A stretch of DNA of 64,000 bases from positions 21,380 to 85,379 of the forward strand of contig JAGTRE010000004.1 in NCBI GenBank assembly GCA_018396415.1. The letters run 5' to 3'. Under the pieces are notes generated by a model. The model was not told where the DNA came from. It saw only the letters and a program-made list of their open reading frames with translations, and ran no database searches. Source of the DNA: Candidatus Bathyarchaeota archaeon (GTDB lineage Archaea > Thermoproteota > Bathyarchaeia > RBG-16-48-13 > JAGTRE01). The first letter of the stretch is position 1. Each line of letters opens with the position of its first letter. The position numbers and the translations under genes were made by a program. Positions 1 to 64,000 of this stretch are shown here, piece by piece.

Positions 1-1019
1 ATAGGCAAGCCTGGTTTGTTACCGCTGGTCATGACTAAAGCTGGTTCTTTAACATATTGAAAGAGCATAAGGTGAATCCCGGTGTATGGAAGCATAACAC
101 CGATTGTATCAAGTTCAGGGGCAACAAGGTTTGAAAGTGGGAAGTTTGACGCTTTTTTAAGTGTAACGATAGGTTTTTGCCATGAAGTGAGAAGTGCCGC
201 CTCTAATGGAGTGACAACAGCGTATGTTTTGATAGTTTCAAGGTCTGGAGACATTACTGCAAAGGGTTGTGTAGGTCTACGGCGACGTTTTCGAAGCTCA
301 ATTAAAGGTTGATCCTCAGTAGTTCTAACTGCAATGTGAATGCCCCCGATGCCCTTAACGGCTACAATAAAACCTTCGCCAATAAGTTTTGCCGCTTCGT
401 ATATTGGGTTGTTTGTTGAAACTGGTTGCTTGTCAGGCGTATAAAGCGTCATTTGCGGGCCGCATTTTGGACAACAGATTCCTTGGGCATGGAAACGTCT
501 GTCTTTAGGATCAGCATATTCTTCTTGACATATCGGGCAAAGTGGAAAAGCTTTCATATTAGTGCGAATTCGGTCGTATGGCAACTCATACACGGAAGTG
601 AATCTTGGGCCACAGTGAGCGCAAACAGTGAAAGGATAATGGTACCATCGTCGACCAGGAGTAAGTATATCGGAAACGCAGTCTGAACAAATACTAATAT
701 CAGGCGGAAGCATTGATCCATACGCAACAAACTCACCTTTGCTCCGTTTTATTTCGAAGCGTTTAAAGCGCCCAATAAAGGGCTCCCAAACTATTTGAAT
801 AGTTTCAATATTGCATACTGGTGGCGCTTCCTTGCGTAGAAATTCTATAAACCTTTTAATCTGTTGTTCATCGCCCTCAACTTTAATTTCCACAGTTGCA
901 TCTTCAAGATTTGTAACGTACCCTTTTAGACCATAACTCGTAGCAACACGGTAAATAAATGGGCGAAAGCCCACTCCTTGTACGGTCCCCGTAATATTAA
1001 TTGTAGCAGCGCGTGGCAC
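1..1019 (-). CDS. hypF: [NiFe]-hydrogenase maturation carbamoyltransferase HypF, N-terminal part (gene runs off the window start)
   Basis: Absent from the ORF track because it is edge-truncated. My minus-strand translation from GTG at 1019 (in-frame TAG immediately upstream, GGGAG about 10 nt upstream) gives VPRAATINITGTVQGVGFRPFIYRV (acylphosphatase motif). Two zinc-finger pairs follow (CSDC..CAHCGPRF; CPICQEEY..CPKCGP), then AVKGIGGIHIA (YrdC-like). The frame stays open to position 1. Confidence 0.85.
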   Translation of the reverse strand, partial: MPRAATINITGTVQGVGFRPFIYRVATSYGLKGYVTNLEDATVEIKVEGDEQQIKRFIEFLRKEAPPVCNIETIQIVWEPFIGRFKRFEIKRSKGEFVAYGSMLPPDISICSDCVSDILTPGRRWYHYPFTVCAHCGPRFTSVYELPYDRIRTNMKAFPLCPICQEEYADPKDRRFHAQGICCPKCGPQMTLYTPDKQPVSTNNPIYEAAKLIGEGFIVAVKGIGGIHIAVRTTEDQPLIELRKRRRRPTQPFAVMSPDLETIKTYAVVTPLEAALLTSWQKPIVTLKKASNFPLSNLVAPELDTIGVMLPYTGIHLMLFQYVKEPALVMTSGNKPGLP

Positions 1020-1092
1020 CTATTAAGACTCCCTTTTGTACTTTCGGGTTTCAAAACGTTTATTTGTGTCTTTCTTGTGGTTTGATGCGTGA

Positions 1093-1665
1093 ATGGGTAT
1101 GTCCGTACCAAGATTAATTACTCCTGAGGATATCCGACGGTTACGAAAGTTATTCAAATTGACACAGCGGGAGTTAGCTATACGGGCTGGGGTTAGCCAA
1201 TCCTTAATTGCGCGAATTGAAGCTGGAACGGTTGATCCGCGATTATCAACATTAGGGAAGATTATGCGTGTTTTAACGGCCCCCGAGCACCAAAAAATAG
1301 CGAAAGATGTAATGCATAGCCCGGTGATTACCGTTAAAAAGACAGACACTGTACGAAGGGCTGTAGATTTAATGAGGCGATATGATATTTCACAAATTCC
1401 AGTAGTACATGGTAATAGACTTGTGGGGAGCTTGCAAGAAGCGACAATTGTGCGAAAATTGATGCAAAGCAGAGAACCCGAAAAAGTATTCAACAGTCTA
1501 GTTGAGGAAGTCATGGAAAAGCCCTTCGCCACCGTCTTACCAACGACGAGCTTAGAAAGTGTCCTAGAGTTGCTTGGCCACGGTCAACCGGCAGTATTGG
1601 TAGTAGACGGGGGAAAGCTTGTTGGAATTATTGCTAAGATAGATATTATTTCAGCGAAGATCTAA
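1093..1665 (+). CDS. Transcriptional regulator: XRE-type HTH fused to a CBS-domain pair
   Basis: The N-terminus LTQRELAIRAGVSQSLIARIEAG is HTH_3-like. Two CBS-like repeats follow (VMHSPVITV..ISQIPVV and VMEKPFATV..VLVVDGGKLVGIIAKIDI). Confidence 0.7.
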   Translation: MGMSVPRLITPEDIRRLRKLFKLTQRELAIRAGVSQSLIARIEAGTVDPRLSTLGKIMRVLTAPEHQKIAKDVMHSPVITVKKTDTVRRAVDLMRRYDISQIPVVHGNRLVGSLQEATIVRKLMQSREPEKVFNSLVEEVMEKPFATVLPTTSLESVLELLGHGQPAVLVVDGGKLVGIIAKIDIISAKI

Positions 1666-1707
1666 CATACTTGTAATAAGTAAATATGATCTAAGGCGAG
1701 AGAACTA

Positions 1708-2439
1708 GTGGATCCAGTATCTTTGGGTATAGGCGTTCTTGCAATTTTTGCAGCTATATTAATTGCTTATTACTACCATCGATTACTCTTGGTTCAGAAA
1801 AAGTATGATGCCGCGAAGGATATAGTAACTGGAATTGTAGTTAACTTAAATCGCCGCCTAGAAGGACAGGATGATAAAATCGAAAACATTAATCAGAATG
1901 TAACTGTCGCCCGAGCAAAGACGGATCGATTAGTTGATTTATTTAAGCAACTGGATGGAAGAATTGGACGGTTGATGACTAGTGTAGAAACAGCGTTAAC
2001 CGCAAGCCGAGAAGTTACGCGACAGACCATCTTAACAAGAGAACGGTTAAACAAGCTGGAAGTAGCGCAACAGGAGATCAAGCAACAAGTCAAAGCATTA
2101 GATGAAAAATATAGGGGACTATTGCCAGAAGAGGAAGGGGTCGTTCCATTTATTAAAAAGACATCATCACTCGCCAAGATCTTTGAAACAGAACAAGAAG
2201 TCCTTCAAATTTTATTATCACAAGGACCTAAATCCGCACCCGAAATTCAAAAAATAATTGGCAAAACCAGAGAACATACCGCGCGAATGATGAAGAAACT
2301 GTTTGAGCAAGGGTATGTTGAGCGAGATACAAGTAAAATTCCCTATAAGTATCGAATCAATGAGAAATTAAGAAGAGTGTTAGAAGAAGAATTAAAGAAA
2401 AGTGAAGTCACGGTTGAAGATAAGAAGACGAATACGTAG
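1708..2439 (+). CDS. Membrane-anchored coiled-coil protein with a C-terminal MarR/TrmB-like winged helix
   Basis: One N-terminal hydrophobic helix (LGIGVLAIFAAILIAYYY), a long heptad-like region, then EQEVLQILLSQGPKSAPEIQKIIGKTREHTARMMKKLFEQGYVER, which is wHTH-like. Confidence 0.45.
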   Translation: MDPVSLGIGVLAIFAAILIAYYYHRLLLVQKKYDAAKDIVTGIVVNLNRRLEGQDDKIENINQNVTVARAKTDRLVDLFKQLDGRIGRLMTSVETALTASREVTRQTILTRERLNKLEVAQQEIKQQVKALDEKYRGLLPEEEGVVPFIKKTSSLAKIFETEQEVLQILLSQGPKSAPEIQKIIGKTREHTARMMKKLFEQGYVERDTSKIPYKYRINEKLRRVLEEELKKSEVTVEDKKTNT

Positions 2440-2842
2440 TTGATTGAATATTAAGATCGCGTTTTAATTTATATCTCCATCCTGTCGATGAACGAGTGTG
2501 AAGGAGAATTCCTTTGCTGACCAACCGGGAGAGGTAAGTAGAAGAAGTACTTAAACTAAGACCTGTTTTATAAAGCTCTTCATAAGCTGTTTGAACATCA
2601 CGAGATGAAAACCAACCAACAGGAAATCGTCTCTCAATTACCTCTATAACCTTTTCAAATTTAGTTAACTCCTGTGGAAGTTTTCTCCTAGATTCACTAA
2701 CCGTTATAGGAGCCCCACCAAGTAATTCTACAAGATCTAAAATTTGGAGAACCTTCTCCCTTGTAACATGCCCTTCCAAGGAAATTGAAAAATGATTTCC
2801 ATCGTGATCATGAATGTCTACACGAATCTTTCGAGCAGGCAT
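2408..2842 (-). CDS. Hypothetical protein with a C-terminal winged-helix-like segment
   Basis: The ORF in the track is 2408..2884. I prefer ATG at 2842 (MPARKIRV) because GAGG lies about 6 nt upstream. The C-terminus LSTSSTYLSRLVSKGILLHTRSSTGWRYKL is wHTH-like. It overlaps the convergent upstream gene by 32 nt. Confidence 0.35.
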   Translation of the reverse strand: MPARKIRVDIHDHDGNHFSISLEGHVTREKVLQILDLVELLGGAPITVSESRRKLPQELTKFEKVIEVIERRFPVGWFSSRDVQTAYEELYKTGLSLSTSSTYLSRLVSKGILLHTRSSTGWRYKLKRDLNIQSTTYSSSYLQP

Positions 2843-3056
2843 AAGACTGCCTCTAACTGAATTCCTGGATACCCAGATTAACAAATTCTCAAATTAAAAG
2901 AATTTTTGGTGAATACACGGTTCGTGTGAAGATTTTAAATCGGTCAAAAAACATGGAAATTGGCGAAAAAAGTCTTTTTCTGGATTTTTTAGCATTTTCA
3001 CAAGTTCACATTATGTTCTCCCGATGAACGAAGTAAAAATCTGAAATTATAGGCAT

Positions 3057-3082
3057 TTGCAATGGAAATCGAGGGGTCTATG
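3057..3082 (+). repeat. ORB-like origin recognition box A
   Basis: TTGCAATGGAAATCGAGGGGTCTATG. It has the same 26-bp layout as boxes B and C (TT.CA.T.GGA, 6-nt spacer, GGGGT) and matches each of them at 16/26 positions. Confidence 0.5.
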
Positions 3083-3176
3083 CATTTTACTTAAAAAAGT
3101 GCAAAAAATTCCTTAATACGAAGAAATTTTGATTTTTAAAGCATATTTTTTTAACTATTTCACAACAGTTCACTAA

Positions 3177-3599
3177 TTACTTGATTATGTGAAATACAGG
3201 ACAATTCTGAAAAACGTGTTTGAATTTCTCAAAAATAGCTTCATCCATTAGCAAATCTCCATTTGAAAACTTTTGGTATTTTAATCCTTGAAGAGGATTT
3301 TGTGGAGGGTCAGAAGCGTCTACTGATTTTGGAGTGGATCCTAATGGAACGTAGTGCCAACGAATTCGGGAAGCCTTACCCTTCCGGCCTAAATATTCAA
3401 TTTTCCACCAATACCGACCATGGTAAGTGTAAACACGTCGCCCACGTCGTGTGTATACGGTGTGTTTTGGCTTCAGATAATATCTTTTATGAAGCTTCTG
3501 TAGCTTTTCATTGTATTCGCGCAAAATTTTTTGATATTGCTGTTCGATTCTAGCTAGGGCTGCGCTTCCATTGACGATTAAGACCTGTGTCCCCGGCAT
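3177..3599 (-). CDS. Hypothetical basic, aromatic-rich protein located between ORB-like boxes
   Basis: 140-aa ORF with no family recognised by eye. It contains YTRRGRRVYTYHGRYWWKIEYLGRKGKASRIRWHY. Confidence 0.4.
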   Translation of the reverse strand: MPGTQVLIVNGSAALARIEQQYQKILREYNEKLQKLHKRYYLKPKHTVYTRRGRRVYTYHGRYWWKIEYLGRKGKASRIRWHYVPLGSTPKSVDASDPPQNPLQGLKYQKFSNGDLLMDEAIFEKFKHVFQNCPVFHIIK

Positions 3600-3610
3600 A
3601 GTTGATCAAT

Positions 3611-3664
3611 GTATGTTTTGGCTAAACTAATTTATATTTTTAACTATGTTTAGCCAAAACATAC
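3611..3664. repeat. Perfect 17-bp inverted repeat with a 20-bp AT-only spacer
   Basis: GTATGTTTTGGCTAAAC (3611..3627) and its exact reverse complement GTTTAGCCAAAACATAC (3648..3664). The spacer is TAATTTATATTTTTAACTAT. Confidence 0.9.
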
Positions 3665-3668
3665 GTTA

Positions 3669-3694
3669 CCCTAACCCCTCTAAATCCAGTGGAA
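3669..3694 (-). repeat. ORB-like origin recognition box B
   Basis: The reverse complement reads TTCCACTGGATTTAGAGGGGTTAGGG: a TCCAGTGGA-type dyad core plus a G-string. It matches box C at 19/26 positions in inverted orientation. Confidence 0.65.
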
Positions 3695-3844
3695 CCGCCG
3701 ACCGTCTATCACGTACCACTAATAAAGTCTTCAACTTAGTAGTCTAAATATCTTGAAAAAATAATTAAATATCAAAAATGTTTCTAACCGTTTGGAGACT
3801 TTTTCCATCTAAATTATTTATATTAATTCTAATTAATGGAGACT

Positions 3845-3870
3845 TTCCAGTAGAATAATAGGGGTGTGGG
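3845..3870 (+). repeat. ORB-like origin recognition box C
   Basis: TTCCAGTAGAATAATAGGGGTGTGGG, a dyad-like core plus GGGGT G-string, about 125 nt upstream of the preferred cdc6 start. Confidence 0.65.
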
Positions 3871-3994
3871 AGGTCAAAGCAATCAATTCCTAGTCGGTTT
3901 TTCTAGTGCTTCTTGTTTGACCTTCTGTATGAGAAGGCTTTTGTTTAGTGGAAGTGGCGCTTTTGCTATTGTAACAATTTTAGAGGGTGAAGCA

Positions 3995-5248
3995 TTGAGT
4001 TCTGTTTCAAAGAAAGACCTTCTTGAAGATGTTTTTGATAAATTCCTACAGGCATCAGGAATTTTTCGAGAAAGAGAGGTCCTGCGACCAGATTACGTTC
4101 CTTCACATTTGCCACATCGGGAGGAACAATTAAAGCGACTGGCTGAGATTCTTGCTCCAGTTTTAAAAGGTTCTCGATGTTCAAACGTTTTTATTTACGG
4201 TCAGACAGGAACAGGTAAGACTGCGGTAATCCGTCATGTTCTCGATCGCTTAATTCATAAAGGCCATGAAAGTGGTGCACCTCTTGAGGCATGCTATGTA
4301 AACTGCCGCCTGGCCGGGACGGATTATCGGGTGTTATCAAAGATGTGCGAGACATTAGGGTTGGAAATTCCATTCACCGGGTTAGCTGTTGGGGAAGTTT
4401 TTGATAGGTTCAAAACTGCGTTGGACGCCCAGGAATCTCTCTTACTTATTATTTTAGATGAAATCGACGCGTTAATCAAGATGCGGGGAGATACCTTACT
4501 CTACGAATTAACCCGGATAAACGAGAGTTTAAGGCATGGTCGTGTAGTGTTAATTGGGATATCAAATGATCTTCATTTTAAAGAGTTACTGGATCCGCGA
4601 GTATTAAGCAGTCTTGGCGAAGAGGAAGTCGTATTTAGACCGTATACCGCTCCTGAGCTTCGCGATATACTTTTTGAGCGAGCAAAATTAGCCTTCTCAG
4701 ATGGAGTTTTGACCGATGGAGTTATTAATTTATGTGCGGCGGTTGCTGCAGCCGAGCATGGAGATGCTCGCAGAGCATTAGACCTTTTGAGGGTAGCCGG
4801 GGAGTTGGCGGAGCGAGAAGGAAATACAAGGGTTACAGATGATCATGTGCGACGTGCTCAGGAGAAAATTGAACAAGACCGAGTAGTTGAAGTTCTTAAA
4901 ACACTTCCACTTCACTCAAAATTAGTCTTATGTGGTATATACTTAATGAAGCAGGCAGAAATTAACGAATCGATTACTGGGGATGTCTTTGCAGTATATA
5001 CCGAGCTTTGCGAGCATTTAGGCATCGATCCATTGACCCAACGCCGCGTCAGTGGGCTAATTAATGAACTGGATGTTATTGGGGTATTAAATACGCGAGT
5101 AGTTAGTCTTGGACGATATGGGCGAACAAAACGAGTCCGACTTGGAGTGTCCCGCAGCGTTATTAAAGCAGTCTTCACCGATGATAATTGGGTTGGGCGA
5201 TTACTAGCGTATGTCCCTAAATGTCTCCGGCGAAACGGAACAGGTTAA
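3995..5248 (+). CDS. cdc6: Orc1/Cdc6 replication initiator (AAA+ with C-terminal winged helix)
   Basis: LRPDYVPSHLPHREEQ, Walker A GQTGTGKT, Walker B LLIILDEID, sensor region GDARRALDLLR. The track ORF begins at 3866. I prefer TTG at 3995 (GAGG about 8 nt upstream) because it gives the usual roughly 30-aa lead before LxPDYVP. ATG at 3929 is an alternative. Confidence 0.9.
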   Translation: MSSVSKKDLLEDVFDKFLQASGIFREREVLRPDYVPSHLPHREEQLKRLAEILAPVLKGSRCSNVFIYGQTGTGKTAVIRHVLDRLIHKGHESGAPLEACYVNCRLAGTDYRVLSKMCETLGLEIPFTGLAVGEVFDRFKTALDAQESLLLIILDEIDALIKMRGDTLLYELTRINESLRHGRVVLIGISNDLHFKELLDPRVLSSLGEEEVVFRPYTAPELRDILFERAKLAFSDGVLTDGVINLCAAVAAAEHGDARRALDLLRVAGELAEREGNTRVTDDHVRRAQEKIEQDRVVEVLKTLPLHSKLVLCGIYLMKQAEINESITGDVFAVYTELCEHLGIDPLTQRRVSGLINELDVIGVLNTRVVSLGRYGRTKRVRLGVSRSVIKAVFTDDNWVGRLLAYVPKCLRRNGTG

Positions 5249-5810
5249 GGTTATTGGAGTTGAAGACGGCGGCTTTCCTGCGCTTCGCCCACCAGGTTCA
5301 CGGCATGGAAAGGCGTTATTAGTCTGCGTCCAAATGGATGGTCCTTGGATTGAAGCCGTGCAAATAAGGACAATTACAGTCGATGGGACCGATGCTACAT
5401 CCCGCCTCCTCGAAATGCTCAAGGAATTAACTTTTGATGCGATTCTGCTTGGGGGCATCTCTTTTGCAGGTTTCAATCTTATAGATCCATGCAAAGTTTA
5501 TGCGGCTGTTAACAAACCAGTTATAGTTATTTCCAAGAGACGCCCAGATAACGTTGCAGTAAAACGAGCTCTAGTCTGCCATTTTGAAGATTGGGCTGCC
5601 CGTTGGGAAATTATCGAGAAACTAGAAGGAGGAATACATGAGGTTTTATCCATGGAGGGGGAGCCGCCAATTTACATTGAAGTTGTAGGAGCCAAAGTTT
5701 CTTGGGCTCAAAAATTGATTCGTAACTTGTCAACTCGTTGCAGGATCCCAGAGCCTATACGGGTCGCACGTTTTATTGCCCGTGGGTTAACGCGAGGTCT
5801 TCAGTACTAG
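5211..5810 (+). CDS. UPF0215/DUF99 family protein (EndoV-like fold family)
   Basis: VKVIGVEDGGF near the N-terminus and the overall size are typical of DUF99. It overlaps the cdc6 3' end by 38 nt. Confidence 0.5.
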   Translation: MSLNVSGETEQVKVIGVEDGGFPALRPPGSRHGKALLVCVQMDGPWIEAVQIRTITVDGTDATSRLLEMLKELTFDAILLGGISFAGFNLIDPCKVYAAVNKPVIVISKRRPDNVAVKRALVCHFEDWAARWEIIEKLEGGIHEVLSMEGEPPIYIEVVGAKVSWAQKLIRNLSTRCRIPEPIRVARFIARGLTRGLQY

Positions 5811-7344
5811 TAAAATTCATTTCTGTGAGATGTAATTTTTGGAGGTCAACGATAGGCATTTTACCCGGGGTGGGTTCCAAGCCCATTTTTCTTTGGTATG
5901 ATGTCTGGCTTTGCCATGCTCCTGAATTGACTATAAGCACCCCGCGATAACTTGTATAGCCGTTAATATGCACATGGCCAGAGTGGAAGATATCTGGGGA
6001 ATCATCTATTACTAAGTAATCCTTGGGCTCAGGAGCAATTGGAGTCCTTTTCCCATACACTGGAGCTAAATGCCTAGATCTAAGTAGAAGCTCCATGGCT
6101 TTTTCAGGATGTCGATAAGTAAGATTTGGAATCGATCCAATTACGTCTTCAAGGCTTCGCCCATGATAAAGTAAGATGGAAACTCCATGGAGGACGACTT
6201 TTGCAGGATCACCTAGCATTATAACTCTCCTCATTTCATAAATCGGTTCAGCATATTTTCTCGGAATCGCTGGCTGGGGTAATGCTTGTCTAGTGGCATC
6301 ATGATTCCCGGGAATAAGAATAACCTCAATATAGTCAGGTATCTGTTCAATGAACTGTGCGGCTACGCGGTATTGTTCATAGATGTCATGGATTATCAAT
6401 TCTCTCTCTTGTTCAGGATATACCCCAATGCCGTCAACAAGGTCTCCGGCGATTATGAAGTACTTAACTCGTCCAGCTAACTCCCTTTGAGCCCCGTTTC
6501 CAGTTTTTCCATTTAACCACAAGATTACTCGATTAAATGTTTCACGAAGAAATGTCTTGCTACCTACATGAAGATCAGATGTTAAAGCGACTGCGATGTT
6601 CTCCGTTGCTGGATTTGGCTTCCGGTCTGGAAGGTCGGGCCAAATAAAGTCGATGGCAATTAATATATCATTGTTACCACGCCGGGCATTAATGCATATA
6701 ACTTGGTCGAGGAGAATTTTTTGCGCTTTCTCAATTACCGTGGCTTCTGCGGTAGGTGGAACGATAATCGTAGCGGTGACTTCTAAGTCTTCGATTTGCA
6801 TGAATACCCTTCTTTTTCTTTCTCGCTTCTCGGTGACGATGCCTATCGTCTTTAGTTCTGTGTTTGGGGGAGCTTCTAATGCAACTCTTAAGGGTACGGC
6901 ATCTCTGGCATCAAGGCGCTGTCTAAGTAGTTTTTCAATTCTTAAAAATCGATCCCTAAAACACTGCAAAAAATCATCAATATTGCCAGTAGAGCTTACT
7001 GTCGCAGTAGGATCCTCAACAATTTTAATGTTACTCTTAACTTCTTTTGCATAAGGGTGAAAGATGCCCTTTCCGGTCAAGACTGGAGGTAAAGGTTTTG
7101 TCGCTTCCTTCTCCGGCAGAAGTTCCCTAGCAGCGTCTTCAATAAGTTGACGTGTAATAAACAATGGGCGCTCAGGCAGCATATTGGCTTGATCGATTGC
7201 TCGTTTAATTATTTTACCTACATCTGTCGTCTTTGATAGAACCTGGAGTATGTTAAATGCCTCTTGATCAAGTTGGTAACCAGAACTAACTGCGAAAGTT
7301 ACGGCTTGCCTAAGCTTATCGCTGGCAACTGAATTTTCCACCAA
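5773..7344 (-). CDS. dp1: DNA polymerase II (PolD) small subunit DP1
   Basis: Calcineurin-like phosphoesterase motifs (DLHVGS, AGDLVDG, GNHD, HGR, GHVH) follow an OB-like middle region. Length of 523 aa is typical. The start is TTG at 7344 or GTG at 7341. Confidence 0.9.
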   Translation of the reverse strand: MVENSVASDKLRQAVTFAVSSGYQLDQEAFNILQVLSKTTDVGKIIKRAIDQANMLPERPLFITRQLIEDAARELLPEKEATKPLPPVLTGKGIFHPYAKEVKSNIKIVEDPTATVSSTGNIDDFLQCFRDRFLRIEKLLRQRLDARDAVPLRVALEAPPNTELKTIGIVTEKRERKRRVFMQIEDLEVTATIIVPPTAEATVIEKAQKILLDQVICINARRGNNDILIAIDFIWPDLPDRKPNPATENIAVALTSDLHVGSKTFLRETFNRVILWLNGKTGNGAQRELAGRVKYFIIAGDLVDGIGVYPEQERELIIHDIYEQYRVAAQFIEQIPDYIEVILIPGNHDATRQALPQPAIPRKYAEPIYEMRRVIMLGDPAKVVLHGVSILLYHGRSLEDVIGSIPNLTYRHPEKAMELLLRSRHLAPVYGKRTPIAPEPKDYLVIDDSPDIFHSGHVHINGYTSYRGVLIVNSGAWQSQTSYQRKMGLEPTPGKMPIVDLQKLHLTEMNFTSTEDLALTHGQ

Positions 7345-7901
7345 GGTTTTTCCACCGGAATGATTATGATACCTTCATTCGTGTTACCTATGCTTTCAGT
7401 CATTCCTAAAAGATGTAAGTTTGCCGTCAACGCAGCGGTCATAGCGTCAATTTCATGAAGAGTTAATTGTTTCCGCTGAAAATTTCCAGAGAATCCCATT
7501 TTTAAAAATTCTTCTTGAATTCGCTTCGAATTGTGGAGGGACATTCGAAGAGCCTTTCTTGTTGATAGTGGATGGACCTCGATTACAGTTATTTTCGCTT
7601 CCTCTAATGATTTAGTGAGGCTCTTCGCTCTTTGGGTTAACATCTTCATGCCCTTAAATAATGGCGGCAAAACTTGGTATCCTCGCCACCGCATCACTTG
7701 ATCTGCTACTCTCATGAATCCTTTTTTTGGAAAGGTAAGTGGGGCGTCAATTGCTACCAACTCTGGCTTTACGCTTACAGTTTCAGATAAGATTTCAGAA
7801 TCCTCATAGAGTTCCTTAACCTCAAATATTCCATCATGCAACAATGCCCAGCCTGTTAGATTACGCGGATCCCCCGAAAGATCTATTCCTACTATTTGCA
7901 T
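7299..7901 (-). CDS. Predicted RNase H-fold nuclease (DUF429/COG2410-like)
   Basis: The N-terminus MQIVGIDLSGDPRNLTGWALL is typical of this family. Assignment is from memory of the family signature only. Confidence 0.45.
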   Translation of the reverse strand: MQIVGIDLSGDPRNLTGWALLHDGIFEVKELYEDSEILSETVSVKPELVAIDAPLTFPKKGFMRVADQVMRWRGYQVLPPLFKGMKMLTQRAKSLTKSLEEAKITVIEVHPLSTRKALRMSLHNSKRIQEEFLKMGFSGNFQRKQLTLHEIDAMTAALTANLHLLGMTESIGNTNEGIIIIPVEKPWWKIQLPAISLGKP

Positions 7902-7981
7902 GGGTTCTTCTCAAAGTAATTAGGGCATACGCCACCGTTTAAGTCGACCGCTTGTAGGCTAACTACAAGTTCAGTTGGCAT

Positions 7982-8842
7982 TTATGCGACGGCTCCGACA
8001 AGAGCATCTTTGCAAACGCACTTGCGCTCCGGGGGAATGAGTTTAACTGCTTTACGAAAGACTTTTTGGACATTTCCAATGTTTTCGGCAAAAATTTTTG
8101 TTACTTCTTCATGTGTAATTTTAGTTGGGCCCGTTCCGGCCGCGTAATTAGTGGCCATGGCGATTGAGGCATAACACATTGTTAATTCCCGGGCGAGGAC
8201 GCATTCTGGAACGTTAGTCATTCCAACCACATCCGCACCCAATAATTTATATGCGCGTATCTCCGCTGCAGTTTCGAAACGAGGGCCATCAGTGCATACA
8301 TATGTACCAGTATTGATATAGTGAATGTTCAACTCTTCACATGCCCTTATCAGTACAGCCCTAAGTTCTGGGCAATACGGTTGAGTTACGTCGATGTGAA
8401 CCACGGTTTTGATTGGTGGCTTATCAGGCCACACCTGTATGGGTGTTTTTCCATCGTAAAACGAGTACACTCGACTCTTAGTCTCGTCAATGAATTGATC
8501 AATAATCACCAGCGTGCCTGGCTTAATAACGGGATTTATGGCACCGCAAGCTTGACTCGTCAGAATTCTTTCCACACCAAGCATTCTCAATGCGTAAACA
8601 TTTGCACGATAGTTAACCTTAGCTGGTGGAATCGCATGTTTTACCTCCGTTGAACCAGGTTCCGCATGCCTCGGAAGAAAGGCAACTCTTACTCCATTAA
8701 TCTCACCAATCTCAATTCGTGGACTCTTTCCAAATGGAGTGTCGATGAAAAGATACTTAGGATTTTCAAGGATAGCGTATAACCCTGAACCACCAATGAT
8801 GGCAACTTTTATTGGGACAACCTCTTCAAGTTCAACCTTCAA
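7982..8842 (-). CDS. mtnP: 5'-methylthioadenosine / purine nucleoside phosphorylase (MTAP family), paralog 1
   Basis: IIGGSGLY, FLPRHA, NYRANVYAL, GPRFETAAE, VGMTNVPE. Confidence 0.8.
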   Translation of the reverse strand: MKVELEEVVPIKVAIIGGSGLYAILENPKYLFIDTPFGKSPRIEIGEINGVRVAFLPRHAEPGSTEVKHAIPPAKVNYRANVYALRMLGVERILTSQACGAINPVIKPGTLVIIDQFIDETKSRVYSFYDGKTPIQVWPDKPPIKTVVHIDVTQPYCPELRAVLIRACEELNIHYINTGTYVCTDGPRFETAAEIRAYKLLGADVVGMTNVPECVLARELTMCYASIAMATNYAAGTGPTKITHEEVTKIFAENIGNVQKVFRKAVKLIPPERKCVCKDALVGAVA

Positions 8843-9027
8843 TCATAGCACCTGCTTTACTTACGAAATAAAGATTTGACTTTTATCGTTAATAAAAGAT
8901 GGCACGCTAAATAGAAGAGAAGGATGGCATTCTTTTGCTTTAAAACAACTGGTAAATATCTGGTCTTTTAAAAAGAGTATTATTCTTTACTTTACTTACC
9001 AGTCCTATACTCAGCGGAGGTAACCTC

Positions 9028-9879
9028 ATGGCAAGTGTAAGGTACAAACCGCCGGAAACAGCAGAAATAGGCTACTTTGGAGGAACGGGTAATTATGATC
9101 CCAACATCTTTGAAGATGTTAAACAAATTAAAGTATATACACCCTATGGGCAACCTAGCGACTTAGTTACAGTAGGGTGGATTAAAGGTCGAAAAGTAGC
9201 CTTTATCCCAAGGCATGGACGGCACCATACAATTCCGCCATATAAAGTAAACTACAGGGCAAACGTTTGGGCAATGAAAGCACTTGGGGTCACTCGTATC
9301 ATCTCTCCGGCAGCAGTTGGCAGTTTACAGCCAGAATTCATCAAGCCATATGAGTTCGTAGTCTGCGACCAATTCTTCGATAGAACTACCAACCGGAGAT
9401 CTTTAAGCTTCTATGAGGGCGGCGTAACTGGACACGTGCCATTCGCAGATCCCACCTGCCCAGAGCTTCGTAGAATCATTTTGGACACAGCGCGTGAAGT
9501 ACTTCCTAACATCATAGTACATCCTACGCCGAAAGAAGAAGAAATGGGAAAATCTTTCACCTATGTAACTATTGAAGGACCTAGATTTTCAACACGGGCT
9601 GAATCTCTTTTTTACAAGAGTCAAGGATGGTCTGTAGTTGGAATGACAGGTTTCACTGAAGCATGCCTATGTCGCGAAGCCGAGATCTGTTTCGCCAGCA
9701 TCGCCTTAATAACTGATACCGATGTTTACGGATTAATGCCAGTTACGGCTGAACGTGTTGCAAAGAGTATGCGCGAAAATGTAGCTAATGTAAATAAATT
9801 GCTATTCGAAGTGTTTCCGAGAATTCCTAAAGAGCGTAAATGCTCATGCTCGACTGTGCTTGATGTTTCGCTTTACTAG
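9028..9879 (+). CDS. 5'-methylthioadenosine / purine nucleoside phosphorylase (MTAP family), paralog 2
   Basis: FGGTGNY, FIPRHGRHH, NYRANVWAM, GPRFSTRAE, VGMTGFTEA. It is divergent from paralog 1. Confidence 0.8.
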   Translation: MASVRYKPPETAEIGYFGGTGNYDPNIFEDVKQIKVYTPYGQPSDLVTVGWIKGRKVAFIPRHGRHHTIPPYKVNYRANVWAMKALGVTRIISPAAVGSLQPEFIKPYEFVVCDQFFDRTTNRRSLSFYEGGVTGHVPFADPTCPELRRIILDTAREVLPNIIVHPTPKEEEMGKSFTYVTIEGPRFSTRAESLFYKSQGWSVVGMTGFTEACLCREAEICFASIALITDTDVYGLMPVTAERVAKSMRENVANVNKLLFEVFPRIPKERKCSCSTVLDVSLY

Positions 9880-10001
9880 TGCAATTTAGACTTGGTTTAG
9901 TCGAAAGTTTAAATATCCATGAAAAAAGAACGCTGGACTAGTTTAGATCTACCAGGTCTTCTTCCAACATTCTTCGTTTATTGACGAAATACTATTAGTA
10001 T

Positions 10002-10024
10002 CTTGTCGAATGACAAGGTTTTTT
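10002..10024 (+). terminator. Hairpin followed by a T-tract
   Basis: CTTGTC-GAAT-GACAAG followed by GTTTTTT, about 120 nt downstream of the MTAP paralog 2 stop. Confidence 0.3.
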
Positions 10025-10061
10025 AGTCAAAAGCAACATTCTTTTAATTGAAGGAACACTC

Positions 10062-10316
10062 ATGGTTTCAGAAATGAAGGAGGCTTATGTACAATTGAAT
10101 TCTGAGGATCTTAATTACTTACGTGAGCTTCTTGATAGTGGAGGAACCAGCGTTATCAATCCTAGAGAAAAAGATATCGCGAAAAAATTGTCAGCGCTAG
10201 ATCTGGTAACGTTAAGCACTATTGATGGCGCTTTCTTTGTAACGCCTCACTATAAAATCTTATTTAAAATTTTGCCTAACTTAGAAAAAGAAGTAGCCGT
10301 TTTAGCCTCCCATTGA
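10062..10316 (+). CDS. Hypothetical protein
   Basis: 84-aa ORF in an otherwise unassigned gap. No recognisable motifs. Confidence 0.3.
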   Translation: MVSEMKEAYVQLNSEDLNYLRELLDSGGTSVINPREKDIAKKLSALDLVTLSTIDGAFFVTPHYKILFKILPNLEKEVAVLASH

Positions 10317-10353
10317 TAAAGAATAACTTGCAAACCGCATGTGCGTTTCTTTA

Positions 10354-11625
10354 TTAAAAAGGGGCATATATTCCCCATTTCTGTAGTTTTTCTTGAACTA
10401 ATCTCTGAATTTTACTTTTTGTAAGTGTTTTGATTTGATTAGGTTTGAATGACCCTATGTCAGTGATTATTTTCGTTATTAAGTGAGCAGGTGTGATGTC
10501 AAATGCCGGATTAAAAATGGAAGCTTCACCTTTGCCAGGCAGTTTTCCGTGAATAAGAATATTTTTCGGGGGCCATTCAATTAAACTTCTTTTTGATAAA
10601 ACACCTTGCCTTCGCATCTCTAAGGCTTCCAGATGATAGGGATACGTAACTTCCTCGATGTTCCTCTCCTCAATTTGAATCTCTGCACTTGTTTTCGCGC
10701 ATAAGTCTATAGTCGAGTATGATGTAGCATAGTAAAATGGAAGCCCATAGTCCTTCATGACGCGTGCTAAGTCTGCCGATCCGACTTTATTAAAGACATC
10801 TCCATTTTTAGTCACTCTGTCCACACCTAGTATAGCTTTAGTTATACCAAATCTTTCGATTGATATAGAAATCATATTGTCGGTGATAATTATAACTGGC
10901 ACGCCTGCCCGGTTTAACTCCCAGACGGTGAGTTTATAGCCTTGACTTCGTGGCCTAGTTTCCTTAGCTATGACCGTCAAATCTAAGCCTTCTACATACG
11001 CTTCCTCAATCAAACCGAGGGCATGACCGCCATAAGTGCTACTAAGTGAGCCACCGTTACAATGAGTGATTATACGATCTCCTGTCTGGAGATATTTTTT
11101 CCCCTCTTGTCGTAAGAACCAATTTAGAATAAGATCTGACACCAACACATGGTCAGCTACGTTTTTAGTTGCAAGCACAGCTGCATCGACATCTTTTGTG
11201 TCATCATAGGCTTTTTTCGCAGCGTCTAATGCGATACCCACGGCCCAAGGGAGAGGGGCAGCCGTAGGTCTAGTACTTCTGATGATTTTTGCACAATTTT
11301 CGAGTTTTGAGATGAAATTCGCCTTTTTGGCGGCGCATTCCTTGGCAGCCAATACCATACAATAAGCCCCAGCCGCTCCAATTGCTTGAGATCCACGAAT
11401 GATCATTCCTTTAATTCCAAAATTAGCAGCTACTCTCCAATTATTTGTCTTCCAAGTGGTTATTTCGTAAGGCAGTTTTGTTTGATCTAAATAAATCAGC
11501 TCATTTTTATTTTCGTCATAGAAAATTGTAATCGGAATCATCGTCTTCTTATGAACATAAATGCCAATTTCACTGTCAAATTCTAATCCAATTTTTCTAA
11601 GAACATTTTCTACGTTTGCACTCAT
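10354..11625 (-). CDS. mtnA: Methylthioribose-1-phosphate isomerase-like protein (eIF-2B alpha/beta/delta family)
   Basis: LDQTKLPYE, RGSQAIGAAGAY, ITHCNGGSL (catalytic Cys context), ETRPRSQGYKLT, GVDRVTKNGDVFNKVGS. It has about 35 extra N-terminal residues relative to typical MtnA. Confidence 0.75.
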   Translation of the reverse strand: MSANVENVLRKIGLEFDSEIGIYVHKKTMIPITIFYDENKNELIYLDQTKLPYEITTWKTNNWRVAANFGIKGMIIRGSQAIGAAGAYCMVLAAKECAAKKANFISKLENCAKIIRSTRPTAAPLPWAVGIALDAAKKAYDDTKDVDAAVLATKNVADHVLVSDLILNWFLRQEGKKYLQTGDRIITHCNGGSLSSTYGGHALGLIEEAYVEGLDLTVIAKETRPRSQGYKLTVWELNRAGVPVIIITDNMISISIERFGITKAILGVDRVTKNGDVFNKVGSADLARVMKDYGLPFYYATSYSTIDLCAKTSAEIQIEERNIEEVTYPYHLEALEMRRQGVLSKRSLIEWPPKNILIHGKLPGKGEASIFNPAFDITPAHLITKIITDIGSFKPNQIKTLTKSKIQRLVQEKLQKWGIYAPF

Positions 11626-11721
11626 AATTAAAGTCCCTCATCAAGTCTTCACTATAAAATAACAACTTTAACGTTAAAGAATCACGCACAGATTAATAAT
11701 AATTATAGAGTAGAAAATCAT

Positions 11722-11823
11722 TGGCGCCGGGGGAGGGATTTGAACCCCCGAGGCCCAAAGGGCCACTGGATCTCGAGTCTGTCCAAATAGGGGTCCAGCG
11801 CATTTCCACTCTGCCACCCCGGC
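11722..11823 (-). tRNA. tRNA-Ser (anticodon CGA), class II, with a roughly 16-nt intron at a non-canonical position (31/32 or 32/33)
   Basis: Manual fold: acceptor GCCGGGG/CCCCGGC, anticodon stem CTGGA/TCCAG enclosing 23 nt. Only the 3' 7 nt (CTCGAGA) form a valid loop. Long variable arm GTGGCCCTTTGGGCCTC, T-arm GGGGG-TTCAAAT-CCCTC, G73, encoded CCA. Confidence 0.8.
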
Positions 11824-12039
11824 TCTCAAATCCATAGTAAAGAACCTCGGCTAAATCTATTTCCTATTAATCATCAATAAAACCTCAGCCTTTTGAAAGT
11901 TCATCTTATGAGGCTCTCAATATTGATTTAACCATCTTAAACTTCATGGTTGAAGACCTAACTGTATTTATAAGTCAGCTAGACTAAGAGCGAAACATTT
12001 GACTCCTGAAAACGAGCTAATCGTAGTAGAGGTCTGCTT

Positions 12040-12750
12040 ATGGATCCGCAACTAAAGCAAATAATCGACATGATTCAAAATTCCAGCCTGCGAAAAAAGG
12101 TCGAGGATATGATAAACAACCCAAGCATAAAAATCAAAGGCTTTCGCAAAATAGGCCTCCCACTCGATAAAAGTCCAGCAGGCAAATCAAAACATCATAG
12201 TTACGATAAAGGTCTCATCGATCACATGGTTGCCACAACGCATACAGCCATAGCTTTGTGCGACGTTGTGGAGAAAGTCTACCATTGCAAGGTTAATCGC
12301 GACTTAGTAATCAGCGGGATCCTTCTTCACGATTTAATGAAACCACTAACCTATACAAAACAGGACAATGGTACGTACGGTATCTCCCCGCTCGGTGAGA
12401 AACTAGACCATTTATCGCTAGTCGTTGCAGAGGGATACCGTAGGAAATTGCCCATCGAACTTTTGCATATAATTTGTGCACACCATGGAAGAGCCGGGCC
12501 CATCAGTCCGCATACAATTGAGGCTTTAATCTGCCATGTTGCTGATGTTGCCGATGCGACTCTCAATGGCGAAGTATTTAATGCGGCACGCTGGCTTGTA
12601 AGGGATTGCGTTGGAGAAGATATCACTACGGTAACCGCAGAGGAAGCATATACGATTGTTCAAGCTAAACAAACACAGGGCTGTGAAGGTGTAAGAGAAG
12701 CGTTTAAAAAGATTAAGAAAAAGCATAGTGGCGGGTTTAAGAGTTATTAG
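12040..12750 (+). CDS. HD-domain phosphohydrolase (YhaM-like HD family)
   Basis: KHHSYDKGLIDH, LLHDLMKP, CAHHG. Confidence 0.6.
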   Translation: MDPQLKQIIDMIQNSSLRKKVEDMINNPSIKIKGFRKIGLPLDKSPAGKSKHHSYDKGLIDHMVATTHTAIALCDVVEKVYHCKVNRDLVISGILLHDLMKPLTYTKQDNGTYGISPLGEKLDHLSLVVAEGYRRKLPIELLHIICAHHGRAGPISPHTIEALICHVADVADATLNGEVFNAARWLVRDCVGEDITTVTAEEAYTIVQAKQTQGCEGVREAFKKIKKKHSGGFKSY

Positions 12751-12946
12751 AATAGAATTGGCTGTCATCAATTTCAACCATAGCTTGACTCCTAACCGTT
12801 GAAATTATTTCGACTAAAGGCTAATGTAACTTGTTAAACGGTTGGCGCTTAATCGTTGGGGCTGAATTGCTCATAAAGATGAATCACTAGTGATATTTAT
12901 TGGAAAATTCTATATATTCGTTTTCTGATAACTAAAAAGTCGTACT

Positions 12947-12972
12947 ATCTAATTGTAAAATCTAATTGTAAA
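12947..12972 (+). repeat. Perfect tandem 13-mer (ATCTAATTGTAAA x2) just upstream of the RBS of the AmiS/UreI-like gene
   Basis: 12947..12959 and 12960..12972 are identical. GGAAAAGGAGG and the ATG at 12996 follow. Confidence 0.9.
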
Positions 12973-12995
12973 GCGGAAAAGGAGGAAAAGGATAA

Positions 12996-13553
12996 ATGGA
13001 AATCTATAACATGCTAGTGCCAATTGCATGCGTCATGTGGTTCTGTGGCTTTTCTTGCTTCGTTGGCGGCTGGTTGCTTCTAGGAAAGGCTGACGGTAAA
13101 GGCGCTGGTTTCGCAGTTGCGTTGGGTGGAATACTTGCAACAGTCACTGTTCTCATTAGTATGCACGCATACGCACCAACTAATTCAGTGTTAGCGGTAG
13201 GACCGGTTGGCGTGCCAGCCACTGCTGCGTTGTTCCTTATCTGCCCTGTAATCTATGGTATGATCCTAACCTCTTTTGGCTTCCATGCACACTTTGGATG
13301 GGATCTCCGAAGCCAGGGTTGGGCAGCCACTTACATGGGGATAACTGCGCTATTTTATCAATGGTACTTTGCAGCAAGCGCTTTCTGGGCAGTGATGAAC
13401 TTCACATGGGTTGTCGCATTGTTTGCTACGGCGGCAGCTTGCTTAACGAAATGGCCTGTAGGAAAGTTCCTTGGTTATTGGCTGTGGCTTGTGTGCGGGC
13501 TATTTAGCTTGCTCTACGCCAGCTTAGCGGTTGGAATGGGTGCACTCTGGTAA
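12996..13553 (+). CDS. AmiS/UreI-family putative urea/short-amide channel
   Basis: About six hydrophobic helices in 185 aa. GGWLLLGKADGK resembles the AmiS/UreI ..WLLGK.. motif, and FGWDLRSQGWA and KWPVGKF resemble H. pylori UreI FGLDWRPYSW and KIPLGKF. All comparisons are from memory. Confidence 0.55.
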   Translation: MEIYNMLVPIACVMWFCGFSCFVGGWLLLGKADGKGAGFAVALGGILATVTVLISMHAYAPTNSVLAVGPVGVPATAALFLICPVIYGMILTSFGFHAHFGWDLRSQGWAATYMGITALFYQWYFAASAFWAVMNFTWVVALFATAAACLTKWPVGKFLGYWLWLVCGLFSLLYASLAVGMGALW

Positions 13554-13636
13554 ATCTAAATAATTTCCTCCATTTATTTTTTGTAAGTTACCTATATCTA
13601 GTTAGAAAACCAATTTTCATATAATAGATGGCTTTT

Positions 13637-14050
13637 CTATGGCGCTGACACGGTTTTCATATGTGCACGTATAATTTCTGTAATTTCTTCTGCCTCTTTT
13701 TTTGGTTGTATAAAGAATATCCTTTTTTTGGTTGACCCTGCGGCGAAATCAACGTATCCTCCAAGGAAATCCTTACCGGACTCGATCGAAGTTATTTGAT
13801 CGTATGGAAATTCCTCAAATTCAAATTCGCCAACCATTTTTGGTATGTAAAACAACACTCGCTTATTGGTAGCGGCAAATATGCCAAGAGGCATGGTTTC
13901 TCTTTTTCCAAGAGTTTTTTCCTTTATTCTGCCAGATGAAATCATGTACAATATTTCTTCGCCAGGTTTCAAAACTTCTTGCACGAGCCAATCATGTTTT
14001 CTTGTAAGTAAATATTTAAAGAATTTCCAATTTATCTTCAGCACGGGCAC
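13637..14050 (-). CDS. Bacterial-type PH (bPH/YokE-like) domain protein
   Basis: GEEILYMISS..FAATNKRVLFY..FEEFPYDQITSIE.. pattern. Confidence 0.45.
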   Translation of the reverse strand: MPVLKINWKFFKYLLTRKHDWLVQEVLKPGEEILYMISSGRIKEKTLGKRETMPLGIFAATNKRVLFYIPKMVGEFEFEEFPYDQITSIESGKDFLGGYVDFAAGSTKKRIFFIQPKKEAEEITEIIRAHMKTVSAP

Positions 14051-14200
14051 TCCTCCTAGTTCATGTCTTGTTACGGTTATTTTTATCTAATAACGTTACG
14101 TGCGCTAGTGTTTAGTTTGGGTGGTTTTTGCTTAATATAAATTGATGCTGGTCATTCAGTTCCCTGCAGAAATCGCTAGAATATAGCTCAAGACGAGCTC

Positions 14201-14863
14201 TCAATCGAGTTTTGGTCTTGGTCTTTCCTTTGACTTAATTTTGGCAAATACTTCTTTCTCCTTCTGTAATCTCTGATATTCGGGTATCATACTTTGATAC
14301 CATACAGTTACTGGCAACAACGATAGTTTAGAGAAAACTTTTCCCATGTGTTTTCCTTTACGATAGGCAAGTCCAAAAGATAAACCAATCGCAATTAAGG
14401 ATAAAACTGCAAATACATCGTAGAATACTGGGACTCGCCCAGCAAAATTAAAGAAATATGGTAACACTACTAATATAGTTCCTCCTATTAAAAGCCCGAA
14501 TATCTTGGCTAAATATTTTTTATCAAGACAGTAATATGCTAAATTTTTTATTCCATCCCTCGCGATCTTAGCGAGGTCTTCTACTGGCTCCCACTGTGTT
14601 TCCTCTTTTATAACAAACTGAACCTCTTCAACTTCTGCTCCTCTACGCTGAATACGATTATACTCATTGTATAGGTCTTCTCCAATATCTCCGCTATAGA
14701 GTTTCCGTCCATGATATCTCGTATCCCACGGTCGCCAAGGTTTTAAAATTAATTGTCCTGTTTCTCGATCTTCTTCAAAAATTTCATAGAGTTTACGGCG
14801 AATAATAGTCAACTTTTGTTTCCTCTTTTCGCCTTCTATCTCTTTCATCGTATGCTCATCCAA
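14201..14863 (-). CDS. Hypothetical membrane protein (soluble N-terminal domain plus 2-3 TM helices)
   Basis: Hydrophobic stretches IFGLLIGGTILVVLPYFF and VFAVLSLIAIGLSFGLA. No family recognised. Confidence 0.4.
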   Translation of the reverse strand: MDEHTMKEIEGEKRKQKLTIIRRKLYEIFEEDRETGQLILKPWRPWDTRYHGRKLYSGDIGEDLYNEYNRIQRRGAEVEEVQFVIKEETQWEPVEDLAKIARDGIKNLAYYCLDKKYLAKIFGLLIGGTILVVLPYFFNFAGRVPVFYDVFAVLSLIAIGLSFGLAYRKGKHMGKVFSKLSLLPVTVWYQSMIPEYQRLQKEKEVFAKIKSKERPRPKLD

Positions 14864-15042
14864 CTTTAAGCCCAGTTCCTATTTTTCTCTAACCTCATTC
14901 TTATTCATGTCGTTTCCTAAAATTAGTAACGATAGAAATTCCCAAACCATTTTCGGCACATCGTATTTTATAGTATTATAGAAAAAACAGCAGAATGTCT
15001 ACTTCTTGAAAACATCATTATTAAAATCGGCGTAAAAGGTCA

Positions 15043-15151
15043 TGGTGCGGGGGGAGGGATTTGAACCCCCGAAGCCCTACGGCAGCAGATTTCTCCACTT
15101 TTTAAAGATTTCTTGAGTCTGCCCCCTTAGACCTGACTTGGGTACCCCCGC
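15043..15151 (-). tRNA. tRNA-Leu (anticodon CAA) with a roughly 21-nt intron at canonical 37/38
   Basis: Manual fold: acceptor GCGGGGG/CCCCCGC, anticodon stem GCAGA/TCTGC, loop CTCAAG[intron]A, long variable arm, T-arm GGGGG-TTCAAAT-CCCTC, A73, encoded CCA. Confidence 0.85.
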
Positions 15152-15255
15152 TTTGAGTGATACACTGCCAACTGTTTTTTAATCATTTTAACATTTCTTT
15201 AAACATGTGGTAGTCAGTGGTGTTTTTAAATAAAAACTTTCCAACAGCCTTAAAT

Positions 15256-15705
15256 TTACTCTTTTTCTGAAACCCAATAAGAGGAGCCGTCAGCAAGTAT
15301 TTCTTTCTTCCACACAGGTAACTCTTTTTTATAACGTTCGACGGCTTCAGTTAACGCGGGGAATACGTCTTTCCGCGAGCGACCTGCAATGATGACATAT
15401 ACAAGCTCATCGCTGACGTTAAATGAGCCGGTAAAATGATAAATGCGGGCGTCCACTATACCCGCTCGAGTTAATAAATTCCCACAAATTCTTGCGATAA
15501 CTTCGTTAGCTTTTTCCTTGTAGGCTTCTACTTCTAATTTAGAAACTTCTTTACCTTCGTAAGTACGCCCGCGCACTATACCAATGAATGAGGCGATTGC
15601 CCCAGCTTCTTGGAGCCGAGGGTTCTCACGTAAAGACTCTAGTATTTGTGAGAACGTGATTTCTCCCTTCTCGTAAACACCGCCATAATCCGCCATGTTG
15701 TTCAC
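15256..15705 (-). CDS. moaE: Molybdopterin synthase catalytic subunit MoaE
   Basis: GAIASFIGIVRG, IIAGRSRKDVFPA, ELPVWKKE. Confidence 0.75.
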   Translation of the reverse strand: MNNMADYGGVYEKGEITFSQILESLRENPRLQEAGAIASFIGIVRGRTYEGKEVSKLEVEAYKEKANEVIARICGNLLTRAGIVDARIYHFTGSFNVSDELVYVIIAGRSRKDVFPALTEAVERYKKELPVWKKEILADGSSYWVSEKE

Positions 15706-15822
15706 CGTTAACTTCTTAATCAGCTGGAACTGATTACTCTTGCGCGAGTTAAGGAGGAAAACAGTCCTTTGACTAGGTCCTCCGGATCTTCCCCTAACTT
15801 AAAGAGTGTTAAGGAGGTCAGA

Positions 15823-16023
15823 TTGATCAGAGATCGGTGTAAAGGATGTGGGTTTTGCATTTGGATCTGTCCTAAACAAGTTCTTAGCTTCTCAGACAAG
15901 TTAAATGTCCGCGGTGTCTTTCCTGCGATGATAAAAGATGATGTTGCATGTGTTGGTTGTGGATTGTGTGAGCTGATCTGTCCGGATTTTGCGATTTTTC
16001 TGGAGCGGAGAAGGAAAATATGA
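15823..16023 (+). CDS. korD: 2-oxoacid:ferredoxin oxidoreductase delta subunit (2x[4Fe-4S] ferredoxin)
   Basis: CKGCGFCIWICP and CVGCGLCELICP. The track ORF starts at 15769. I prefer TTG at 15823, which sits 6 nt after AAGGAGG. Confidence 0.75.
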   Translation: MIRDRCKGCGFCIWICPKQVLSFSDKLNVRGVFPAMIKDDVACVGCGLCELICPDFAIFLERRRKI

Positions 16024-17168
16024 GAAGAGACGTGTTGTCAGGTATATATTTTGTCCAAGGGAACATTGCCTGCGCTGAAGGTGCTGTTGCTGCGGGCTGC
16101 CGGTTTTTTGCTGGTTATCCGATAACCCCGGCTACAGAAATTTGTGAGCATATGGCAGTAAGACTTCCAGAAGTTGATGGTGTATTTATCCAGATGGAAG
16201 ACGAGATAGCATCACTTGCTGCGGTGCTCGGAGCATCTTATTCTGGGGTTAAAGCTATGACCGCGACCTCTGGTCCCGGTTTCAGTTTGATGATGGAAAA
16301 TCTTGGCTTAGCTGTAATGACTGAAACTCCATGTGTTCTTGTAAATGTTATGCGTGGCGGACCAAGTACTGGGCAGCCGACTAAAACTGGGCAACAAGAT
16401 GTAATGCAGGCGAGATGGGGTTCTCACGGTGACTATGAGCTGATTGTTCTCGCTCCGGCTTCTGTTCAGGAAATGTTTGATTTCACGGTTGAAGCCTTCA
16501 ACCTTTCTGAAGAGTATAGGACACCTGTCATCATTCTTGCCGATGAGATCGTTGCTCATATTCGAGAGAAATTAATTATTCCTGAACCGAATTCGATCAA
16601 AAAAATTGAGCGTAAAAAGCCAAAAATCTCACCTAACGACTACTTACCATTCAAACCTGATGAGAGCCTTATTCCACCTATGGCTTGCTTTGGAGAAGGA
16701 TACCATATCTATGCTACTGGTTTAACACATGATGAGCGAGGTATGCCAGATATGAGTGCTGAGGCTCATCAATATTTGGTTAGACGGCTATGCGATAAAA
16801 TTCGAAATAATGCGGACAAAATTGTAAAGACGCAAGAATTTTTGACTGATGACGCCGAGATCGCGATTATCACATATGGAACCACAACCAGATCTGCTCT
16901 CAGCGCTGCTAAAAAAGCTCGAAAAGAGGGTATTAAGGTTGGGATTCAGAGATTAATCACAATTTGGCCTCTTCCTGAAAGGGCGATTTCTAAATTAGCC
17001 GAAAAGGTTGAAGTTATCATTGTTCCTGAAATGAACTACGGGCAGCTTGTTAGGGAAATTGAACGAGTAGCAAAAACAACGCCTGTAATACATCTTCCGA
17101 AACTTGGTGAAGAACTTCATCGTCCAACTGAGATTTTGGAAGCGATTAGGAGGAATCTTTGTGGTTGA
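16020..17168 (+). CDS. korA: 2-oxoacid:ferredoxin oxidoreductase alpha subunit
   Basis: GNIACAEGAVAAGCRFFAGYPITPATE and TATSGPGFSLM. ATGA overlap with the delta subunit. Confidence 0.85.
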   Translation: MRRDVLSGIYFVQGNIACAEGAVAAGCRFFAGYPITPATEICEHMAVRLPEVDGVFIQMEDEIASLAAVLGASYSGVKAMTATSGPGFSLMMENLGLAVMTETPCVLVNVMRGGPSTGQPTKTGQQDVMQARWGSHGDYELIVLAPASVQEMFDFTVEAFNLSEEYRTPVIILADEIVAHIREKLIIPEPNSIKKIERKKPKISPNDYLPFKPDESLIPPMACFGEGYHIYATGLTHDERGMPDMSAEAHQYLVRRLCDKIRNNADKIVKTQEFLTDDAEIAIITYGTTTRSALSAAKKARKEGIKVGIQRLITIWPLPERAISKLAEKVEVIIVPEMNYGQLVREIERVAKTTPVIHLPKLGEELHRPTEILEAIRRNLCG

Positions 17169-18030
17169 GGTTTCTATATCACATCCACTTGATGGTTACT
17201 TACGAAGAGGGGCTCTTCCTCATATATGGTGTGCGGGTTGCGGATATGGAGTCATTTTAAACTGTTTTATTAGAGCCCTGCGGGAACTTGAGTTTAATCT
17301 TAATAATTTAGTTGTGGTCTCGGGAATTGGTTGCATTGGTAGAATCTCAGGTTACATAAATGCGGATGGATTTCACACAACTCATGGGCGGGCGCTAGCT
17401 TTCGCCACTGGCGTTAAACTCGTTCGCCCTCACCTCAAAGTTGTTGTGATTAGCGGAGACGGCGACTTATTTGCAATTGGTGGAAACCACTTCATTCATG
17501 CTGCACGTCGTAATATTGATGTAACAGTAATTTGCGCAAATAATTTTGTTTACGGAATGACTGGAGGTCAGCTTGGTCCGACAACTCCCCTATCCGCTTA
17601 CACCCCGACAACACCGTATGGGAGCGTTGAACATCCATTTAACCTAGTTTATCTGGCAGCTGGGTCAGGCGCTGTCTATGTTGCACGATGGACTATCTTT
17701 CATGTCAGAGAGTTAATTACCTCAATGAAAAAAGCCTTAATGAGGAAAGGGTTAAGTTTTGTTGAGATAATTACACCGTGCCCAACTCTCTTTGGCCGGT
17801 ATAATCGGCTTGGCACTGCCGTGGATATTTTGGAGTGGCTGAAAACGAGCTCGGTCACTCGATACCATAGTAACCCGGCAGAAGCTGAAATTACATTGGG
17901 CGGAAAGATAATTGTAGGCGAATTTATTGACACCGAAAAAGTAACCTATTCGGAGTTAGTTAGGGAAATGACCAAAAAGATCCAGCAACGGCTTGAAAAA
18001 GAGGGAAAATTAACTCTTGCCTCGCTATGA
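17161..18030 (+). CDS. korB: 2-oxoacid:ferredoxin oxidoreductase beta subunit (TPP-binding)
   Basis: WCAGCGYG and GDGD..IGGNH. GTG at 17161 sits 8 nt after GGAGG and overlaps the alpha stop. Confidence 0.85.
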   Translation: MVEVSISHPLDGYLRRGALPHIWCAGCGYGVILNCFIRALRELEFNLNNLVVVSGIGCIGRISGYINADGFHTTHGRALAFATGVKLVRPHLKVVVISGDGDLFAIGGNHFIHAARRNIDVTVICANNFVYGMTGGQLGPTTPLSAYTPTTPYGSVEHPFNLVYLAAGSGAVYVARWTIFHVRELITSMKKALMRKGLSFVEIITPCPTLFGRYNRLGTAVDILEWLKTSSVTRYHSNPAEAEITLGGKIIVGEFIDTEKVTYSELVREMTKKIQQRLEKEGKLTLASL

Positions 18031-18571
18031 GATAAGAATCGCTGGATTCGGTGGTCAGGGAATTGTCAGGGCAGGAGTAATTCTTGGGATAGCCGCATGT
18101 CTCTATAGTGATATGAATGGAACTCAAACAGAGTCTTATGGTCCTGAGGCGAGGGGTGGCGCCTGCAGATCAGAAGTTGTATTATCCGATGAGGAAATCG
18201 ATTACCCGAATGTAGAAACACCCGATGTCCTCATAGTGATGTCGCAGTTGGCCTACAAGATGTATTCCAGTGATATTAAAGAAAATGGGACGATAATTTT
18301 GGATCCGGACATGATTCCATACCGTACAGCTCTTAAGAAAGTCAAAATATATGAAATTCCCGCAACTCGGATTGCTGAAAAAGCCGGTAGCAGAGTTGTT
18401 GCAAATAGTGTAATGCTGGGGGCATTCACAGCCATTTCCAACATAATTAAAAAGACAGCTATGGAGAAGGCCATTGTAGCAAGCTTCCCCTCTGAGACTA
18501 GAAAAATGAATTTACGTGCATTTCGCGAAGGCTACAATTTTGCTAAGAAACTGCTGATGCGACGCGCTTAA
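18017..18571 (+). CDS. korG: 2-oxoacid:ferredoxin oxidoreductase gamma subunit
   Basis: IRIAGFGGQGIV and SYGPEARGG. The delta-alpha-beta-gamma gene order is of the KOR type. Confidence 0.8.
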   Translation: MPRYEIRIAGFGGQGIVRAGVILGIAACLYSDMNGTQTESYGPEARGGACRSEVVLSDEEIDYPNVETPDVLIVMSQLAYKMYSSDIKENGTIILDPDMIPYRTALKKVKIYEIPATRIAEKAGSRVVANSVMLGAFTAISNIIKKTAMEKAIVASFPSETRKMNLRAFREGYNFAKKLLMRRA

Positions 18572-18594
18572 TTCGTCTACACAGTGAAATACAA

Positions 18595-19785
18595 ATGGAG
18601 CAAGATCAACTTCTATCTCTTGCAGAAATATACCGGTTCTCAGCGGATGCTATAAAACACTTATTAACGGTCTATAAAAATCGAACTGAGAATGTTCTAC
18701 AGGCACTAAAGACTCCGGGCAAGCGCTATTATATTCGTGTAAATACCCTAAAAATAGATCCAAATTCCTTCGTTAAAAAGCTGCGGGATAAGGGACTTAG
18801 AGCTGATTACCATCCTCTAATCCCTGAAGCAGTTTTTCTGCCTGTTGAAGGACCACTTAGTCTCCCTGAAGTATCCCAAAAAATTGTCGCCGACAAATAT
18901 GCAGCAGAAAGCGTTTTGCAAGGAGCGAACCTTTATGCACCAGGAGTAACGAACTGCCGTGGAATCAAGAGAGGAGATTTGGTTCTAATTACGGATGAAT
19001 ATGGGCAACCAGTAGGAGCTGGAATCACTCGAATGAATGAAACAGAGATACTGCAATACAGGAAGGGCTTAGCAGTTGAGCTCACACATCCACGCTATAG
19101 AATCCCTTGCTTGAGAGAAACTGAAGAGTTTAAGAACGGTCTTATATATCCGCAATCGTTTCCAGCCATCCTCGCGAGTCGTGTTCTCGATCCACAACCC
19201 GGCGAAACAGTTGTGGACATGTGCGCAGCTCCCGGGGGAAAGACTGGGCACATTGCACAACTCATGCATGACAAGGGACTAGTTATTGCTATTGATAGGA
19301 ATCAAGAGAAGATAACTGAGCTTAGCGGAACCGTTACTCGCCTAGGTTTCAAAAATGTTAAACTAATTTGCCAAGACGCACGTTATCTTGACATTAATTT
19401 GCCGAATCTAAAAGCTGATCGCGTTATTATAGATCCTCCGTGTTCAGCGATGGGGGTTAGGCCAAAGCTTTTCGACCATACAACTGACGCCGAAATCCGT
19501 TCTCTTTCTGAATATCAACGTCAATTCATTCGTGTTGCTGCTAAGATTGTGAAGCCAAATGGGGTCGTCGTATACAGCACATGCACCCTTACGGTTAATG
19601 AGAACGAGGAAAATTTACGGTACGCAGTTGAAGAGTGTGGGCTCGAACCGGAAGATATCCCATTTAAATACGGCTCAAAAGGGCTTGAATGGGTTTTCTC
19701 CGGTGCTAGATGTGCACTACGGTTTGATCCTGACGTCCACGATTCTCCAGGTTACTTCATAGCTAGATTCCGAAAAATAAGTTAA
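18595..19785 (+). CDS. RNA cytosine-C5 methyltransferase (NOL1/NOP2/Sun family) with a PUA-like N-terminal region
   Basis: DMCAAPGGKT (SAM site), IIDPPCSAMG, YSTCTL. Confidence 0.75.
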   Translation: MEQDQLLSLAEIYRFSADAIKHLLTVYKNRTENVLQALKTPGKRYYIRVNTLKIDPNSFVKKLRDKGLRADYHPLIPEAVFLPVEGPLSLPEVSQKIVADKYAAESVLQGANLYAPGVTNCRGIKRGDLVLITDEYGQPVGAGITRMNETEILQYRKGLAVELTHPRYRIPCLRETEEFKNGLIYPQSFPAILASRVLDPQPGETVVDMCAAPGGKTGHIAQLMHDKGLVIAIDRNQEKITELSGTVTRLGFKNVKLICQDARYLDINLPNLKADRVIIDPPCSAMGVRPKLFDHTTDAEIRSLSEYQRQFIRVAAKIVKPNGVVVYSTCTLTVNENEENLRYAVEECGLEPEDIPFKYGSKGLEWVFSGARCALRFDPDVHDSPGYFIARFRKIS

Positions 19786-19881
19786 TCTGATTTTTATTAA
19801 GGTTAATAAAAGATAATAAATAGAAAGCATGTAGAATGTCAATACATTGTATTTACCAAATTATGAACGAAGTGAACAGTG

Positions 19882-20121
19882 ATGGGGCGTCGCCGCCGCA
19901 AGGTAGTTAGAATTCCGAAAAAGCGTTTGCCAAAGGTATTTTTGTGTCCTAAATGTGGAAGAGAAGCTATCAGGGTTATCCAAGTTAAAGGTTCAAATCT
20001 TGCAACCGTGACTTGCGGTGCATGCGGTTTAAAGGATACAGTTCAGACAGTGCCTGCTTGGGCGCCCGTAGATGTTTATTCAACTTGGGCTGACAAGTAT
20101 TACAAGTCTGTAAGCGCTTAG
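19882..20121 (+). CDS. elf1: Elf1-like transcription elongation factor (zinc ribbon)
   Basis: Basic N-terminus MGRRRRKVVRIPKKRLPK, CPKC..x22..CGAC, then PVDVYSTWADKYY, which resembles eukaryotic Elf1 PVDVYSDW. Confidence 0.7.
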   Translation: MGRRRRKVVRIPKKRLPKVFLCPKCGREAIRVIQVKGSNLATVTCGACGLKDTVQTVPAWAPVDVYSTWADKYYKSVSA

Positions 20122-20204
20122 GTTAGGAGCGATCACTAACAAAACCTATAGCAATTTTCTGAAGTATTCTATTTGAGTGTTTCCAAATACGTGGAGATAT
20201 TCGT

Positions 20205-20969
20205 ATGGGGCAGGTTGAAAAATACCTACTTGAAAAGATTAGGCAAGAAGGAGCGATTCATCTAACTCTAATCGACCCCGATAAAGAGTCCCCAGAAAGC
20301 GGAGCAAAGGTCGCGCAAGAAGCTGAAGCTGGTGGAACAGCCGCCATAATGATCGGAGGATCCACTGCAGCTTCAACTTTACATATGGATGCGTTAATCA
20401 CCGCAATTAAAAAAGTGACAACGCTTCCCGTGATAATTTTCCCGGGTAATGTCTTTAGTGTCAGTCAATATGCTGATGCTATATGGTTTATGTCTTTATT
20501 AAACTCGTTTAATCCTTATTATATTACCGAAGCTCAAGCTCTTGGAGCCCCCCTCATCAAGAAATACAACTTGGAGCCATTACCAATGGGCTACATTATA
20601 GTTGGTGAAGGTGGTACAGCCGGTTATATTGGTCAAGCGCATCCGATTCCTTACGACCGTCCCGAGATCGCAGCTCTCTACGCTCTAGCAGCGCAATATC
20701 TAGGGATGCGCTTTGTATACTTGGAAGCTGGGTCTGGAGCCAAACATCCGGTTCCACCCGAAATGGTCGCTAAAGTTCGGCAGTTTATCGACATCACTAC
20801 GGTTGTCGGTGGAGGAATTAGAACTGGAACTGATGCTGCAAAAATAGTAGAGGCAGGAGCAGATGCTATTGTCACTGGGACCGTGGTAGAAAAAACTGTT
20901 TCCGTAACTCAAAAAATTAGTGAAATTACAAAGGGTATTAAAACCGCTTTGAACAGAAGGATGAGGTAG
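20205..20969 (+). CDS. Geranylgeranylglyceryl phosphate synthase (PcrB/GGGPS family)
   Basis: HLTLIDPDK, GGS, YLEAGSGA and VGGGIR motifs; about 250 aa. Confidence 0.8.
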   Translation: MGQVEKYLLEKIRQEGAIHLTLIDPDKESPESGAKVAQEAEAGGTAAIMIGGSTAASTLHMDALITAIKKVTTLPVIIFPGNVFSVSQYADAIWFMSLLNSFNPYYITEAQALGAPLIKKYNLEPLPMGYIIVGEGGTAGYIGQAHPIPYDRPEIAALYALAAQYLGMRFVYLEAGSGAKHPVPPEMVAKVRQFIDITTVVGGGIRTGTDAAKIVEAGADAIVTGTVVEKTVSVTQKISEITKGIKTALNRRMR

Positions 20970-21080
20970 CTTCATTCTGAACTTTTCCTCGGGTTTATGG
21001 AGGTCGGTAACTCAAACTCCAATTTAATCAAGAAACTCAAATACAACGATATAGAGACTAAATTTTGATGGAGGGCTTTT

Positions 21081-24000
21081 TTGCAATTGGCAAGTGATGA
21101 CTATCAACGCTACTTTTTAGAAATAAATCAAACTCTTCAATCTCTTTACGAGATTGCACGAAAGGCAAGGCGATGTGGATATGACCCGACATTTGAGCCC
21201 GAGCCTCATATCGCCCTTGATCTAGCTGAACGTGTTGAAGGTTTAGTTGGTCCTCCTGGTGTTGCCAATCGTATTCGTGAACTCAATGGTATCTTAAAGA
21301 CGCGTGAAGAAGTTGCTTTCAAGATAGCTGAAGAAATTGTCTACGGGAAATTCGGACATTTAGATGAGCAGCGAGCTGCAGATCAAGCTGTGAGAACAGC
21401 CTTAGCCATCCTTACCGAGGGGATTACCGCTGCACCATTACAAGGCATAGCTCAAGTAAGCATTAAAGTAAATCCTGATCGCACCCGATATCTCGCCATA
21501 TATTTCGCTGGTCCAATTCGCTCAGCGGGTGGGACCGAAGCAGCGCTCACTTTGGTTATTGGGGACTTCATACGTAGGCTCATCGGCGTCGACAGATACA
21601 AACCAACGGATGAAGAAATTGGACGGTTTATCGAAGAACTTCGGCTGTATGAGAGAGAAGTTTCACGATTTCAGTATCACGTTTTAGATGAAAGTTTAGA
21701 AAACGCTTTAAGAAGTCTCCCCATCGAGGTGACCGGCACCGAAACGGATCCCGTTGAAGTTTCTTCATTTAGAAATCTCCCACGTATTGAAACTAATCGG
21801 GTTAGAGGTGGAGCCCTTCGAGTTATAAATGATGGAATCATCGGACGATCGAGTAAGGTATGGAAAAGCATTGAATTACTTGGAATCGATGGATGGGATT
21901 GGTTAAAACGGGTTCGCGAATTTAAAGAGGATGTAGCGGAAGAGGCTACAGAGTTTATGTATATGGAGGACGTTATAGCTGGGCGTCCAATCTTTTCTTT
22001 CCCGTCGTGGAGCGGGGGGTTCAGACTTCGTTATGGACGCTCCAGAAATACGGGGTTAGCCGCCGTTGGACTTCATCCAGCAACTATGAGTGTCCTCCAA
22101 AATTTCTTAGCAATTGGAACCCAACTACGTATTGAAAAACCCGGGAAGGCGGGTTTAGTTGCCCCAGTTGATACAATTGAACCTCCAATCGTGAAACTTA
22201 AGGACGGATCTGTTACTCGTGTTGAAACGGTAGAAGAGGCAGAGCGAGTTAGGAACTCGATTGAGAAAATACTATTTCTCGGTGACATTCTCATTTCTTT
22301 TGGTGACTTTTTAGAGAACAATAAGCCTCTGGCCCCATCTGGATTTACTGAAGAATGGTGGGGAGAAGAGCTCCTTATTCGGATTAAAAAAACGTTTAAT
22401 GGGTCAATTGAAAGGGCAGCAACCGCTACCGACATTCCTCAAGGGCGCCTTGAAAGCTTTCTTACTCAACCAATTAAAAATAAACCTACACCGGAAGAAG
22501 CTATCAAATTAACAACCGCCCTAAACGTGCCCTTACACCCACGTTATACATATTTTTGGGATGACATAACAGTTGATGAACTCCTCAAATTAAGGTCGAT
22601 ACTTCTCGGCGCTACAAAGACAGTTGAAGGGCGCTTCGTTAAAAAAATTACAGCAGAGTTCAATCAGGAGATTAAGGATATTCTGGAGCGATTATGTGTT
22701 CCACACAAGGTTTCTAACAATATTATGACGATAGACAGCGATGCGCCGACTCTTGCATTTAGCCTTCGTTTAGATAATCCCAAGCTCAAAGTGAAATCTA
22801 CGAGAAGCACGTTAGAAGCCGTTAAAGAGTTAGCCGGTGCTGACATTCGGTGTAAAGTGGGCACGTATATTGGGGCTAGGATGGGGCGTCCCGAAAAGGC
22901 CAAGAAGCGTGAGATGAGCCCGCCCGTCCATGTGCTTTTTCCAATCGGCTTAGCTGGTGGGCCGCATCGGGATTTAGCTGAAGCAGCGAGAAAAGAGGTA
23001 ATTCAAGTTGAAATAGTTAGAAGGCGCTGTCCTAGTTGCAATAATGTCACAATTAATTTAGTCTGCCCTCATTGTGGCGTAGAAACTAGTCTTGAAAAAG
23101 TCTGCCCAAATTGTGGTAGAACGATTAATGAGGAGATCTGTCCGGTTTGCAAAGGGCGTGCACGGTATTACGAAAGACGCCAAGTGAACGTTAGCGAATT
23201 ACTTAGATATGCATGCAAAAAGCTCGGAGAGGATAAGCCAATTCCTGTTAAAGCGGTAAAAGGGCTGATGAGTGAAACTCGTACTCCAGAATTGATCGAG
23301 AAAGGAATATTACGAGCTAAGCATGGACTCACCGTATTTAAAGATGGAACAACTCGTTTCGATGCAACGAACGCCCCGCTTACCCACTTTATGCCATCTG
23401 AAATTGGTGTTTCAATCGATAAACTTCGGTGCTTCGGATATATTTATGACCAAGATGGTAACGAGCTTCGAGATCCGCAGCAGATCTGCGAACTTAAAGT
23501 CCAAGATGTCATAATCCCAGTAAAATGTGCACGATATCTCGTTCAAGTTGCCCAATTTTTAGACGAATTACTGGAGAAAGTTTATGGGCTTCAGCCATAT
23601 TACAAGGTGAATCGCGACGAAGATCTTCTAGGCCATTTAATAATTGGGCTTGCACCGCATACATCAGCAGGAGTTATCGGTAGAATTATTGGATTTACTA
23701 AGGCCAATGTCTGTTATGCGCATCCACTATGGCATACTGCAAAACGACGCGATTGTGATGGGGATGAAGATGCGATCATGCTGGCTCTCGATCCATTGAT
23801 TAACTTCTCGAAATTCTATCTTCCAGCTCAAATTGGTGGAATGATGGATGCGCCTCTTCTCTTAAATCCTATTATTAATCCATCGGAGGTCGGTCATGAA
23901 GCATTAAATGTTGACGTTGCCAGCAAGTATCCGCTTATTTTTTACGAGAGCACATTAAAGGCGATTAGCCCTAAGGTAATGGCTAAACTAATTGACCTCA

Positions 24001-24506
24001 TTGGTCACCGGCTAAGCACGTCAGCTCAATTCCAAGCGATGCACTATACACATTTTACCACTGATATTAACGCCGGAAATTATGAAAGCGCCTACAAAAA
24101 GCTTGGAGCGATGCTTAATAAAATGGACAGCCAGCTCGCTTTAGCGGAAAAGATTCGCGCGGTTGATGCCAAAGCGGTTGCCAAACGTGTTCTAACGACA
24201 CACCTAATACGCGATATTGCTGGAAATCTTAAGGCATTTTCCACTCAATCATTCCGCTGTAAACGTTGTAATTTGAAATATCGCCGTATTCCTCTTCGAG
24301 GTCAATGCCTGAAATGTGGTGGGCAACTTGTTCCAACGGTTTATCGGGGTGGCATCGAGAAGTATTTGAACGCAGCAGCTAATCTGGCTAAGAAATACGG
24401 TATTGAAGACTACTATCGCCAACGAATCACGATTATCGAGGATGAGCTCACTCTTCTCTTTAAGGCACCAAAAGCGAAACAAGTCAGTTTAGGAGAATTC
24501 ATGTGA
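21081..24506 (+). CDS. dp2: DNA polymerase II (PolD) large subunit DP2
   Basis: 1141 aa. Cys clusters CPSC..CPHC and CPNC..CPVC, conserved GLAPHTSAG and RRDCDGDEDA, and a C-terminal zinc motif CKRC..CLKCGG. The length argues against an intein. Confidence 0.92.
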   Translation: MQLASDDYQRYFLEINQTLQSLYEIARKARRCGYDPTFEPEPHIALDLAERVEGLVGPPGVANRIRELNGILKTREEVAFKIAEEIVYGKFGHLDEQRAADQAVRTALAILTEGITAAPLQGIAQVSIKVNPDRTRYLAIYFAGPIRSAGGTEAALTLVIGDFIRRLIGVDRYKPTDEEIGRFIEELRLYEREVSRFQYHVLDESLENALRSLPIEVTGTETDPVEVSSFRNLPRIETNRVRGGALRVINDGIIGRSSKVWKSIELLGIDGWDWLKRVREFKEDVAEEATEFMYMEDVIAGRPIFSFPSWSGGFRLRYGRSRNTGLAAVGLHPATMSVLQNFLAIGTQLRIEKPGKAGLVAPVDTIEPPIVKLKDGSVTRVETVEEAERVRNSIEKILFLGDILISFGDFLENNKPLAPSGFTEEWWGEELLIRIKKTFNGSIERAATATDIPQGRLESFLTQPIKNKPTPEEAIKLTTALNVPLHPRYTYFWDDITVDELLKLRSILLGATKTVEGRFVKKITAEFNQEIKDILERLCVPHKVSNNIMTIDSDAPTLAFSLRLDNPKLKVKSTRSTLEAVKELAGADIRCKVGTYIGARMGRPEKAKKREMSPPVHVLFPIGLAGGPHRDLAEAARKEVIQVEIVRRRCPSCNNVTINLVCPHCGVETSLEKVCPNCGRTINEEICPVCKGRARYYERRQVNVSELLRYACKKLGEDKPIPVKAVKGLMSETRTPELIEKGILRAKHGLTVFKDGTTRFDATNAPLTHFMPSEIGVSIDKLRCFGYIYDQDGNELRDPQQICELKVQDVIIPVKCARYLVQVAQFLDELLEKVYGLQPYYKVNRDEDLLGHLIIGLAPHTSAGVIGRIIGFTKANVCYAHPLWHTAKRRDCDGDEDAIMLALDPLINFSKFYLPAQIGGMMDAPLLLNPIINPSEVGHEALNVDVASKYPLIFYESTLKAISPKVMAKLIDLIGHRLSTSAQFQAMHYTHFTTDINAGNYESAYKKLGAMLNKMDSQLALAEKIRAVDAKAVAKRVLTTHLIRDIAGNLKAFSTQSFRCKRCNLKYRRIPLRGQCLKCGGQLVPTVYRGGIEKYLNAAANLAKKYGIEDYYRQRITIIEDELTLLFKAPKAKQVSLGEFM

Positions 24507-24518
24507 TGCGAGAGCGTC

Positions 24519-24785
24519 ATGATGAAAGAAAGCTTTCACCCTAAGGCACGCCTTACTAAACGAAGGAATATTCGTACAGGGCTCTCAACTAGAACAAAAA
24601 TACTTATCGCTCTGGAAAAAGGAGAGAAACATGCTAAAGAAGTTGCTGTTTTAGCCAACGTAAGTTACCATACTGTCATTCACCATCTTCGACTCTTGGA
24701 AGATGAGAAAATTGCACGAAGGAAAGGAGAAAGAAAACCCTTTTTATGGGAGTTAACTGGTGTAGGTCAACAACGACTTATATAA
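24519..24785 (+). CDS. ArsR-family winged-helix regulator
   Basis: TRTKILIALEKGEKHAKEVAVLANVSYHTVIHHLRLLEDEKI. Confidence 0.55.
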   Translation: MMKESFHPKARLTKRRNIRTGLSTRTKILIALEKGEKHAKEVAVLANVSYHTVIHHLRLLEDEKIARRKGERKPFLWELTGVGQQRLI

Positions 24786-24844
24786 ATAATTCCGATCCCT
24801 AACTTTTACACATTCGCTCATAGTTACAGCAATGGGGTTTTTCA

Positions 24845-25138
24845 ATGGTTACAATCCGAGATTTTCAAGATTTGATGAAGGAACTTTATTTCCATCGCGA
24901 CTCTCAGCGTGGTGTAGACCGCACCTATATATGGCTGGTAGAAGAGGTTGGGGAACTTGGAGACGCGATTATTACCAACAATCAAACAGCAATAGAAGAT
25001 GAGGTAAGTGATATTTTTGCTTGGCTTGCTAGTCTTTGCAATATTCTAAACTTTGATCTTGAATCGGTTGTAATGAAGAAGTACAAGAATTCATGTCCAC
25101 GTTGTAAAAGCCGGCCCTGCAGATGTCCATTAGTTTAG
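24845..25138 (+). CDS. MazG-like nucleotide pyrophosphohydrolase
   Basis: WLVEEVGELGDAI and EDEVSDIFAWL (EExxE/D pairs), with a Cys-rich tail CPRCKSRPCRCP. Confidence 0.6.
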   Translation: MVTIRDFQDLMKELYFHRDSQRGVDRTYIWLVEEVGELGDAIITNNQTAIEDEVSDIFAWLASLCNILNFDLESVVMKKYKNSCPRCKSRPCRCPLV

Positions 25139-25301
25139 TTACCCAGTTTTTCAGATTTCAATTTCTCCGCTAACAGCCATAATGCCTGTCCCAGAGTAAA
25201 AATAATCACCCTTCTTAGATTGTTGTCTAGGTTAAACCAAAGTTTATGATGTATAACGATTTATAAATCCGTTTTACGCTATTGCCAAAGGATGAGCTGA
25301 C

Positions 25302-25493
25302 ATGAGCAGGGAGAAACGACGAAAGGAAAGTAGCCCAATGCCAGCTGTCTCAGCTGGTTTGCTACGATTTTTCGAAGAAGAGTCAACTGGGATAAAAATT
25401 AGGCCTGAAGTAATAGTATTGGCAGCAGTTTCACTTATTGTTATGTGCATATTAGCGCAGTTGTATTCAGTTAGTATGTTTCCGATCCCATAG
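25302..25493 (+). CDS. secG: Preprotein translocase subunit Sec61-beta (archaeal SecG)
   Basis: SAGLLRFFEEES followed by a single C-terminal TM helix; 63 aa. Confidence 0.65.
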   Translation: MSREKRRKESSPMPAVSAGLLRFFEEESTGIKIRPEVIVLAAVSLIVMCILAQLYSVSMFPIP

Positions 25494-25533
25494 TCATTTT
25501 TACGTTTGTAAAATTCAGTATTCGGCAGAAAAC

Positions 25534-26700
25534 TTACCCAGCAGTATTTTTTGTTCGGCTCGCTAGTATAGCTCCGAGAACCACTATAGCGGATAAACTG
25601 AGGAAAGCAAACTTCCAACCTATGACATCTATAGTATATCCAACAAGGGCTGGCGTTACAGCGCCAATCGCAGTTCCAGCTGCGTTCACGATTCCAAATG
25701 CAGTCCCGCGTTTATCCTCAGAAATTAAATCGGCCAATAAAGCAGACATTACCGGAAAATATCCATATAATGAAAATCCGAAACAAATTAGGACAAGCGC
25801 AAGTAGAAATGGAATCGTAATCATTACTATGGCCGAAGTAAATATTGCTGCGGAAAGTAGAGAAGCAGCTATTACCGCATTTCTTCCGAACTTGTCAGAA
25901 GCGCTGCCTAGAACTACCATTCCAAATAATCCAGCTATGAAAAGAATTGAAGTAAGCATCCCAGCTGTTTCGAGGCTTATTTTGCCTTCTTCAATTAGAT
26001 AGGTGGGTATAAAAGTTATTGCTCCGCAGTAACAGACGTCCCCGATAATATAAACCAATAAGAGTGTTAAGAAGGATCGTTTCAACACTGCGCGCATCCG
26101 TGATTCCAATCTTGGTTGTTGCTTGTTTACAGCGGGATCTTTTATAAATATCCAAAATAGAGTACCAACTACTAAACCAGGGATAAGGCAAGCGAAAAAT
26201 GGTGCGCGCCAGTTTATCGTCGCCGCAAGCAAACCCGCAAAAGTAGGTCCGAGGATGGATCCAGCTGGCGCTGCACTATCATGTATGCCGAGTACTTTTC
26301 CACGCTTCGAATGATGGAAATAACTGGTTATGAGTGACATCCCTGCAGCGAAATAAACTCCCGCTCCTAGGCCTGTTAAAGCCTGAAACAATATGATTTG
26401 TCCAAGATTTCCAGCAAACCCTGTTAGAAAAGTCCCTATTGAAAAACATATTATACCCGGAGCTATTATCCATTTTCTATTAATTCTATCTGCAAGTATA
26501 CCCGACGGAATCTGCATTAGAGCGTAAGTCAAGTAGAAACTCGTCGCTATCAACCCAATTTGAGTATATGTTAACTGGAAATCTTCCTTAATTAAGGGAA
26601 GAAGAGGGGGGACAATCATTCGAATCAAGAAATTCATAAACCAAGCTAACCAACAAAGAGTGAGTACAGTGTAAGCATATCGCCACCTAAATAACTCCAT
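25534..26700 (-). CDS. MFS transporter
   Basis: About 12 predicted TM helices, with GILADRINRK (MFS motif A-like). Confidence 0.7.
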   Translation of the reverse strand: MELFRWRYAYTVLTLCWLAWFMNFLIRMIVPPLLPLIKEDFQLTYTQIGLIATSFYLTYALMQIPSGILADRINRKWIIAPGIICFSIGTFLTGFAGNLGQIILFQALTGLGAGVYFAAGMSLITSYFHHSKRGKVLGIHDSAAPAGSILGPTFAGLLAATINWRAPFFACLIPGLVVGTLFWIFIKDPAVNKQQPRLESRMRAVLKRSFLTLLLVYIIGDVCYCGAITFIPTYLIEEGKISLETAGMLTSILFIAGLFGMVVLGSASDKFGRNAVIAASLLSAAIFTSAIVMITIPFLLALVLICFGFSLYGYFPVMSALLADLISEDKRGTAFGIVNAAGTAIGAVTPALVGYTIDVIGWKFAFLSLSAIVVLGAILASRTKNTAG

Positions 26701-26783
26701 TAACCTTTTCCGCCATTAGGCACCGTGTTACCTATTTGCTCTTCTCATAAAGTTTATTATACGACACTTGGTTTACGAATCAG

Positions 26784-27812
26784 CTACAGGAACTTTTGTA
26801 ATGGTTTTTGTTCAAACCGGGGAATAGGGCGCGACTTCACACCGCATTTTTTACATAAGTATTCCGCCAGCGCCTCTTCATATCCGAAGCAAGTATACAC
26901 CATGGACGGCTTTGACTCTTTAACGTAGTTAACAAGTTGCTTAAAATCAGAATGACTGGAAAGTGGAAATGCGGCATTTACCGTTCTCGGTTTAAACCGA
27001 ACAGCCCAACCAGTCGTAATTGCTCTGGAAATCTTTCTAGACAATTTAAGTGTAGCGAAGGTAGGTGTAACATATGCGCAAAAACCGTTAACTAACTCCT
27101 CTCTTCCTTCCTTTGTTTCAGCGTCAATAAATTCTAATGCAAGACCAAATTCCTTGCACACGTTGCTTATTTTTGTTACAAGCTTATGTGTAACGACTGG
27201 AATTTCGGTAAAAAGATTAAGAAGCTTTATGATTTCTTGGGCTTTTCCAGCAGGGTATACTTGGAAGACCGGAATTTTTCTTTCACGCACTTGGTTAACT
27301 GCCCACTTAGCTATCTCCATATATGTGATTTCCCTGGGCGGAAAGATAAATGCGGGATTTCCATAGGTTGCTTCAACAATTAATATGTCGCATTCAATGG
27401 CTTTCGCTGAAATGGTTGTTAAGGTATCGACGCAGTTAATATCTCCTGTATAAACTATAGTTTCATTTTGAGTTCTAAATTCAAACTGAGTTGAGCCTAA
27501 CATATGTCCGGCATTATAAGCAGTAACCTCAACGTCATCCAGTTCAATTGCTTCATTATGCCGTGTCAGGTGAGCTTTTGTAACCTCCCTATTATGTCCT
27601 TTCTCATAGAGTTGTAACGTTTCTGCGGTCGAGTATTTTTTTGCTTCACTATTGAAGCCTGCCGTGTGATCACCATGGGCGTGTGAGATAAAGGCATGGT
27701 CTCCCGTAAAATTGCTTGACTGGGGGTCAAGGAAAATCTTAGTTTTCCCGAAGTCAAAAATTATTCCATTAGCCCAGCCCAACCTAAGCTTATACGTGTT
27801 ATTCTCCCTCAT
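26784..27812 (-). CDS. Short beta-CASP-type metallo-beta-lactamase-fold nuclease
   Basis: HAHGDH, NAGHMLGS, YTGD, VEATYG (beta-CASP motif A-like), LSSHSD (motif B-like). Motif C appears altered (YTCFG where vHGe is expected). Confidence 0.6.
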   Translation of the reverse strand: MRENNTYKLRLGWANGIIFDFGKTKIFLDPQSSNFTGDHAFISHAHGDHTAGFNSEAKKYSTAETLQLYEKGHNREVTKAHLTRHNEAIELDDVEVTAYNAGHMLGSTQFEFRTQNETIVYTGDINCVDTLTTISAKAIECDILIVEATYGNPAFIFPPREITYMEIAKWAVNQVRERKIPVFQVYPAGKAQEIIKLLNLFTEIPVVTHKLVTKISNVCKEFGLALEFIDAETKEGREELVNGFCAYVTPTFATLKLSRKISRAITTGWAVRFKPRTVNAAFPLSSHSDFKQLVNYVKESKPSMVYTCFGYEEALAEYLCKKCGVKSRPIPRFEQKPLQKFL

Positions 27813-27844
27813 TATTCAGCGACATAAACGAGATGGTGTCCTAT

Positions 27845-28120
27845 TCAAGATTTACTCTCCGGTAGAATTTCAACGCGCAAAATTGAGTCCAAATGAATGT
27901 AAAGTTCACTTTTTCTTTCACGACTAATCACTTGTGGTATCGGATTTGCCAGAGTACCACGTACAATTACGGCATCAACCTCAGTTAACCAAATGCCTAA
28001 CGGGGACCTAGAAACCGCTGCTAGTTTTCCTTCAAATCCGTAATCTCGATCAACTAGAACTAGCATCTTTCGTCCAATATTCCGCTCGAAGTAAGTTAGG
28101 ATTGAATGTGAATGGGACAT
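27845..28120 (-). CDS. Sm-like (LSm fold) protein, putative
   Basis: GRKMLVLVDRDYGFEGKLAAV..LGIWLTEVD (Sm1-like) and AVIVRG (Sm2-like). It lies 32 nt upstream of the beta-CASP gene on the same strand. Confidence 0.4.
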   Translation of the reverse strand: MSHSHSILTYFERNIGRKMLVLVDRDYGFEGKLAAVSRSPLGIWLTEVDAVIVRGTLANPIPQVISRERKSELYIHLDSILRVEILPESKS

Positions 28121-28228
28121 GAATTAAGGCTCCGCAAATCCATCCCTTTGTATTCATTGCGGATGAATTAAAGTTTTAAAATTCTTTTGTTATGAAGAGA
28201 ACTAAGCTAGTCTTATAGGTTATAAGTC

Positions 28229-30028
28229 ATGAACAACTCTGGTACAAACCACCTAAAACGCGCGACTAAACATTACGGTGCACTTTTCACATTTCCAACT
28301 CACAGAACTCTAATTATGTTACAGTTTGTGATAGGCTCTATAGGCGGTGGACTGGCCTTCTTTCCTCTTTTTTCAAGTTTTGTGATGAGTACGATGACTG
28401 GCATTTGCATATTTGTAGCGCCTTCAATGATCGGTGATATTTTGATAAAGTCTATTATCATTCGCAACGATCCAGTTTTTAACCTGAGGCGCTGTGCTGC
28501 GCTTTCTTTAATTGGCGGAACCCTTTGGGTAGGCATCACTATTATTGGGGGAATTATCAGTTTCTTAACCATGAATCCGGTTGCACTGGGAAGAGCGTTT
28601 ATTCTCGGTTTCGGCACTGTTTTGGCGCTTCGGCTTTTAGCATTTTATGCGATTTCGTTTTCTAAAAATTATCAGAATTTTTTCGCAGCAATAACGCAGC
28701 CACTGCTTTGCCTTACAAGTGCTTTTTACCTACAAATTTTTTCTTTCAATCTTCTAACTCCTCTATTTGGCTCAACTATTATCCTGTTAATCGCCTCCTC
28801 CGCTTTCTTTAAATTCATTGATAGACACGGCAAGGAGAAAATAGGACTTAATGCAATTCCATTGTTTCGGGGGTTTGTTGCTGATTGGGCAGAAAATCTT
28901 AATGCTCCGCTTGAAGAGTGCTTTGAGAAACTTGGAAGCGATGAAGAGATTTCGGTCACGGTTGCGGCATTTCAAAGTAATGGCTCTAATACGCTTTTAG
29001 TTATTCCCTCATTTCACCCAGGACCATTTAGAAACGTTGGTAGTAGCAGACTTCCATGTGAACTTCAACAATCGCTTGAAGCTAAAACTGGGGCTACAGT
29101 TCTTGTAACTCACGGTCCATCCGGGCATGAACTTAATCTTGCATCTCAAAAACAAAATCAACGAATCATAGAGGAAACATTCAAACTTGTTGCATTCAAA
29201 CAGTTTTCTCCCTTCGCCAGCCGCATGATACGCGCTGAAGTAGGTTACGCAAAGGCAAGTTGCCAAGTTCTAGGTGATGGTGTTCTTTTAACTCTCACCT
29301 GTGCACCTAAAACTATGGAAGACATTCCAAGAGAGGCTAGTTTACCTATACTAGATGTTGGCAAAAAATTGTTGTTCAAAACCGTAGCCATCGTAGATGC
29401 GCATAATAGTGTAAATAGTGATGAACCACTCTCGGATCTAGACATTGAAGCAATAATAGAAGCGGCAAAGCTGGCATTGGAAAATGCGGCTAGCGAGCCG
29501 CGTAGCAAATTCCAAGTTGGAGCGGCTAAGGTTATTCTTCCTGGGTACACTATTCGCGAGGGAATAGGGCCAGGAGGAATTGTTGTGTTAGTTATAAAAG
29601 TTGGCGATCAGATGGTGGCATACATAACTATTGATGGAAATAACATGGTCACAGGTTTACGTGAAAAAATTCTAAATTCTCTCCTGGAAATCGGTATTAA
29701 TGACGGCGAGGTTTTAACGACAGATACTCATGCGGTTAATGCTGTAACATTAATACCGCGGGGTTACCATCCTATTGGGGAGGCTATAGATCAACAGCAA
29801 CTAATTCATTACATCAAGGAAGCAACAAAAACTGCGTTAGGTAACTTAAAAGATGCTGAAGTTTCTTGGAACACTGGAACATTTAATAAGGTTAGGGTCC
29901 TAGGCTCAAAACGGCTTTCTGAATTAGCTTTCCTTGTGGATTCGACGGCTAATTTGGCGAAAAAGGCTGCGATGATCTTCTTTGTACCAGCTTGTTTTTT
30001 CGCCGTTCTTTTTTCCATAATATTTTAG
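28229..30028 (+). CDS. DUF2070-like archaeal membrane protein
   Basis: N-terminal half has about 6 TM helices, followed by a large soluble domain and a C-terminal TM helix. The layout is remembered as typical of DUF2070. Confidence 0.45.
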   Translation: MNNSGTNHLKRATKHYGALFTFPTHRTLIMLQFVIGSIGGGLAFFPLFSSFVMSTMTGICIFVAPSMIGDILIKSIIIRNDPVFNLRRCAALSLIGGTLWVGITIIGGIISFLTMNPVALGRAFILGFGTVLALRLLAFYAISFSKNYQNFFAAITQPLLCLTSAFYLQIFSFNLLTPLFGSTIILLIASSAFFKFIDRHGKEKIGLNAIPLFRGFVADWAENLNAPLEECFEKLGSDEEISVTVAAFQSNGSNTLLVIPSFHPGPFRNVGSSRLPCELQQSLEAKTGATVLVTHGPSGHELNLASQKQNQRIIEETFKLVAFKQFSPFASRMIRAEVGYAKASCQVLGDGVLLTLTCAPKTMEDIPREASLPILDVGKKLLFKTVAIVDAHNSVNSDEPLSDLDIEAIIEAAKLALENAASEPRSKFQVGAAKVILPGYTIREGIGPGGIVVLVIKVGDQMVAYITIDGNNMVTGLREKILNSLLEIGINDGEVLTTDTHAVNAVTLIPRGYHPIGEAIDQQQLIHYIKEATKTALGNLKDAEVSWNTGTFNKVRVLGSKRLSELAFLVDSTANLAKKAAMIFFVPACFFAVLFSIIF

Positions 30029-30111
30029 AAGCTTTATTTTTAAGTCGTTATTATAAGTAGCGAGGGCAGGGGTAGTTTTTCAGTATTTAACAGTTTATGT
30101 GAGATAGGGAA

Positions 30112-30408
30112 TTAAGCTATTTTGGCCTTAGGCTTTGAAATCGTAATTTCAATAGTTGAAACACTTGTTTCATTGCCTTCGGAACGAGCAACCTTTTGCG
30201 TGGCAATATTTATTCCCTTAATCTCTAAATCCTTAATGAAGGCTCGACGTAATAATTCAACTGTGTCTACGGCTCGGCTTATCGCGCGACCTCTGGCTTT
30301 TACTAGTACTTGTTGTGCTCCATTATTAAAGAAGGTTAGGCAGGCTACAACATAATTCATAATCGGCTTTTTACCTATGAGTACTATGCTTTCTTGGGGT
30401 TGACTCAT
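30112..30408 (-). CDS. albA: Chromatin protein Alba
   Basis: IGKKPIMNYVVACLTFFNNG..VLVKARGRAISRAVDTVELLRR; 98 aa. Confidence 0.85.
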   Translation of the reverse strand: MSQPQESIVLIGKKPIMNYVVACLTFFNNGAQQVLVKARGRAISRAVDTVELLRRAFIKDLEIKGINIATQKVARSEGNETSVSTIEITISKPKAKIA

Positions 30409-30757
30409 TTATAGCCCTCCGAATGTCTTTCTTGGTTTGAATGCATTATCGAATCATGCTTATTCATTATGAAAATGTTTCGATGGTGAATAAGGGAGTC
30501 AAATATCTGGGATCCTTAAATACCCTCATTTCGATGCTTTAAAACAACCCTAAATCCCCACGTTACATGGAAGTAAAGGCTTTGCTAAAGCGCCTTCTCC
30601 CCTGTATCAAAACAGAGTTTAAGCATTTCTTAACATTAATTCATTCCATCAGATAATGATAAACAATTACGGTGTCATACTCGTGGAAACTGTTTTCTAA
30701 GTGGTGATAGATAATAGATCAGCATACGCCAAGGAATTTTATGATTGTGGTGGGACA

Positions 30758-31264
30758 ATGTCTTCTAAAAGAGGAGTTAAAATTTCTGTCGTAGATATAA
30801 AGAAGCCAGCAGACGTTCAATTTATTTGTGGTCAAGGCAATTTTAGTATCTTCAGTACGGACAACTTATTCCGGACTTTTCAGACGACCCTTCCACCAGG
30901 AGTTAAGTTCGGTATAGCCATGAACGAAGCAGCACCTAGACTAGTACGCGTAACCGCTAATGACATTGAACTGGAGCGGTTAGCTGCGGAAGCTGCTCTC
31001 GCAATTGGGGCTTCTCACGTTTGGGTTGCCATGATGCGCGGAGCTTATCCAATAAATGTTCTAAATGCCTTAAAGCAAAACATAGGCGTATGTACGGTTT
31101 TTGTAGCGACAGCTAATCCCTGCCAAATTATTATTGCAGAGACCAAGCTGGGACGTGCCGTTCTTGGGGCAGTTGATGGAACATCAGTGACTAGAATTGA
31201 AAATGAAAAGGAACGGGAAGAGCGCCGAGCACTAGTTAGAAAACTCGGCTACGTGCTGGGGTAA
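30758..31264 (+). CDS. Adenosine-specific kinase family protein (PF04008-like)
   Basis: The family is recognised from the overall pattern (FICGQGNFSIF..FGIAMNEA..HVWVAMMRGAYPINVLNALK). I prefer ATG at 30758 over the track start at 30701. Confidence 0.5.
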   Translation: MSSKRGVKISVVDIKKPADVQFICGQGNFSIFSTDNLFRTFQTTLPPGVKFGIAMNEAAPRLVRVTANDIELERLAAEAALAIGASHVWVAMMRGAYPINVLNALKQNIGVCTVFVATANPCQIIIAETKLGRAVLGAVDGTSVTRIENEKEREERRALVRKLGYVLG

Positions 31265-31452
31265 GCGGATTTCAGTTATATCTGCAAGAAAGTGGAGAAT
31301 TTAACAACTAATTTTCATCAAACGATGAGTACTTAAATTCGAATCTAGTGGAAGTTGAGAGGAGGGAGGGTTGCTTTTCCATTTTATTAAGTCTTATATC
31401 ATTACTAACCAAATCTATGTAGTCCGGTTTTGCTTGTTAAGGAGGTTATACA

Positions 31453-32802
31453 TTGGCGCTAAAAGGTGAATATCCGAAGATTCGCGTCTCTCCACCTGGT
31501 CCTAGGGCACGCAATCTTCTGAAACGCGATGAAGCGGTGGTCTCCCAGTCCTTTGTGCGTTACTATCCACTTGTAGCCGAGTCGGGAAGTGGGTGTATCC
31601 TTCGGGATGTTGATGGAAACGAGTACATAGATTTTAACTCAGGAATAGCTGTATTAGCTGTCGGGCATAGCCATCCCGCGGTTGTAGAAGCTATTAAAAA
31701 ACAAGCTGAACGACTTATTCATTATTCTTATACTGATTTTTACTACGAACCTCTTGTTAGTCTCTCGGAGAAACTTTGCGAAATCACGCCTGGTAAATTT
31801 GATAAAAAAGTTTTTACTGGGAATAGCGGAGCCGAAGCCATTGAGGCAGCGGTCAAACTCGCTAAATGGCATACCCGAAAACACCAATTCATTGGCTTTA
31901 TCGGAGGCTTCCATGGACGAACGATTGGTGCGCTCAGTCTCACTGCGAGTAAGCCAGTTCAACGGAGGTATTTCTTTCCTGTGATGCCAGGTGTCACGCA
32001 TGTGCCATACCCATACTGCTATCGGTGCCCTTTCAAACAGACTCTCCCTGACTGCGACTACTGGTGCGTAAACTATATCGATGAAATGGTCTTTCAAAAA
32101 TTCATTCCACCCGAAGAGGTAGCCGCAATTGTTTTTGAACCCATTCAAGGGGAGGGGGGTTACATTGTACCTCCTCCGGATTACTTTAAACGCCTCAAAA
32201 AATTGGCTGATAAATACAACATTCTTTTGATAGATGATGAAATACAGGCTGGAATGGGTCGTACTGGAAAATGGTTTGCTATTGAACACTGGGGAATTGA
32301 GCCAGATATTATATGCATTGCTAAGGCATTAGCCTCAGGTTTACCAATAGGTGCTATGGTAGCTAGAGCTGAATGTATGGATTGGGAGGCAGGCTCCCAC
32401 GCTACTACCTTTGGTGGAAATCCGGTTGCATGTGCTGCTGCGTTAGCAACAATAGACGTAATTAAAAACGAACATCTCTTAGAAAATGCAACAAAACAGG
32501 GTAATTATATTATGAAGCAGTTCGTAGAATTGCAAACTGAATGTGAAATAATCGGCGATGTTCGCGGGAAAGGCTTGATGGTTGGCATTGAATTAGTTCG
32601 AAATAGGGATACTAAGACACCGGGGCGTAATGAAGCCTACGAGGTCATGATAAGAAGTTGGAAGCATGGTGTTGCTCTAATTACCTGCGGTGCTTCCACC
32701 TTGCGGATTGCCCCGCCTCTCATAATCACTCGTGAGCTTGTTGACACTGCTCTTTCGATTATAGAAAGTGCAATTAAGGAAGTCGAACGTGAAACAAGGT
32801 AG
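31453..32802 (+). CDS. Class III PLP-dependent aminotransferase (4-aminobutyrate/ornithine type)
   Basis: GNSGAEAIEAA, LLIDDEIQAGMGRTGKWFA, IAKALASG (PLP lysine). TTG start follows AAGGAGG. Confidence 0.8.
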   Translation: MALKGEYPKIRVSPPGPRARNLLKRDEAVVSQSFVRYYPLVAESGSGCILRDVDGNEYIDFNSGIAVLAVGHSHPAVVEAIKKQAERLIHYSYTDFYYEPLVSLSEKLCEITPGKFDKKVFTGNSGAEAIEAAVKLAKWHTRKHQFIGFIGGFHGRTIGALSLTASKPVQRRYFFPVMPGVTHVPYPYCYRCPFKQTLPDCDYWCVNYIDEMVFQKFIPPEEVAAIVFEPIQGEGGYIVPPPDYFKRLKKLADKYNILLIDDEIQAGMGRTGKWFAIEHWGIEPDIICIAKALASGLPIGAMVARAECMDWEAGSHATTFGGNPVACAAALATIDVIKNEHLLENATKQGNYIMKQFVELQTECEIIGDVRGKGLMVGIELVRNRDTKTPGRNEAYEVMIRSWKHGVALITCGASTLRIAPPLIITRELVDTALSIIESAIKEVERETR

Positions 32803-32825
32803 GCGCTGTACCGCTTACTTTCAGA

Positions 32826-34856
32826 TTAATTCTTCTGTGCTGGGGCTAACCATGCTTCTTTTACGATTAACTGCATTTTGTTGATCGCTTGGTTAAACGC
32901 GGTTTTTCCAATAACTATGATCTCCTTTCCGAGTAGCTTCTCACTTATCCATTGTAAAGGCGCGCATATATCCCCAGTTTGATTAATGATCTCTTGAGCT
33001 TTTTCAACTGGCATGTTAAGTATCTCTTCCGCTTGTTTCCCGAAGAAAAGGGCATTAATTACTCCTGTGCCATCATTAAGCAAAATTTCAACAATTAAAC
33101 GGGCGGATGGTTCGGCAACCACTCCGCAAGAGTCGCAACGCCAGTTTTCACCCAGTTTTTTAAGTTTCCCTAAACATTTAGGGCACACAAGATGAATGCA
33201 TGGCTTCGGCAGAACTTCGGCGATAGCCGCGTGAACTTCCACGTTCTCACCGTTAACGAGGCTCGTTATCTTTTTTCTTTGAGGAGCAGCCCCTTCAATG
33301 ACAAGTTGGAAACTAGATGCATCGGCTGAAGTTTTTGAGAGAACTTCAATTGTCGTATGCATCCCTGAAGACAATTCTAACTCTTCAGCGAGCCCAGCTT
33401 TCACATAGGCGTTTTTAATTTTGATTTGGTTACCGACAGAAAGTTCTTTTGATAAGGCGGCGAGATGTCTCCACATACTGGCCTTTACTTCGCCAGTTTG
33501 ATCCCTGAGTGTAAAAGACGCAACTAATACGGTCTCTCCTCCCATTGTCACCACTTCCCTAACGACGGGTGGACTAACGATGGTGCCCTCAATAGTCACA
33601 TTGGTCATACCCCGTTTAAGTTGGGCTATTTGCATAGTTTCTTCTGCCTGCGGAAGATTAGCTGCCCGAGCTATCTGGGGATTTAATGTCAATGAACCAA
33701 CTTTACCTAAATTCAGGCTTATTGTGCCAAATCTTTCTTTCGTGTACGCCCCCTCGATAAGCACAATGTCACCGGATTTAATTTTATCAGCTAATCCAGC
33801 GTGGGCATCCCACAATGACAGTTGTATACTACCAGTTTCATCTTTGATGGTTAATGTAGTTACATATCCGATCTCCCCAGATCTTCTTTTAAACTCTCGA
33901 ATTGGTCCAATGTTAAGGACTCTGGCTAGTAAACTCACATCTGTCATGCCAGCTTTTAGGTCGGCAATTTTCAGAAGGTTAATCTGCGGGGGAGCTGGAG
34001 GCAACGTATCTTCGGCTAGGATAGTTATTTGGCTTCTCTTCTCCACATGGATCTCCAGCCTTTCATCGAAACCTTTTGCAATTCGTCCTCCCATGATTTG
34101 GAGGCAATGGCCCTTCCTTATTTCTCTAATTTCTTCAACTTTTTCATTCCAAAACACGGCCTCAATTTTTCCAGTTTCATCGGCGAGTTGTAAACGAATC
34201 ACTTTCCCAACTTGACCATCGGGCTTGCTAAAGGTGGTCGGCGGGAAAATACGCTGAACATAGCCAATTATATTGACATAAATGTCATTTTCGCTAACTT
34301 CAGTTATCTTCTTAAAAAACTCTCTAACATCAGGAAACTTCTCAGGTTTAACATTTGGGGGATCAATAATAATACTTCCACGCGATCCAATGTTAAGTTC
34401 GGGCTTGCCGCTTAATCCATCCCTAACATAACCATGTAAAAGTTGAATAATTTGATTTTGCACGATCTTACCTTGGCACACAAGGTCAGTCTTATTATCC
34501 CATAATACTACGTCTAACATACCGGTACGGTCGGCAATGACCAATCGTGCAACTTTTCCCATGGTTTTATCCTGCCTAGGAAAAAACTGAACTGGGTAAA
34601 CCAAAAGTACACGTCCAGAAATTGATACGTCATTAATTCCCGGCACTAAATCCCGAATTGTAATCTCAGTCTTCAAATCATCTGCTTCTTTAAGGTCAAC
34701 ACCCAATTCCGATGCAACAATATACGCCGCTCCCTCTTCGGTTAATAACCCTCCAACCTCATCCCTCTTCTTTTTAATCATTTGCTTAACCGCATCTAAT
34801 GTCAAATCAGAGCGTTCTTTTAGAATTCGATCCACGATATCCCTATGCTTTAACAA
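32826..34856 (-). CDS. rpa: Replication protein A (single polypeptide; about four OB folds plus a zinc-finger OB)
   Basis: N-terminal LTEEGAAYIVASELGV, repeated OB-like modules (..GRV..V..F....G....V..L.I.DETG.I....W..), and CPKC..x13..CDSCG near the C-terminus. Confidence 0.75.
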   Translation of the reverse strand: MLKHRDIVDRILKERSDLTLDAVKQMIKKKRDEVGGLLTEEGAAYIVASELGVDLKEADDLKTEITIRDLVPGINDVSISGRVLLVYPVQFFPRQDKTMGKVARLVIADRTGMLDVVLWDNKTDLVCQGKIVQNQIIQLLHGYVRDGLSGKPELNIGSRGSIIIDPPNVKPEKFPDVREFFKKITEVSENDIYVNIIGYVQRIFPPTTFSKPDGQVGKVIRLQLADETGKIEAVFWNEKVEEIREIRKGHCLQIMGGRIAKGFDERLEIHVEKRSQITILAEDTLPPAPPQINLLKIADLKAGMTDVSLLARVLNIGPIREFKRRSGEIGYVTTLTIKDETGSIQLSLWDAHAGLADKIKSGDIVLIEGAYTKERFGTISLNLGKVGSLTLNPQIARAANLPQAEETMQIAQLKRGMTNVTIEGTIVSPPVVREVVTMGGETVLVASFTLRDQTGEVKASMWRHLAALSKELSVGNQIKIKNAYVKAGLAEELELSSGMHTTIEVLSKTSADASSFQLVIEGAAPQRKKITSLVNGENVEVHAAIAEVLPKPCIHLVCPKCLGKLKKLGENWRCDSCGVVAEPSARLIVEILLNDGTGVINALFFGKQAEEILNMPVEKAQEIINQTGDICAPLQWISEKLLGKEIIVIGKTAFNQAINKMQLIVKEAWLAPAQKN

Positions 34857-34940
34857 AGTTTCTCACCATATACTTAATGGGAATAGTCCATATGAACCTA
34901 ACCGCTAATTTCACAGCATGAAATATAATAGAACAAAATT

Positions 34941-37892
34941 TTAGTCCCAAAACATTCGAGTTCTAAGATAATTTCTTTCAGCGGCTAATATATTCATATA
35001 AAATTCTTCTTCCGTTTTGTAGGATTTACGGAGAATTCTAACAGCAGTCGTTGGACCTATTCCTCGACCCGCCATGGCGATTGCTGCCCGCCGTCCATAT
35101 GTTTGGATTAGACTTGCATTTTTCCATGCGGTCTGCCATTTCTTTTCCTCTTCAGTGGTAAGTTTCCTTCCTCGAACTTTCTTCTCAGCAATTTTTGCGA
35201 GCTCTAAATCATTTTCATATGTTGTAGCAATAAGTGTAGAATTACAGCGCGGACATCTAATCCTTTCTGGAAGCGTACGCAGATGGTATATCCCTGTCCA
35301 ATCCCCATTCCAAATACAGACAAGTCTCACCCGCTCAGATGATAATCGTTCTTTGATTACGTCAACGAGTGCCTTTGTTGGTATGACGGGTCTAAGGAGG
35401 TCATGGGGAGCTATCTTATCCAGTATTGGAAGGGCAAGTGGAGAATATTCGGCTTTAAGTTTTATAATTAAAACCTGAATATCTCCAGCTCTAATCAATT
35501 CTATAATTGTTTTAGTCCCTTCGATATCTAACTTCTCTGTCTTGAGTTCCCTCAATGTCTCGTGATAAATAGGTGTGTCCCTTAATGCGTTGACAAGCAT
35601 TCTTGCGCGGCTCATTCGGTAATCCGCCCTGCGTTCAATAACTCCAAATCTCTTAGCGACATGCCAAAGTCTCCAGGCAAACATTGCGGTATCTCCCAGT
35701 ATATTATCCAGTATCATTGTTACGTCATCTGGTGTTAACTCCATCAACTCTCTCCTTACAGCTTCTGGATCAAGATAATGCGGGGCAATGAATGCTATGC
35801 GATAGGGATCGGAGACTGAGGCGATATTTATTCCAAGCCTCGAACTTAGTACAGCACTAAGGACTCGACTGAGCGTTTCATTAACCAAGTTGCCGAAACA
35901 TGCGTGAATTATAACATAATTCTCAAAACACTCAATTACCATCCTGCGATCTGTTGGCACAGGGTAGGAGTATTCGACATGTTTTCTAATGGTTTCGACT
36001 ACCTTTTCGGCAGCATCTCTCTCTAATAGATACCCTTTTAGAACATCAAAAGGGCTTTCGTTTCTAGCGAGTCTTTCAGCAATAACGCCACGTAGTTGAC
36101 CAACGCTTTTCGCAATTTCAAATGGAACAGGGATAATTTCCCCTTCCCAACTGGGAATAGCGCCGAGGCTTTGGGCAACAGGTTCAACATTCAAGGTTCT
36201 TTTCTCTTCGTCAATATTTAGGATGCGCCAGCATTGACCATGCATTATAAATTCGACGCCTGGACGACCATTTTTAGCGATAAACTCTTGATCAAGTATG
36301 CCGATTTTTTGGCGCCGCATGAAATCGAATACGTCGTACTGCTTAACATCTGGGATCATCGACAAGTTTTCATAGTAATACCGGAATGTTCGGGGTAATC
36401 GCTTTTTAATCATATCTTCCTCAAATCTGATAACTCCACTCCTTTCAAGTTGGCTGACCGTTGAGGTTAAATCCTCAATAGTTAGTGCTCGATAGGGATA
36501 TGCGCGAGTGATAACTTGGTAAACCGTGTCTAAACCAACTTTACCGAAATCGAGAGCTAGACCGGCTATTTGATGGGCAAGCGCATCTAAAGCGTTTTCA
36601 TGAATTTGAGGCATCTCTAATAATTCATTCTGAGCGAATTTTGCTATTACACCAGCTTCAAGAATATCATCAGCCCAAGCAGCGAGCACACATCCAGTAG
36701 GTTTAGCGTCAATAGCATGTCCACTTCTGCCGATTCGTTGAACTAACTTTGTTACCTGCCTCGGTGATAAATATTGTACAACAAAGTCAACAGTTCCTAT
36801 ATCAATGCCTAGCTCAAGGGAAGATGTGCAAATAACAGCCTTCAGTTTACCTTCGCGAAAGGCTCTCTCAGTTTCTATTCTGACTTCTCGTGATAAGGAT
36901 CCGTGATGAACTCCAGCCTTAAGACCTGGTTTCAACGCATGAATCCTTGAGGTTAAAGCTTCAGCATGCTCTCGTGTGTTTGTAAATACTAATGTAGACT
37001 TATGGGCGTCTATCAGGTCAAAGAGTCGACGAATTCTTCCAACGCTCCCTGCAGAGATAAGAATTTTATCAGCTATTCTAGAATCTTCAGAAGTCGGTGA
37101 AGGGCTTTCTATACGTACATCTAACTTCTTTGTTGCCTCCGCCTTGACTACGCTGGCTACTCGACTATGTCCCATAAGAAACTTCGCGACCAGCTCAGGA
37201 TTGCCAATAGTTGCTGATAATCCGATTCGTTGAAACTCACGTCCAGTTAATTCTCGAAGACGCTCAAGTCCAATTGAAAGTTGGCATCCCCTTTTATCCG
37301 AAACAACTTCATGGACTTCATCTACGATAACCCAGCGCACTTCCTTAAGATGTATACGCATTTTTTTACCAGGTAGAATCGCTTGCAACGTTTCCGGTGT
37401 TGTTATTAACATATTTGGTGGATGCAGGGCCTGCAGCCTTCGGATTCTTGAGACAGTATCCCCATGTCGGACCTGGACATTTATACCAAGTCGTCCACCG
37501 ATCTCCATTAGCCTTCTAAAGATGTCGCGGTTCAACGCTCGAAGTGGTGTGATATAGAGGATTGAAATCCCGTGTAAGGGTCTTTCAGTTCTCTCCCTGA
37601 GGTAAAGCTCGAAAATTGGAAAGCACGCAGCTTCAGTTTTGCCAGTGCCCGTCGGGGATATAATTAAAACATTTTCTCCATTGAGAATTAGTGGAATCGC
37701 CTTTTTCTGCACATCAGTAGCCGTTTCGAACCCTAATTTTTCAATCTCTTCGCGTAAGGGCTTTGAAAAAAGTGAGAAAATGGATTGATTTGAACCCACA
37801 AATCTTACCTCATTTTCATTATGGCTTCTCGAGGTGGATGGAGCCTGCGCGAATATCTTTTTATGTAAGCTCATTTTCCTCAACTTATGCAA
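34941..37892 (-). CDS. lhr: Lhr-type large DEAD/DEAH-box helicase
   Basis: SPTGTGKT, VIVDEVHEV, LSAT, TSSLELGIDIG, QRIGRSGH. Lhr-like C-terminal extension with CPRC. Confidence 0.85.
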   Translation of the reverse strand: MHKLRKMSLHKKIFAQAPSTSRSHNENEVRFVGSNQSIFSLFSKPLREEIEKLGFETATDVQKKAIPLILNGENVLIISPTGTGKTEAACFPIFELYLRERTERPLHGISILYITPLRALNRDIFRRLMEIGGRLGINVQVRHGDTVSRIRRLQALHPPNMLITTPETLQAILPGKKMRIHLKEVRWVIVDEVHEVVSDKRGCQLSIGLERLRELTGREFQRIGLSATIGNPELVAKFLMGHSRVASVVKAEATKKLDVRIESPSPTSEDSRIADKILISAGSVGRIRRLFDLIDAHKSTLVFTNTREHAEALTSRIHALKPGLKAGVHHGSLSREVRIETERAFREGKLKAVICTSSLELGIDIGTVDFVVQYLSPRQVTKLVQRIGRSGHAIDAKPTGCVLAAWADDILEAGVIAKFAQNELLEMPQIHENALDALAHQIAGLALDFGKVGLDTVYQVITRAYPYRALTIEDLTSTVSQLERSGVIRFEEDMIKKRLPRTFRYYYENLSMIPDVKQYDVFDFMRRQKIGILDQEFIAKNGRPGVEFIMHGQCWRILNIDEEKRTLNVEPVAQSLGAIPSWEGEIIPVPFEIAKSVGQLRGVIAERLARNESPFDVLKGYLLERDAAEKVVETIRKHVEYSYPVPTDRRMVIECFENYVIIHACFGNLVNETLSRVLSAVLSSRLGINIASVSDPYRIAFIAPHYLDPEAVRRELMELTPDDVTMILDNILGDTAMFAWRLWHVAKRFGVIERRADYRMSRARMLVNALRDTPIYHETLRELKTEKLDIEGTKTIIELIRAGDIQVLIIKLKAEYSPLALPILDKIAPHDLLRPVIPTKALVDVIKERLSSERVRLVCIWNGDWTGIYHLRTLPERIRCPRCNSTLIATTYENDLELAKIAEKKVRGRKLTTEEEKKWQTAWKNASLIQTYGRRAAIAMAGRGIGPTTAVRILRKSYKTEEEFYMNILAAERNYLRTRMFWD

Positions 37893-38198
37893 CTTTTATA
37901 GATTTCTTTAACCTTTGAAAGTCCATTCTCTGTTAGTTAAATCTTCAATCCACTATAATTATAGTCGGTTTGTCCGAAGGAAATTACGAATTCACTTAGT
38001 GGAATGTTCTTTTCCATATGCCACGTACAGAAATGCAAGAATAAGCGTGATAAATGTTAGGCCAATTAAAAAGCTAGAGATTAGACCATAAAAATCTTCT
38101 ATACCCATTAGTTTAACGCCTCGGTTGAAAGTTTGTCAATAAAGTATTTAAACTGTAATCGGAAGTGCTGCAAATTCATGGTTTTGGTTTACTAAAAT

Positions 38199-38705
38199 TT
38201 ATTTTGCTGGCTTTTTGCCCATATTTCGCCACTCTGACATTAGAGTTTCATATAAGTCATCGAACTCCTCTATCGTGTCGTAACGTCCCATAGCCTCAGC
38301 TAACTTTTGGGCAATGAGATGGTAACAAAAATGGATTTCCCGTCCTTCTCCAACTACGCGGAAGTAAAAATCATCGCAAGAGCAGAACCCTGCCGATGGA
38401 ATAACTTGATAGTCTCTTATTTTGCCAACTACAATCCAAACCTCTCGTCCACTAGGCTTAAACAGATAACGTTTCACGCGATTACCCTTAAAAGCCTCCC
38501 ATCCGTTTTCGAATCTCTTCCCGAATACTGCCTTTAATTGAGCAATTCGATCGTCTGTGATTCGCTGAGTTAGTTTTGCTTCTTGGTAAACCTCATTGAG
38601 TAGCTTCTCTTCAGAACCCTTTTTGTTTATCATGCTTCCATCATTCAAATACTGCTTTGATAAAAACATCTTAAGTTTGTTGGTGTTTAGTAGATTTAGA
38701 AACAC
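38199..38705 (-). CDS. SWIM zinc-finger protein
   Basis: FCSCDDFYFRV..x11..FCYHL fits the CxCxnCxH pattern. The true start may be an internal Met (M13 or M25), because the track start is only 3 nt from the divergent gene. Confidence 0.55.
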   Translation of the reverse strand: MFLNLLNTNKLKMFLSKQYLNDGSMINKKGSEEKLLNEVYQEAKLTQRITDDRIAQLKAVFGKRFENGWEAFKGNRVKRYLFKPSGREVWIVVGKIRDYQVIPSAGFCSCDDFYFRVVGEGREIHFCYHLIAQKLAEAMGRYDTIEEFDDLYETLMSEWRNMGKKPAK

Positions 38706-38708
38706 ATC

Positions 38709-39548
38709 ATGGTGGATTGTTTGATTCGTCCTGCAATTCCTTGGCCAGCACTACTTATTGATGAAGGGATAGATAGGATTCTTGTAGTTGCTGATCTCCA
38801 TTTAGGTTTCGAGCATGAGCTTGCAAACATGGGCATCAATCTTCCATCTCAAACTTCTAAAATAAAAACGAAGCTTCTGGGGATACTTGAAGAACTTCGT
38901 CCATCTCGATTAGTTTTTTTAGGAGACGTGAAACATAGCATCCCTAAAATTTCTTTTCAAGAATGGCAGGATGTACCCTCATTTTTCGAAGCTATCCAAA
39001 GAATAGTTCGAGATATCATTGTTATTCCGGGTAATCACGACGGTGATCTTGAACCGTTAATTTTACCTTCCATTCAAATGGGTCCGATGAAGGGAATCGT
39101 TATAAGTCGTGTTGGTTTATTTCATGGACATGCTTGGCCGTCACCAGAGCATTTCTCCACAGACTATTGGATTATAGCACATAATCATCCGGTAATTCAT
39201 TTTCGTGACTCACTTGGCTTTCGAATTGTCCGCCAGGCTTGGATTAAGGCAAATTGTGATGGTCCTAAACTCGCTAAAGCCTTTCTCCAGTATTCTGGCA
39301 TTAAGCCTACGGGCGATCCAATTGAAACGTTTAGGCAGAATTTTAACATAGAGGTTAAAAGCCCAAAGTTGATTATAATGCCTGCTTTCAATGAAATGCT
39401 TGGTGGCTTACCAATTAATCTTGAGCAGCCCGAAGATTTGTTAGGCCCAGTTTTTCGGGCTGGAGCTGTGGATGTCGATGGAGCTGAAACATATCTTCTT
39501 GATGGGACATTTCTGGGAACAATTAGCCACCTTCGTCGCCTGGTTTAA
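38709..39548 (+). CDS. Metallophosphoesterase, SbcD/Mre11-related archaeal type (COG1407-like, MPE)
   Basis: ADLHLG, GDVKH, GNHDG, HGH, AHNHP. Confidence 0.7.
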   Translation: MVDCLIRPAIPWPALLIDEGIDRILVVADLHLGFEHELANMGINLPSQTSKIKTKLLGILEELRPSRLVFLGDVKHSIPKISFQEWQDVPSFFEAIQRIVRDIIVIPGNHDGDLEPLILPSIQMGPMKGIVISRVGLFHGHAWPSPEHFSTDYWIIAHNHPVIHFRDSLGFRIVRQAWIKANCDGPKLAKAFLQYSGIKPTGDPIETFRQNFNIEVKSPKLIIMPAFNEMLGGLPINLEQPEDLLGPVFRAGAVDVDGAETYLLDGTFLGTISHLRRLV

Positions 39549-39612
39549 TTCGTTAACTTAATATTCAACATACATGATTTTCTTTTGGATCTTTTAGGAG
39601 GTAGAGAGACGT

Positions 39613-41004
39613 TTGCAGTTTGACGTAATTATCGTTGGGGCGGGTCCTGCAGGTCTTTTCGCTGCTAATGAACTTTCAGAAGCAAATAAGTTGCGTACTC
39701 TCATAATTGACCAAGGATCCGACATCCAACATCGTAAATGTCCCGTCATGACATTATACAAGAGTTGTTCAAAATGCTCACCTTGTCAAGTGATGTGTGG
39801 TGTTGGTGGTGCTGGGACCCTCTCAAGCGGTCTTCTCAATCTTCGTCCAGACATTGGCGGTAACCTTGTGCAGCTTATCAAGAGCGACAAGGTCGCTTGG
39901 AGTCTTGTTAATTATGTCGACCAAATATTCCTAAAACACGGTGCGCCATCAAAACTCTATGCACCCAATCATGAAGATTCAGAAAAGCTCGAACGAGCTG
40001 CGGCAGCTGTAGGAGTTAAATTTATTCCAGTCCCACAACGTCATATCGGCACAGATAACGCTCCAAAGGTTATAGAGTCCATTGAACATCATCTAAAGAC
40101 CCGTGGTGTTAGGTTCCTTTTAAATAAAAGGGTTATCCGAATCGATAAGAATACTGTTACGCTAGAAGATGGAACAAGTTTCAACTGCAAATACATCCTT
40201 GTCGCCCCGGGTCGTAGTGGAGCAAAGTGGCTTGCCGAGGAGGCTAAGCGTCTAAAAATACCAACAAAATATGAGCCAGTCGATGTCGGGGTGCGGGTAG
40301 AAATCCCCTCGGTTGTTATGGAGCCAATTGTATCGGTGAGTCGGGATCCAAAATTTCACATTTACACCGCAACGTATGACGACTTCGTGCGTACTTTTTG
40401 TGTAAATCACGAGGGTTTTGTCGTTCAGGAGGTATACGACGATTTCATCGGGGTTAACGGTCATGCTATGGCTGAGCAGAAATCTGCGAACTCTAACTTT
40501 GCTCTGTTAGTTAGAGTTGAATTAACACAACCGCTTGAAGACACCTCAGCTTATGGTCGAACAATCGCGATGCAAACTACAACCTTGGGAGGTGGGCGCC
40601 CCTTGCTTCAGAGACTCGGCGATCTGGAGGGAGGGCATCGATCCACATGGGAAAGAATTGAACGCGGTAACGTACGACCAACCCTGCGTAATGTTACACC
40701 AGGTGATATTGCAATGGCCATGCCTCATCGAATTGTTGCAGACATAGTTGAAGGCCTCGAAAAATTAAACCACGTCATTCCCGGCGTCGCTTCAACATCA
40801 ACGCTTCTTTACGCTCCGGAGGTAAAATTTTCCGCAAACCGCGTATATACCAACAGAGATTTGGAAACTCCCATCGAAAATATTTTCGTAGCTGGAGACG
40901 GCGCTGGTTTATCCCGAGGATTGGTCACCGCCGCTGCAACCGGGATAATCGCTGCTCATGGCATTCTGAAAAAGGAAGGGATCACCCCGCCAAAATTAGA
41001 GTAG
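39613..41004 (+). CDS. FAD-dependent oxidoreductase (COG2509-like)
   Basis: VIIVGAGPAGLFAA Rossmann motif and C-terminal FVAGDGAG. TTG start follows AGGAGG. Confidence 0.6.
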   Translation: MQFDVIIVGAGPAGLFAANELSEANKLRTLIIDQGSDIQHRKCPVMTLYKSCSKCSPCQVMCGVGGAGTLSSGLLNLRPDIGGNLVQLIKSDKVAWSLVNYVDQIFLKHGAPSKLYAPNHEDSEKLERAAAAVGVKFIPVPQRHIGTDNAPKVIESIEHHLKTRGVRFLLNKRVIRIDKNTVTLEDGTSFNCKYILVAPGRSGAKWLAEEAKRLKIPTKYEPVDVGVRVEIPSVVMEPIVSVSRDPKFHIYTATYDDFVRTFCVNHEGFVVQEVYDDFIGVNGHAMAEQKSANSNFALLVRVELTQPLEDTSAYGRTIAMQTTTLGGGRPLLQRLGDLEGGHRSTWERIERGNVRPTLRNVTPGDIAMAMPHRIVADIVEGLEKLNHVIPGVASTSTLLYAPEVKFSANRVYTNRDLETPIENIFVAGDGAGLSRGLVTAAATGIIAAHGILKKEGITPPKLE

Positions 41005-41007
41005 CCA

Positions 41008-41139
41008 TGGTGGGGTCGGTGGGATTTGAACCCACGATCTCGAGGGTTCTCTAAACCCCCAAAGGTTACCCGAGCTTCCCGTAGCAAGGGTGCACTCCCT
41101 TGCAACCTCGAAGCCTAGACCATGCTAGCAGACGACCCC
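41008..41139 (-). tRNA. tRNA with a 53-nt intron; best reading is tRNA-Cys (GCA), but with an atypical A73 and a weak D-stem
   Basis: Manual fold: acceptor GGGGTCG/CGACCCC, anticodon stem CGAGG/CCTCG enclosing 60 nt. Every single-intron splice giving U33 and a class I-compatible anticodon (A34 excluded) yields the loop TTGCAAC or its 38/39-splice variant TTGCAAG, both with anticodon GCA. Variable loop AGATC, T-arm GTGGG-TTCAAAT-CCCAC, encoded CCA. The D-stem has only 3 pairs, with a U10.U25 mismatch. Confidence 0.6.
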
Positions 41140-41324
41140 TAGCATCTCAACCTTAAGATATACGCACATAAATTGTTTCCTTAAATTGGATATATTCTTA
41201 CCATAAAATCCTTCGTGTCTTGTTTAACCAAGCAGAGAATGTAACTAATATACACGTATGTGTTTAAACTCACTATTTCAGAATTTAAAATAAAGGGATA
41301 GCTAATCCTTGGGCATTGACCTTG

Positions 41325-41987
41325 GCATGCACGTGCAGATTAAAATTCAAGGTCATCGGACAAACTCTGGCGGTTTTCGTCAATTTTATGAAAGCGTTTG
41401 AGCCATATATAAAGGTCGAGTTTTTACAACATTGTACTTCAAAATCTGGAGTTCTTCACTCCTGAATCCCAACAACAAAGCCGCTTTGAAGGAGGAAGAC
41501 TTCGTTGATGATTACTCTTTTGCATGTTTTTGCTGCTTTGACTTCTTTGGAAGACCAATCGATAATTTTTATAAAGAGATAAATGGAAGAGCAAACCCGA
41601 AGGTTGAAGAAAACGTGGAAGGCTAGTGGAAGTAGCGAAAAAAGTTCATTAAGTTGTCAAATCCGGTTAGGCTAATGAAGCCGCATCATACATTAATCGT
41701 GATTGGTCCTTTCCTAATAATCCAGAGGGTTGGTGGTTTTTTGCCTATTACCGAGATCCCTATGACTTCGTTAGACTAACTATGCGTGCACAATCCGAGA
41801 AAGAAGAAAAATCGACGAGACCAAGATTGAATTAATCCAAATGAAAATCGATAAACACGAACTTTACAACATAATAGCCCATTACTCAATCCAAGCATTT
41901 CTATCCCACTACGGAGGAATCGGAGCACAGTTTGGCCAAGCAATTGATACCACCAAAGACCCAAGCAAACTCAACAATAACGACTAG
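41325..41987 (+). pseudogene. Possible decayed gene (a chain of same-strand ORF fragments in shifting frames)
   Basis: Consecutive plus-strand fragments: ..KFKVIGQTLAVFVNFMKAFEPYIKVEF.., ..NPNNKAALKEEDFVDDYSFACF..KEINGRANPKVEENVEG, ..ANEAASYINRDWSFPNNPEGWWFFAYYRDPYDF.., MKIDKHELYNIIAHYSIQAF... They are separated by stops or frame changes inside a 953-bp gene-free gap. Confidence 0.25.
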
Positions 41988-42092
41988 ATAACTTCATCGA
42001 CATTTAACGTATTTTTTTGCTTTTTCTTTCGACATTTGATAATACTTATAAGTTCTTTCCATGATTTCTATCAGAATTAATGGGGTTTTCCA

Positions 42093-43985
42093 TTGGGTAT
42101 GGAAGTTGGTTTGCTCACGGTTGATACGCCTGGTCAGCGCGTGTTGATGATGGGTAATGTGGCTATAGCGCGGGGAGCATTGGAAGCGGGGGTGCAGGTG
42201 GCAACTTCCTATCCGGGTACGCCTTCGTCAGAAATCATAGGTTCTTTGTGTCAAGTTGCTCGGCAGGCAGGTATTTATGTTGAGTGGTCAACTAATGAGA
42301 TGGTCGCTTTTGAAGTTGCTTTTGCCGCCTCGCTTGCCGGGGTTCGTTCGATTGTGGCTTGCAAGCACTTAGGCATGAATTGGATTGCTGACCCATTTCT
42401 AGTTTCAGCATATACAGGGGTTAATGGTGGTCTTATAATTGTTGTTGCGGATGATCCTCATCCTTATAGTTCCCAAAATGCTGAGGATACTCGGTATTAT
42501 GCTAAGCTCGCTAAAGTTCCGTGTTTAGAGCCTTCAGATGTTCAAGAGGCTAAGGATGTTATGGCCCTTGCCTTTGAATTATCTGAAACCCTACAATTGC
42601 CAGTAATGGTCCGCATAACCCCAAGGATTGCGCATACACGTGGGATCGTCGTTCTCGGGTCGATTTCTAGGTTGCGACGGAAGGCAAACTTTGAGAAAGA
42701 TTCAACGCGTTACGTTATGATTTCCTCAAACGCGCGAAACCGTCACGCGTGGCTTAACAAGCAATATGCGAGGGCAGCTGAGCTAGCAGAAACTTTTCAA
42801 CTGAATCGTTTAAAGTTAGCTCCTGGCGCTACTGTGGGTGTAATTGGATGTGGTCTATCTTATGGGTATGTCCGGGAAGCCCTTCATCTGCTAGGGGCAG
42901 AAAACCAAGTTTCAATCTTAAAACTAGCGACAGTTAACCCGCTTCCTACCCAACTTGTCTGTAAACTTCTTTCTTCTGTTACTACTGTATTAATAGTCGA
43001 GGAAATTGATCCGGTTATTGAGACGGATATCAGGTCACTAGCTCAAGGCTTAGGATTAAACCTGGAAATTAGAGGTAGACTAACAAACGACCTACCCCGA
43101 GAGCTTGAATTAACTCCGGATATTGTAACTGCAGCTCTGGCAAGGATCTTTGGCGCCTCCTACGACAGCAACGCCGCCTCGAATTATGTTATATCCGAAA
43201 TAAATAACCTAGTTACTCGGCGAACACCCTTCCTATGCGCTGGCTGTCCACATCGAGCAAGTTACTATGCGATTAAACAGGCTTTAAAAAAAGTTAATCG
43301 TGGCGGTATTGTGACTGGAGATCGCGGTTGTTATAACCAAGGAATCCACCCTCCGCTTAAAGCTATTGACACCTGCATCTGCATGGGTGCGAGCATAGCT
43401 ATGGCCTGTGGTTTCAGCAAAGTTGGAATAGAGGAACCAATTGTGGCTGTAATTGGGGACTCAACCTTCTTTCATGCCGGAATCCCAGCTTTGATAAACG
43501 CGGTTTACAACCACGCCAAAGTCACTGTCGTCATCTTAGATAATGGTTGGACTGCAATGACAGGGCACCAACCAAATCCTGCAACCGGCATTACTGCAAT
43601 GGGCGATCCAACAAAAATGTTGAAGCCTGAGGAATTGGCTATGGCATGTGGTGTTGATCATGTAAAGGTTGTTGATCCATACAATGTTAAAGCAACTATC
43701 GATTCAATTGTTGAAGCAATAAATCATCCTGAGCCATCGGTTGTGGTTTGCCGCCACATATGTACACTCCAAGAACTCCGTACAATGAAGTTAATGGGCA
43801 TAAAGCCAGCGCCATATAGTGTTAATCTCGACGAGTGTACTAGCTGCAAACTATGTCTTTTCCAATTAGGTTGCCCAGCTATGGCTGCTGAAAATGGTAA
43901 GGTGAAAATAGATACATACACATGCGTAGGATGCGGAGTCTGTGCACAGGTATGCCCAGTTGAAGCTATCAGGCGAGGTTCTTAA
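42093..43985 (+). CDS. iorA: Indolepyruvate:ferredoxin oxidoreductase alpha subunit
   Basis: 630 aa. N-terminal MGNVAIARGALEAGV..SYPGTPSSE, a TPP motif region GDSTFFHAG, and C-terminal 2x[4Fe-4S] (CTSCKLC..CP; CVGCGVCAQVCP). Confidence 0.85.
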   Translation: MGMEVGLLTVDTPGQRVLMMGNVAIARGALEAGVQVATSYPGTPSSEIIGSLCQVARQAGIYVEWSTNEMVAFEVAFAASLAGVRSIVACKHLGMNWIADPFLVSAYTGVNGGLIIVVADDPHPYSSQNAEDTRYYAKLAKVPCLEPSDVQEAKDVMALAFELSETLQLPVMVRITPRIAHTRGIVVLGSISRLRRKANFEKDSTRYVMISSNARNRHAWLNKQYARAAELAETFQLNRLKLAPGATVGVIGCGLSYGYVREALHLLGAENQVSILKLATVNPLPTQLVCKLLSSVTTVLIVEEIDPVIETDIRSLAQGLGLNLEIRGRLTNDLPRELELTPDIVTAALARIFGASYDSNAASNYVISEINNLVTRRTPFLCAGCPHRASYYAIKQALKKVNRGGIVTGDRGCYNQGIHPPLKAIDTCICMGASIAMACGFSKVGIEEPIVAVIGDSTFFHAGIPALINAVYNHAKVTVVILDNGWTAMTGHQPNPATGITAMGDPTKMLKPEELAMACGVDHVKVVDPYNVKATIDSIVEAINHPEPSVVVCRHICTLQELRTMKLMGIKPAPYSVNLDECTSCKLCLFQLGCPAMAAENGKVKIDTYTCVGCGVCAQVCPVEAIRRGS

Positions 43986-43989
43986 TTAT

Positions 43990-44613
43990 ATGGTGAAGAA
44001 ATCGGTTGATTTGATAATTTCTGGTGTGGGTGGACAAGGTGTAATTCTACTATCCACTATGATTGGAAGAGCTGCTATTAACGAAGGACTGGATGTAAAG
44101 ATTGCTGAAACCCACGGTCTTGCTCAACGTGGTGGATCTGTTGTAAGTCATGTGAGAATTGGGAGAAATATCTTCTCTCCGCTAATCCCTATTGGCCAAG
44201 CGGATGCTGTCATCGGTCTTGAGCCGCTGGAGGCAGCAAGATATGTTTCATTCATTCAGCCTGGTTCTGGAGTTATAATTTTTAATATAAAGCGTGTTCT
44301 GCCTTTGCCCGTTAGACTCGGGACGGAGAGTTACCCATCCATCGAGTCTTTAATCACTATATTACGCAAATATTCTTCCTGCATTTATCCAATAGACGCA
44401 GATCAAATTGCAGAAAAAGTTGGAAACATCCGTACTTCAAATATAGTTATGCTCGGGGCCCTTGCAGCTTCTCTTAGGCTTCCGTTTTCAATTGAGAGCC
44501 TTAAAGCCGTCGTTATGAGGGATGCGCCAAAGGGAACGGAAAATGCGAACCTACTGGCATTTACCTTGGGCGTTAGGGTTATGAAACATCTAATTGCAGG
44601 AAGGTCTTTATAA
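43990..44613 (+). CDS. iorB: Indolepyruvate:ferredoxin oxidoreductase beta subunit
   Basis: IISGVGGQGVIL and ETHGLAQRGGSV. ATG at 43990 is preferred over the track start at 43942, which lies inside iorA. Confidence 0.8.
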   Translation: MVKKSVDLIISGVGGQGVILLSTMIGRAAINEGLDVKIAETHGLAQRGGSVVSHVRIGRNIFSPLIPIGQADAVIGLEPLEAARYVSFIQPGSGVIIFNIKRVLPLPVRLGTESYPSIESLITILRKYSSCIYPIDADQIAEKVGNIRTSNIVMLGALAASLRLPFSIESLKAVVMRDAPKGTENANLLAFTLGVRVMKHLIAGRSL

Positions 44614-44710
44614 ATCGTGAGGATTTAGTAAGTAGTAGCGTACTTTAATTTTTTAAACAAAAATTATAACACTATCAATAGCTATGTGAGTCATCTTTGG
44701 GGATTAGGAT

Positions 44711-47005
44711 TTGTCTCGGCCTGTAAAGAAAGCTAGCTCAAAAGTATTCGATGCGGCTGCTTCACCGCTTCGTATTCAAATGCTTCGGCTTCTTAATATG
44801 CAAGGTCCTTTGGCTTATAGTGAAATTATGGAATTGTTGAACCTTGATCCAGGTCGTGATGCAGGAAAATTCGCTTACCATTTAAGAAGTGTCCTTCAGG
44901 CAAACCTAGTAGATGTTGATAAGGAAACCAAAAAGTATATGCTCACAGATCTCGGGCGTCTGGTCGTAGATTTCTCTCAAAACCTAGAAGAATACGCGAT
45001 GAAAAAAAGTCGCAAATTACTTGTTCGCACTTCTCGCGTTGCCATTGAGGATTTTGACCGAAATAAAATTGTTCAAGCCCTCGTGCGAGAAGCGGGCGTT
45101 CCAACCGAGCTCGCTGAGAAAATTGCGGGAGAAGCTGAAGAACGCCTTCTTCGTTTACAGACGAAGTATTTGACTGCACCCTTAATCCGAGAGTTTGTTA
45201 ACTCAATCCTCATCGAAAAAGGACTGGAAGAATATAGACACAAGCTTACACGCTTGGGACTTCCGGTTTACGACGTGACTCAACGTATTCGCGAAGCCAA
45301 AGAAGCTCTCCTCAATGTTGAGGCTATCCATAAAATGGCCGGAAACCGTGTCATGGAAGAATATATGCTTCTTAATATACTTCCTAGAGACGTCGCTGAC
45401 GCACACCTCTCTGGGGCACTACATCTATGTAATACCGGTTGTTGGATCATTAAGCCAAACGAAATACAACATGATCTCAGGGTTTTTTTCAATGAAGGTT
45501 TTCGTGCGGAGAGACTCGGTTTATTATCCGTAACATCTAATCCTCCGAGGTCCTTTGAAGAGGTCTTATTCCTTACGTTGAATGTGTTAAAGTCATCAAG
45601 TATTGAGGCAGCAGGTGAACAAGCACTTGATTACTTCAATGTTTTTATCGCGCCTTTCGTTAGAGGTATGCCTCCGGAGAGAATCAAGGAGCTTTTGAGG
45701 CTTTTTATTTTTAGTTTAGGTCAATCTTCATCCAATGGCTGTTTAGTTGAATCCACGTTAGGCTTCGAACTCTCCATTCCAGATCATCTCAAAAAGGTGG
45801 AAGCCATAGGTCCAGGAGGTAAATCGGCGGGCTACTATGGAGATTATGAAGATGAAGTACGTAAAATCTTCGAGGCAGTAATGGATATAATGTTTGAAGA
45901 CAGTGCTCATAAACCCATTTTTAACCCTCACATAGTTGTAAAGATTAGGCAGGACACCCTTAAAGATCCGTTATTATTAAAAGCACATAAACTTGCAGCA
46001 ACTTGTGGCATTCCATACTTCGCAAACTTATCCCAACAATGGCAATCTTACGCGAACTACACCGCATCCGGAACTCGTTTAGCATCCGAATGGACGCAGG
46101 ATTGGGAACTTGATACAATCAGAACAGGTAACCTAGATTGTGTATTAATCAACTTGCCTCGGATTGCTTACGAGGCGCAAGGAAACGATGAAAAATTCTC
46201 TGAGATACTAGAAAACCACATTAAAATGGCAAGTTTAGCGCTTGAAATCAAACACCAAATAATCGAAGAACACATGCAACATGGACTTTTGCCCTTCCTT
46301 ACGCAACAAACGGCTGGTGAATCTTATTTCCGCCTTGAAAATGCCACTCATCTCATCAGTTGTGTTGGCTTAAATGAAGCAATCAAAATACACACAGGTC
46401 ACCAAATCTTCGAAAGCGATGATTCGCTGTCTTTTGCCATTAAACTCTTCGAGGATATTACTGCCCGTGTAAAGCAGCAATCGCGAAAGCCTAGGTTTCG
46501 CTTCAGTTTATCGCAAACCTCTGATGAGCAGGCTGCACAGAGATTAGCTGAGCTCGATGTAGAAAAATATGGCTGGGCTAATGTGAGCGTGCAGGGAACT
46601 AAAGATGCTCCATATTACACGGATCTGACATTTTTACCATTAGAAGCCGATTTATCTTTAAATGATCGGTTGCAAATCGAAGGCAAATTTCACATGCTTA
46701 CTCATGGCGGTCACCTAGCGGTGATCATCTTAAAAGAACCTGAGCAAAGACCAGAGGATTTGTTAGTTAACACTGAGCGAGTATGTCAAACCTCCGGAGT
46801 AGGATTTTTTACATACACGCGGGATTTGACTTATTGTATGCATTGTCAACGGTTATTTGGAGGCATTTTGCAGAAATGTCCTCGTTGTAAATCATCAAAT
46901 ACGCTTACACACTATAGTCGTTCTTCAGCAAAATATCTTCCATTGCGCTGGTGGGCTCCCGCGAAGCGGGCAAATATAGCTCGACGCATATCTTATGGTT
47001 TATAA
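44711..47005 (+). CDS. ArsR-type wHTH + ATP-cone + catalytically inactive class III ribonucleotide reductase (NrdD-like) paralog
   Basis: It aligns by eye along its whole length with the downstream NrdD (shared AIGPGGK, NLP..AYEA, FTYTRDLT.C..C...CP.C). It lacks the radical Gly (SRSSAKY vs SRITGYY), the finger-loop Cys (SGTRLAS vs QCCRYYM) and the N-terminal Cys (KPNEIQHD vs RPFCQSHD). The N-terminal 95 aa are ArsR-like (PLRIQMLRLLNMQGPLAYSEIMELL..FAYHLRSVLQANLV). Confidence 0.75.
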   Translation: MSRPVKKASSKVFDAAASPLRIQMLRLLNMQGPLAYSEIMELLNLDPGRDAGKFAYHLRSVLQANLVDVDKETKKYMLTDLGRLVVDFSQNLEEYAMKKSRKLLVRTSRVAIEDFDRNKIVQALVREAGVPTELAEKIAGEAEERLLRLQTKYLTAPLIREFVNSILIEKGLEEYRHKLTRLGLPVYDVTQRIREAKEALLNVEAIHKMAGNRVMEEYMLLNILPRDVADAHLSGALHLCNTGCWIIKPNEIQHDLRVFFNEGFRAERLGLLSVTSNPPRSFEEVLFLTLNVLKSSSIEAAGEQALDYFNVFIAPFVRGMPPERIKELLRLFIFSLGQSSSNGCLVESTLGFELSIPDHLKKVEAIGPGGKSAGYYGDYEDEVRKIFEAVMDIMFEDSAHKPIFNPHIVVKIRQDTLKDPLLLKAHKLAATCGIPYFANLSQQWQSYANYTASGTRLASEWTQDWELDTIRTGNLDCVLINLPRIAYEAQGNDEKFSEILENHIKMASLALEIKHQIIEEHMQHGLLPFLTQQTAGESYFRLENATHLISCVGLNEAIKIHTGHQIFESDDSLSFAIKLFEDITARVKQQSRKPRFRFSLSQTSDEQAAQRLAELDVEKYGWANVSVQGTKDAPYYTDLTFLPLEADLSLNDRLQIEGKFHMLTHGGHLAVIILKEPEQRPEDLLVNTERVCQTSGVGFFTYTRDLTYCMHCQRLFGGILQKCPRCKSSNTLTHYSRSSAKYLPLRWWAPAKRANIARRISYGL

Positions 47006-47258
47006 ATTGTTCTTGTCCCCTTAAATTGCTCAACATTATATTTTATATGGCTTGCCTCCTAAATTTTTAATTAACTAAACACAAATTTTGTCGCGTCTTC
47101 ACAGTTTTATAAATCGAAGCTTTATTTTGTCGAATTTTTTGATTGAATTTGTACAAAATCTTAAAGTGTAGGTTCGATTACTTGTTTGCTCCTTGCTGGA
47201 AGGTAGCATAAATGCTCTTAAAGCAAATATTCTGGTTGCCTAGCACGCCGTTCAATAA

Positions 47259-49472
47259 ATGGGGAGTATTAGTTATATGAGAAGAATTGATGCATTAGTT
47301 GTTCGGAAGAGTAAAGGAACAGTAGAACCATTTGATAGGCAGAAAATCGTTGAAAGTTTAGTTGACGAAGCGAATGTAGACCGCCGTATAGCGATGGAAA
47401 TAGCTAGTGAAGTTGAGATAGAGATACGTCACATGGACTTGGAGTTTATCAGTGCGCCTCTCATTCGAGAAATTGTAAACGCTAAACTTCTTGAATACGG
47501 GCTGGAAGATGCTCGAAAAGTTTACACCAGAGTAGGATTGCCCGTAGCCGACGTTGAAAGGATGATCGCAGGCGTGCACTGGTACTCCAAGGAGAATGCC
47601 AATTTGCAACGTAATCCAGAAACCATCCATAAACTTCTTGCCGACTCCGTAATTCGTGAGCATACGTTACTAAAAATTCTTCCGATAAAACTGAGTGACA
47701 TGCACATGAAAGGTGCAATTCATATTCATGAGCTGGAATACTTCCCCACTAGACCATTTTGCCAATCACATGATGCTCGCTTCTTCTTTAAACACGGTTT
47801 CGTCGCTGATGGAACAGGGACTCACACCGCGGTAGCAGGTCCAGCCAAAAAAGCTGAGGTGGCACTGCTTCACGCTTTAAAAGTCTTACAGGCAAGTCAG
47901 GTGAACTGCGGTGGTGGACAGGGATTACATAATTTCACTGTTTTTATGGCTCCATATCTAAGAGGTTTGGACTATAGTACTTTGAAGCAGCTTGCTCAGA
48001 CGATGTTCTTTGAGTTGGGTGAAATGTATGTTGCACGTGGTGGGCAAACCGTGTTTTCAAGTGTATCATTAGAACCAGGTATCCCTAAAGCCTACCAAGA
48101 TATACCAGCCATAGGACCTGGTGGCAAGGAAGTTGGCGTTTACAGCGATTACGCCGATGAAACCACTCGTTTCTTTGATGCAATTGTCGAAGTTGCCCTC
48201 GACGGCGACTACATGGGAAAACCATTTAATTGGCCTAAATTAGAAATTAGGCTGACGCGCGATTGGTTCCAGGCCTATAACAAAGAATTTCTCCTATCTT
48301 CTCAATTAGCTGCTAAGTTCGGCAGTCCATATTACTTCAACGCTGGGGCTCCCTACATGCCGGGAGAAATGATATGTACCCAATGTTGCCGGTACTACAT
48401 GCAGCATGCGGATTGGAATGATGAACACGATCTACTTAACGGTACTCTTCGTGGGGGAGTTATCCAGAATATTACAGTAAATCTTCCGCAATGCGCCTAC
48501 GAGGCCGACGGTGATGACGATCGACTTTTTGAGGAGATCGATCGTAGAATGGCAGCATCCCGTGATGTATTACTAATTAAGATTAATGAAATGAAAAAGC
48601 GGCTTGCTGAAGGATTTCTTCCATTTCTTTCGCAACCGGTTGATGATAATCCCTATAAAATTAAATGGTATGATTACGAATACATTGATGATGACGAAGG
48701 ACAACTGCAAGTTAAGTCAAGCCATGAGGCACATCTTGCCGGTACACCCTATCTCGTACCTGAACGGCAAGGAGCTACCATCGGCGTTTTAGGTCTAAAT
48801 GAGATGCTTAAGGCGCATATCGGTAGTGAACTTCATGAGAGTCGCGATGCATGGAAATTCGGATTAAAAGTTATCAATCGGATGCGGCGAACTGTTGATG
48901 AGTATACCAAGGCAACTGGAGTGTACTTTGGCCTAGTTCAGTCCCCCGCTGAATCATGTGCTCATAGGCTTGCACTTATTGACTTAAGGACCTATGGAAG
49001 ATCAAAAGTAGTTGTACAAGGCAACCCTGATAACGGAGAGCAAGGAGTTCCAGCTGTTTATTACACTAACTCGACTCACGTTAGAGTTTCAGCTCCCATT
49101 GCACTATGGGAAAGAATTAGAATTGAAGCTAGTTTTCACCCGCTCTTCAATGGAGGAACTATTCTGCATGTTTTCCTTGGTGAAGCCTATCCAGACCCTG
49201 AAGCGGTGTGGAAACTTACAGAGTGTATCGCGACAAAGACACTGACCGGCTACTTTACCTATACCCGTGATCTCACTATTTGTAAGCGTTGTAAAACGGT
49301 ACACAGTGGTTTGCAACGCCTGTGTCCAAACTGTAATGCCGGAGGCGCTGATCTCGAACACTGGAGTCGAATAACTGGTTATTACCAAGAAGTTAGTGGG
49401 TGGAATGCCGGCAAGAAAGCTGAACTTATGGATCGTTACCGACATGACATCAAGGTGAAATTATTTGATTAA
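47259..49472 (+). CDS. nrdD: Anaerobic (class III) ribonucleoside-triphosphate reductase NrdD with an N-terminal ATP-cone
   Basis: ATP-cone VVRKSKGTVEPFDRQKIV, Cys-containing finger loop ICTQCCRYY, zinc ribbon CKRC..CPNC, and glycyl-radical motif SRITGYY near the C-terminus. Confidence 0.85.
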   Translation: MGSISYMRRIDALVVRKSKGTVEPFDRQKIVESLVDEANVDRRIAMEIASEVEIEIRHMDLEFISAPLIREIVNAKLLEYGLEDARKVYTRVGLPVADVERMIAGVHWYSKENANLQRNPETIHKLLADSVIREHTLLKILPIKLSDMHMKGAIHIHELEYFPTRPFCQSHDARFFFKHGFVADGTGTHTAVAGPAKKAEVALLHALKVLQASQVNCGGGQGLHNFTVFMAPYLRGLDYSTLKQLAQTMFFELGEMYVARGGQTVFSSVSLEPGIPKAYQDIPAIGPGGKEVGVYSDYADETTRFFDAIVEVALDGDYMGKPFNWPKLEIRLTRDWFQAYNKEFLLSSQLAAKFGSPYYFNAGAPYMPGEMICTQCCRYYMQHADWNDEHDLLNGTLRGGVIQNITVNLPQCAYEADGDDDRLFEEIDRRMAASRDVLLIKINEMKKRLAEGFLPFLSQPVDDNPYKIKWYDYEYIDDDEGQLQVKSSHEAHLAGTPYLVPERQGATIGVLGLNEMLKAHIGSELHESRDAWKFGLKVINRMRRTVDEYTKATGVYFGLVQSPAESCAHRLALIDLRTYGRSKVVVQGNPDNGEQGVPAVYYTNSTHVRVSAPIALWERIRIEASFHPLFNGGTILHVFLGEAYPDPEAVWKLTECIATKTLTGYFTYTRDLTICKRCKTVHSGLQRLCPNCNAGGADLEHWSRITGYYQEVSGWNAGKKAELMDRYRHDIKVKLFD

Positions 49473-49740
49473 ATTGCTTCTTTTTATCTCTCCTACTTGT
49501 CCTCACTGTCCAGCAGCGAAAGATGTTGCTGAAAAATTGAAGAAAATTCGAGATGATGTTGAGGTCGAAGTCTTAGACATTTCTAACCAAGAGAACTTTA
49601 CAACCGCATTAATGCTTCAGGTGGCGTCGACACCAACTTTCGTACTTGGAGAGACCCCCATTTTTGTTGGATGTGTGCCTTCTCTTGAAGAGTTAGATAC
49701 AAAAATCAGAGAATACGCCGGAAGAATCGGTGTGAAGTAG
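49465..49740 (+). CDS. Small thioredoxin/glutaredoxin-fold protein (CPHC active site), NrdH-like by context
   Basis: LLFISPTCPHCPAAK; 91 aa. The TTG start overlaps the nrdD stop by 8 nt. Confidence 0.65.
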   Translation: MIKLLLFISPTCPHCPAAKDVAEKLKKIRDDVEVEVLDISNQENFTTALMLQVASTPTFVLGETPIFVGCVPSLEELDTKIREYAGRIGVK

Positions 49741-49774
49741 AATATATTTTCCAAATCATCTAACAGAATAATGT

Positions 49775-50716
<942 letters not shown>

Positions 50717-51073
50717 TCATTCAAATGATGGAAGGCTTTGTCATTAAATAACTCTTGCTTAATACCTAGCAAACGCGAGTTTTTCGGAGATTGTTATCCA
50801 GATTAAATTATTAAAAGAACTTCAACCATTCCCAGTTGATATGCGCTCTAAGTTGATAATTACTTATACGAGTTCACATCCCTGATTAATGAAGGTGGAA
50901 CATTGTACTCGCCCTATAACTATTTTATTAGCCGAAATGTTGGATCCGTTGGATCTTCTACCGCACATCCCTTTATTCGTCATTAAAACAGCTTTCATAA
51001 GTGAAGCCCCAAAATATCTCTGCCTAAACACTTTCATAGAAAAAGATCTTAATATCAAGCCAGGGTTAAACCT

Positions 51074-51544
51074 ATGCCCAGTGAGGAAGAAGAACTCCGT
51101 GTAAAGAAAATTCGAGAAGGAACAGTAATCGACCACATAACGTCAGGACATGCGTTAACAGTTCTCAGAATTCTGGGGATCTTCGGCCGAGAAGGGGGAG
51201 TTGTAAGCGCTGCCATGAACGTTCCAAGTAAAAAAATCAAGCGCAAGGATATAGTAAAAATTGAAGGCCGTGAACTTCGTCCGGAGGAGGTAGACAAAAT
51301 TGCTTTAATTGCTCCACGGGCAACAATCAACATCATCCGTGATTATAAGGTAATTCGCAAGGAGAAGGTAAATCTTCCCAAGGTTATCCGTGGAATTGTT
51401 CGATGCGCCAACCCGACATGTATTTCGAACAGTCGCGAACCAGTTCAATCTACCTTCATTGTTGAATGTGAAGACCCACTTCGTCTGAGATGTCACTACT
51501 GTAGTCGCATAATGGAGAAAGATGACATTCTTAAACAGCTTTAA
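51074..51544 (+). CDS. pyrI: Aspartate carbamoyltransferase regulatory subunit
   Basis: [15 protein letters not shown], and a C-terminal zinc domain [12 protein letters not shown]. Confidence 0.85.
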
Positions 51545-51626
51545 TATTATTCATTGAAGAAAATACTTTTACGTAATCTTCTATTGTTCAATTATCGATA
51601 GTTTCGTGGAAACGAGGGTGCAGTGA

Positions 51627-51953
51627 ATGTCTGAGGAAGTGTTTGAGAGCATTCTTGAAGCTGAACGAAGAGCTGAAGAAATCCTAAGTAATGCTCAAAA
51701 AGAGGCTACGCGAATTGAACGGGAAGCTGAGTTAAAATCTCGCGAAGTTTATGAGGAAATGTATAAGAAGATTATCGACGAAGCTCGACGTTCCGCCTCT
51801 AAGATAATTGAGCAGGCAAAAAGTGAAACTGAAAAAGAAGTGCAGCGGATGTTACGGGATATGGAAGATGAGATTAAAAATTTACGTGCAATCGCTGAAA
51901 AAAACATGGGCAACGTCGTTAAGTTGTGTTTCCAGTTTTTAACAAAGTTCTAG
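51627..51953 (+). CDS. atpH: A/V-type ATP synthase subunit H (peripheral stalk, coiled coil)
   Basis: 108-aa charged coiled coil at the head of the ATPase operon. Confidence 0.6.
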   Translation: MSEEVFESILEAERRAEEILSNAQKEATRIEREAELKSREVYEEMYKKIIDEARRSASKIIEQAKSETEKEVQRMLRDMEDEIKNLRAIAEKNMGNVVKLCFQFLTKF

Positions 51954-51957
51954 TTAG

Positions 51958-52596
51958 GTGGTTCACGTGGAGAAGAACACACTACTACTGGACAAGATAA
52001 TCAAAGACGCCGAGGAAGAAGCAGCGAACATTATAAAACGATCCCAGCAAGCAGCTGAGGAGTTGTTAAAAAAACAGGAAACTGAAGCAAAGCAAAAAGC
52101 TGAAGCAGAGGCTGCTAGAATTCTTGAATCTGCACGAGAAGAAGCTGCTCGAATTAGACGCAGTATGATTGCTGATGCTAAGATTAGAGTTAATTGGAAT
52201 CTCTTAAAGGAGAAAGAAAAACTGATCGATCAAACACTTGATCAAGTGATGAAGGAGTTAATGCAATTTACTAAATCCTCAGCCTATAACGAATTTCTTG
52301 AAAAAATTTCTTTAGCTTCGGCGAAAGTTATGAATGGGGGAGAGATTGAATTAATTCTAAACGAGCGGGATGCAAATCTTCAAATCGATATCTCAAAGAT
52401 TTCGGAGAGGGTATCTGCTGAAACTGGCATAAAGACGGTAATTAAATTGTCATCTGAAAGGCATAGAGGTTGCGGGGGTATCATTATGAAAACAACTGAT
52501 GGTAGAATCACTATCGATAACACACTTGATAGCATTTTTGCACGTCATGCAAATGCTCTCCGTCTTAAAATTGCTAATGAATTATTCGCGAAGTAG
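51958..52596 (+). CDS. atpE: A/V-type ATP synthase subunit E
   Basis: 212 aa: an N-terminal long helix (EEAANIIKRSQQAAEELLKKQE..) and a C-terminal globular domain. Position in the operon supports the call. Confidence 0.7.
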   Translation: MVHVEKNTLLLDKIIKDAEEEAANIIKRSQQAAEELLKKQETEAKQKAEAEAARILESAREEAARIRRSMIADAKIRVNWNLLKEKEKLIDQTLDQVMKELMQFTKSSAYNEFLEKISLASAKVMNGGEIELILNERDANLQIDISKISERVSAETGIKTVIKLSSERHRGCGGIIMKTTDGRITIDNTLDSIFARHANALRLKIANELFAK

Positions 52597-52612
52597 TTAG
52601 GGAGTCTCATAG

Positions 52613-52936
52613 ATGGCAAGGATTGCGGTCATCGCAGATAGGGATACAGCCGTATACTTCCGACTAGCAGGAATAAAAGACAGTTATTCGGTTAAAGATT
52701 CGCAAGAAGCTGAAAGAAAGCTGATTGAGATCTCTCAGAATACTGAAATCGCAGTTATTATTATAGCTGAGCGTCTAGCCGAAGAAATTCAGCATGTAAT
52801 TACTAAAATTAGTGAAAAACGACTTTATCCGCTTATAATCTCAGTCCCCGATAAACACGGGCCAATCCCTAGAAAAATCGATCCAATAGCTGAACTTATT
52901 AAGCGCACGGTTGGTGTGGAAATAAAGGTGGAATGA
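52613..52936 (+). CDS. atpF: A/V-type ATP synthase subunit F
   Basis: [21 protein letters not shown]; 107 aa. Confidence 0.75.
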
Positions 52937-52940
52937 TCCA

Positions 52941-54710
52941 TTGAGAATAGGTGAAATTATTCGAATTGCTGGCCCTGTAGTTACGGCCCGCAATATGACT
53001 GGTTCACAAATGTATGAACTTGTCAAAGTCGGGGATGTCGGTTTAATTGGCGAAATTATCCGGATCGAAGGTGACCGGGCAACAATCCAAGTCTATGAGG
53101 AGACTACGGGAATTAAACCCGGTGAAAGGGTTGAAGGAACTGGGAAGCCCCTTTCGGTTGAACTAGGCCCGGGATTGATTGGACAAACTTATGATGGTAT
53201 TCAACGGCCGCTTCCGGCTTTACAAGAGCTCGTAGGATACTTTGTGCGAAGAGGCGTTTCAGCTCCAGCACTCAATAGATCGAAAAAGTGGGTATTTAAG
53301 CCAACGGTTTCCCTTAATGAAAAAGTTGCAGGCGGCTCCATTCTTGGAACAGTTCAGGAGACGCCTCAGGTCACGCAGCGTATTCTTGTTCCCCCACGTG
53401 TTTCAGGTAAGGTGAAACACATAGCCAAAGAAGGCGAATACACCGTAGTTGACGAGATTGCTGAAATAGAGACTAGTTATGGCATCGAAAAGTTATCGCT
53501 TATGCACAGTTGGCCTGTCCGCCAAGCTAGACCCTATATACGTAAAATTCCTCCCGACACACCACTACTTACAGGGCAGAGAATTATCGATACATTCTTC
53601 CCTATTGCAAAGGGTGGAACCGCTGCTATTCCAGGCGGTTTTGGTACGGGAAAGACAGTTATGCAACATCAACTTGCACAATGGGCAGATGCAGACATAA
53701 TTATATACGTCGGTTGCGGGGAGCGAGGAAATGAAATGGCAGAAGTTTTGGAAAGGTTCCCGAAGCTTAAGGATCCGCGCTCCGGTCAGCCATTAATGAC
53801 TCGAACGATTCTTGTCGCCAATACATCAAATATGCCAATCGCCGCCCGGGAGGCAAGCATTTACACCGGGATAACTTTGGGAGAATACTTTCGCGATATG
53901 GGCTACGATGTGGCCCTCATGGCTGATTCCACCAGTCGATGGGCAGAAGCTCTTCGTGAAATATCCGGTCGATTAGAAGAAATGCCCGGGGAGGAAGGTT
54001 ACCCCGCCTATCTTGCATCTCGTTTAGCAGACTTTTATGAACGTGCTGGACGTGTGGAAACTTTAGGAGGGCGTATCGGATCGGTATCGATTGTCGGAGC
54101 AGTTTCACCACCTGGTGCTGACTTTTCTGAACCCGTTACCCAAAATACCCTTCGTGTCATTAAGGTCTTCTGGGCACTTGACACAAGTCTCGCACAGCGT
54201 CGGCATTTCCCCTCGATTAATTGGCTGAACAGCTACTCACTATACCTAGATACCATGGAGGACTGGTTTAGTAAAAATGTAAATCCTGAATGGTCTAAGC
54301 TGCGAAGCGAGGCGATGTATATCTTGCAGAGAGAAGAAGAACTACGTGAGATCGTTCAACTAGTTGGTCCTGACGCCCTCTCTGAAAGTCAACGTGTATT
54401 TCTGGAGGTTGCTAGAATGATTCGTGAGGACTACCTTATGCAAAGTGCCTACCACTCAATAGATTCCTACTGTCCCATCGAGAAGGCTTATTACATGTTA
54501 TCAATAATCCTCAAATTTTACCATCGAATGCGCAGCCTCGTTGAACGCGGCATCCCCCTTGCCAAGATTCTTGCTCTTCCAGTTAGGGAAAAGATAGCTC
54601 GAATGAAAATTCAGCCTATCAAAGGCTTTGAAAAGACAGCCGAGGAAATCGGGAGAGAAATAGATCAGGCATGTAGTAAGTTAATGGAAGAAGCCTTGGG
54701 AGGCACCTGA
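52941..54710 (+). CDS. atpA: A/V-type ATP synthase catalytic subunit A
   Basis: [11 protein letters not shown]-loop, and [21 protein letters not shown]. 589 aa, so no intein. Confidence 0.92.
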
Positions 54711-54712
54711 CA

Positions 54713-56131
54713 GTGGCATCGATTTTAGCCAGTCGTCGTTACTCGACGGTCCGTGAAATTACTGGGCCTCTCCTTTTTGTCGAGGCTATTTCAGGAGTTG
54801 GTTTCGGAGAACTTGTTGAAATTGAGACACCGAGCGGTGAAAGGCGCCGCGGGCAAGTTTTAGAAGTTGGAGAAGGTATTGCCGTTATTCAAGTCTTTGA
54901 AGGTACACGTGGACTTGCAACCACAGAAACTGTAGTCCGATTTACTGGTGAAACCATTAAGCTTCCAGTCACCACAGGTTTACTTGGTCGAATTTTAGAT
55001 GGAAGCGGTCAAGTTATCGACGGTGGGCCACCTATAATTCCTGAGGATTACTGGGATATTCATGGAGCTCCAATGAACCCATATAGCCGTGCACATCCAA
55101 GCGAATTCATCCAAACCGGGATAAGCGTAATTGACGGAATGAACACTCTTGTCCGCGGGCAGAAACTTCCACTATTTTCGGGCAGCGGGTTACCTCACAA
55201 TCAAATTGCCGCCCAAATCACAAGACAAGCTACAGTGCCAGGCAAAGAGGAAGCTTTTGCCATAATCTTTGCCGCTATGGGGATCACGGCCGATGAAGCA
55301 CGCTTTTTTAAGGATGATTTTACCAAACAAGGTGCTTTAGATCGGGTTGTCATGTTCGTTAACCTTGCAGAGGACCCTGCCATCGAACGTCTCATAACCC
55401 CACGGCTTGCTCTCACCGCTGCTGAATACCTAGCTTATACGCAAGATTATCATGTGCTCGTTATCCTTACTGATATGACAAATTATGCTGAGGCTCTTCG
55501 TGAAATTTCTGCAGCAAGAGAAGAAGTTCCGGGTAGGCGAGGTTATCCTGGTTATCTTTACACAGACCTCGCTACCATATACGAACGGGCAGGCCGTATT
55601 CATGGGAAGAAGGGGTCTATAACACAACTGCCAATTCTAACCATGCCTCACGATGACATCACGCATCCTATCCCTGATCTGTCAGGCTATATCACCGAGG
55701 GTCAGCTCATTGTGGATCGGGGTTTGTACCGGAAGGGAATTTATCCCCCGATTGACCCATTGCCGTCATTAAGTCGGCTTATGAACGAGGGAATTGGGGA
55801 GGGCAACACACGTGCAGATCATCGTGAAGTTTCTGATTGCCTTTACTATGCGTTTTCAGAGGGAAAGAGTCTGCGAGATCTTGTAGCTGTAATTGGAGAA
55901 GAGGCACTAACGGACCGTGATAAGCTCTATTTAAAGTTTGCAGATGATTTTGAGCGGCGCTTCATTAACCAAGGATTATACGAAAATCGATCGATAGAGG
56001 AAACATTAGATTTGGGCTGGGAGCTTTTGTCCGTTTTCCCGGAAACTGAATTGAAGCGGGCGGATCCTGCAACAATTAAGAAATTTCTGCCAAAATATCG
56101 GGGGGCTGTGATCGGTTCAAGTAAGTTATAA
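54713..56131 (+). CDS. atpB: A/V-type ATP synthase subunit B
   Basis: [19 protein letters not shown] and [21 protein letters not shown]. Confidence 0.92.
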
Positions 56132-56177
56132 ATTAAATGACAATAAACTTCCTTCAGTTATTCATGTGTGATCGAGA

Positions 56178-56852
56178 ATGGCTTCAAGGGTTATCAGTGG
56201 TGTTCGTCCAACTCGTATGGAATTATTAATGCTGAAGAAGCGGAGGATGTTAGCGCAACGGGGGCATGACCTTCTCCAAGAGAAACGCGATGCACTTGTA
56301 ATGGAATTTTTCGGCTTTATTCACGAAATCGCCCCGCTCCGAGCTAAGGCGTATAAAGCGCTCATCGAAGGATATGCAGCTTGTGTCGATGCTCAAATGA
56401 TGATAGGCTCTAGAAAACTTGAGGAGATTTCCTTAAGCATCCCAGATCGCTACAACCTAGATGTCAAGATGAGGAATGTCATCGGAGTTACAATTCCTCT
56501 GTTTAAACTTGTTGAAAAGGGGGAGTTAAAAGGTACCATTCAATATAATTTATTAGAAACTTCCTCAAGACTTGATGAAGCTGTTGAGAAGCTCCGCGTG
56601 GCGCTTGAAGCTGTAATAAGGTTAGCTGAAGTAGAGGCCGCTATACGGAGGCTCGCTGAAGCTATAATTGTTACAAAAAGGAGAGTTAACGCCCTAAAAT
56701 ATAGAATTATACCGCTGCTAACCAGCACCGTGAATTATATTGAGATGCAACTTGAAGAGCGCGAGCGTGAGGACTTCTTTAGGTTAAAGCGAATCAAAAC
56801 CCTACATGAAGTTAAAGCAGGCAAGAGCAAGATTTTTCAGGAATTCGTTTGA
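56178..56852 (+). CDS. atpD: A/V-type ATP synthase subunit D
   Basis: VRPTRMELLMLKKRRMLAQRGHDLLQEKRDAL. Confidence 0.85.
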   Translation: MASRVISGVRPTRMELLMLKKRRMLAQRGHDLLQEKRDALVMEFFGFIHEIAPLRAKAYKALIEGYAACVDAQMMIGSRKLEEISLSIPDRYNLDVKMRNVIGVTIPLFKLVEKGELKGTIQYNLLETSSRLDEAVEKLRVALEAVIRLAEVEAAIRRLAEAIIVTKRRVNALKYRIIPLLTSTVNYIEMQLEEREREDFFRLKRIKTLHEVKAGKSKIFQEFV

Positions 56853-56904
56853 TTTTTCTGCATTGCCTGTTAGTATCCAATCAATTGGAACAGCAACAGC
56901 GATT

Positions 56905-57276
56905 TTATTGGGTATTTTTCGACTGCAAAAATAGAATGGCCCGTGCAAGATCACCTTCTGTTTCTTCAAGTGCTTTCCTCGCTTCCTCCAAGGGTTTTCC
57001 AGTCTGACTGGCCACTAGTTGAACGTCTTCATCTCGAATAGCAATTTTTCTTTCCATGACAATGGCTCTCTCGGCAATATTTTGTCCCGTTAATTGAAAG
57101 ATCTTTTGACCTTGAACCTCAAAAACTGTAACGCTCGGATTTTCAAGAATGATTTCTTTTTCTGCTGTTTTTATAATCACTTGTAGAACGTTAGGAACAT
57201 CTTGGAGACGTACTCCCATCTGTTTCATCATTCGATCTTGGAGGCGTTTTGCCTCCCGAGGGCTAATCCGGCGCAT
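56905..57276 (-). CDS. nac: Nascent polypeptide-associated complex protein (NAC + UBA)
   Basis: A NAC beta-barrel segment (VIIKTAEKEIILENPSVTVFEVQGQKIFQLTG) and a C-terminal UBA-like EEARKALEETEGDLARAILFL. Confidence 0.8.
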   Translation of the reverse strand: MRRISPREAKRLQDRMMKQMGVRLQDVPNVLQVIIKTAEKEIILENPSVTVFEVQGQKIFQLTGQNIAERAIVMERKIAIRDEDVQLVASQTGKPLEEARKALEETEGDLARAILFLQSKNTQ

Positions 57277-57278
57277 TC

Positions 57279-57743
57279 TTAACCCTCCATAATACTCCTT
57301 CTCACTTTTACGGCGACGCCCCTCTTAAACGCTAGCATCTCCAAACCCGTCAGCAATGCTCTCCCAACGGCAAGCACTTCTCCCATTCTATTTGTGACAA
57401 TAACTTCTTCGTTGGGGCGAATCTCCGGATCTGCTTCCATCACATGCTTTGAAAAAACGCTTCCACCAGCGGCGATTAAATCAATCACATCATCTTGGAC
57501 AACTACTCTAAGCCTTGGCTTCTTAAAAGCCGTCAATAGCCTTCTCGCCCCGTCCAGTGTCAATGCGAGCAATCCATCTGTTGGACGCAAGGTTGCCAGC
57601 ATCTTCTTATCTAGGTAAATATGTCTAATTCGGCCTGTTGTTTTGGAATATACGAAGTCAACATTTTCTGGAAACAGAGCGAATCCTGCACCTCTTCCAA
57701 ACTGATAATCAGCTAAAGCTCTAACCTTCTGAATATCAGCCAT
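57279..57743 (-). CDS. PUA-domain RNA-binding protein
   Basis: RALADYQFGRGAG.. N-terminal domain and a C-terminal PUA-like EVIVTNRMGEVLAVGRALL. ATG at 57743 is preferred over the track start at 57776. Confidence 0.6.
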   Translation of the reverse strand: MADIQKVRALADYQFGRGAGFALFPENVDFVYSKTTGRIRHIYLDKKMLATLRPTDGLLALTLDGARRLLTAFKKPRLRVVVQDDVIDLIAAGGSVFSKHVMEADPEIRPNEEVIVTNRMGEVLAVGRALLTGLEMLAFKRGVAVKVRRSIMEG

Positions 57744-57838
57744 TTTTATCCTCAAAGTCAATCTAAATAACCTCACTTCGACAACTATAAAGAAGACTGA
57801 AGGTATAAAACCAACTGAGTACTTAGGGGTATTATTTA

Positions 57839-58357
57839 TTGGTCTGTTGTGAGGTTTGCGGAAAACCTATTAATGGGGCTCCCAACCGGGTTATCATTGC
57901 AGGGGCTAAACTTCTAGTTTGTAGTGAATGCGTTAAACTTGGATCAACTACTTGGGAAGTCAAACCTGAAGCACCGGTTAGTTCAAAAGCAAGTCTAACG
58001 CCAATTAGAAAATTCCAATCCGTTGATAGAAAACCGAGAAAGATTATGATCCCGGAAATTGAAATAGTCGAAAATTATCCGACGCTCATTCGGAAGGCAA
58101 GAGAAAAACAAAAGTTAGACCATGCAGAGTTAGGAAAACGAATAGGAGAAAAAATCTCCGTTATTCAAAAACTTGAAACCGGTCGATTAATTCCAGATGA
58201 GTTGCTCGCAAAAAAGCTTGAGCATGCCCTAAGGATTAAACTTCTCGTCCCCACTATGGAGCCGCCGGTTAAATCAACTCCTCAGCCTCGGGAACTTACT
58301 CTGGGAGACGTAGTGGAAATACGAAAGAAAGAACCGAGCGTGAAATCGATTTCATGA
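57839..58357 (+). CDS. mbf1: Archaeal multiprotein bridging factor 1 (zinc ribbon + XRE HTH)
   Basis: CEVCGKPI..CSEC, followed by LDHAELGKRIGEKISVIQKLETGRL. Confidence 0.75.
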   Translation: MVCCEVCGKPINGAPNRVIIAGAKLLVCSECVKLGSTTWEVKPEAPVSSKASLTPIRKFQSVDRKPRKIMIPEIEIVENYPTLIRKAREKQKLDHAELGKRIGEKISVIQKLETGRLIPDELLAKKLEHALRIKLLVPTMEPPVKSTPQPRELTLGDVVEIRKKEPSVKSIS

Positions 58358-59622
58358 TCCCCGCCATAATTGTTCAGCGGCGTCTCCCTCACGAATCCTC
58401 AAACTTAAATGAACTTAAAGGACTGGCGGAGTCTGCTGATTATTCCGTTGTTTACGCGATTGAACAGGTTCGCGAACCGGATGCGGCATATCAAGTTGGG
58501 AAAGGAAAGGCAGAAGAAATAGCTAAAATTGTCAAGGAACTCGGGGCAGAAAAAATAATTTTTGATAACGATTTGAAACCTATCCAAGCATATAACCTAG
58601 CGAAACTCACCGGAGTCGAAGCAATTGATCGCTTTCAACTTATCCTTGAAATTTTTGCCAAGCGCGCTCACACTAAGGATGCTCAATTGCAGATTCAACT
58701 GGCAAAATTGCGGTATGAACTCGCCCACGCAAGAGAAAAAGTCAGACTTGCAAAAATGGGAGAGCAGCCTGGCTTTCATGGATTGGGAAAATATGAAGTT
58801 GATGTATACTATGAAATGATCCATCGACAGATGGATCGGATTAAAAACGAAATTAAAAGAATCCGTAAGAAGAGAGGACTTCGGCGGAAGCGGCGGCTTG
58901 AGCTTGGTTTCTCTCTTGTAGCGCTAGCGGGTTATACCAATGCTGGGAAAAGTACTTTATTTAATGCGCTTACTTGTGAGGAAGTTCCAGTTGGGGAAGG
59001 ACTTTTCACAACTTTATCAACAACCACGCGGGCAGTAAAGTTCAATGGAAAGAGAGTTCTGTTGACAGATACCGTTGGCTTCATAGATCGGCTTCCAATA
59101 GCCTTAATTGAAGCTTTCCGCGCAACACTAGAAGATACTATTTTTTCTGATGCAATTATTCTAGTTGTTGACATTAGTGAATCGATACAGGAGCTTCAAA
59201 GAAAGCTTTCCTGTAGTTTAAATACAATCCAAGAGATTGGCGCTGGCGGTATTCCAATCATTACCGGGATGAACAAGATAGATTTAATATCCCCAAGCGA
59301 GCTTGAGCGGCGAATGGCATATTTGCAAGGGATTGCTCCAAATCCAGTAGCTATATCTTCGCTTTACAGAAAAAATCTCGATCTGCTTTGCGAGGAAGTT
59401 GCACGAAACCTTGAAGACTACATCAAAGCTTCCTTTGTTATTCCAAATAATCAGGCAACAATGTCATTTCTATCTTGGCTACACGGGCAAGCTAATGTTT
59501 CTACTGTCAACTATGAAAGTGATCGGGTAGTCGTTGAAATGGAGGCATTGCCACGGTTTATTGGTTTAATCCAAGGGAAGGTTAAGCAACTCGGAGGCAC
59601 TTTCATTTATTTGAAAGAGTGA
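58354..59622 (+). CDS. hflX: GTPase HflX
   Basis: GYTNAGKSTLFNALT (G1), DTVGF (G3), NKID (G4), and an HflX N-terminal domain. ATGA overlap with mbf1. Confidence 0.85.
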   Translation: MIPAIIVQRRLPHESSNLNELKGLAESADYSVVYAIEQVREPDAAYQVGKGKAEEIAKIVKELGAEKIIFDNDLKPIQAYNLAKLTGVEAIDRFQLILEIFAKRAHTKDAQLQIQLAKLRYELAHAREKVRLAKMGEQPGFHGLGKYEVDVYYEMIHRQMDRIKNEIKRIRKKRGLRRKRRLELGFSLVALAGYTNAGKSTLFNALTCEEVPVGEGLFTTLSTTTRAVKFNGKRVLLTDTVGFIDRLPIALIEAFRATLEDTIFSDAIILVVDISESIQELQRKLSCSLNTIQEIGAGGIPIITGMNKIDLISPSELERRMAYLQGIAPNPVAISSLYRKNLDLLCEEVARNLEDYIKASFVIPNNQATMSFLSWLHGQANVSTVNYESDRVVVEMEALPRFIGLIQGKVKQLGGTFIYLKE

Positions 59623-60173
59623 TGGGTTTGCCGAAAATTGTTGTCCTCCGGATTGGTCATAGAATACCGCGAGATGCGAGAATTACAACCCATGTATGTC
59701 TAGCTGCGAGAGCCTTCGGTGCGGATGGAATTATAATTAGTGACGTGATAGACGAGAAGTTAAGGCAGACTATAGAGAATGTGGTTGACCAATTCGGGGG
59801 GACTTTTTACATAGAGATGGGTACGCCCTGGAAGAAAGTTGTGACCGATTGGTTGCTTCATGGAGGAGAAGTCGTCCATCTTACAGTATATGGAATTCCC
59901 TTGCCAGAGGTGATCGAACGATTGCGAGCATCGCAACGTGATAAGTTGGTTGTAGTAGGTGGTCCAAAAATTCCTGGCGAAATTTATCGAATTGCGACTT
60001 ATAATGTTTCGATTACTAAGCAACCTCACTCTGAAGTTTCAAGTCTTAGTGTTTTCCTCGATTGGTATTTTCAGGGGAAAGAGTTTTACAAGGTATTTGA
60101 AGGTGCAAAATTAAAGATTGGTTCTTCCGAAAGTGGAAAGAAGGTTTTTAGAGTTGAAAGTAGACATTTGTAA
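59622..60173 (+). CDS. trm56: tRNA (cytidine56-2'-O)-methyltransferase aTrm56 (SPOUT)
   Basis: VLRIGHRIPRDARITTHVCLAARAFGADG and a C-terminal knot region VGGPKIPGEIY. It overlaps the hflX stop. Confidence 0.7.
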   Translation: MGLPKIVVLRIGHRIPRDARITTHVCLAARAFGADGIIISDVIDEKLRQTIENVVDQFGGTFYIEMGTPWKKVVTDWLLHGGEVVHLTVYGIPLPEVIERLRASQRDKLVVVGGPKIPGEIYRIATYNVSITKQPHSEVSSLSVFLDWYFQGKEFYKVFEGAKLKIGSSESGKKVFRVESRHL

Positions 60174-60208
60174 AGTATTGATAAGCTTCTGGGAGATCAA
60201 ATAGTACT

Positions 60209-60721
60209 TTGTCCATGATGGTCAACGAGGAAATGCTTATCAAAGTTGCGAGGGTACTCGGAGGGGAAGAAGCAGTTAAGATTGTTAATGCTCTGAAGAA
60301 GCTTGGTAAGGCTACTGATGATGAGCTTTCAGCAAAGACTGATGTACGGTTAAATGTAGTTAGGAAAATTCTCTACCGGCTTTACGATTTTTCTCTCGTT
60401 ACTTGTGATCGTCTTCGCGACGAGAAAACGGGTTGGTTTATTTTTTACTGGAAGCTCCAGCCAGATCAAGTTGAAGGTTTTATTCAAAATCAGAAAAGAA
60501 AAGTTCTCGAGAAACTTCAAGCTCGTCTTGCATATGAGGAGGATCATGATTTCTACTCTTGTTTTACACCTACATGTGGGCGGCTTACATTTGAAGAAGC
60601 GCTTGAATCCGTTTTTAGGTGTCCCTCATGTGGTAAGCCACTTCAGCATTTTGACAATAGTAAGATCATTGCCATACTGAAAAATAAGGTCGAAACACTT
60701 CAAAAGGAACTCTCAGAGTGA
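60209..60721 (+). CDS. tfe: Transcription factor E (TFE alpha)
   Basis: A winged helix (TDDELSAKTDVRLNVVRKILYRLYD..GWFIFYWKL) and a zinc ribbon-like C..C..CPSCG. Confidence 0.75.
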   Translation: MSMMVNEEMLIKVARVLGGEEAVKIVNALKKLGKATDDELSAKTDVRLNVVRKILYRLYDFSLVTCDRLRDEKTGWFIFYWKLQPDQVEGFIQNQKRKVLEKLQARLAYEEDHDFYSCFTPTCGRLTFEEALESVFRCPSCGKPLQHFDNSKIIAILKNKVETLQKELSE

Positions 60722-60757
60722 CTAGCCTGAGTCTCGGTTCTCCTGAGGCGATTATAA

Positions 60758-61288
60758 TTGAGCAAGCTTCCCTCAAGGCGGAAAGCATTAAAGCTTCTGA
60801 AAGTTGCTGGTTGCCAGCCCAACATAGTGGAACACTGTAAAATCGTTACTCATGTTGCATTGGAAATTGCGGCAGCATGCCAATTAAAGGGGATTAAAGT
60901 TAATCGCGAGCTTATCGAGGTTGGCGCCCTTCTTCACGATATAGGGCGATCAAAAACACATAATATTGATCATGCGGTTGTTGGAGTTGATATAGCACGG
61001 AGTTTGGGGTTACCTGTGCCGGTATTGCGAATAATTGAAAGGCATATCGGAGCCGGTATAACTGCGAGCGAAGCAAAGGCTCTAGGGCTCCCACCTAAGG
61101 ATTATCGCCCTCAAACTCTAGAGGAAAAAATAGTCGCTTACGCAGATAAGCTGGTAGAAGGCAATCGCAAAGTAGGAATCACAACCGCAATCCATCGTCT
61201 ATCGGAAGAGTTGGGTTCTAAGCATCCGGCTGTAAAGAGACTTACAAAGCTTCATCATGAGTTTACCTCATTACTTGGAGACATTTAA
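60758..61288 (+). CDS. HD-domain protein (HDIG-like)
   Basis: H..x26..LLHDIGR..ERHIGAG. Confidence 0.6.
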   Translation: MSKLPSRRKALKLLKVAGCQPNIVEHCKIVTHVALEIAAACQLKGIKVNRELIEVGALLHDIGRSKTHNIDHAVVGVDIARSLGLPVPVLRIIERHIGAGITASEAKALGLPPKDYRPQTLEEKIVAYADKLVEGNRKVGITTAIHRLSEELGSKHPAVKRLTKLHHEFTSLLGDI

Positions 61289-61289
61289 C

Positions 61290-62066
61290 ATGGTTAGGGT
61301 AACCATAATGGAAAAAGCCTATGGTCCGTACGAAAAAGCCGCTATATACAGCCTCAAGCAAGTTTTAACCCAACTACGCGGTAATCTTAAGGTTAAATTC
61401 AAGGTTACGGGCTTAACAGAACGGCATTGGATCAATCTTGACATTTCTGGTGAAGATAGTTTCGTGTTCACTAATTTATTAGACCGAGAATTTGGGCTTG
61501 CCCCCATTTCAATATCCAACATATCTTTAGCTTCCACATTCCGTGGCAAAATTATTGACTCCGGAAAAGTAGGTTACGGTTTATACATTGACATTGGCGT
61601 TAGTGAACCATCATTATTAGATGCGCTTTTTCCTCTTCACAAAATGAGAAGCCAACTAGTTCTCGGTCGACCTTTTTCAGCTCGCCAGATAATTGACCTC
61701 TATTCCCTCTATGACTACCTTCCATTAACGGTGAAAATCGTGAGTATTGACACGTTCACAAATAAAATTGAAGTCGAACTTTCAGAGCGTCAAGTGAACA
61801 TCTTTAAAACTTGGGCCAATTCAAAACTCGACCGAGTAATTGCAGTTGGTGCTACGGAAAGACGCCTTAAAGATGCTATTATTCAGACGAAGCACCAACG
61901 AGATGTAGTTCAAATTGAAAACCTTGGTCTCTTAGAGCATGCTATTGTATGTAAGTTAGGAACCGAAGCACCAGGGCTAATTTCTGAACTTGGTCCTAAA
62001 CTTCTTAAGACCCGTTTCTATGCCATTCGTCCGGAGAAGATAGGTCATTTTCTTCAAATAGATTAA
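61290..62066 (+). CDS. Conserved archaeal hypothetical protein (possibly DUF2110-like)
   Basis: Clean ORF beginning 2 nt after the HD gene stop. The family assignment is a weak recollection only. Confidence 0.35.
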   Translation: MVRVTIMEKAYGPYEKAAIYSLKQVLTQLRGNLKVKFKVTGLTERHWINLDISGEDSFVFTNLLDREFGLAPISISNISLASTFRGKIIDSGKVGYGLYIDIGVSEPSLLDALFPLHKMRSQLVLGRPFSARQIIDLYSLYDYLPLTVKIVSIDTFTNKIEVELSERQVNIFKTWANSKLDRVIAVGATERRLKDAIIQTKHQRDVVQIENLGLLEHAIVCKLGTEAPGLISELGPKLLKTRFYAIRPEKIGHFLQID

Positions 62067-62078
62067 GACTATTACGAG

Positions 62079-62167
62079 TGGGCCGGGTGGGAGTTGAACC
62101 CACGACCACCACCTCTCCTAGTTGAGCACGTAAGGGTGGCATCCAAACCAAGCTAGACGACCGGCCC
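62079..62167 (-). tRNA. tRNA-Val (anticodon TAC) with a roughly 14-nt intron at or next to 37/38; no encoded CCA
   Basis: Manual fold: acceptor GGGCCGG/CCGGCCC, anticodon stem CCACC/GGTGG, loop CTTACG[intron]A, variable loop TGGTC, T-arm GTGGG-TTCAACT-CCCAC, A73. Confidence 0.85.
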
Positions 62168-62513
62168 TCTAATGAAAGGCTACGGTTACAACTAAAAAAC
62201 ATTTTTAAATATTATTTCCTCGAGAAATCAAGATAAAGGTGATTTACTTATTGCTATAATTGTGTAAAATTCTTATTTTTGAATTGCATTTTTTTAGTTA
62301 GAAACGTTAAAGAATAGCAGTGTATTTACTAGCCCTACGGAGGATATTTTAATGACAGCTTTAAGTTATGTGGAGCCATCAACAATGAAGGCCGTATTCG
62401 TAATCGCTTTCACCTCTGGTGTCACAGGTTTGGTATCAATACAACTCTAGATGAAGACATTCTCGGCCACAACGATGACCAAAAGCTAATAAGAGGGACT
62501 CCAATGGAAAAGC

Positions 62514-64000
62514 CAACGGTATTTGTGAGGAGGGCAAGTGGAATTGTCAGAAGCGCTTCACCTACGGATGCGATGATGTTCAACTACAACTCAGTGAATC
62601 TGGGCTACACATTATTCCTATGTATGATGGTTCTCACACTACCCGGTGCAATTCTTGTTGGCTCACTAATCCTTACGATTCTACTTATCGTGCCCTTTTT
62701 GCTAGTTTACGCATTTTTCACGGCAATCATGCCTCGCTCTGGCGGGGACTACGTATTTGTTAGTAGGACAATGCGCAGGGTTTTTAGCTGGGGGCCTCTC
62801 CTTGGGTTCATGGGAAATGCAAGTGTATGGCTGGCAGAGATAATCTTTCTAGCTATCCAAAGTCTTTGGGTTCCAACAATCTACATGTCATCAGCATTTG
62901 CAACTCTTGGCTATCTTACGGGTAATACGATTTTTATCAGCTGGGCCCACCTTCTTACTACTCCGAGGTTCTCATTGGTTATAGCGTTGATTGTTATCAT
63001 CGGGATAGGACTTACAATGCTGCCGGGGATCAAGTTCCATCTTCGATTTCAGTGGTTACTTTGGATAGTTGGCATGCTTGGAGCTATAATTTCGATATTA
63101 GTATTATGGTCAGTGTTTCTCGGTGGAGGACATAACGCATTTGTTAATGCTTTCAATGAATTCGCTCTTCGGCACATGGGTCCAGATGCCTATAACCAAA
63201 TACTAGTTTCATTAGAGAAGGATTTCAATTTCACAGCTATGCCTCCTGACCCTCGTTGGACATTATTTGCAACTGGAGCACTCTTTACAAGCTTTGGATA
63301 CGCCTACTTTTCTACATACTACGCGGGGGAGATTAGAGAAGCGAACCTCGTTAAGAATCAAATATACTCAATGTTTACACCAGTGTTTCTTATCTTAGTG
63401 GTTACGCTTCTCATAATTATTCCGCTACAGTCTATCGCTGGCTCGGTGTTTCTGGGCGGAACCCAGTTGATATCTCTTATCGCTGCAGAATCTTGGCCAT
63501 TACCGGTGATGCCTTCAGTATTCTTCTTCATAGGGCTCTTGATAGAAAATCCAATACTAAATATTATAGTACAGATAAGCGGCGTGGCGTGGAATTTATT
63601 GATTTGCGCGATATTATTTCCAATGCTAACACGCTGTATATTTGCATGGTCTTTTGATAGAGTTTTTCCTGAGAAACTCGCCGCAGTAGATACGAGGTTT
63701 CACAGTCCTTATGCCGCAGTAATTTTCATAACAATATTAGCAGGTTTCTTAGCTACGCTATTTACATTCTGGCGAGAGGCAACAGAGTTGGCGTATATAG
63801 CTGTCTATGGTGCCAGCGGAATAATGATCGTTACAGCGTTTTTATTTGTATCCATCGCTGCCATCCTTTTCCCATTTGTGATGAAAGATATCTATCAAGT
63901 ATCACCTGTCTCTAAATACAAAGTAGGTAAATTTCCACTTATGAGCATTGTAGGTGTCGCATCTACTGCTGTTATGTTGATGTTTGCATACATGTACTTT
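62514..64000 (+). CDS. APC-superfamily amino acid/polyamine permease (runs off the window end)
   Basis: Not in the ORF track. I translated from ATG at 62514 and found no stop up to 64000. It begins MEKPTVFVRRASGIVRSASPTDAMMFNYN.. and contains AIMPRSGGDYVFVSR and multiple hydrophobic helices. Confidence 0.7.

Follow-up and report, generated by a model that had tools for sequence, protein, structure and literature searches.

Directly upstream of a canonical class III ribonucleotide reductase (RNR) gene, the 64,000-nucleotide stretch of Candidatus Bathyarchaeota archaeon DNA analyzed here (the window) carries a forward-strand gene whose product is predicted to be a catalytically dead copy of NrdD joined to a putative DNA-binding domain and a putative nucleotide sensor. 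The protein of 44711..47005 is referred to as UP, and that of 47259..49472 as DN. UP is probably a pseudoenzyme descended from an RNR that regulates the supply of deoxynucleotides as a transcription factor. It would be an archaeal counterpart, in function, of NrdR, the RNR-specific transcriptional repressor of bacteria, which is built from a Zn ribbon and an ATP-cone. We favor this role, already suggested in the preliminary description of the locus, because the gene is linked to RNRs of two classes (III and II), the winged helix and the cone are the conserved core of the protein, and gene-specific promoter boxes are present; such comparative genomics supports a putative NrdR-like role.

Domain layout of the upstream protein

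The window's list of open reading frames gives UP a TTG start and 764 amino acids. The gene and its parts, with the evidence used for each, are the following:

44711..47005, forward strand: gene for the winged helix–ATP-cone–pseudo-NrdD protein (ORF, Pfam, NCBIfam, UP/DN alignment, cluster search)
44732..45010, forward strand: ArsR/SmtB-type winged helix-turn-helix (wHTH), aa 8–100 (Pfam, AF2, Foldseek)
45020..45238, forward strand: ATP-cone, aa 104–176, with an altered roof and an invariant last helix (PF03477 above its gathering cutoff, column conservation)
45239..45334, forward strand: linker, aa 177–208, in place of the NxN/ENAN substrate flap (pLDDT, family alignment)
45335..46810, forward strand: NrdD-like ten-stranded alpha/beta barrel, aa 209–700 (Foldseek, residue mapping)
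46811..47002, forward strand: Zn ribbon and vestigial glycyl-radical loop R737-S-S-A740-K741 (alignment to DN, family profile)

The order is thus an ArsR/SmtB-type winged helix, an ATP-cone and then a full NrdD fold, and all three were matched by profiles. Pfam returned the DUF7347 wHTH at aa 10–87 (32.9 bits, gathering cutoff 27.6), the ATP-cone PF03477 at aa 105–175 (27.3 bits, gathering cutoff 25.8) and NRDD at aa 202–762 (E 1.2e-92), and the NCBIfam model for NrdD, TIGR02487, scored 334.7, just over its cutoff of 326.35. As had been proposed by eye, UP and DN can be aligned end to end (32% identity, E 3e-126).

The N-terminal domain, earlier described as ArsR-like, was recovered as such by Pfam (DUF7347, HTH_20, HTH_5) and by Foldseek, the best matches of which were SmtB, CzrA, CadC, and HlyU (TM 0.70–0.76). 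In the AF2 model, with a pLDDT of ∼90–96 across the wHTH (≥90 at residues 11–90 in a model of aa 1–134), there are helices at 8–15, 19–31, 36–42, and 47/51–63, the last one containing the recognition helix GKFAYHLRSVL, followed by a beta-hairpin wing at 67–78 and an alpha5-like helix at 80–100. The N-terminal 100 residues are modeled as the alpha1–alpha5 winged-helix fold of the ArsR/SmtB metalloregulators. UP differs from these repressors in that the ArsR-family models match it weakly, below their cutoffs (HTH_5 16.0 against 22, HTH_20 18.7 against 27, and NF033788 25 against 55). Its best Pfam model is DUF7347, an uncharacterized archaeal wHTH; divergent members of the UP family also exceed the gathering score of this model, with 30–45 bits, and a literature search returned no paper mentioning it. 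H57 apart, the family alignment of the wHTH shows no ArsR-type metal-site Cys and no conserved Cys/His cluster, and the effector module of UP would be the ATP-cone and pseudo-RNR, not an intrinsic metal site.

The ATP-cone, which the preliminary description called degraded, is better described as altered in its roof: UP reads V105-R106-T107-S108-R109, versus the expected V-x-K-R-D-G, yet few parts of the family are as well conserved as the cone, and Y175, R176, and R181 of the last helix are invariant. In the cone of Prevotella copri NrdD the nucleotide is contacted by K7, R8, Y83, R87, and R91 (PMC11226230), and the last helix in the family conserves the aromatic and basic positions through which other cones contact nucleotides. 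Because the Lys-Arg pair of the roof is replaced by Thr-Ser, binding of ATP/dATP by UP is not certain and is treated here as putative.

The same replacement speaks for a transcription factor with a non-nucleotide signal, such as redox or metal, sensed by the Zn ribbon or a retained Cys, the cone and barrel being structural relics. ArsR/SmtB relatives sense metal or redox, the Zn-ribbon Cys residues are invariant, a finger-loop Cys persists in ∼60% of close relatives, and a thiol redoxin probably serves the partner NrdD. We consider such a sensor improbable, since the cone is so well conserved, including the nucleotide-contact residues of its last helix, since the wHTH lacks a visible ArsR-type metal site, and since ATP-cones are otherwise confined to RNRs and NrdR (PMC11226230). 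Following the cone, the canonical N113-A-N115 flap, the function of which has been described for NrdD (PMC11226230), is missing from the family, and the linker found in its place is modeled with low confidence in UP (pLDDT <50 at residues 177–198 and 203–208).

Loss of the catalytic residues

UP shares with the class III NrdDs (T4, Thermotoga maritima, P. copri, and Streptococcus thermophilus) the fold (TM 0.73–0.78), the order cone, barrel and Zn ribbon, the NRDD homology, and an adjoining true nrdD; the Foldseek comparison of the predicted structure was with the T4, T. maritima, and P. copri enzymes. It differs from them in having an extra N-terminal wHTH, in belonging to a separate old clade, and in its catalytic residues. 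These were mapped by alignment with DN, anchored on the solved NrdDs of T4 and P. copri, and the three substitutions claimed earlier were all confirmed. The bottom (second catalytic) Cys, C168 in DN and in the C79 region of T4, is E251 in UP and is missing in every family member examined. At the thiyl position, C376-C377 in DN and G289-C290 in T4, UP has G454-T455; the finger-loop Cys is retained in many of its close relatives (C73/F16/T15/S6 and others in this column). The close-family alignment was used for this position, as a motif-anchored census of divergent members left 40 of 112 unassigned and could not be relied on.

The radical Gly of DN (R704-I-T-G707-Y708) corresponds to A740 in the R737-S-S-A740-K741 loop of UP. 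A740 is aligned with Gly711 of P. copri NrdD, where the family profile reads "Rvsak," and with the Ala of the T4 G580A crystal sequence, so that UP carries the same substitution as that structure mutant. In the family alignment the column is A83/S12/T6/G3/gap16, and a few divergent members retain an R..G motif. Neither an RxxGY Gly nor a finger-loop Cys is placed in UP by the NrdD profile alignment. Not listed before are the losses of three substrate motifs with known roles in NrdD (PMC11226230): the ENAN/NxN flap, the HxHD triphosphate motif (H238-L-C240-N241 in UP), and the PAE loop (S604-D605-E606). Only 23 of the 59 canonical conserved NrdD positions are retained. For the s-site residues (E290, N298, and loop 2 of P. 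copri) no UP counterpart was mapped, since both phmmer and the family profile leave the stretch unaligned. The Zn ribbon, in agreement with the preliminary description, is kept (C709, C712, C723, and C726), with its four Cys invariant in the family, and the C-terminal tail is variable or truncated in relatives, some of which stop right after the ribbon. Judged from these alignments, UP is without a glycyl-radical site, both catalytic Cys and the substrate-binding motifs.

An enzymatic UP, either an RNR or another protein of glycyl-radical type with a non-canonical radical site or activated in trans, would fit the TIGR02487 score just over the cutoff, the R..G motif of those few divergent members, and the finger-loop Cys that some keep. 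It is nevertheless highly improbable in view of the Ala at the radical position, the absent bottom Cys, the lost flap, HxHD, and PAE, the low number of conserved positions kept and the members that terminate after the Zn ribbon; in addition, a scan of 30 ORFs of the window turned up no NrdG/activase gene.

Distribution of the family and its neighborhood

The wHTH–cone–NrdD fusion was found in >120 protein clusters and at 456 confirmed loci in species-representative genomes, in Bathyarchaeia, Culexarchaeia (Culexarchaeum)/Methanomethylicota, and Odinarchaeia, with representatives reaching down to ∼30% identity. For the genome scan, a divergent N-terminal alignment of 30 sequences (A2) was too variable, and a closer alignment (A3) was used. 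A fusion of two genes by a frameshift or assembly error was rejected, given that the architecture is present in hundreds of independent assemblies. All 112 of the 112 family sequences fall in one clade, with an identity to canonical NrdD of ∼28%, and the family, as far as its sequences tell, is an old, widespread, monophyletic clade. The origin of UP as a recent tandem duplicate of DN was likewise rejected, as UP lies in this old separate clade. The best-conserved parts of the family are the wHTH, the ATP-cone, and the linker, and the least conserved is the barrel, which, together with the glycyl-radical tail, decays or is truncated, many members having deletions. The presence of the wHTH coincides with the loss of the radical residues; canonical NrdDs with an N-terminal extension have a second ATP-cone there and no wHTH. 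A literature search found the wHTH, cone, and pseudo-NrdD architecture described in no paper, and family members are annotated plainly as "anaerobic RNR."

The genes that follow UP in the window are:

47259..49472, forward strand: canonical class III RNR, ATP-cone and NrdD (Pfam, NCBIfam, residue mapping)
49465..49740, forward strand: thioredoxin/glutaredoxin-like protein with CPHC (Pfam, NCBIfam), its start overlapping the nrdD stop
49775..50713, reverse strand: pyrB, a conserved neighbor of the family gene across lineages
51074..51544, forward strand: pyrI, likewise a conserved neighbor across lineages

DN is an active-type class III RNR, as claimed before, with an ATP-cone, an NrdD match at E 1e-142 by Pfam, and the catalytic residues in place (C168, C376-C377, the Zn ribbon, and G707). 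Its gene is the presumed regulated target of UP, and the thioredoxin/glutaredoxin-like protein is the likely reductant of DN; a counterpart grx/trx gene occurs at three other loci (L001, L003, and L005).

The conserved neighbors of the family gene are RNR, pyrBI, and ATPase genes. Synteny with nrdD was counted at 55 loci with enough sequence: nrdD lies directly downstream on the same strand in 27, and no NrdD is present within 6–8 kb in the other 28. None was found near L137 and L138 either, and at some loci only pyrB/pyrI are next to the family gene. At two divergent loci (L139 and L140), the gene downstream is nrdJ instead of nrdD, and its B12-dependent class II enzyme is the sole nearby real RNR. 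Roughly one locus in two lacks an RNR gene in its vicinity, which makes the target set of the family protein uncertain.

These counts bear on the other role suggested in the preliminary description, that of a catalytically silent regulatory subunit in a heterodimer with the DN NrdD, tuning its activity or specificity, with the wHTH secondary. UP and DN share the NrdD fold and the ATP-cone, NrdDs are dimers with half-site behavior (PMC11226230), and the genes are in same-strand tandem at the 27 loci. No such partner, however, lies nearby at the 28 others or at L137 and L138, the neighbor at L139 and L140 is an NrdJ, the barrel is the least conserved part, many members having lost portions of it and the C-terminal domain, identity between family and canonical proteins is low, and the idea gives no account of the ArsR-type wHTH, which is strictly conserved. 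We regard this role as distinctly improbable.

Replication genes are abundant in the window too (Orc1/Cdc6, PolD DP1/DP2, and an RPA-like protein). Along with a predicted DNA-binding domain on a predicted nucleotide-binding, RNR-like body, they would suit a DNA-associated, non-transcriptional UP, for example one that senses the supply of dNTPs, or tethers it, at the replication machinery or the origin. We find this improbable as well: the replication genes are 10–40 kb from the UP gene and are not among its conserved neighbors, ArsR-type wHTH proteins are classical site-specific regulators, and the gene-specific boxes described below point to action at promoters.

Promoter elements and the proposed regulatory role

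Two elements of the window were singled out:

44643..44666, forward strand: promoter box of the UP gene, CTTTAATTTTTTAAAC (candidate BRE/TATA and/or operator)
47124..47166, forward strand: candidate operator/promoter element in the 253-bp nrdD leader (sequence and position)

The first one, ∼53 bp upstream of the UP start codon, is overlapped by a perfect 8-nt inverted repeat, TAATTTTT-N5-AAAAATTA. The window contains the 12-mer AATTTTTTAAAC a single time. Across 140 loci it was matched exactly 27 times, in 24 cases 40–60 bp upstream of a family gene start, and the box is nearly confined to the family-gene promoter. Of the family upstream regions, 45% contain TTTAAAC, versus 4% of background.

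In the second element, TCTTAAAG comes after an inverted repeat that is imperfect, ATTTTGTCGAATTT / AATTTGTACAAAAT. A consensus element of ∼44 bp, ATACARAATTTTATACA..TCTAAAAA, was found at ∼30 loci, only between the family gene and grx/nrdD, and occupied the grx/nrdD-proximal position in ∼41 of 53 metagenomic instances, ∼11 of the 53 pattern matches having no NrdD-like gene nearby. L039 has the element too, the sequence right after it being masked by N runs. We treat 47124..47166 as a candidate for the diverged version of this element in the window, an assignment made solely by position and by identity to L033 and L049, where TGTACAAAAT-N-TTAAAG precedes nrdD as well. A 44-bp PWM had no match in the window, the nrdD leader included, even at 14 bits, and the pattern TGTACAAAATNTTAAAG with up to three mismatches was not enriched (three matches in the window versus 1.7 expected). 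No k-mer was consistently common to the family-gene promoter and nrdD leader of the same locus, and no Rfam family was detected in the 253-nt leader.

Conserved elements are thus located at both the family-gene promoter and the grx/nrdD core promoter, and may be operators. The boxes, which differ between clades, could also be unusually conserved BRE/TATA/PPE elements unbound by the UP family.

In the NrdR-like role favored here, the NrdD-like body would serve as a dimer scaffold. Its pair of winged helices would attach to an operator that overlaps the core promoter of the RNR operon downstream; UP's own promoter would probably be bound as well. ATP or dATP on the cone would alter how UP oligomerizes or where its DNA-binding domains sit, as in NrdR and P. 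copri NrdD, and RNR transcription would then track dNTP/ATP status. Against this role counts the barrel of 560 residues, which is more than a dimerization scaffold would need. A bolder version, which we think unlikely, has the entire RNR allosteric apparatus put to new use as a transcription factor's sensor: ATP/dATP would be sensed by the cone, and dNTP balance by a specificity site that survives in the pseudo-barrel. The winged helices would set promoter occupancy at the RNR genes of any class in the genome, perhaps at pyrBI, and UP would be the master regulator of DNA-precursor supply in Bathyarchaeia and related TACK/Asgard archaea, with an evolutionary origin separate from that of NrdR.

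Like NrdR, UP combines a DNA-binding domain, in its case predicted, with an ATP-cone, and is linked in genomes to RNR operons of more than one class; by analogy, nucleotide-dependent control of RNR transcription is the likely logic of the family. The two are homologous in the cone only, and UP lacks the K-R pair there. The DNA-binding domain of NrdR is an N-terminal Zn ribbon, whereas that of UP is an N-terminal ArsR-type wHTH, its Zn ribbon being C-terminal and part of the NrdD fold. UP is also five times larger, with a complete pseudo-NrdD, and the conserved promoter elements at family loci differ in sequence from the palindromic NrdR boxes, which were not found. NrdR is rare in archaea (PMC9110341), so the role of an RNR regulator is left open there. 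Control of RNR expression in archaea is largely unknown, and the family offers a concrete candidate regulator in Bathyarchaeia, abundant sediment archaea, and their relatives. If the proposed role is right, UP would clearly illustrate the conversion of an essential radical enzyme into a pseudoenzyme sensor; it would also be the first protein with an ATP-cone that is neither an RNR nor an NrdR.

A precedent for enzyme-like sensor regulators is NrtR, with a Nudix-like domain as effector plus a wHTH, which was once mis-annotated as an enzyme (PMC2330246). In both proteins an enzyme fold with lost or reduced catalysis is joined to a winged helix, and UP, by its inferred function, would also regulate its own pathway; the two share no related fold, and their domains come in opposite order, the wHTH of UP being N-terminal. 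Under the name "anaerobic ribonucleoside-triphosphate reductase," databases contain hundreds of entries that, by the same prediction, are no reductases, and through them the class III RNR gene counts used in metabolic reconstructions, for example, to deduce anaerobic DNA synthesis, would be too high.

Locus, domain architecture and distribution of the family

The genes and domains considered here are listed below. UP denotes the upstream protein, in which a winged helix (wHTH) and an ATP-cone are fused to an NrdD-like region, and DN the canonical NrdD encoded downstream of it.

Genes of the locus and Pfam domains of UP
44711..47005, + strand: UP, TTG start, 764 aa
47259..49472: DN, 737 aa, after a 253-bp gap
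49465..49740: CPHC redoxin (thioredoxin-like), 91 aa, overlapped by the DN stop
UP aa 10-87: DUF7347 winged helix, above gathering score; HTH_20 and ArsR HTH_5 matches weaker
UP aa 105-175: ATP-cone
UP aa 202-762: NRDD, E 1.2e-92

Upstream of UP are iorA/iorB-like genes, and downstream of the redoxin gene are pyrB (- strand), pyrI (+ strand) and an A-type ATPase operon, which, with its neighbours, identifies the organism as an archaeon. UP and DN align end to end (32% identity, E 3e-126). DN is a normal ATP-cone and NrdD protein by both Pfam and NCBIfam. UP scores 334.7 bits on the NCBIfam NrdD equivalog model, barely above the cutoff of 326.35, which explains why the databases name proteins of this family reductases.

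More than 120 clusters in the protein search, at 50-92% identity, have these three Pfam domains; those with names come from Bathyarchaeia MAGs and are annotated as anaerobic ribonucleoside-triphosphate reductase. When 50%-identity representatives were searched, wHTH-bearing relatives reached down to about 30% identity. In this set, the wHTH goes with a missing bottom Cys and a missing RxxGY motif, the wHTH-less proteins are canonical, and the N-terminal extensions of four canonical proteins contain a second ATP-cone instead of a wHTH. Many canonical archaeal NrdD relatives (P0155, P0158, P0163, P0189, P0192, P0199 and others) reach lengths of 1100-1700 aa and show split matches, as is typical of intein-containing NrdDs. 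One genome per species was scanned, which gave 456 tblastn-confirmed loci, the best 80 of which are all from Bathyarchaeia. Divergent members were found in Ca. Culexarchaeum (one annotated as an ArsR family transcriptional regulator), Odinarchaeia, Methanomethylicota and a Nitrososphaerales-labelled MAG. With relatives in so many clusters and loci, an assembly artefact as the source of the fusion is ruled out; the fusion is genuine and not unique to this assembly. The family exists, has many members and is mis-annotated.

In a neighbour-joining tree of 649 columns, all 112 wHTH proteins formed a single clade on a long stem, with every canonical NrdD outside it, and identity was 0.41 inside each group versus 0.28 across groups. 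The family is therefore old and did not arise by recent tandem duplication of the adjoining nrdD.

Predicted fold and loss of catalytic positions

The AlphaFold2 model of UP, built on 81 family sequences (mean pLDDT 84, pTM 0.74), matched the NrdDs of S. thermophilus, P. copri, T. maritima and T4 in Foldseek with TM 0.73-0.78; class I RNRs and other glycyl radical enzymes scored far lower. A separate model of aa 1-134 had a pLDDT of at least 90 across residues 11-90 and resembled the ArsR/SmtB repressors SmtB, CzrA, CadC and HlyU (TM 0.70-0.76), alpha5 helix included. The N-terminus is therefore confidently predicted to be a winged helix, in agreement with the ArsR-like domain of the preliminary description.

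The residues of DN were anchored on solved NrdD structures and then transferred to UP by alignment. DN C377 corresponds to the thiyl radical Cys of T4 (C290) and DN C376 to T4 G289, while DN C168 falls in the region of T4 C79. The glycine of the RIVGY motif in T. maritima NrdD aligns with DN G707, as does an Ala in the T4 sequence deposited with the crystal structure, that of the G580A mutant. The UP counterparts are E251 (C168), G454-T455 (C376-C377) and A740 (G707), as expected for the proposed NrdD paralog devoid of radical residues, and the zinc ribbon was likewise found intact (C709, C712, C723, C726). The finger loop reads G-C-R in the family versus C-C-R in the neighbouring NrdD.

P. 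copri NrdD binds its substrate through three elements: an NxN flap that shuts over it, an HxHD motif for the triphosphate, and main-chain loop 577-581 (PMC11226230). All three are lost in the family: the flap position is a low-confidence linker by model and alignment, the HxHD site is H238-L-C240-N241 in UP (family consensus 'Hinn'), and the PAE site is S-D-E. Across 38 canonical archaeal NrdDs, 59 columns are at least 90% conserved; just 23 of these persist in 80% or more of the 112 family members. These alignments confirm the earlier observation and indicate a loss reaching beyond the radical residues to the substrate-binding elements. The tail past the zinc ribbon is variable, many members ending directly after it, and nrdJ-linked members additionally have the finger loop and AIGPGGK region deleted. 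With catalytic residues lost and such truncations, a residual enzymatic role is highly improbable.

Columns that are invariant or nearly so in close family members cluster most densely in the recognition helix (A51 G52 F54 Y56 H57 L58), the cone (V105 R106 T107 S108 R109 ... F115 D116 R117 K119 I120 and Y153 L154 T155 A156 P157 L158 I159 R160 E161 ... Y175 R176 ... R181) and the G183-L-P185 segment after it. In 15 very divergent members, little is conserved beyond the wHTH, cone, linker, D230/H232/G235, NLPR and ribbon Cys, the barrel being otherwise unconserved. The cone of P. copri NrdD touches nucleotides via Lys7, Arg8, Tyr83, Arg87 and Arg91 (PMC11226230). In the roof of the UP cone, T107-S108 replaces K-R between the conserved R106 and R109, and Y175, R176 and R181 are invariant in its last part. 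The cone, previously called degraded, thus does not merit that term: judged by its conservation, it is altered, and is a candidate ATP/dATP site.

Linkage to RNR genes and conserved promoter elements

Among 55 genome-scan loci that extend 3 kb or more downstream, canonical nrdD lies directly downstream on the same strand in 27; the other 28 have no nrdD inside the locus, and pyrB often comes next. In L001-L006, the family gene is followed by a small redoxin gene and canonical nrdD (in either order) and then by pyrB(-)/pyrI. The Culexarchaeia locus L137 has pyrB, pyrI and ATPase genes after the family gene, and the Methanomethylicota locus L138 has no adjacent RNR gene. In L139 and L140, a 738-aa protein with Ribonuc_red_lgN/lgC and TSCPD domains is encoded about 185 bp after the family gene on the same strand; its scores against NF006417, the equivalog model for B12-dependent RNR (nrdJ), are 1174 and 1186 bits (cutoff 961). 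A cobalamin transport/biosynthesis cluster lies upstream of the family gene. The family gene is therefore linked to real RNR genes of two classes, for which a subunit role cannot account. The proposal that the protein is a heterodimer partner of active NrdD also has against it the loci without nrdD and the decay of the barrel, and we regard it as quite unlikely.

The cobalamin cluster (L139 1-5825, L140 1-5433) is divergent from the wHTH gene and encodes a CbiA-like amidase, an aminotransferase, a BtuCDF-like ABC transporter and, in L140, a radical SAM protein; the intergenic region between could be co-regulated. L137, L003, L139, L140 and the window (49775..56852) share one gene order: the family gene, (RNR), pyrB(-), pyrI and then the A-type ATPase operon. 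It is kept from Bathyarchaeia to Culexarchaeia even with the RNR gene absent or of another class.

The motif TTTAAAC occurs 40-65 nt ahead of the family start codon in 45% of 73 non-redundant upstream regions versus 4% of 672 background regions. The 12-mer AATTTTTTAAAC has 27 exact matches across the 140 fetched loci: 24 stand 40-60 bp before the start of a family gene, two in an nrdD promoter (L033, L049) and one within an nrdD gene. Its single copy in the window (44647-44658) is part of a perfect inverted repeat, TAATTTTT-N5-AAAAATTA.

A second element of about 44 bp, nnnaTACAGAATTTTATACAanttntTCTAAAAattTnAAn, is conserved between the family gene and grx/nrdD, the remaining spacer being unalignable. 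A PWM built from 14 instances matched about 30 of 85 loci; every match was in this position, and the rest of the roughly 1 Mb had none. When the metagenome collection was scanned for the exact pattern, 53 instances came up, about 41 of them in the same setting, 18-125 bp after the stop of a family gene and 110-800 bp before nrdD. The element is doubled in L116, and because the second copy lies about 55 bp ahead of the grx start codon, the element covers the core promoter. These copies (L116 4471-6405) are 1.9 kb apart, separated by an opposite-strand 309-aa gene and a 68-aa membrane ORF. The window version has diverged (TGTACAAAATCTTAAAG at 47150-47166, inverted partner at 47124-47137), its core being identical to that of L033 and L049. 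The nrdJ-linked spacers of L139 and L140 have other blocks, common to the two. Some loci that lack nrdD (L054, and likewise L027, L030 and L044) show a weak match to the element, 21-26 bits, after the family gene; the L054 copy is followed by an 85-aa ORF (10530..10787), Cys-rich and zinc-ribbon-like, that lies ahead of pyrB.

Both elements are gene-specific and far better conserved than generic BRE/TATA sequences would be, which fits operators overlapping promoters, and the family protein may bind them. Of the two roles first proposed, that of an NrdR-like transcription factor thus gains from the RNR linkage and the promoter elements. A nucleotide-sensing transcription factor for RNR genes is the best-supported reading and probably the correct one; comparative genomics supports it well, and it remains an interpretation. 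That the signal sensed is not a nucleotide seems unlikely, as does a DNA-associated role outside transcription.

Known regulators and other features of the window

NrdR shares the ATP-cone and the RNR-operon link with the family but differs in DNA-binding domain and size; linkage to RNR genes of different classes is a known NrdR pattern, which the family gene matches. NrdR is described as rare in archaea (PMC9110341), and the ATP-cone as essentially restricted to RNRs and NrdR (PMC11226230). NrtR, an enzyme-like sensor with a winged helix, likewise mis-annotated as an enzyme, is a conceptual precedent (PMC2330246). No description of the wHTH-ATP-cone-pseudo-NrdD architecture was found in open-access full text, papers on RNR evolution included. 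On the best-supported reading, the family would represent a dead RNR converted into an ATP-cone-based regulator of RNR.

The three DN cysteines (C168, C376-C377), together with the overlap of the DN stop with the CPHC gene (47259..49740), suggest a thiol-redoxin rather than formate as the reductant of DN. No radical-SAM activase NrdG was detected by Pfam among the 30 window ORFs of at least 150 aa.

Replication genes are concentrated in three parts of the window (3866..7344, 21081..24506, 32826..37892); the window may lie near a replication origin.

Replication-related and tRNA features of the window
3866..5248: Orc1/Cdc6
5211..5810: endonuclease dU
5773..7344, - strand: PolD small subunit DP1
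21081..24506: PolD large subunit DP2
32826..34856, - strand: multi-OB RPA-like protein
34941..37892, - strand: Lhr-type helicase
11725-11823, - strand: tRNA match, 99 nt
62079-62167, - strand: tRNA match, 89 nt

Both tRNAs are longer than a standard tRNA and probably contain introns. Nucleoside-salvage-type genes (7982..9879, 12040..12750, 30701..31264) comprise two PNP_UDP_1 phosphorylases in divergent orientation, an HD-domain protein and an adenosine-specific kinase. Two small regulators adjoin at 1093..2439, an HTH_3 and CBS-pair protein (1093..1665) and a TrmB/MarR-like protein (1708..2439).
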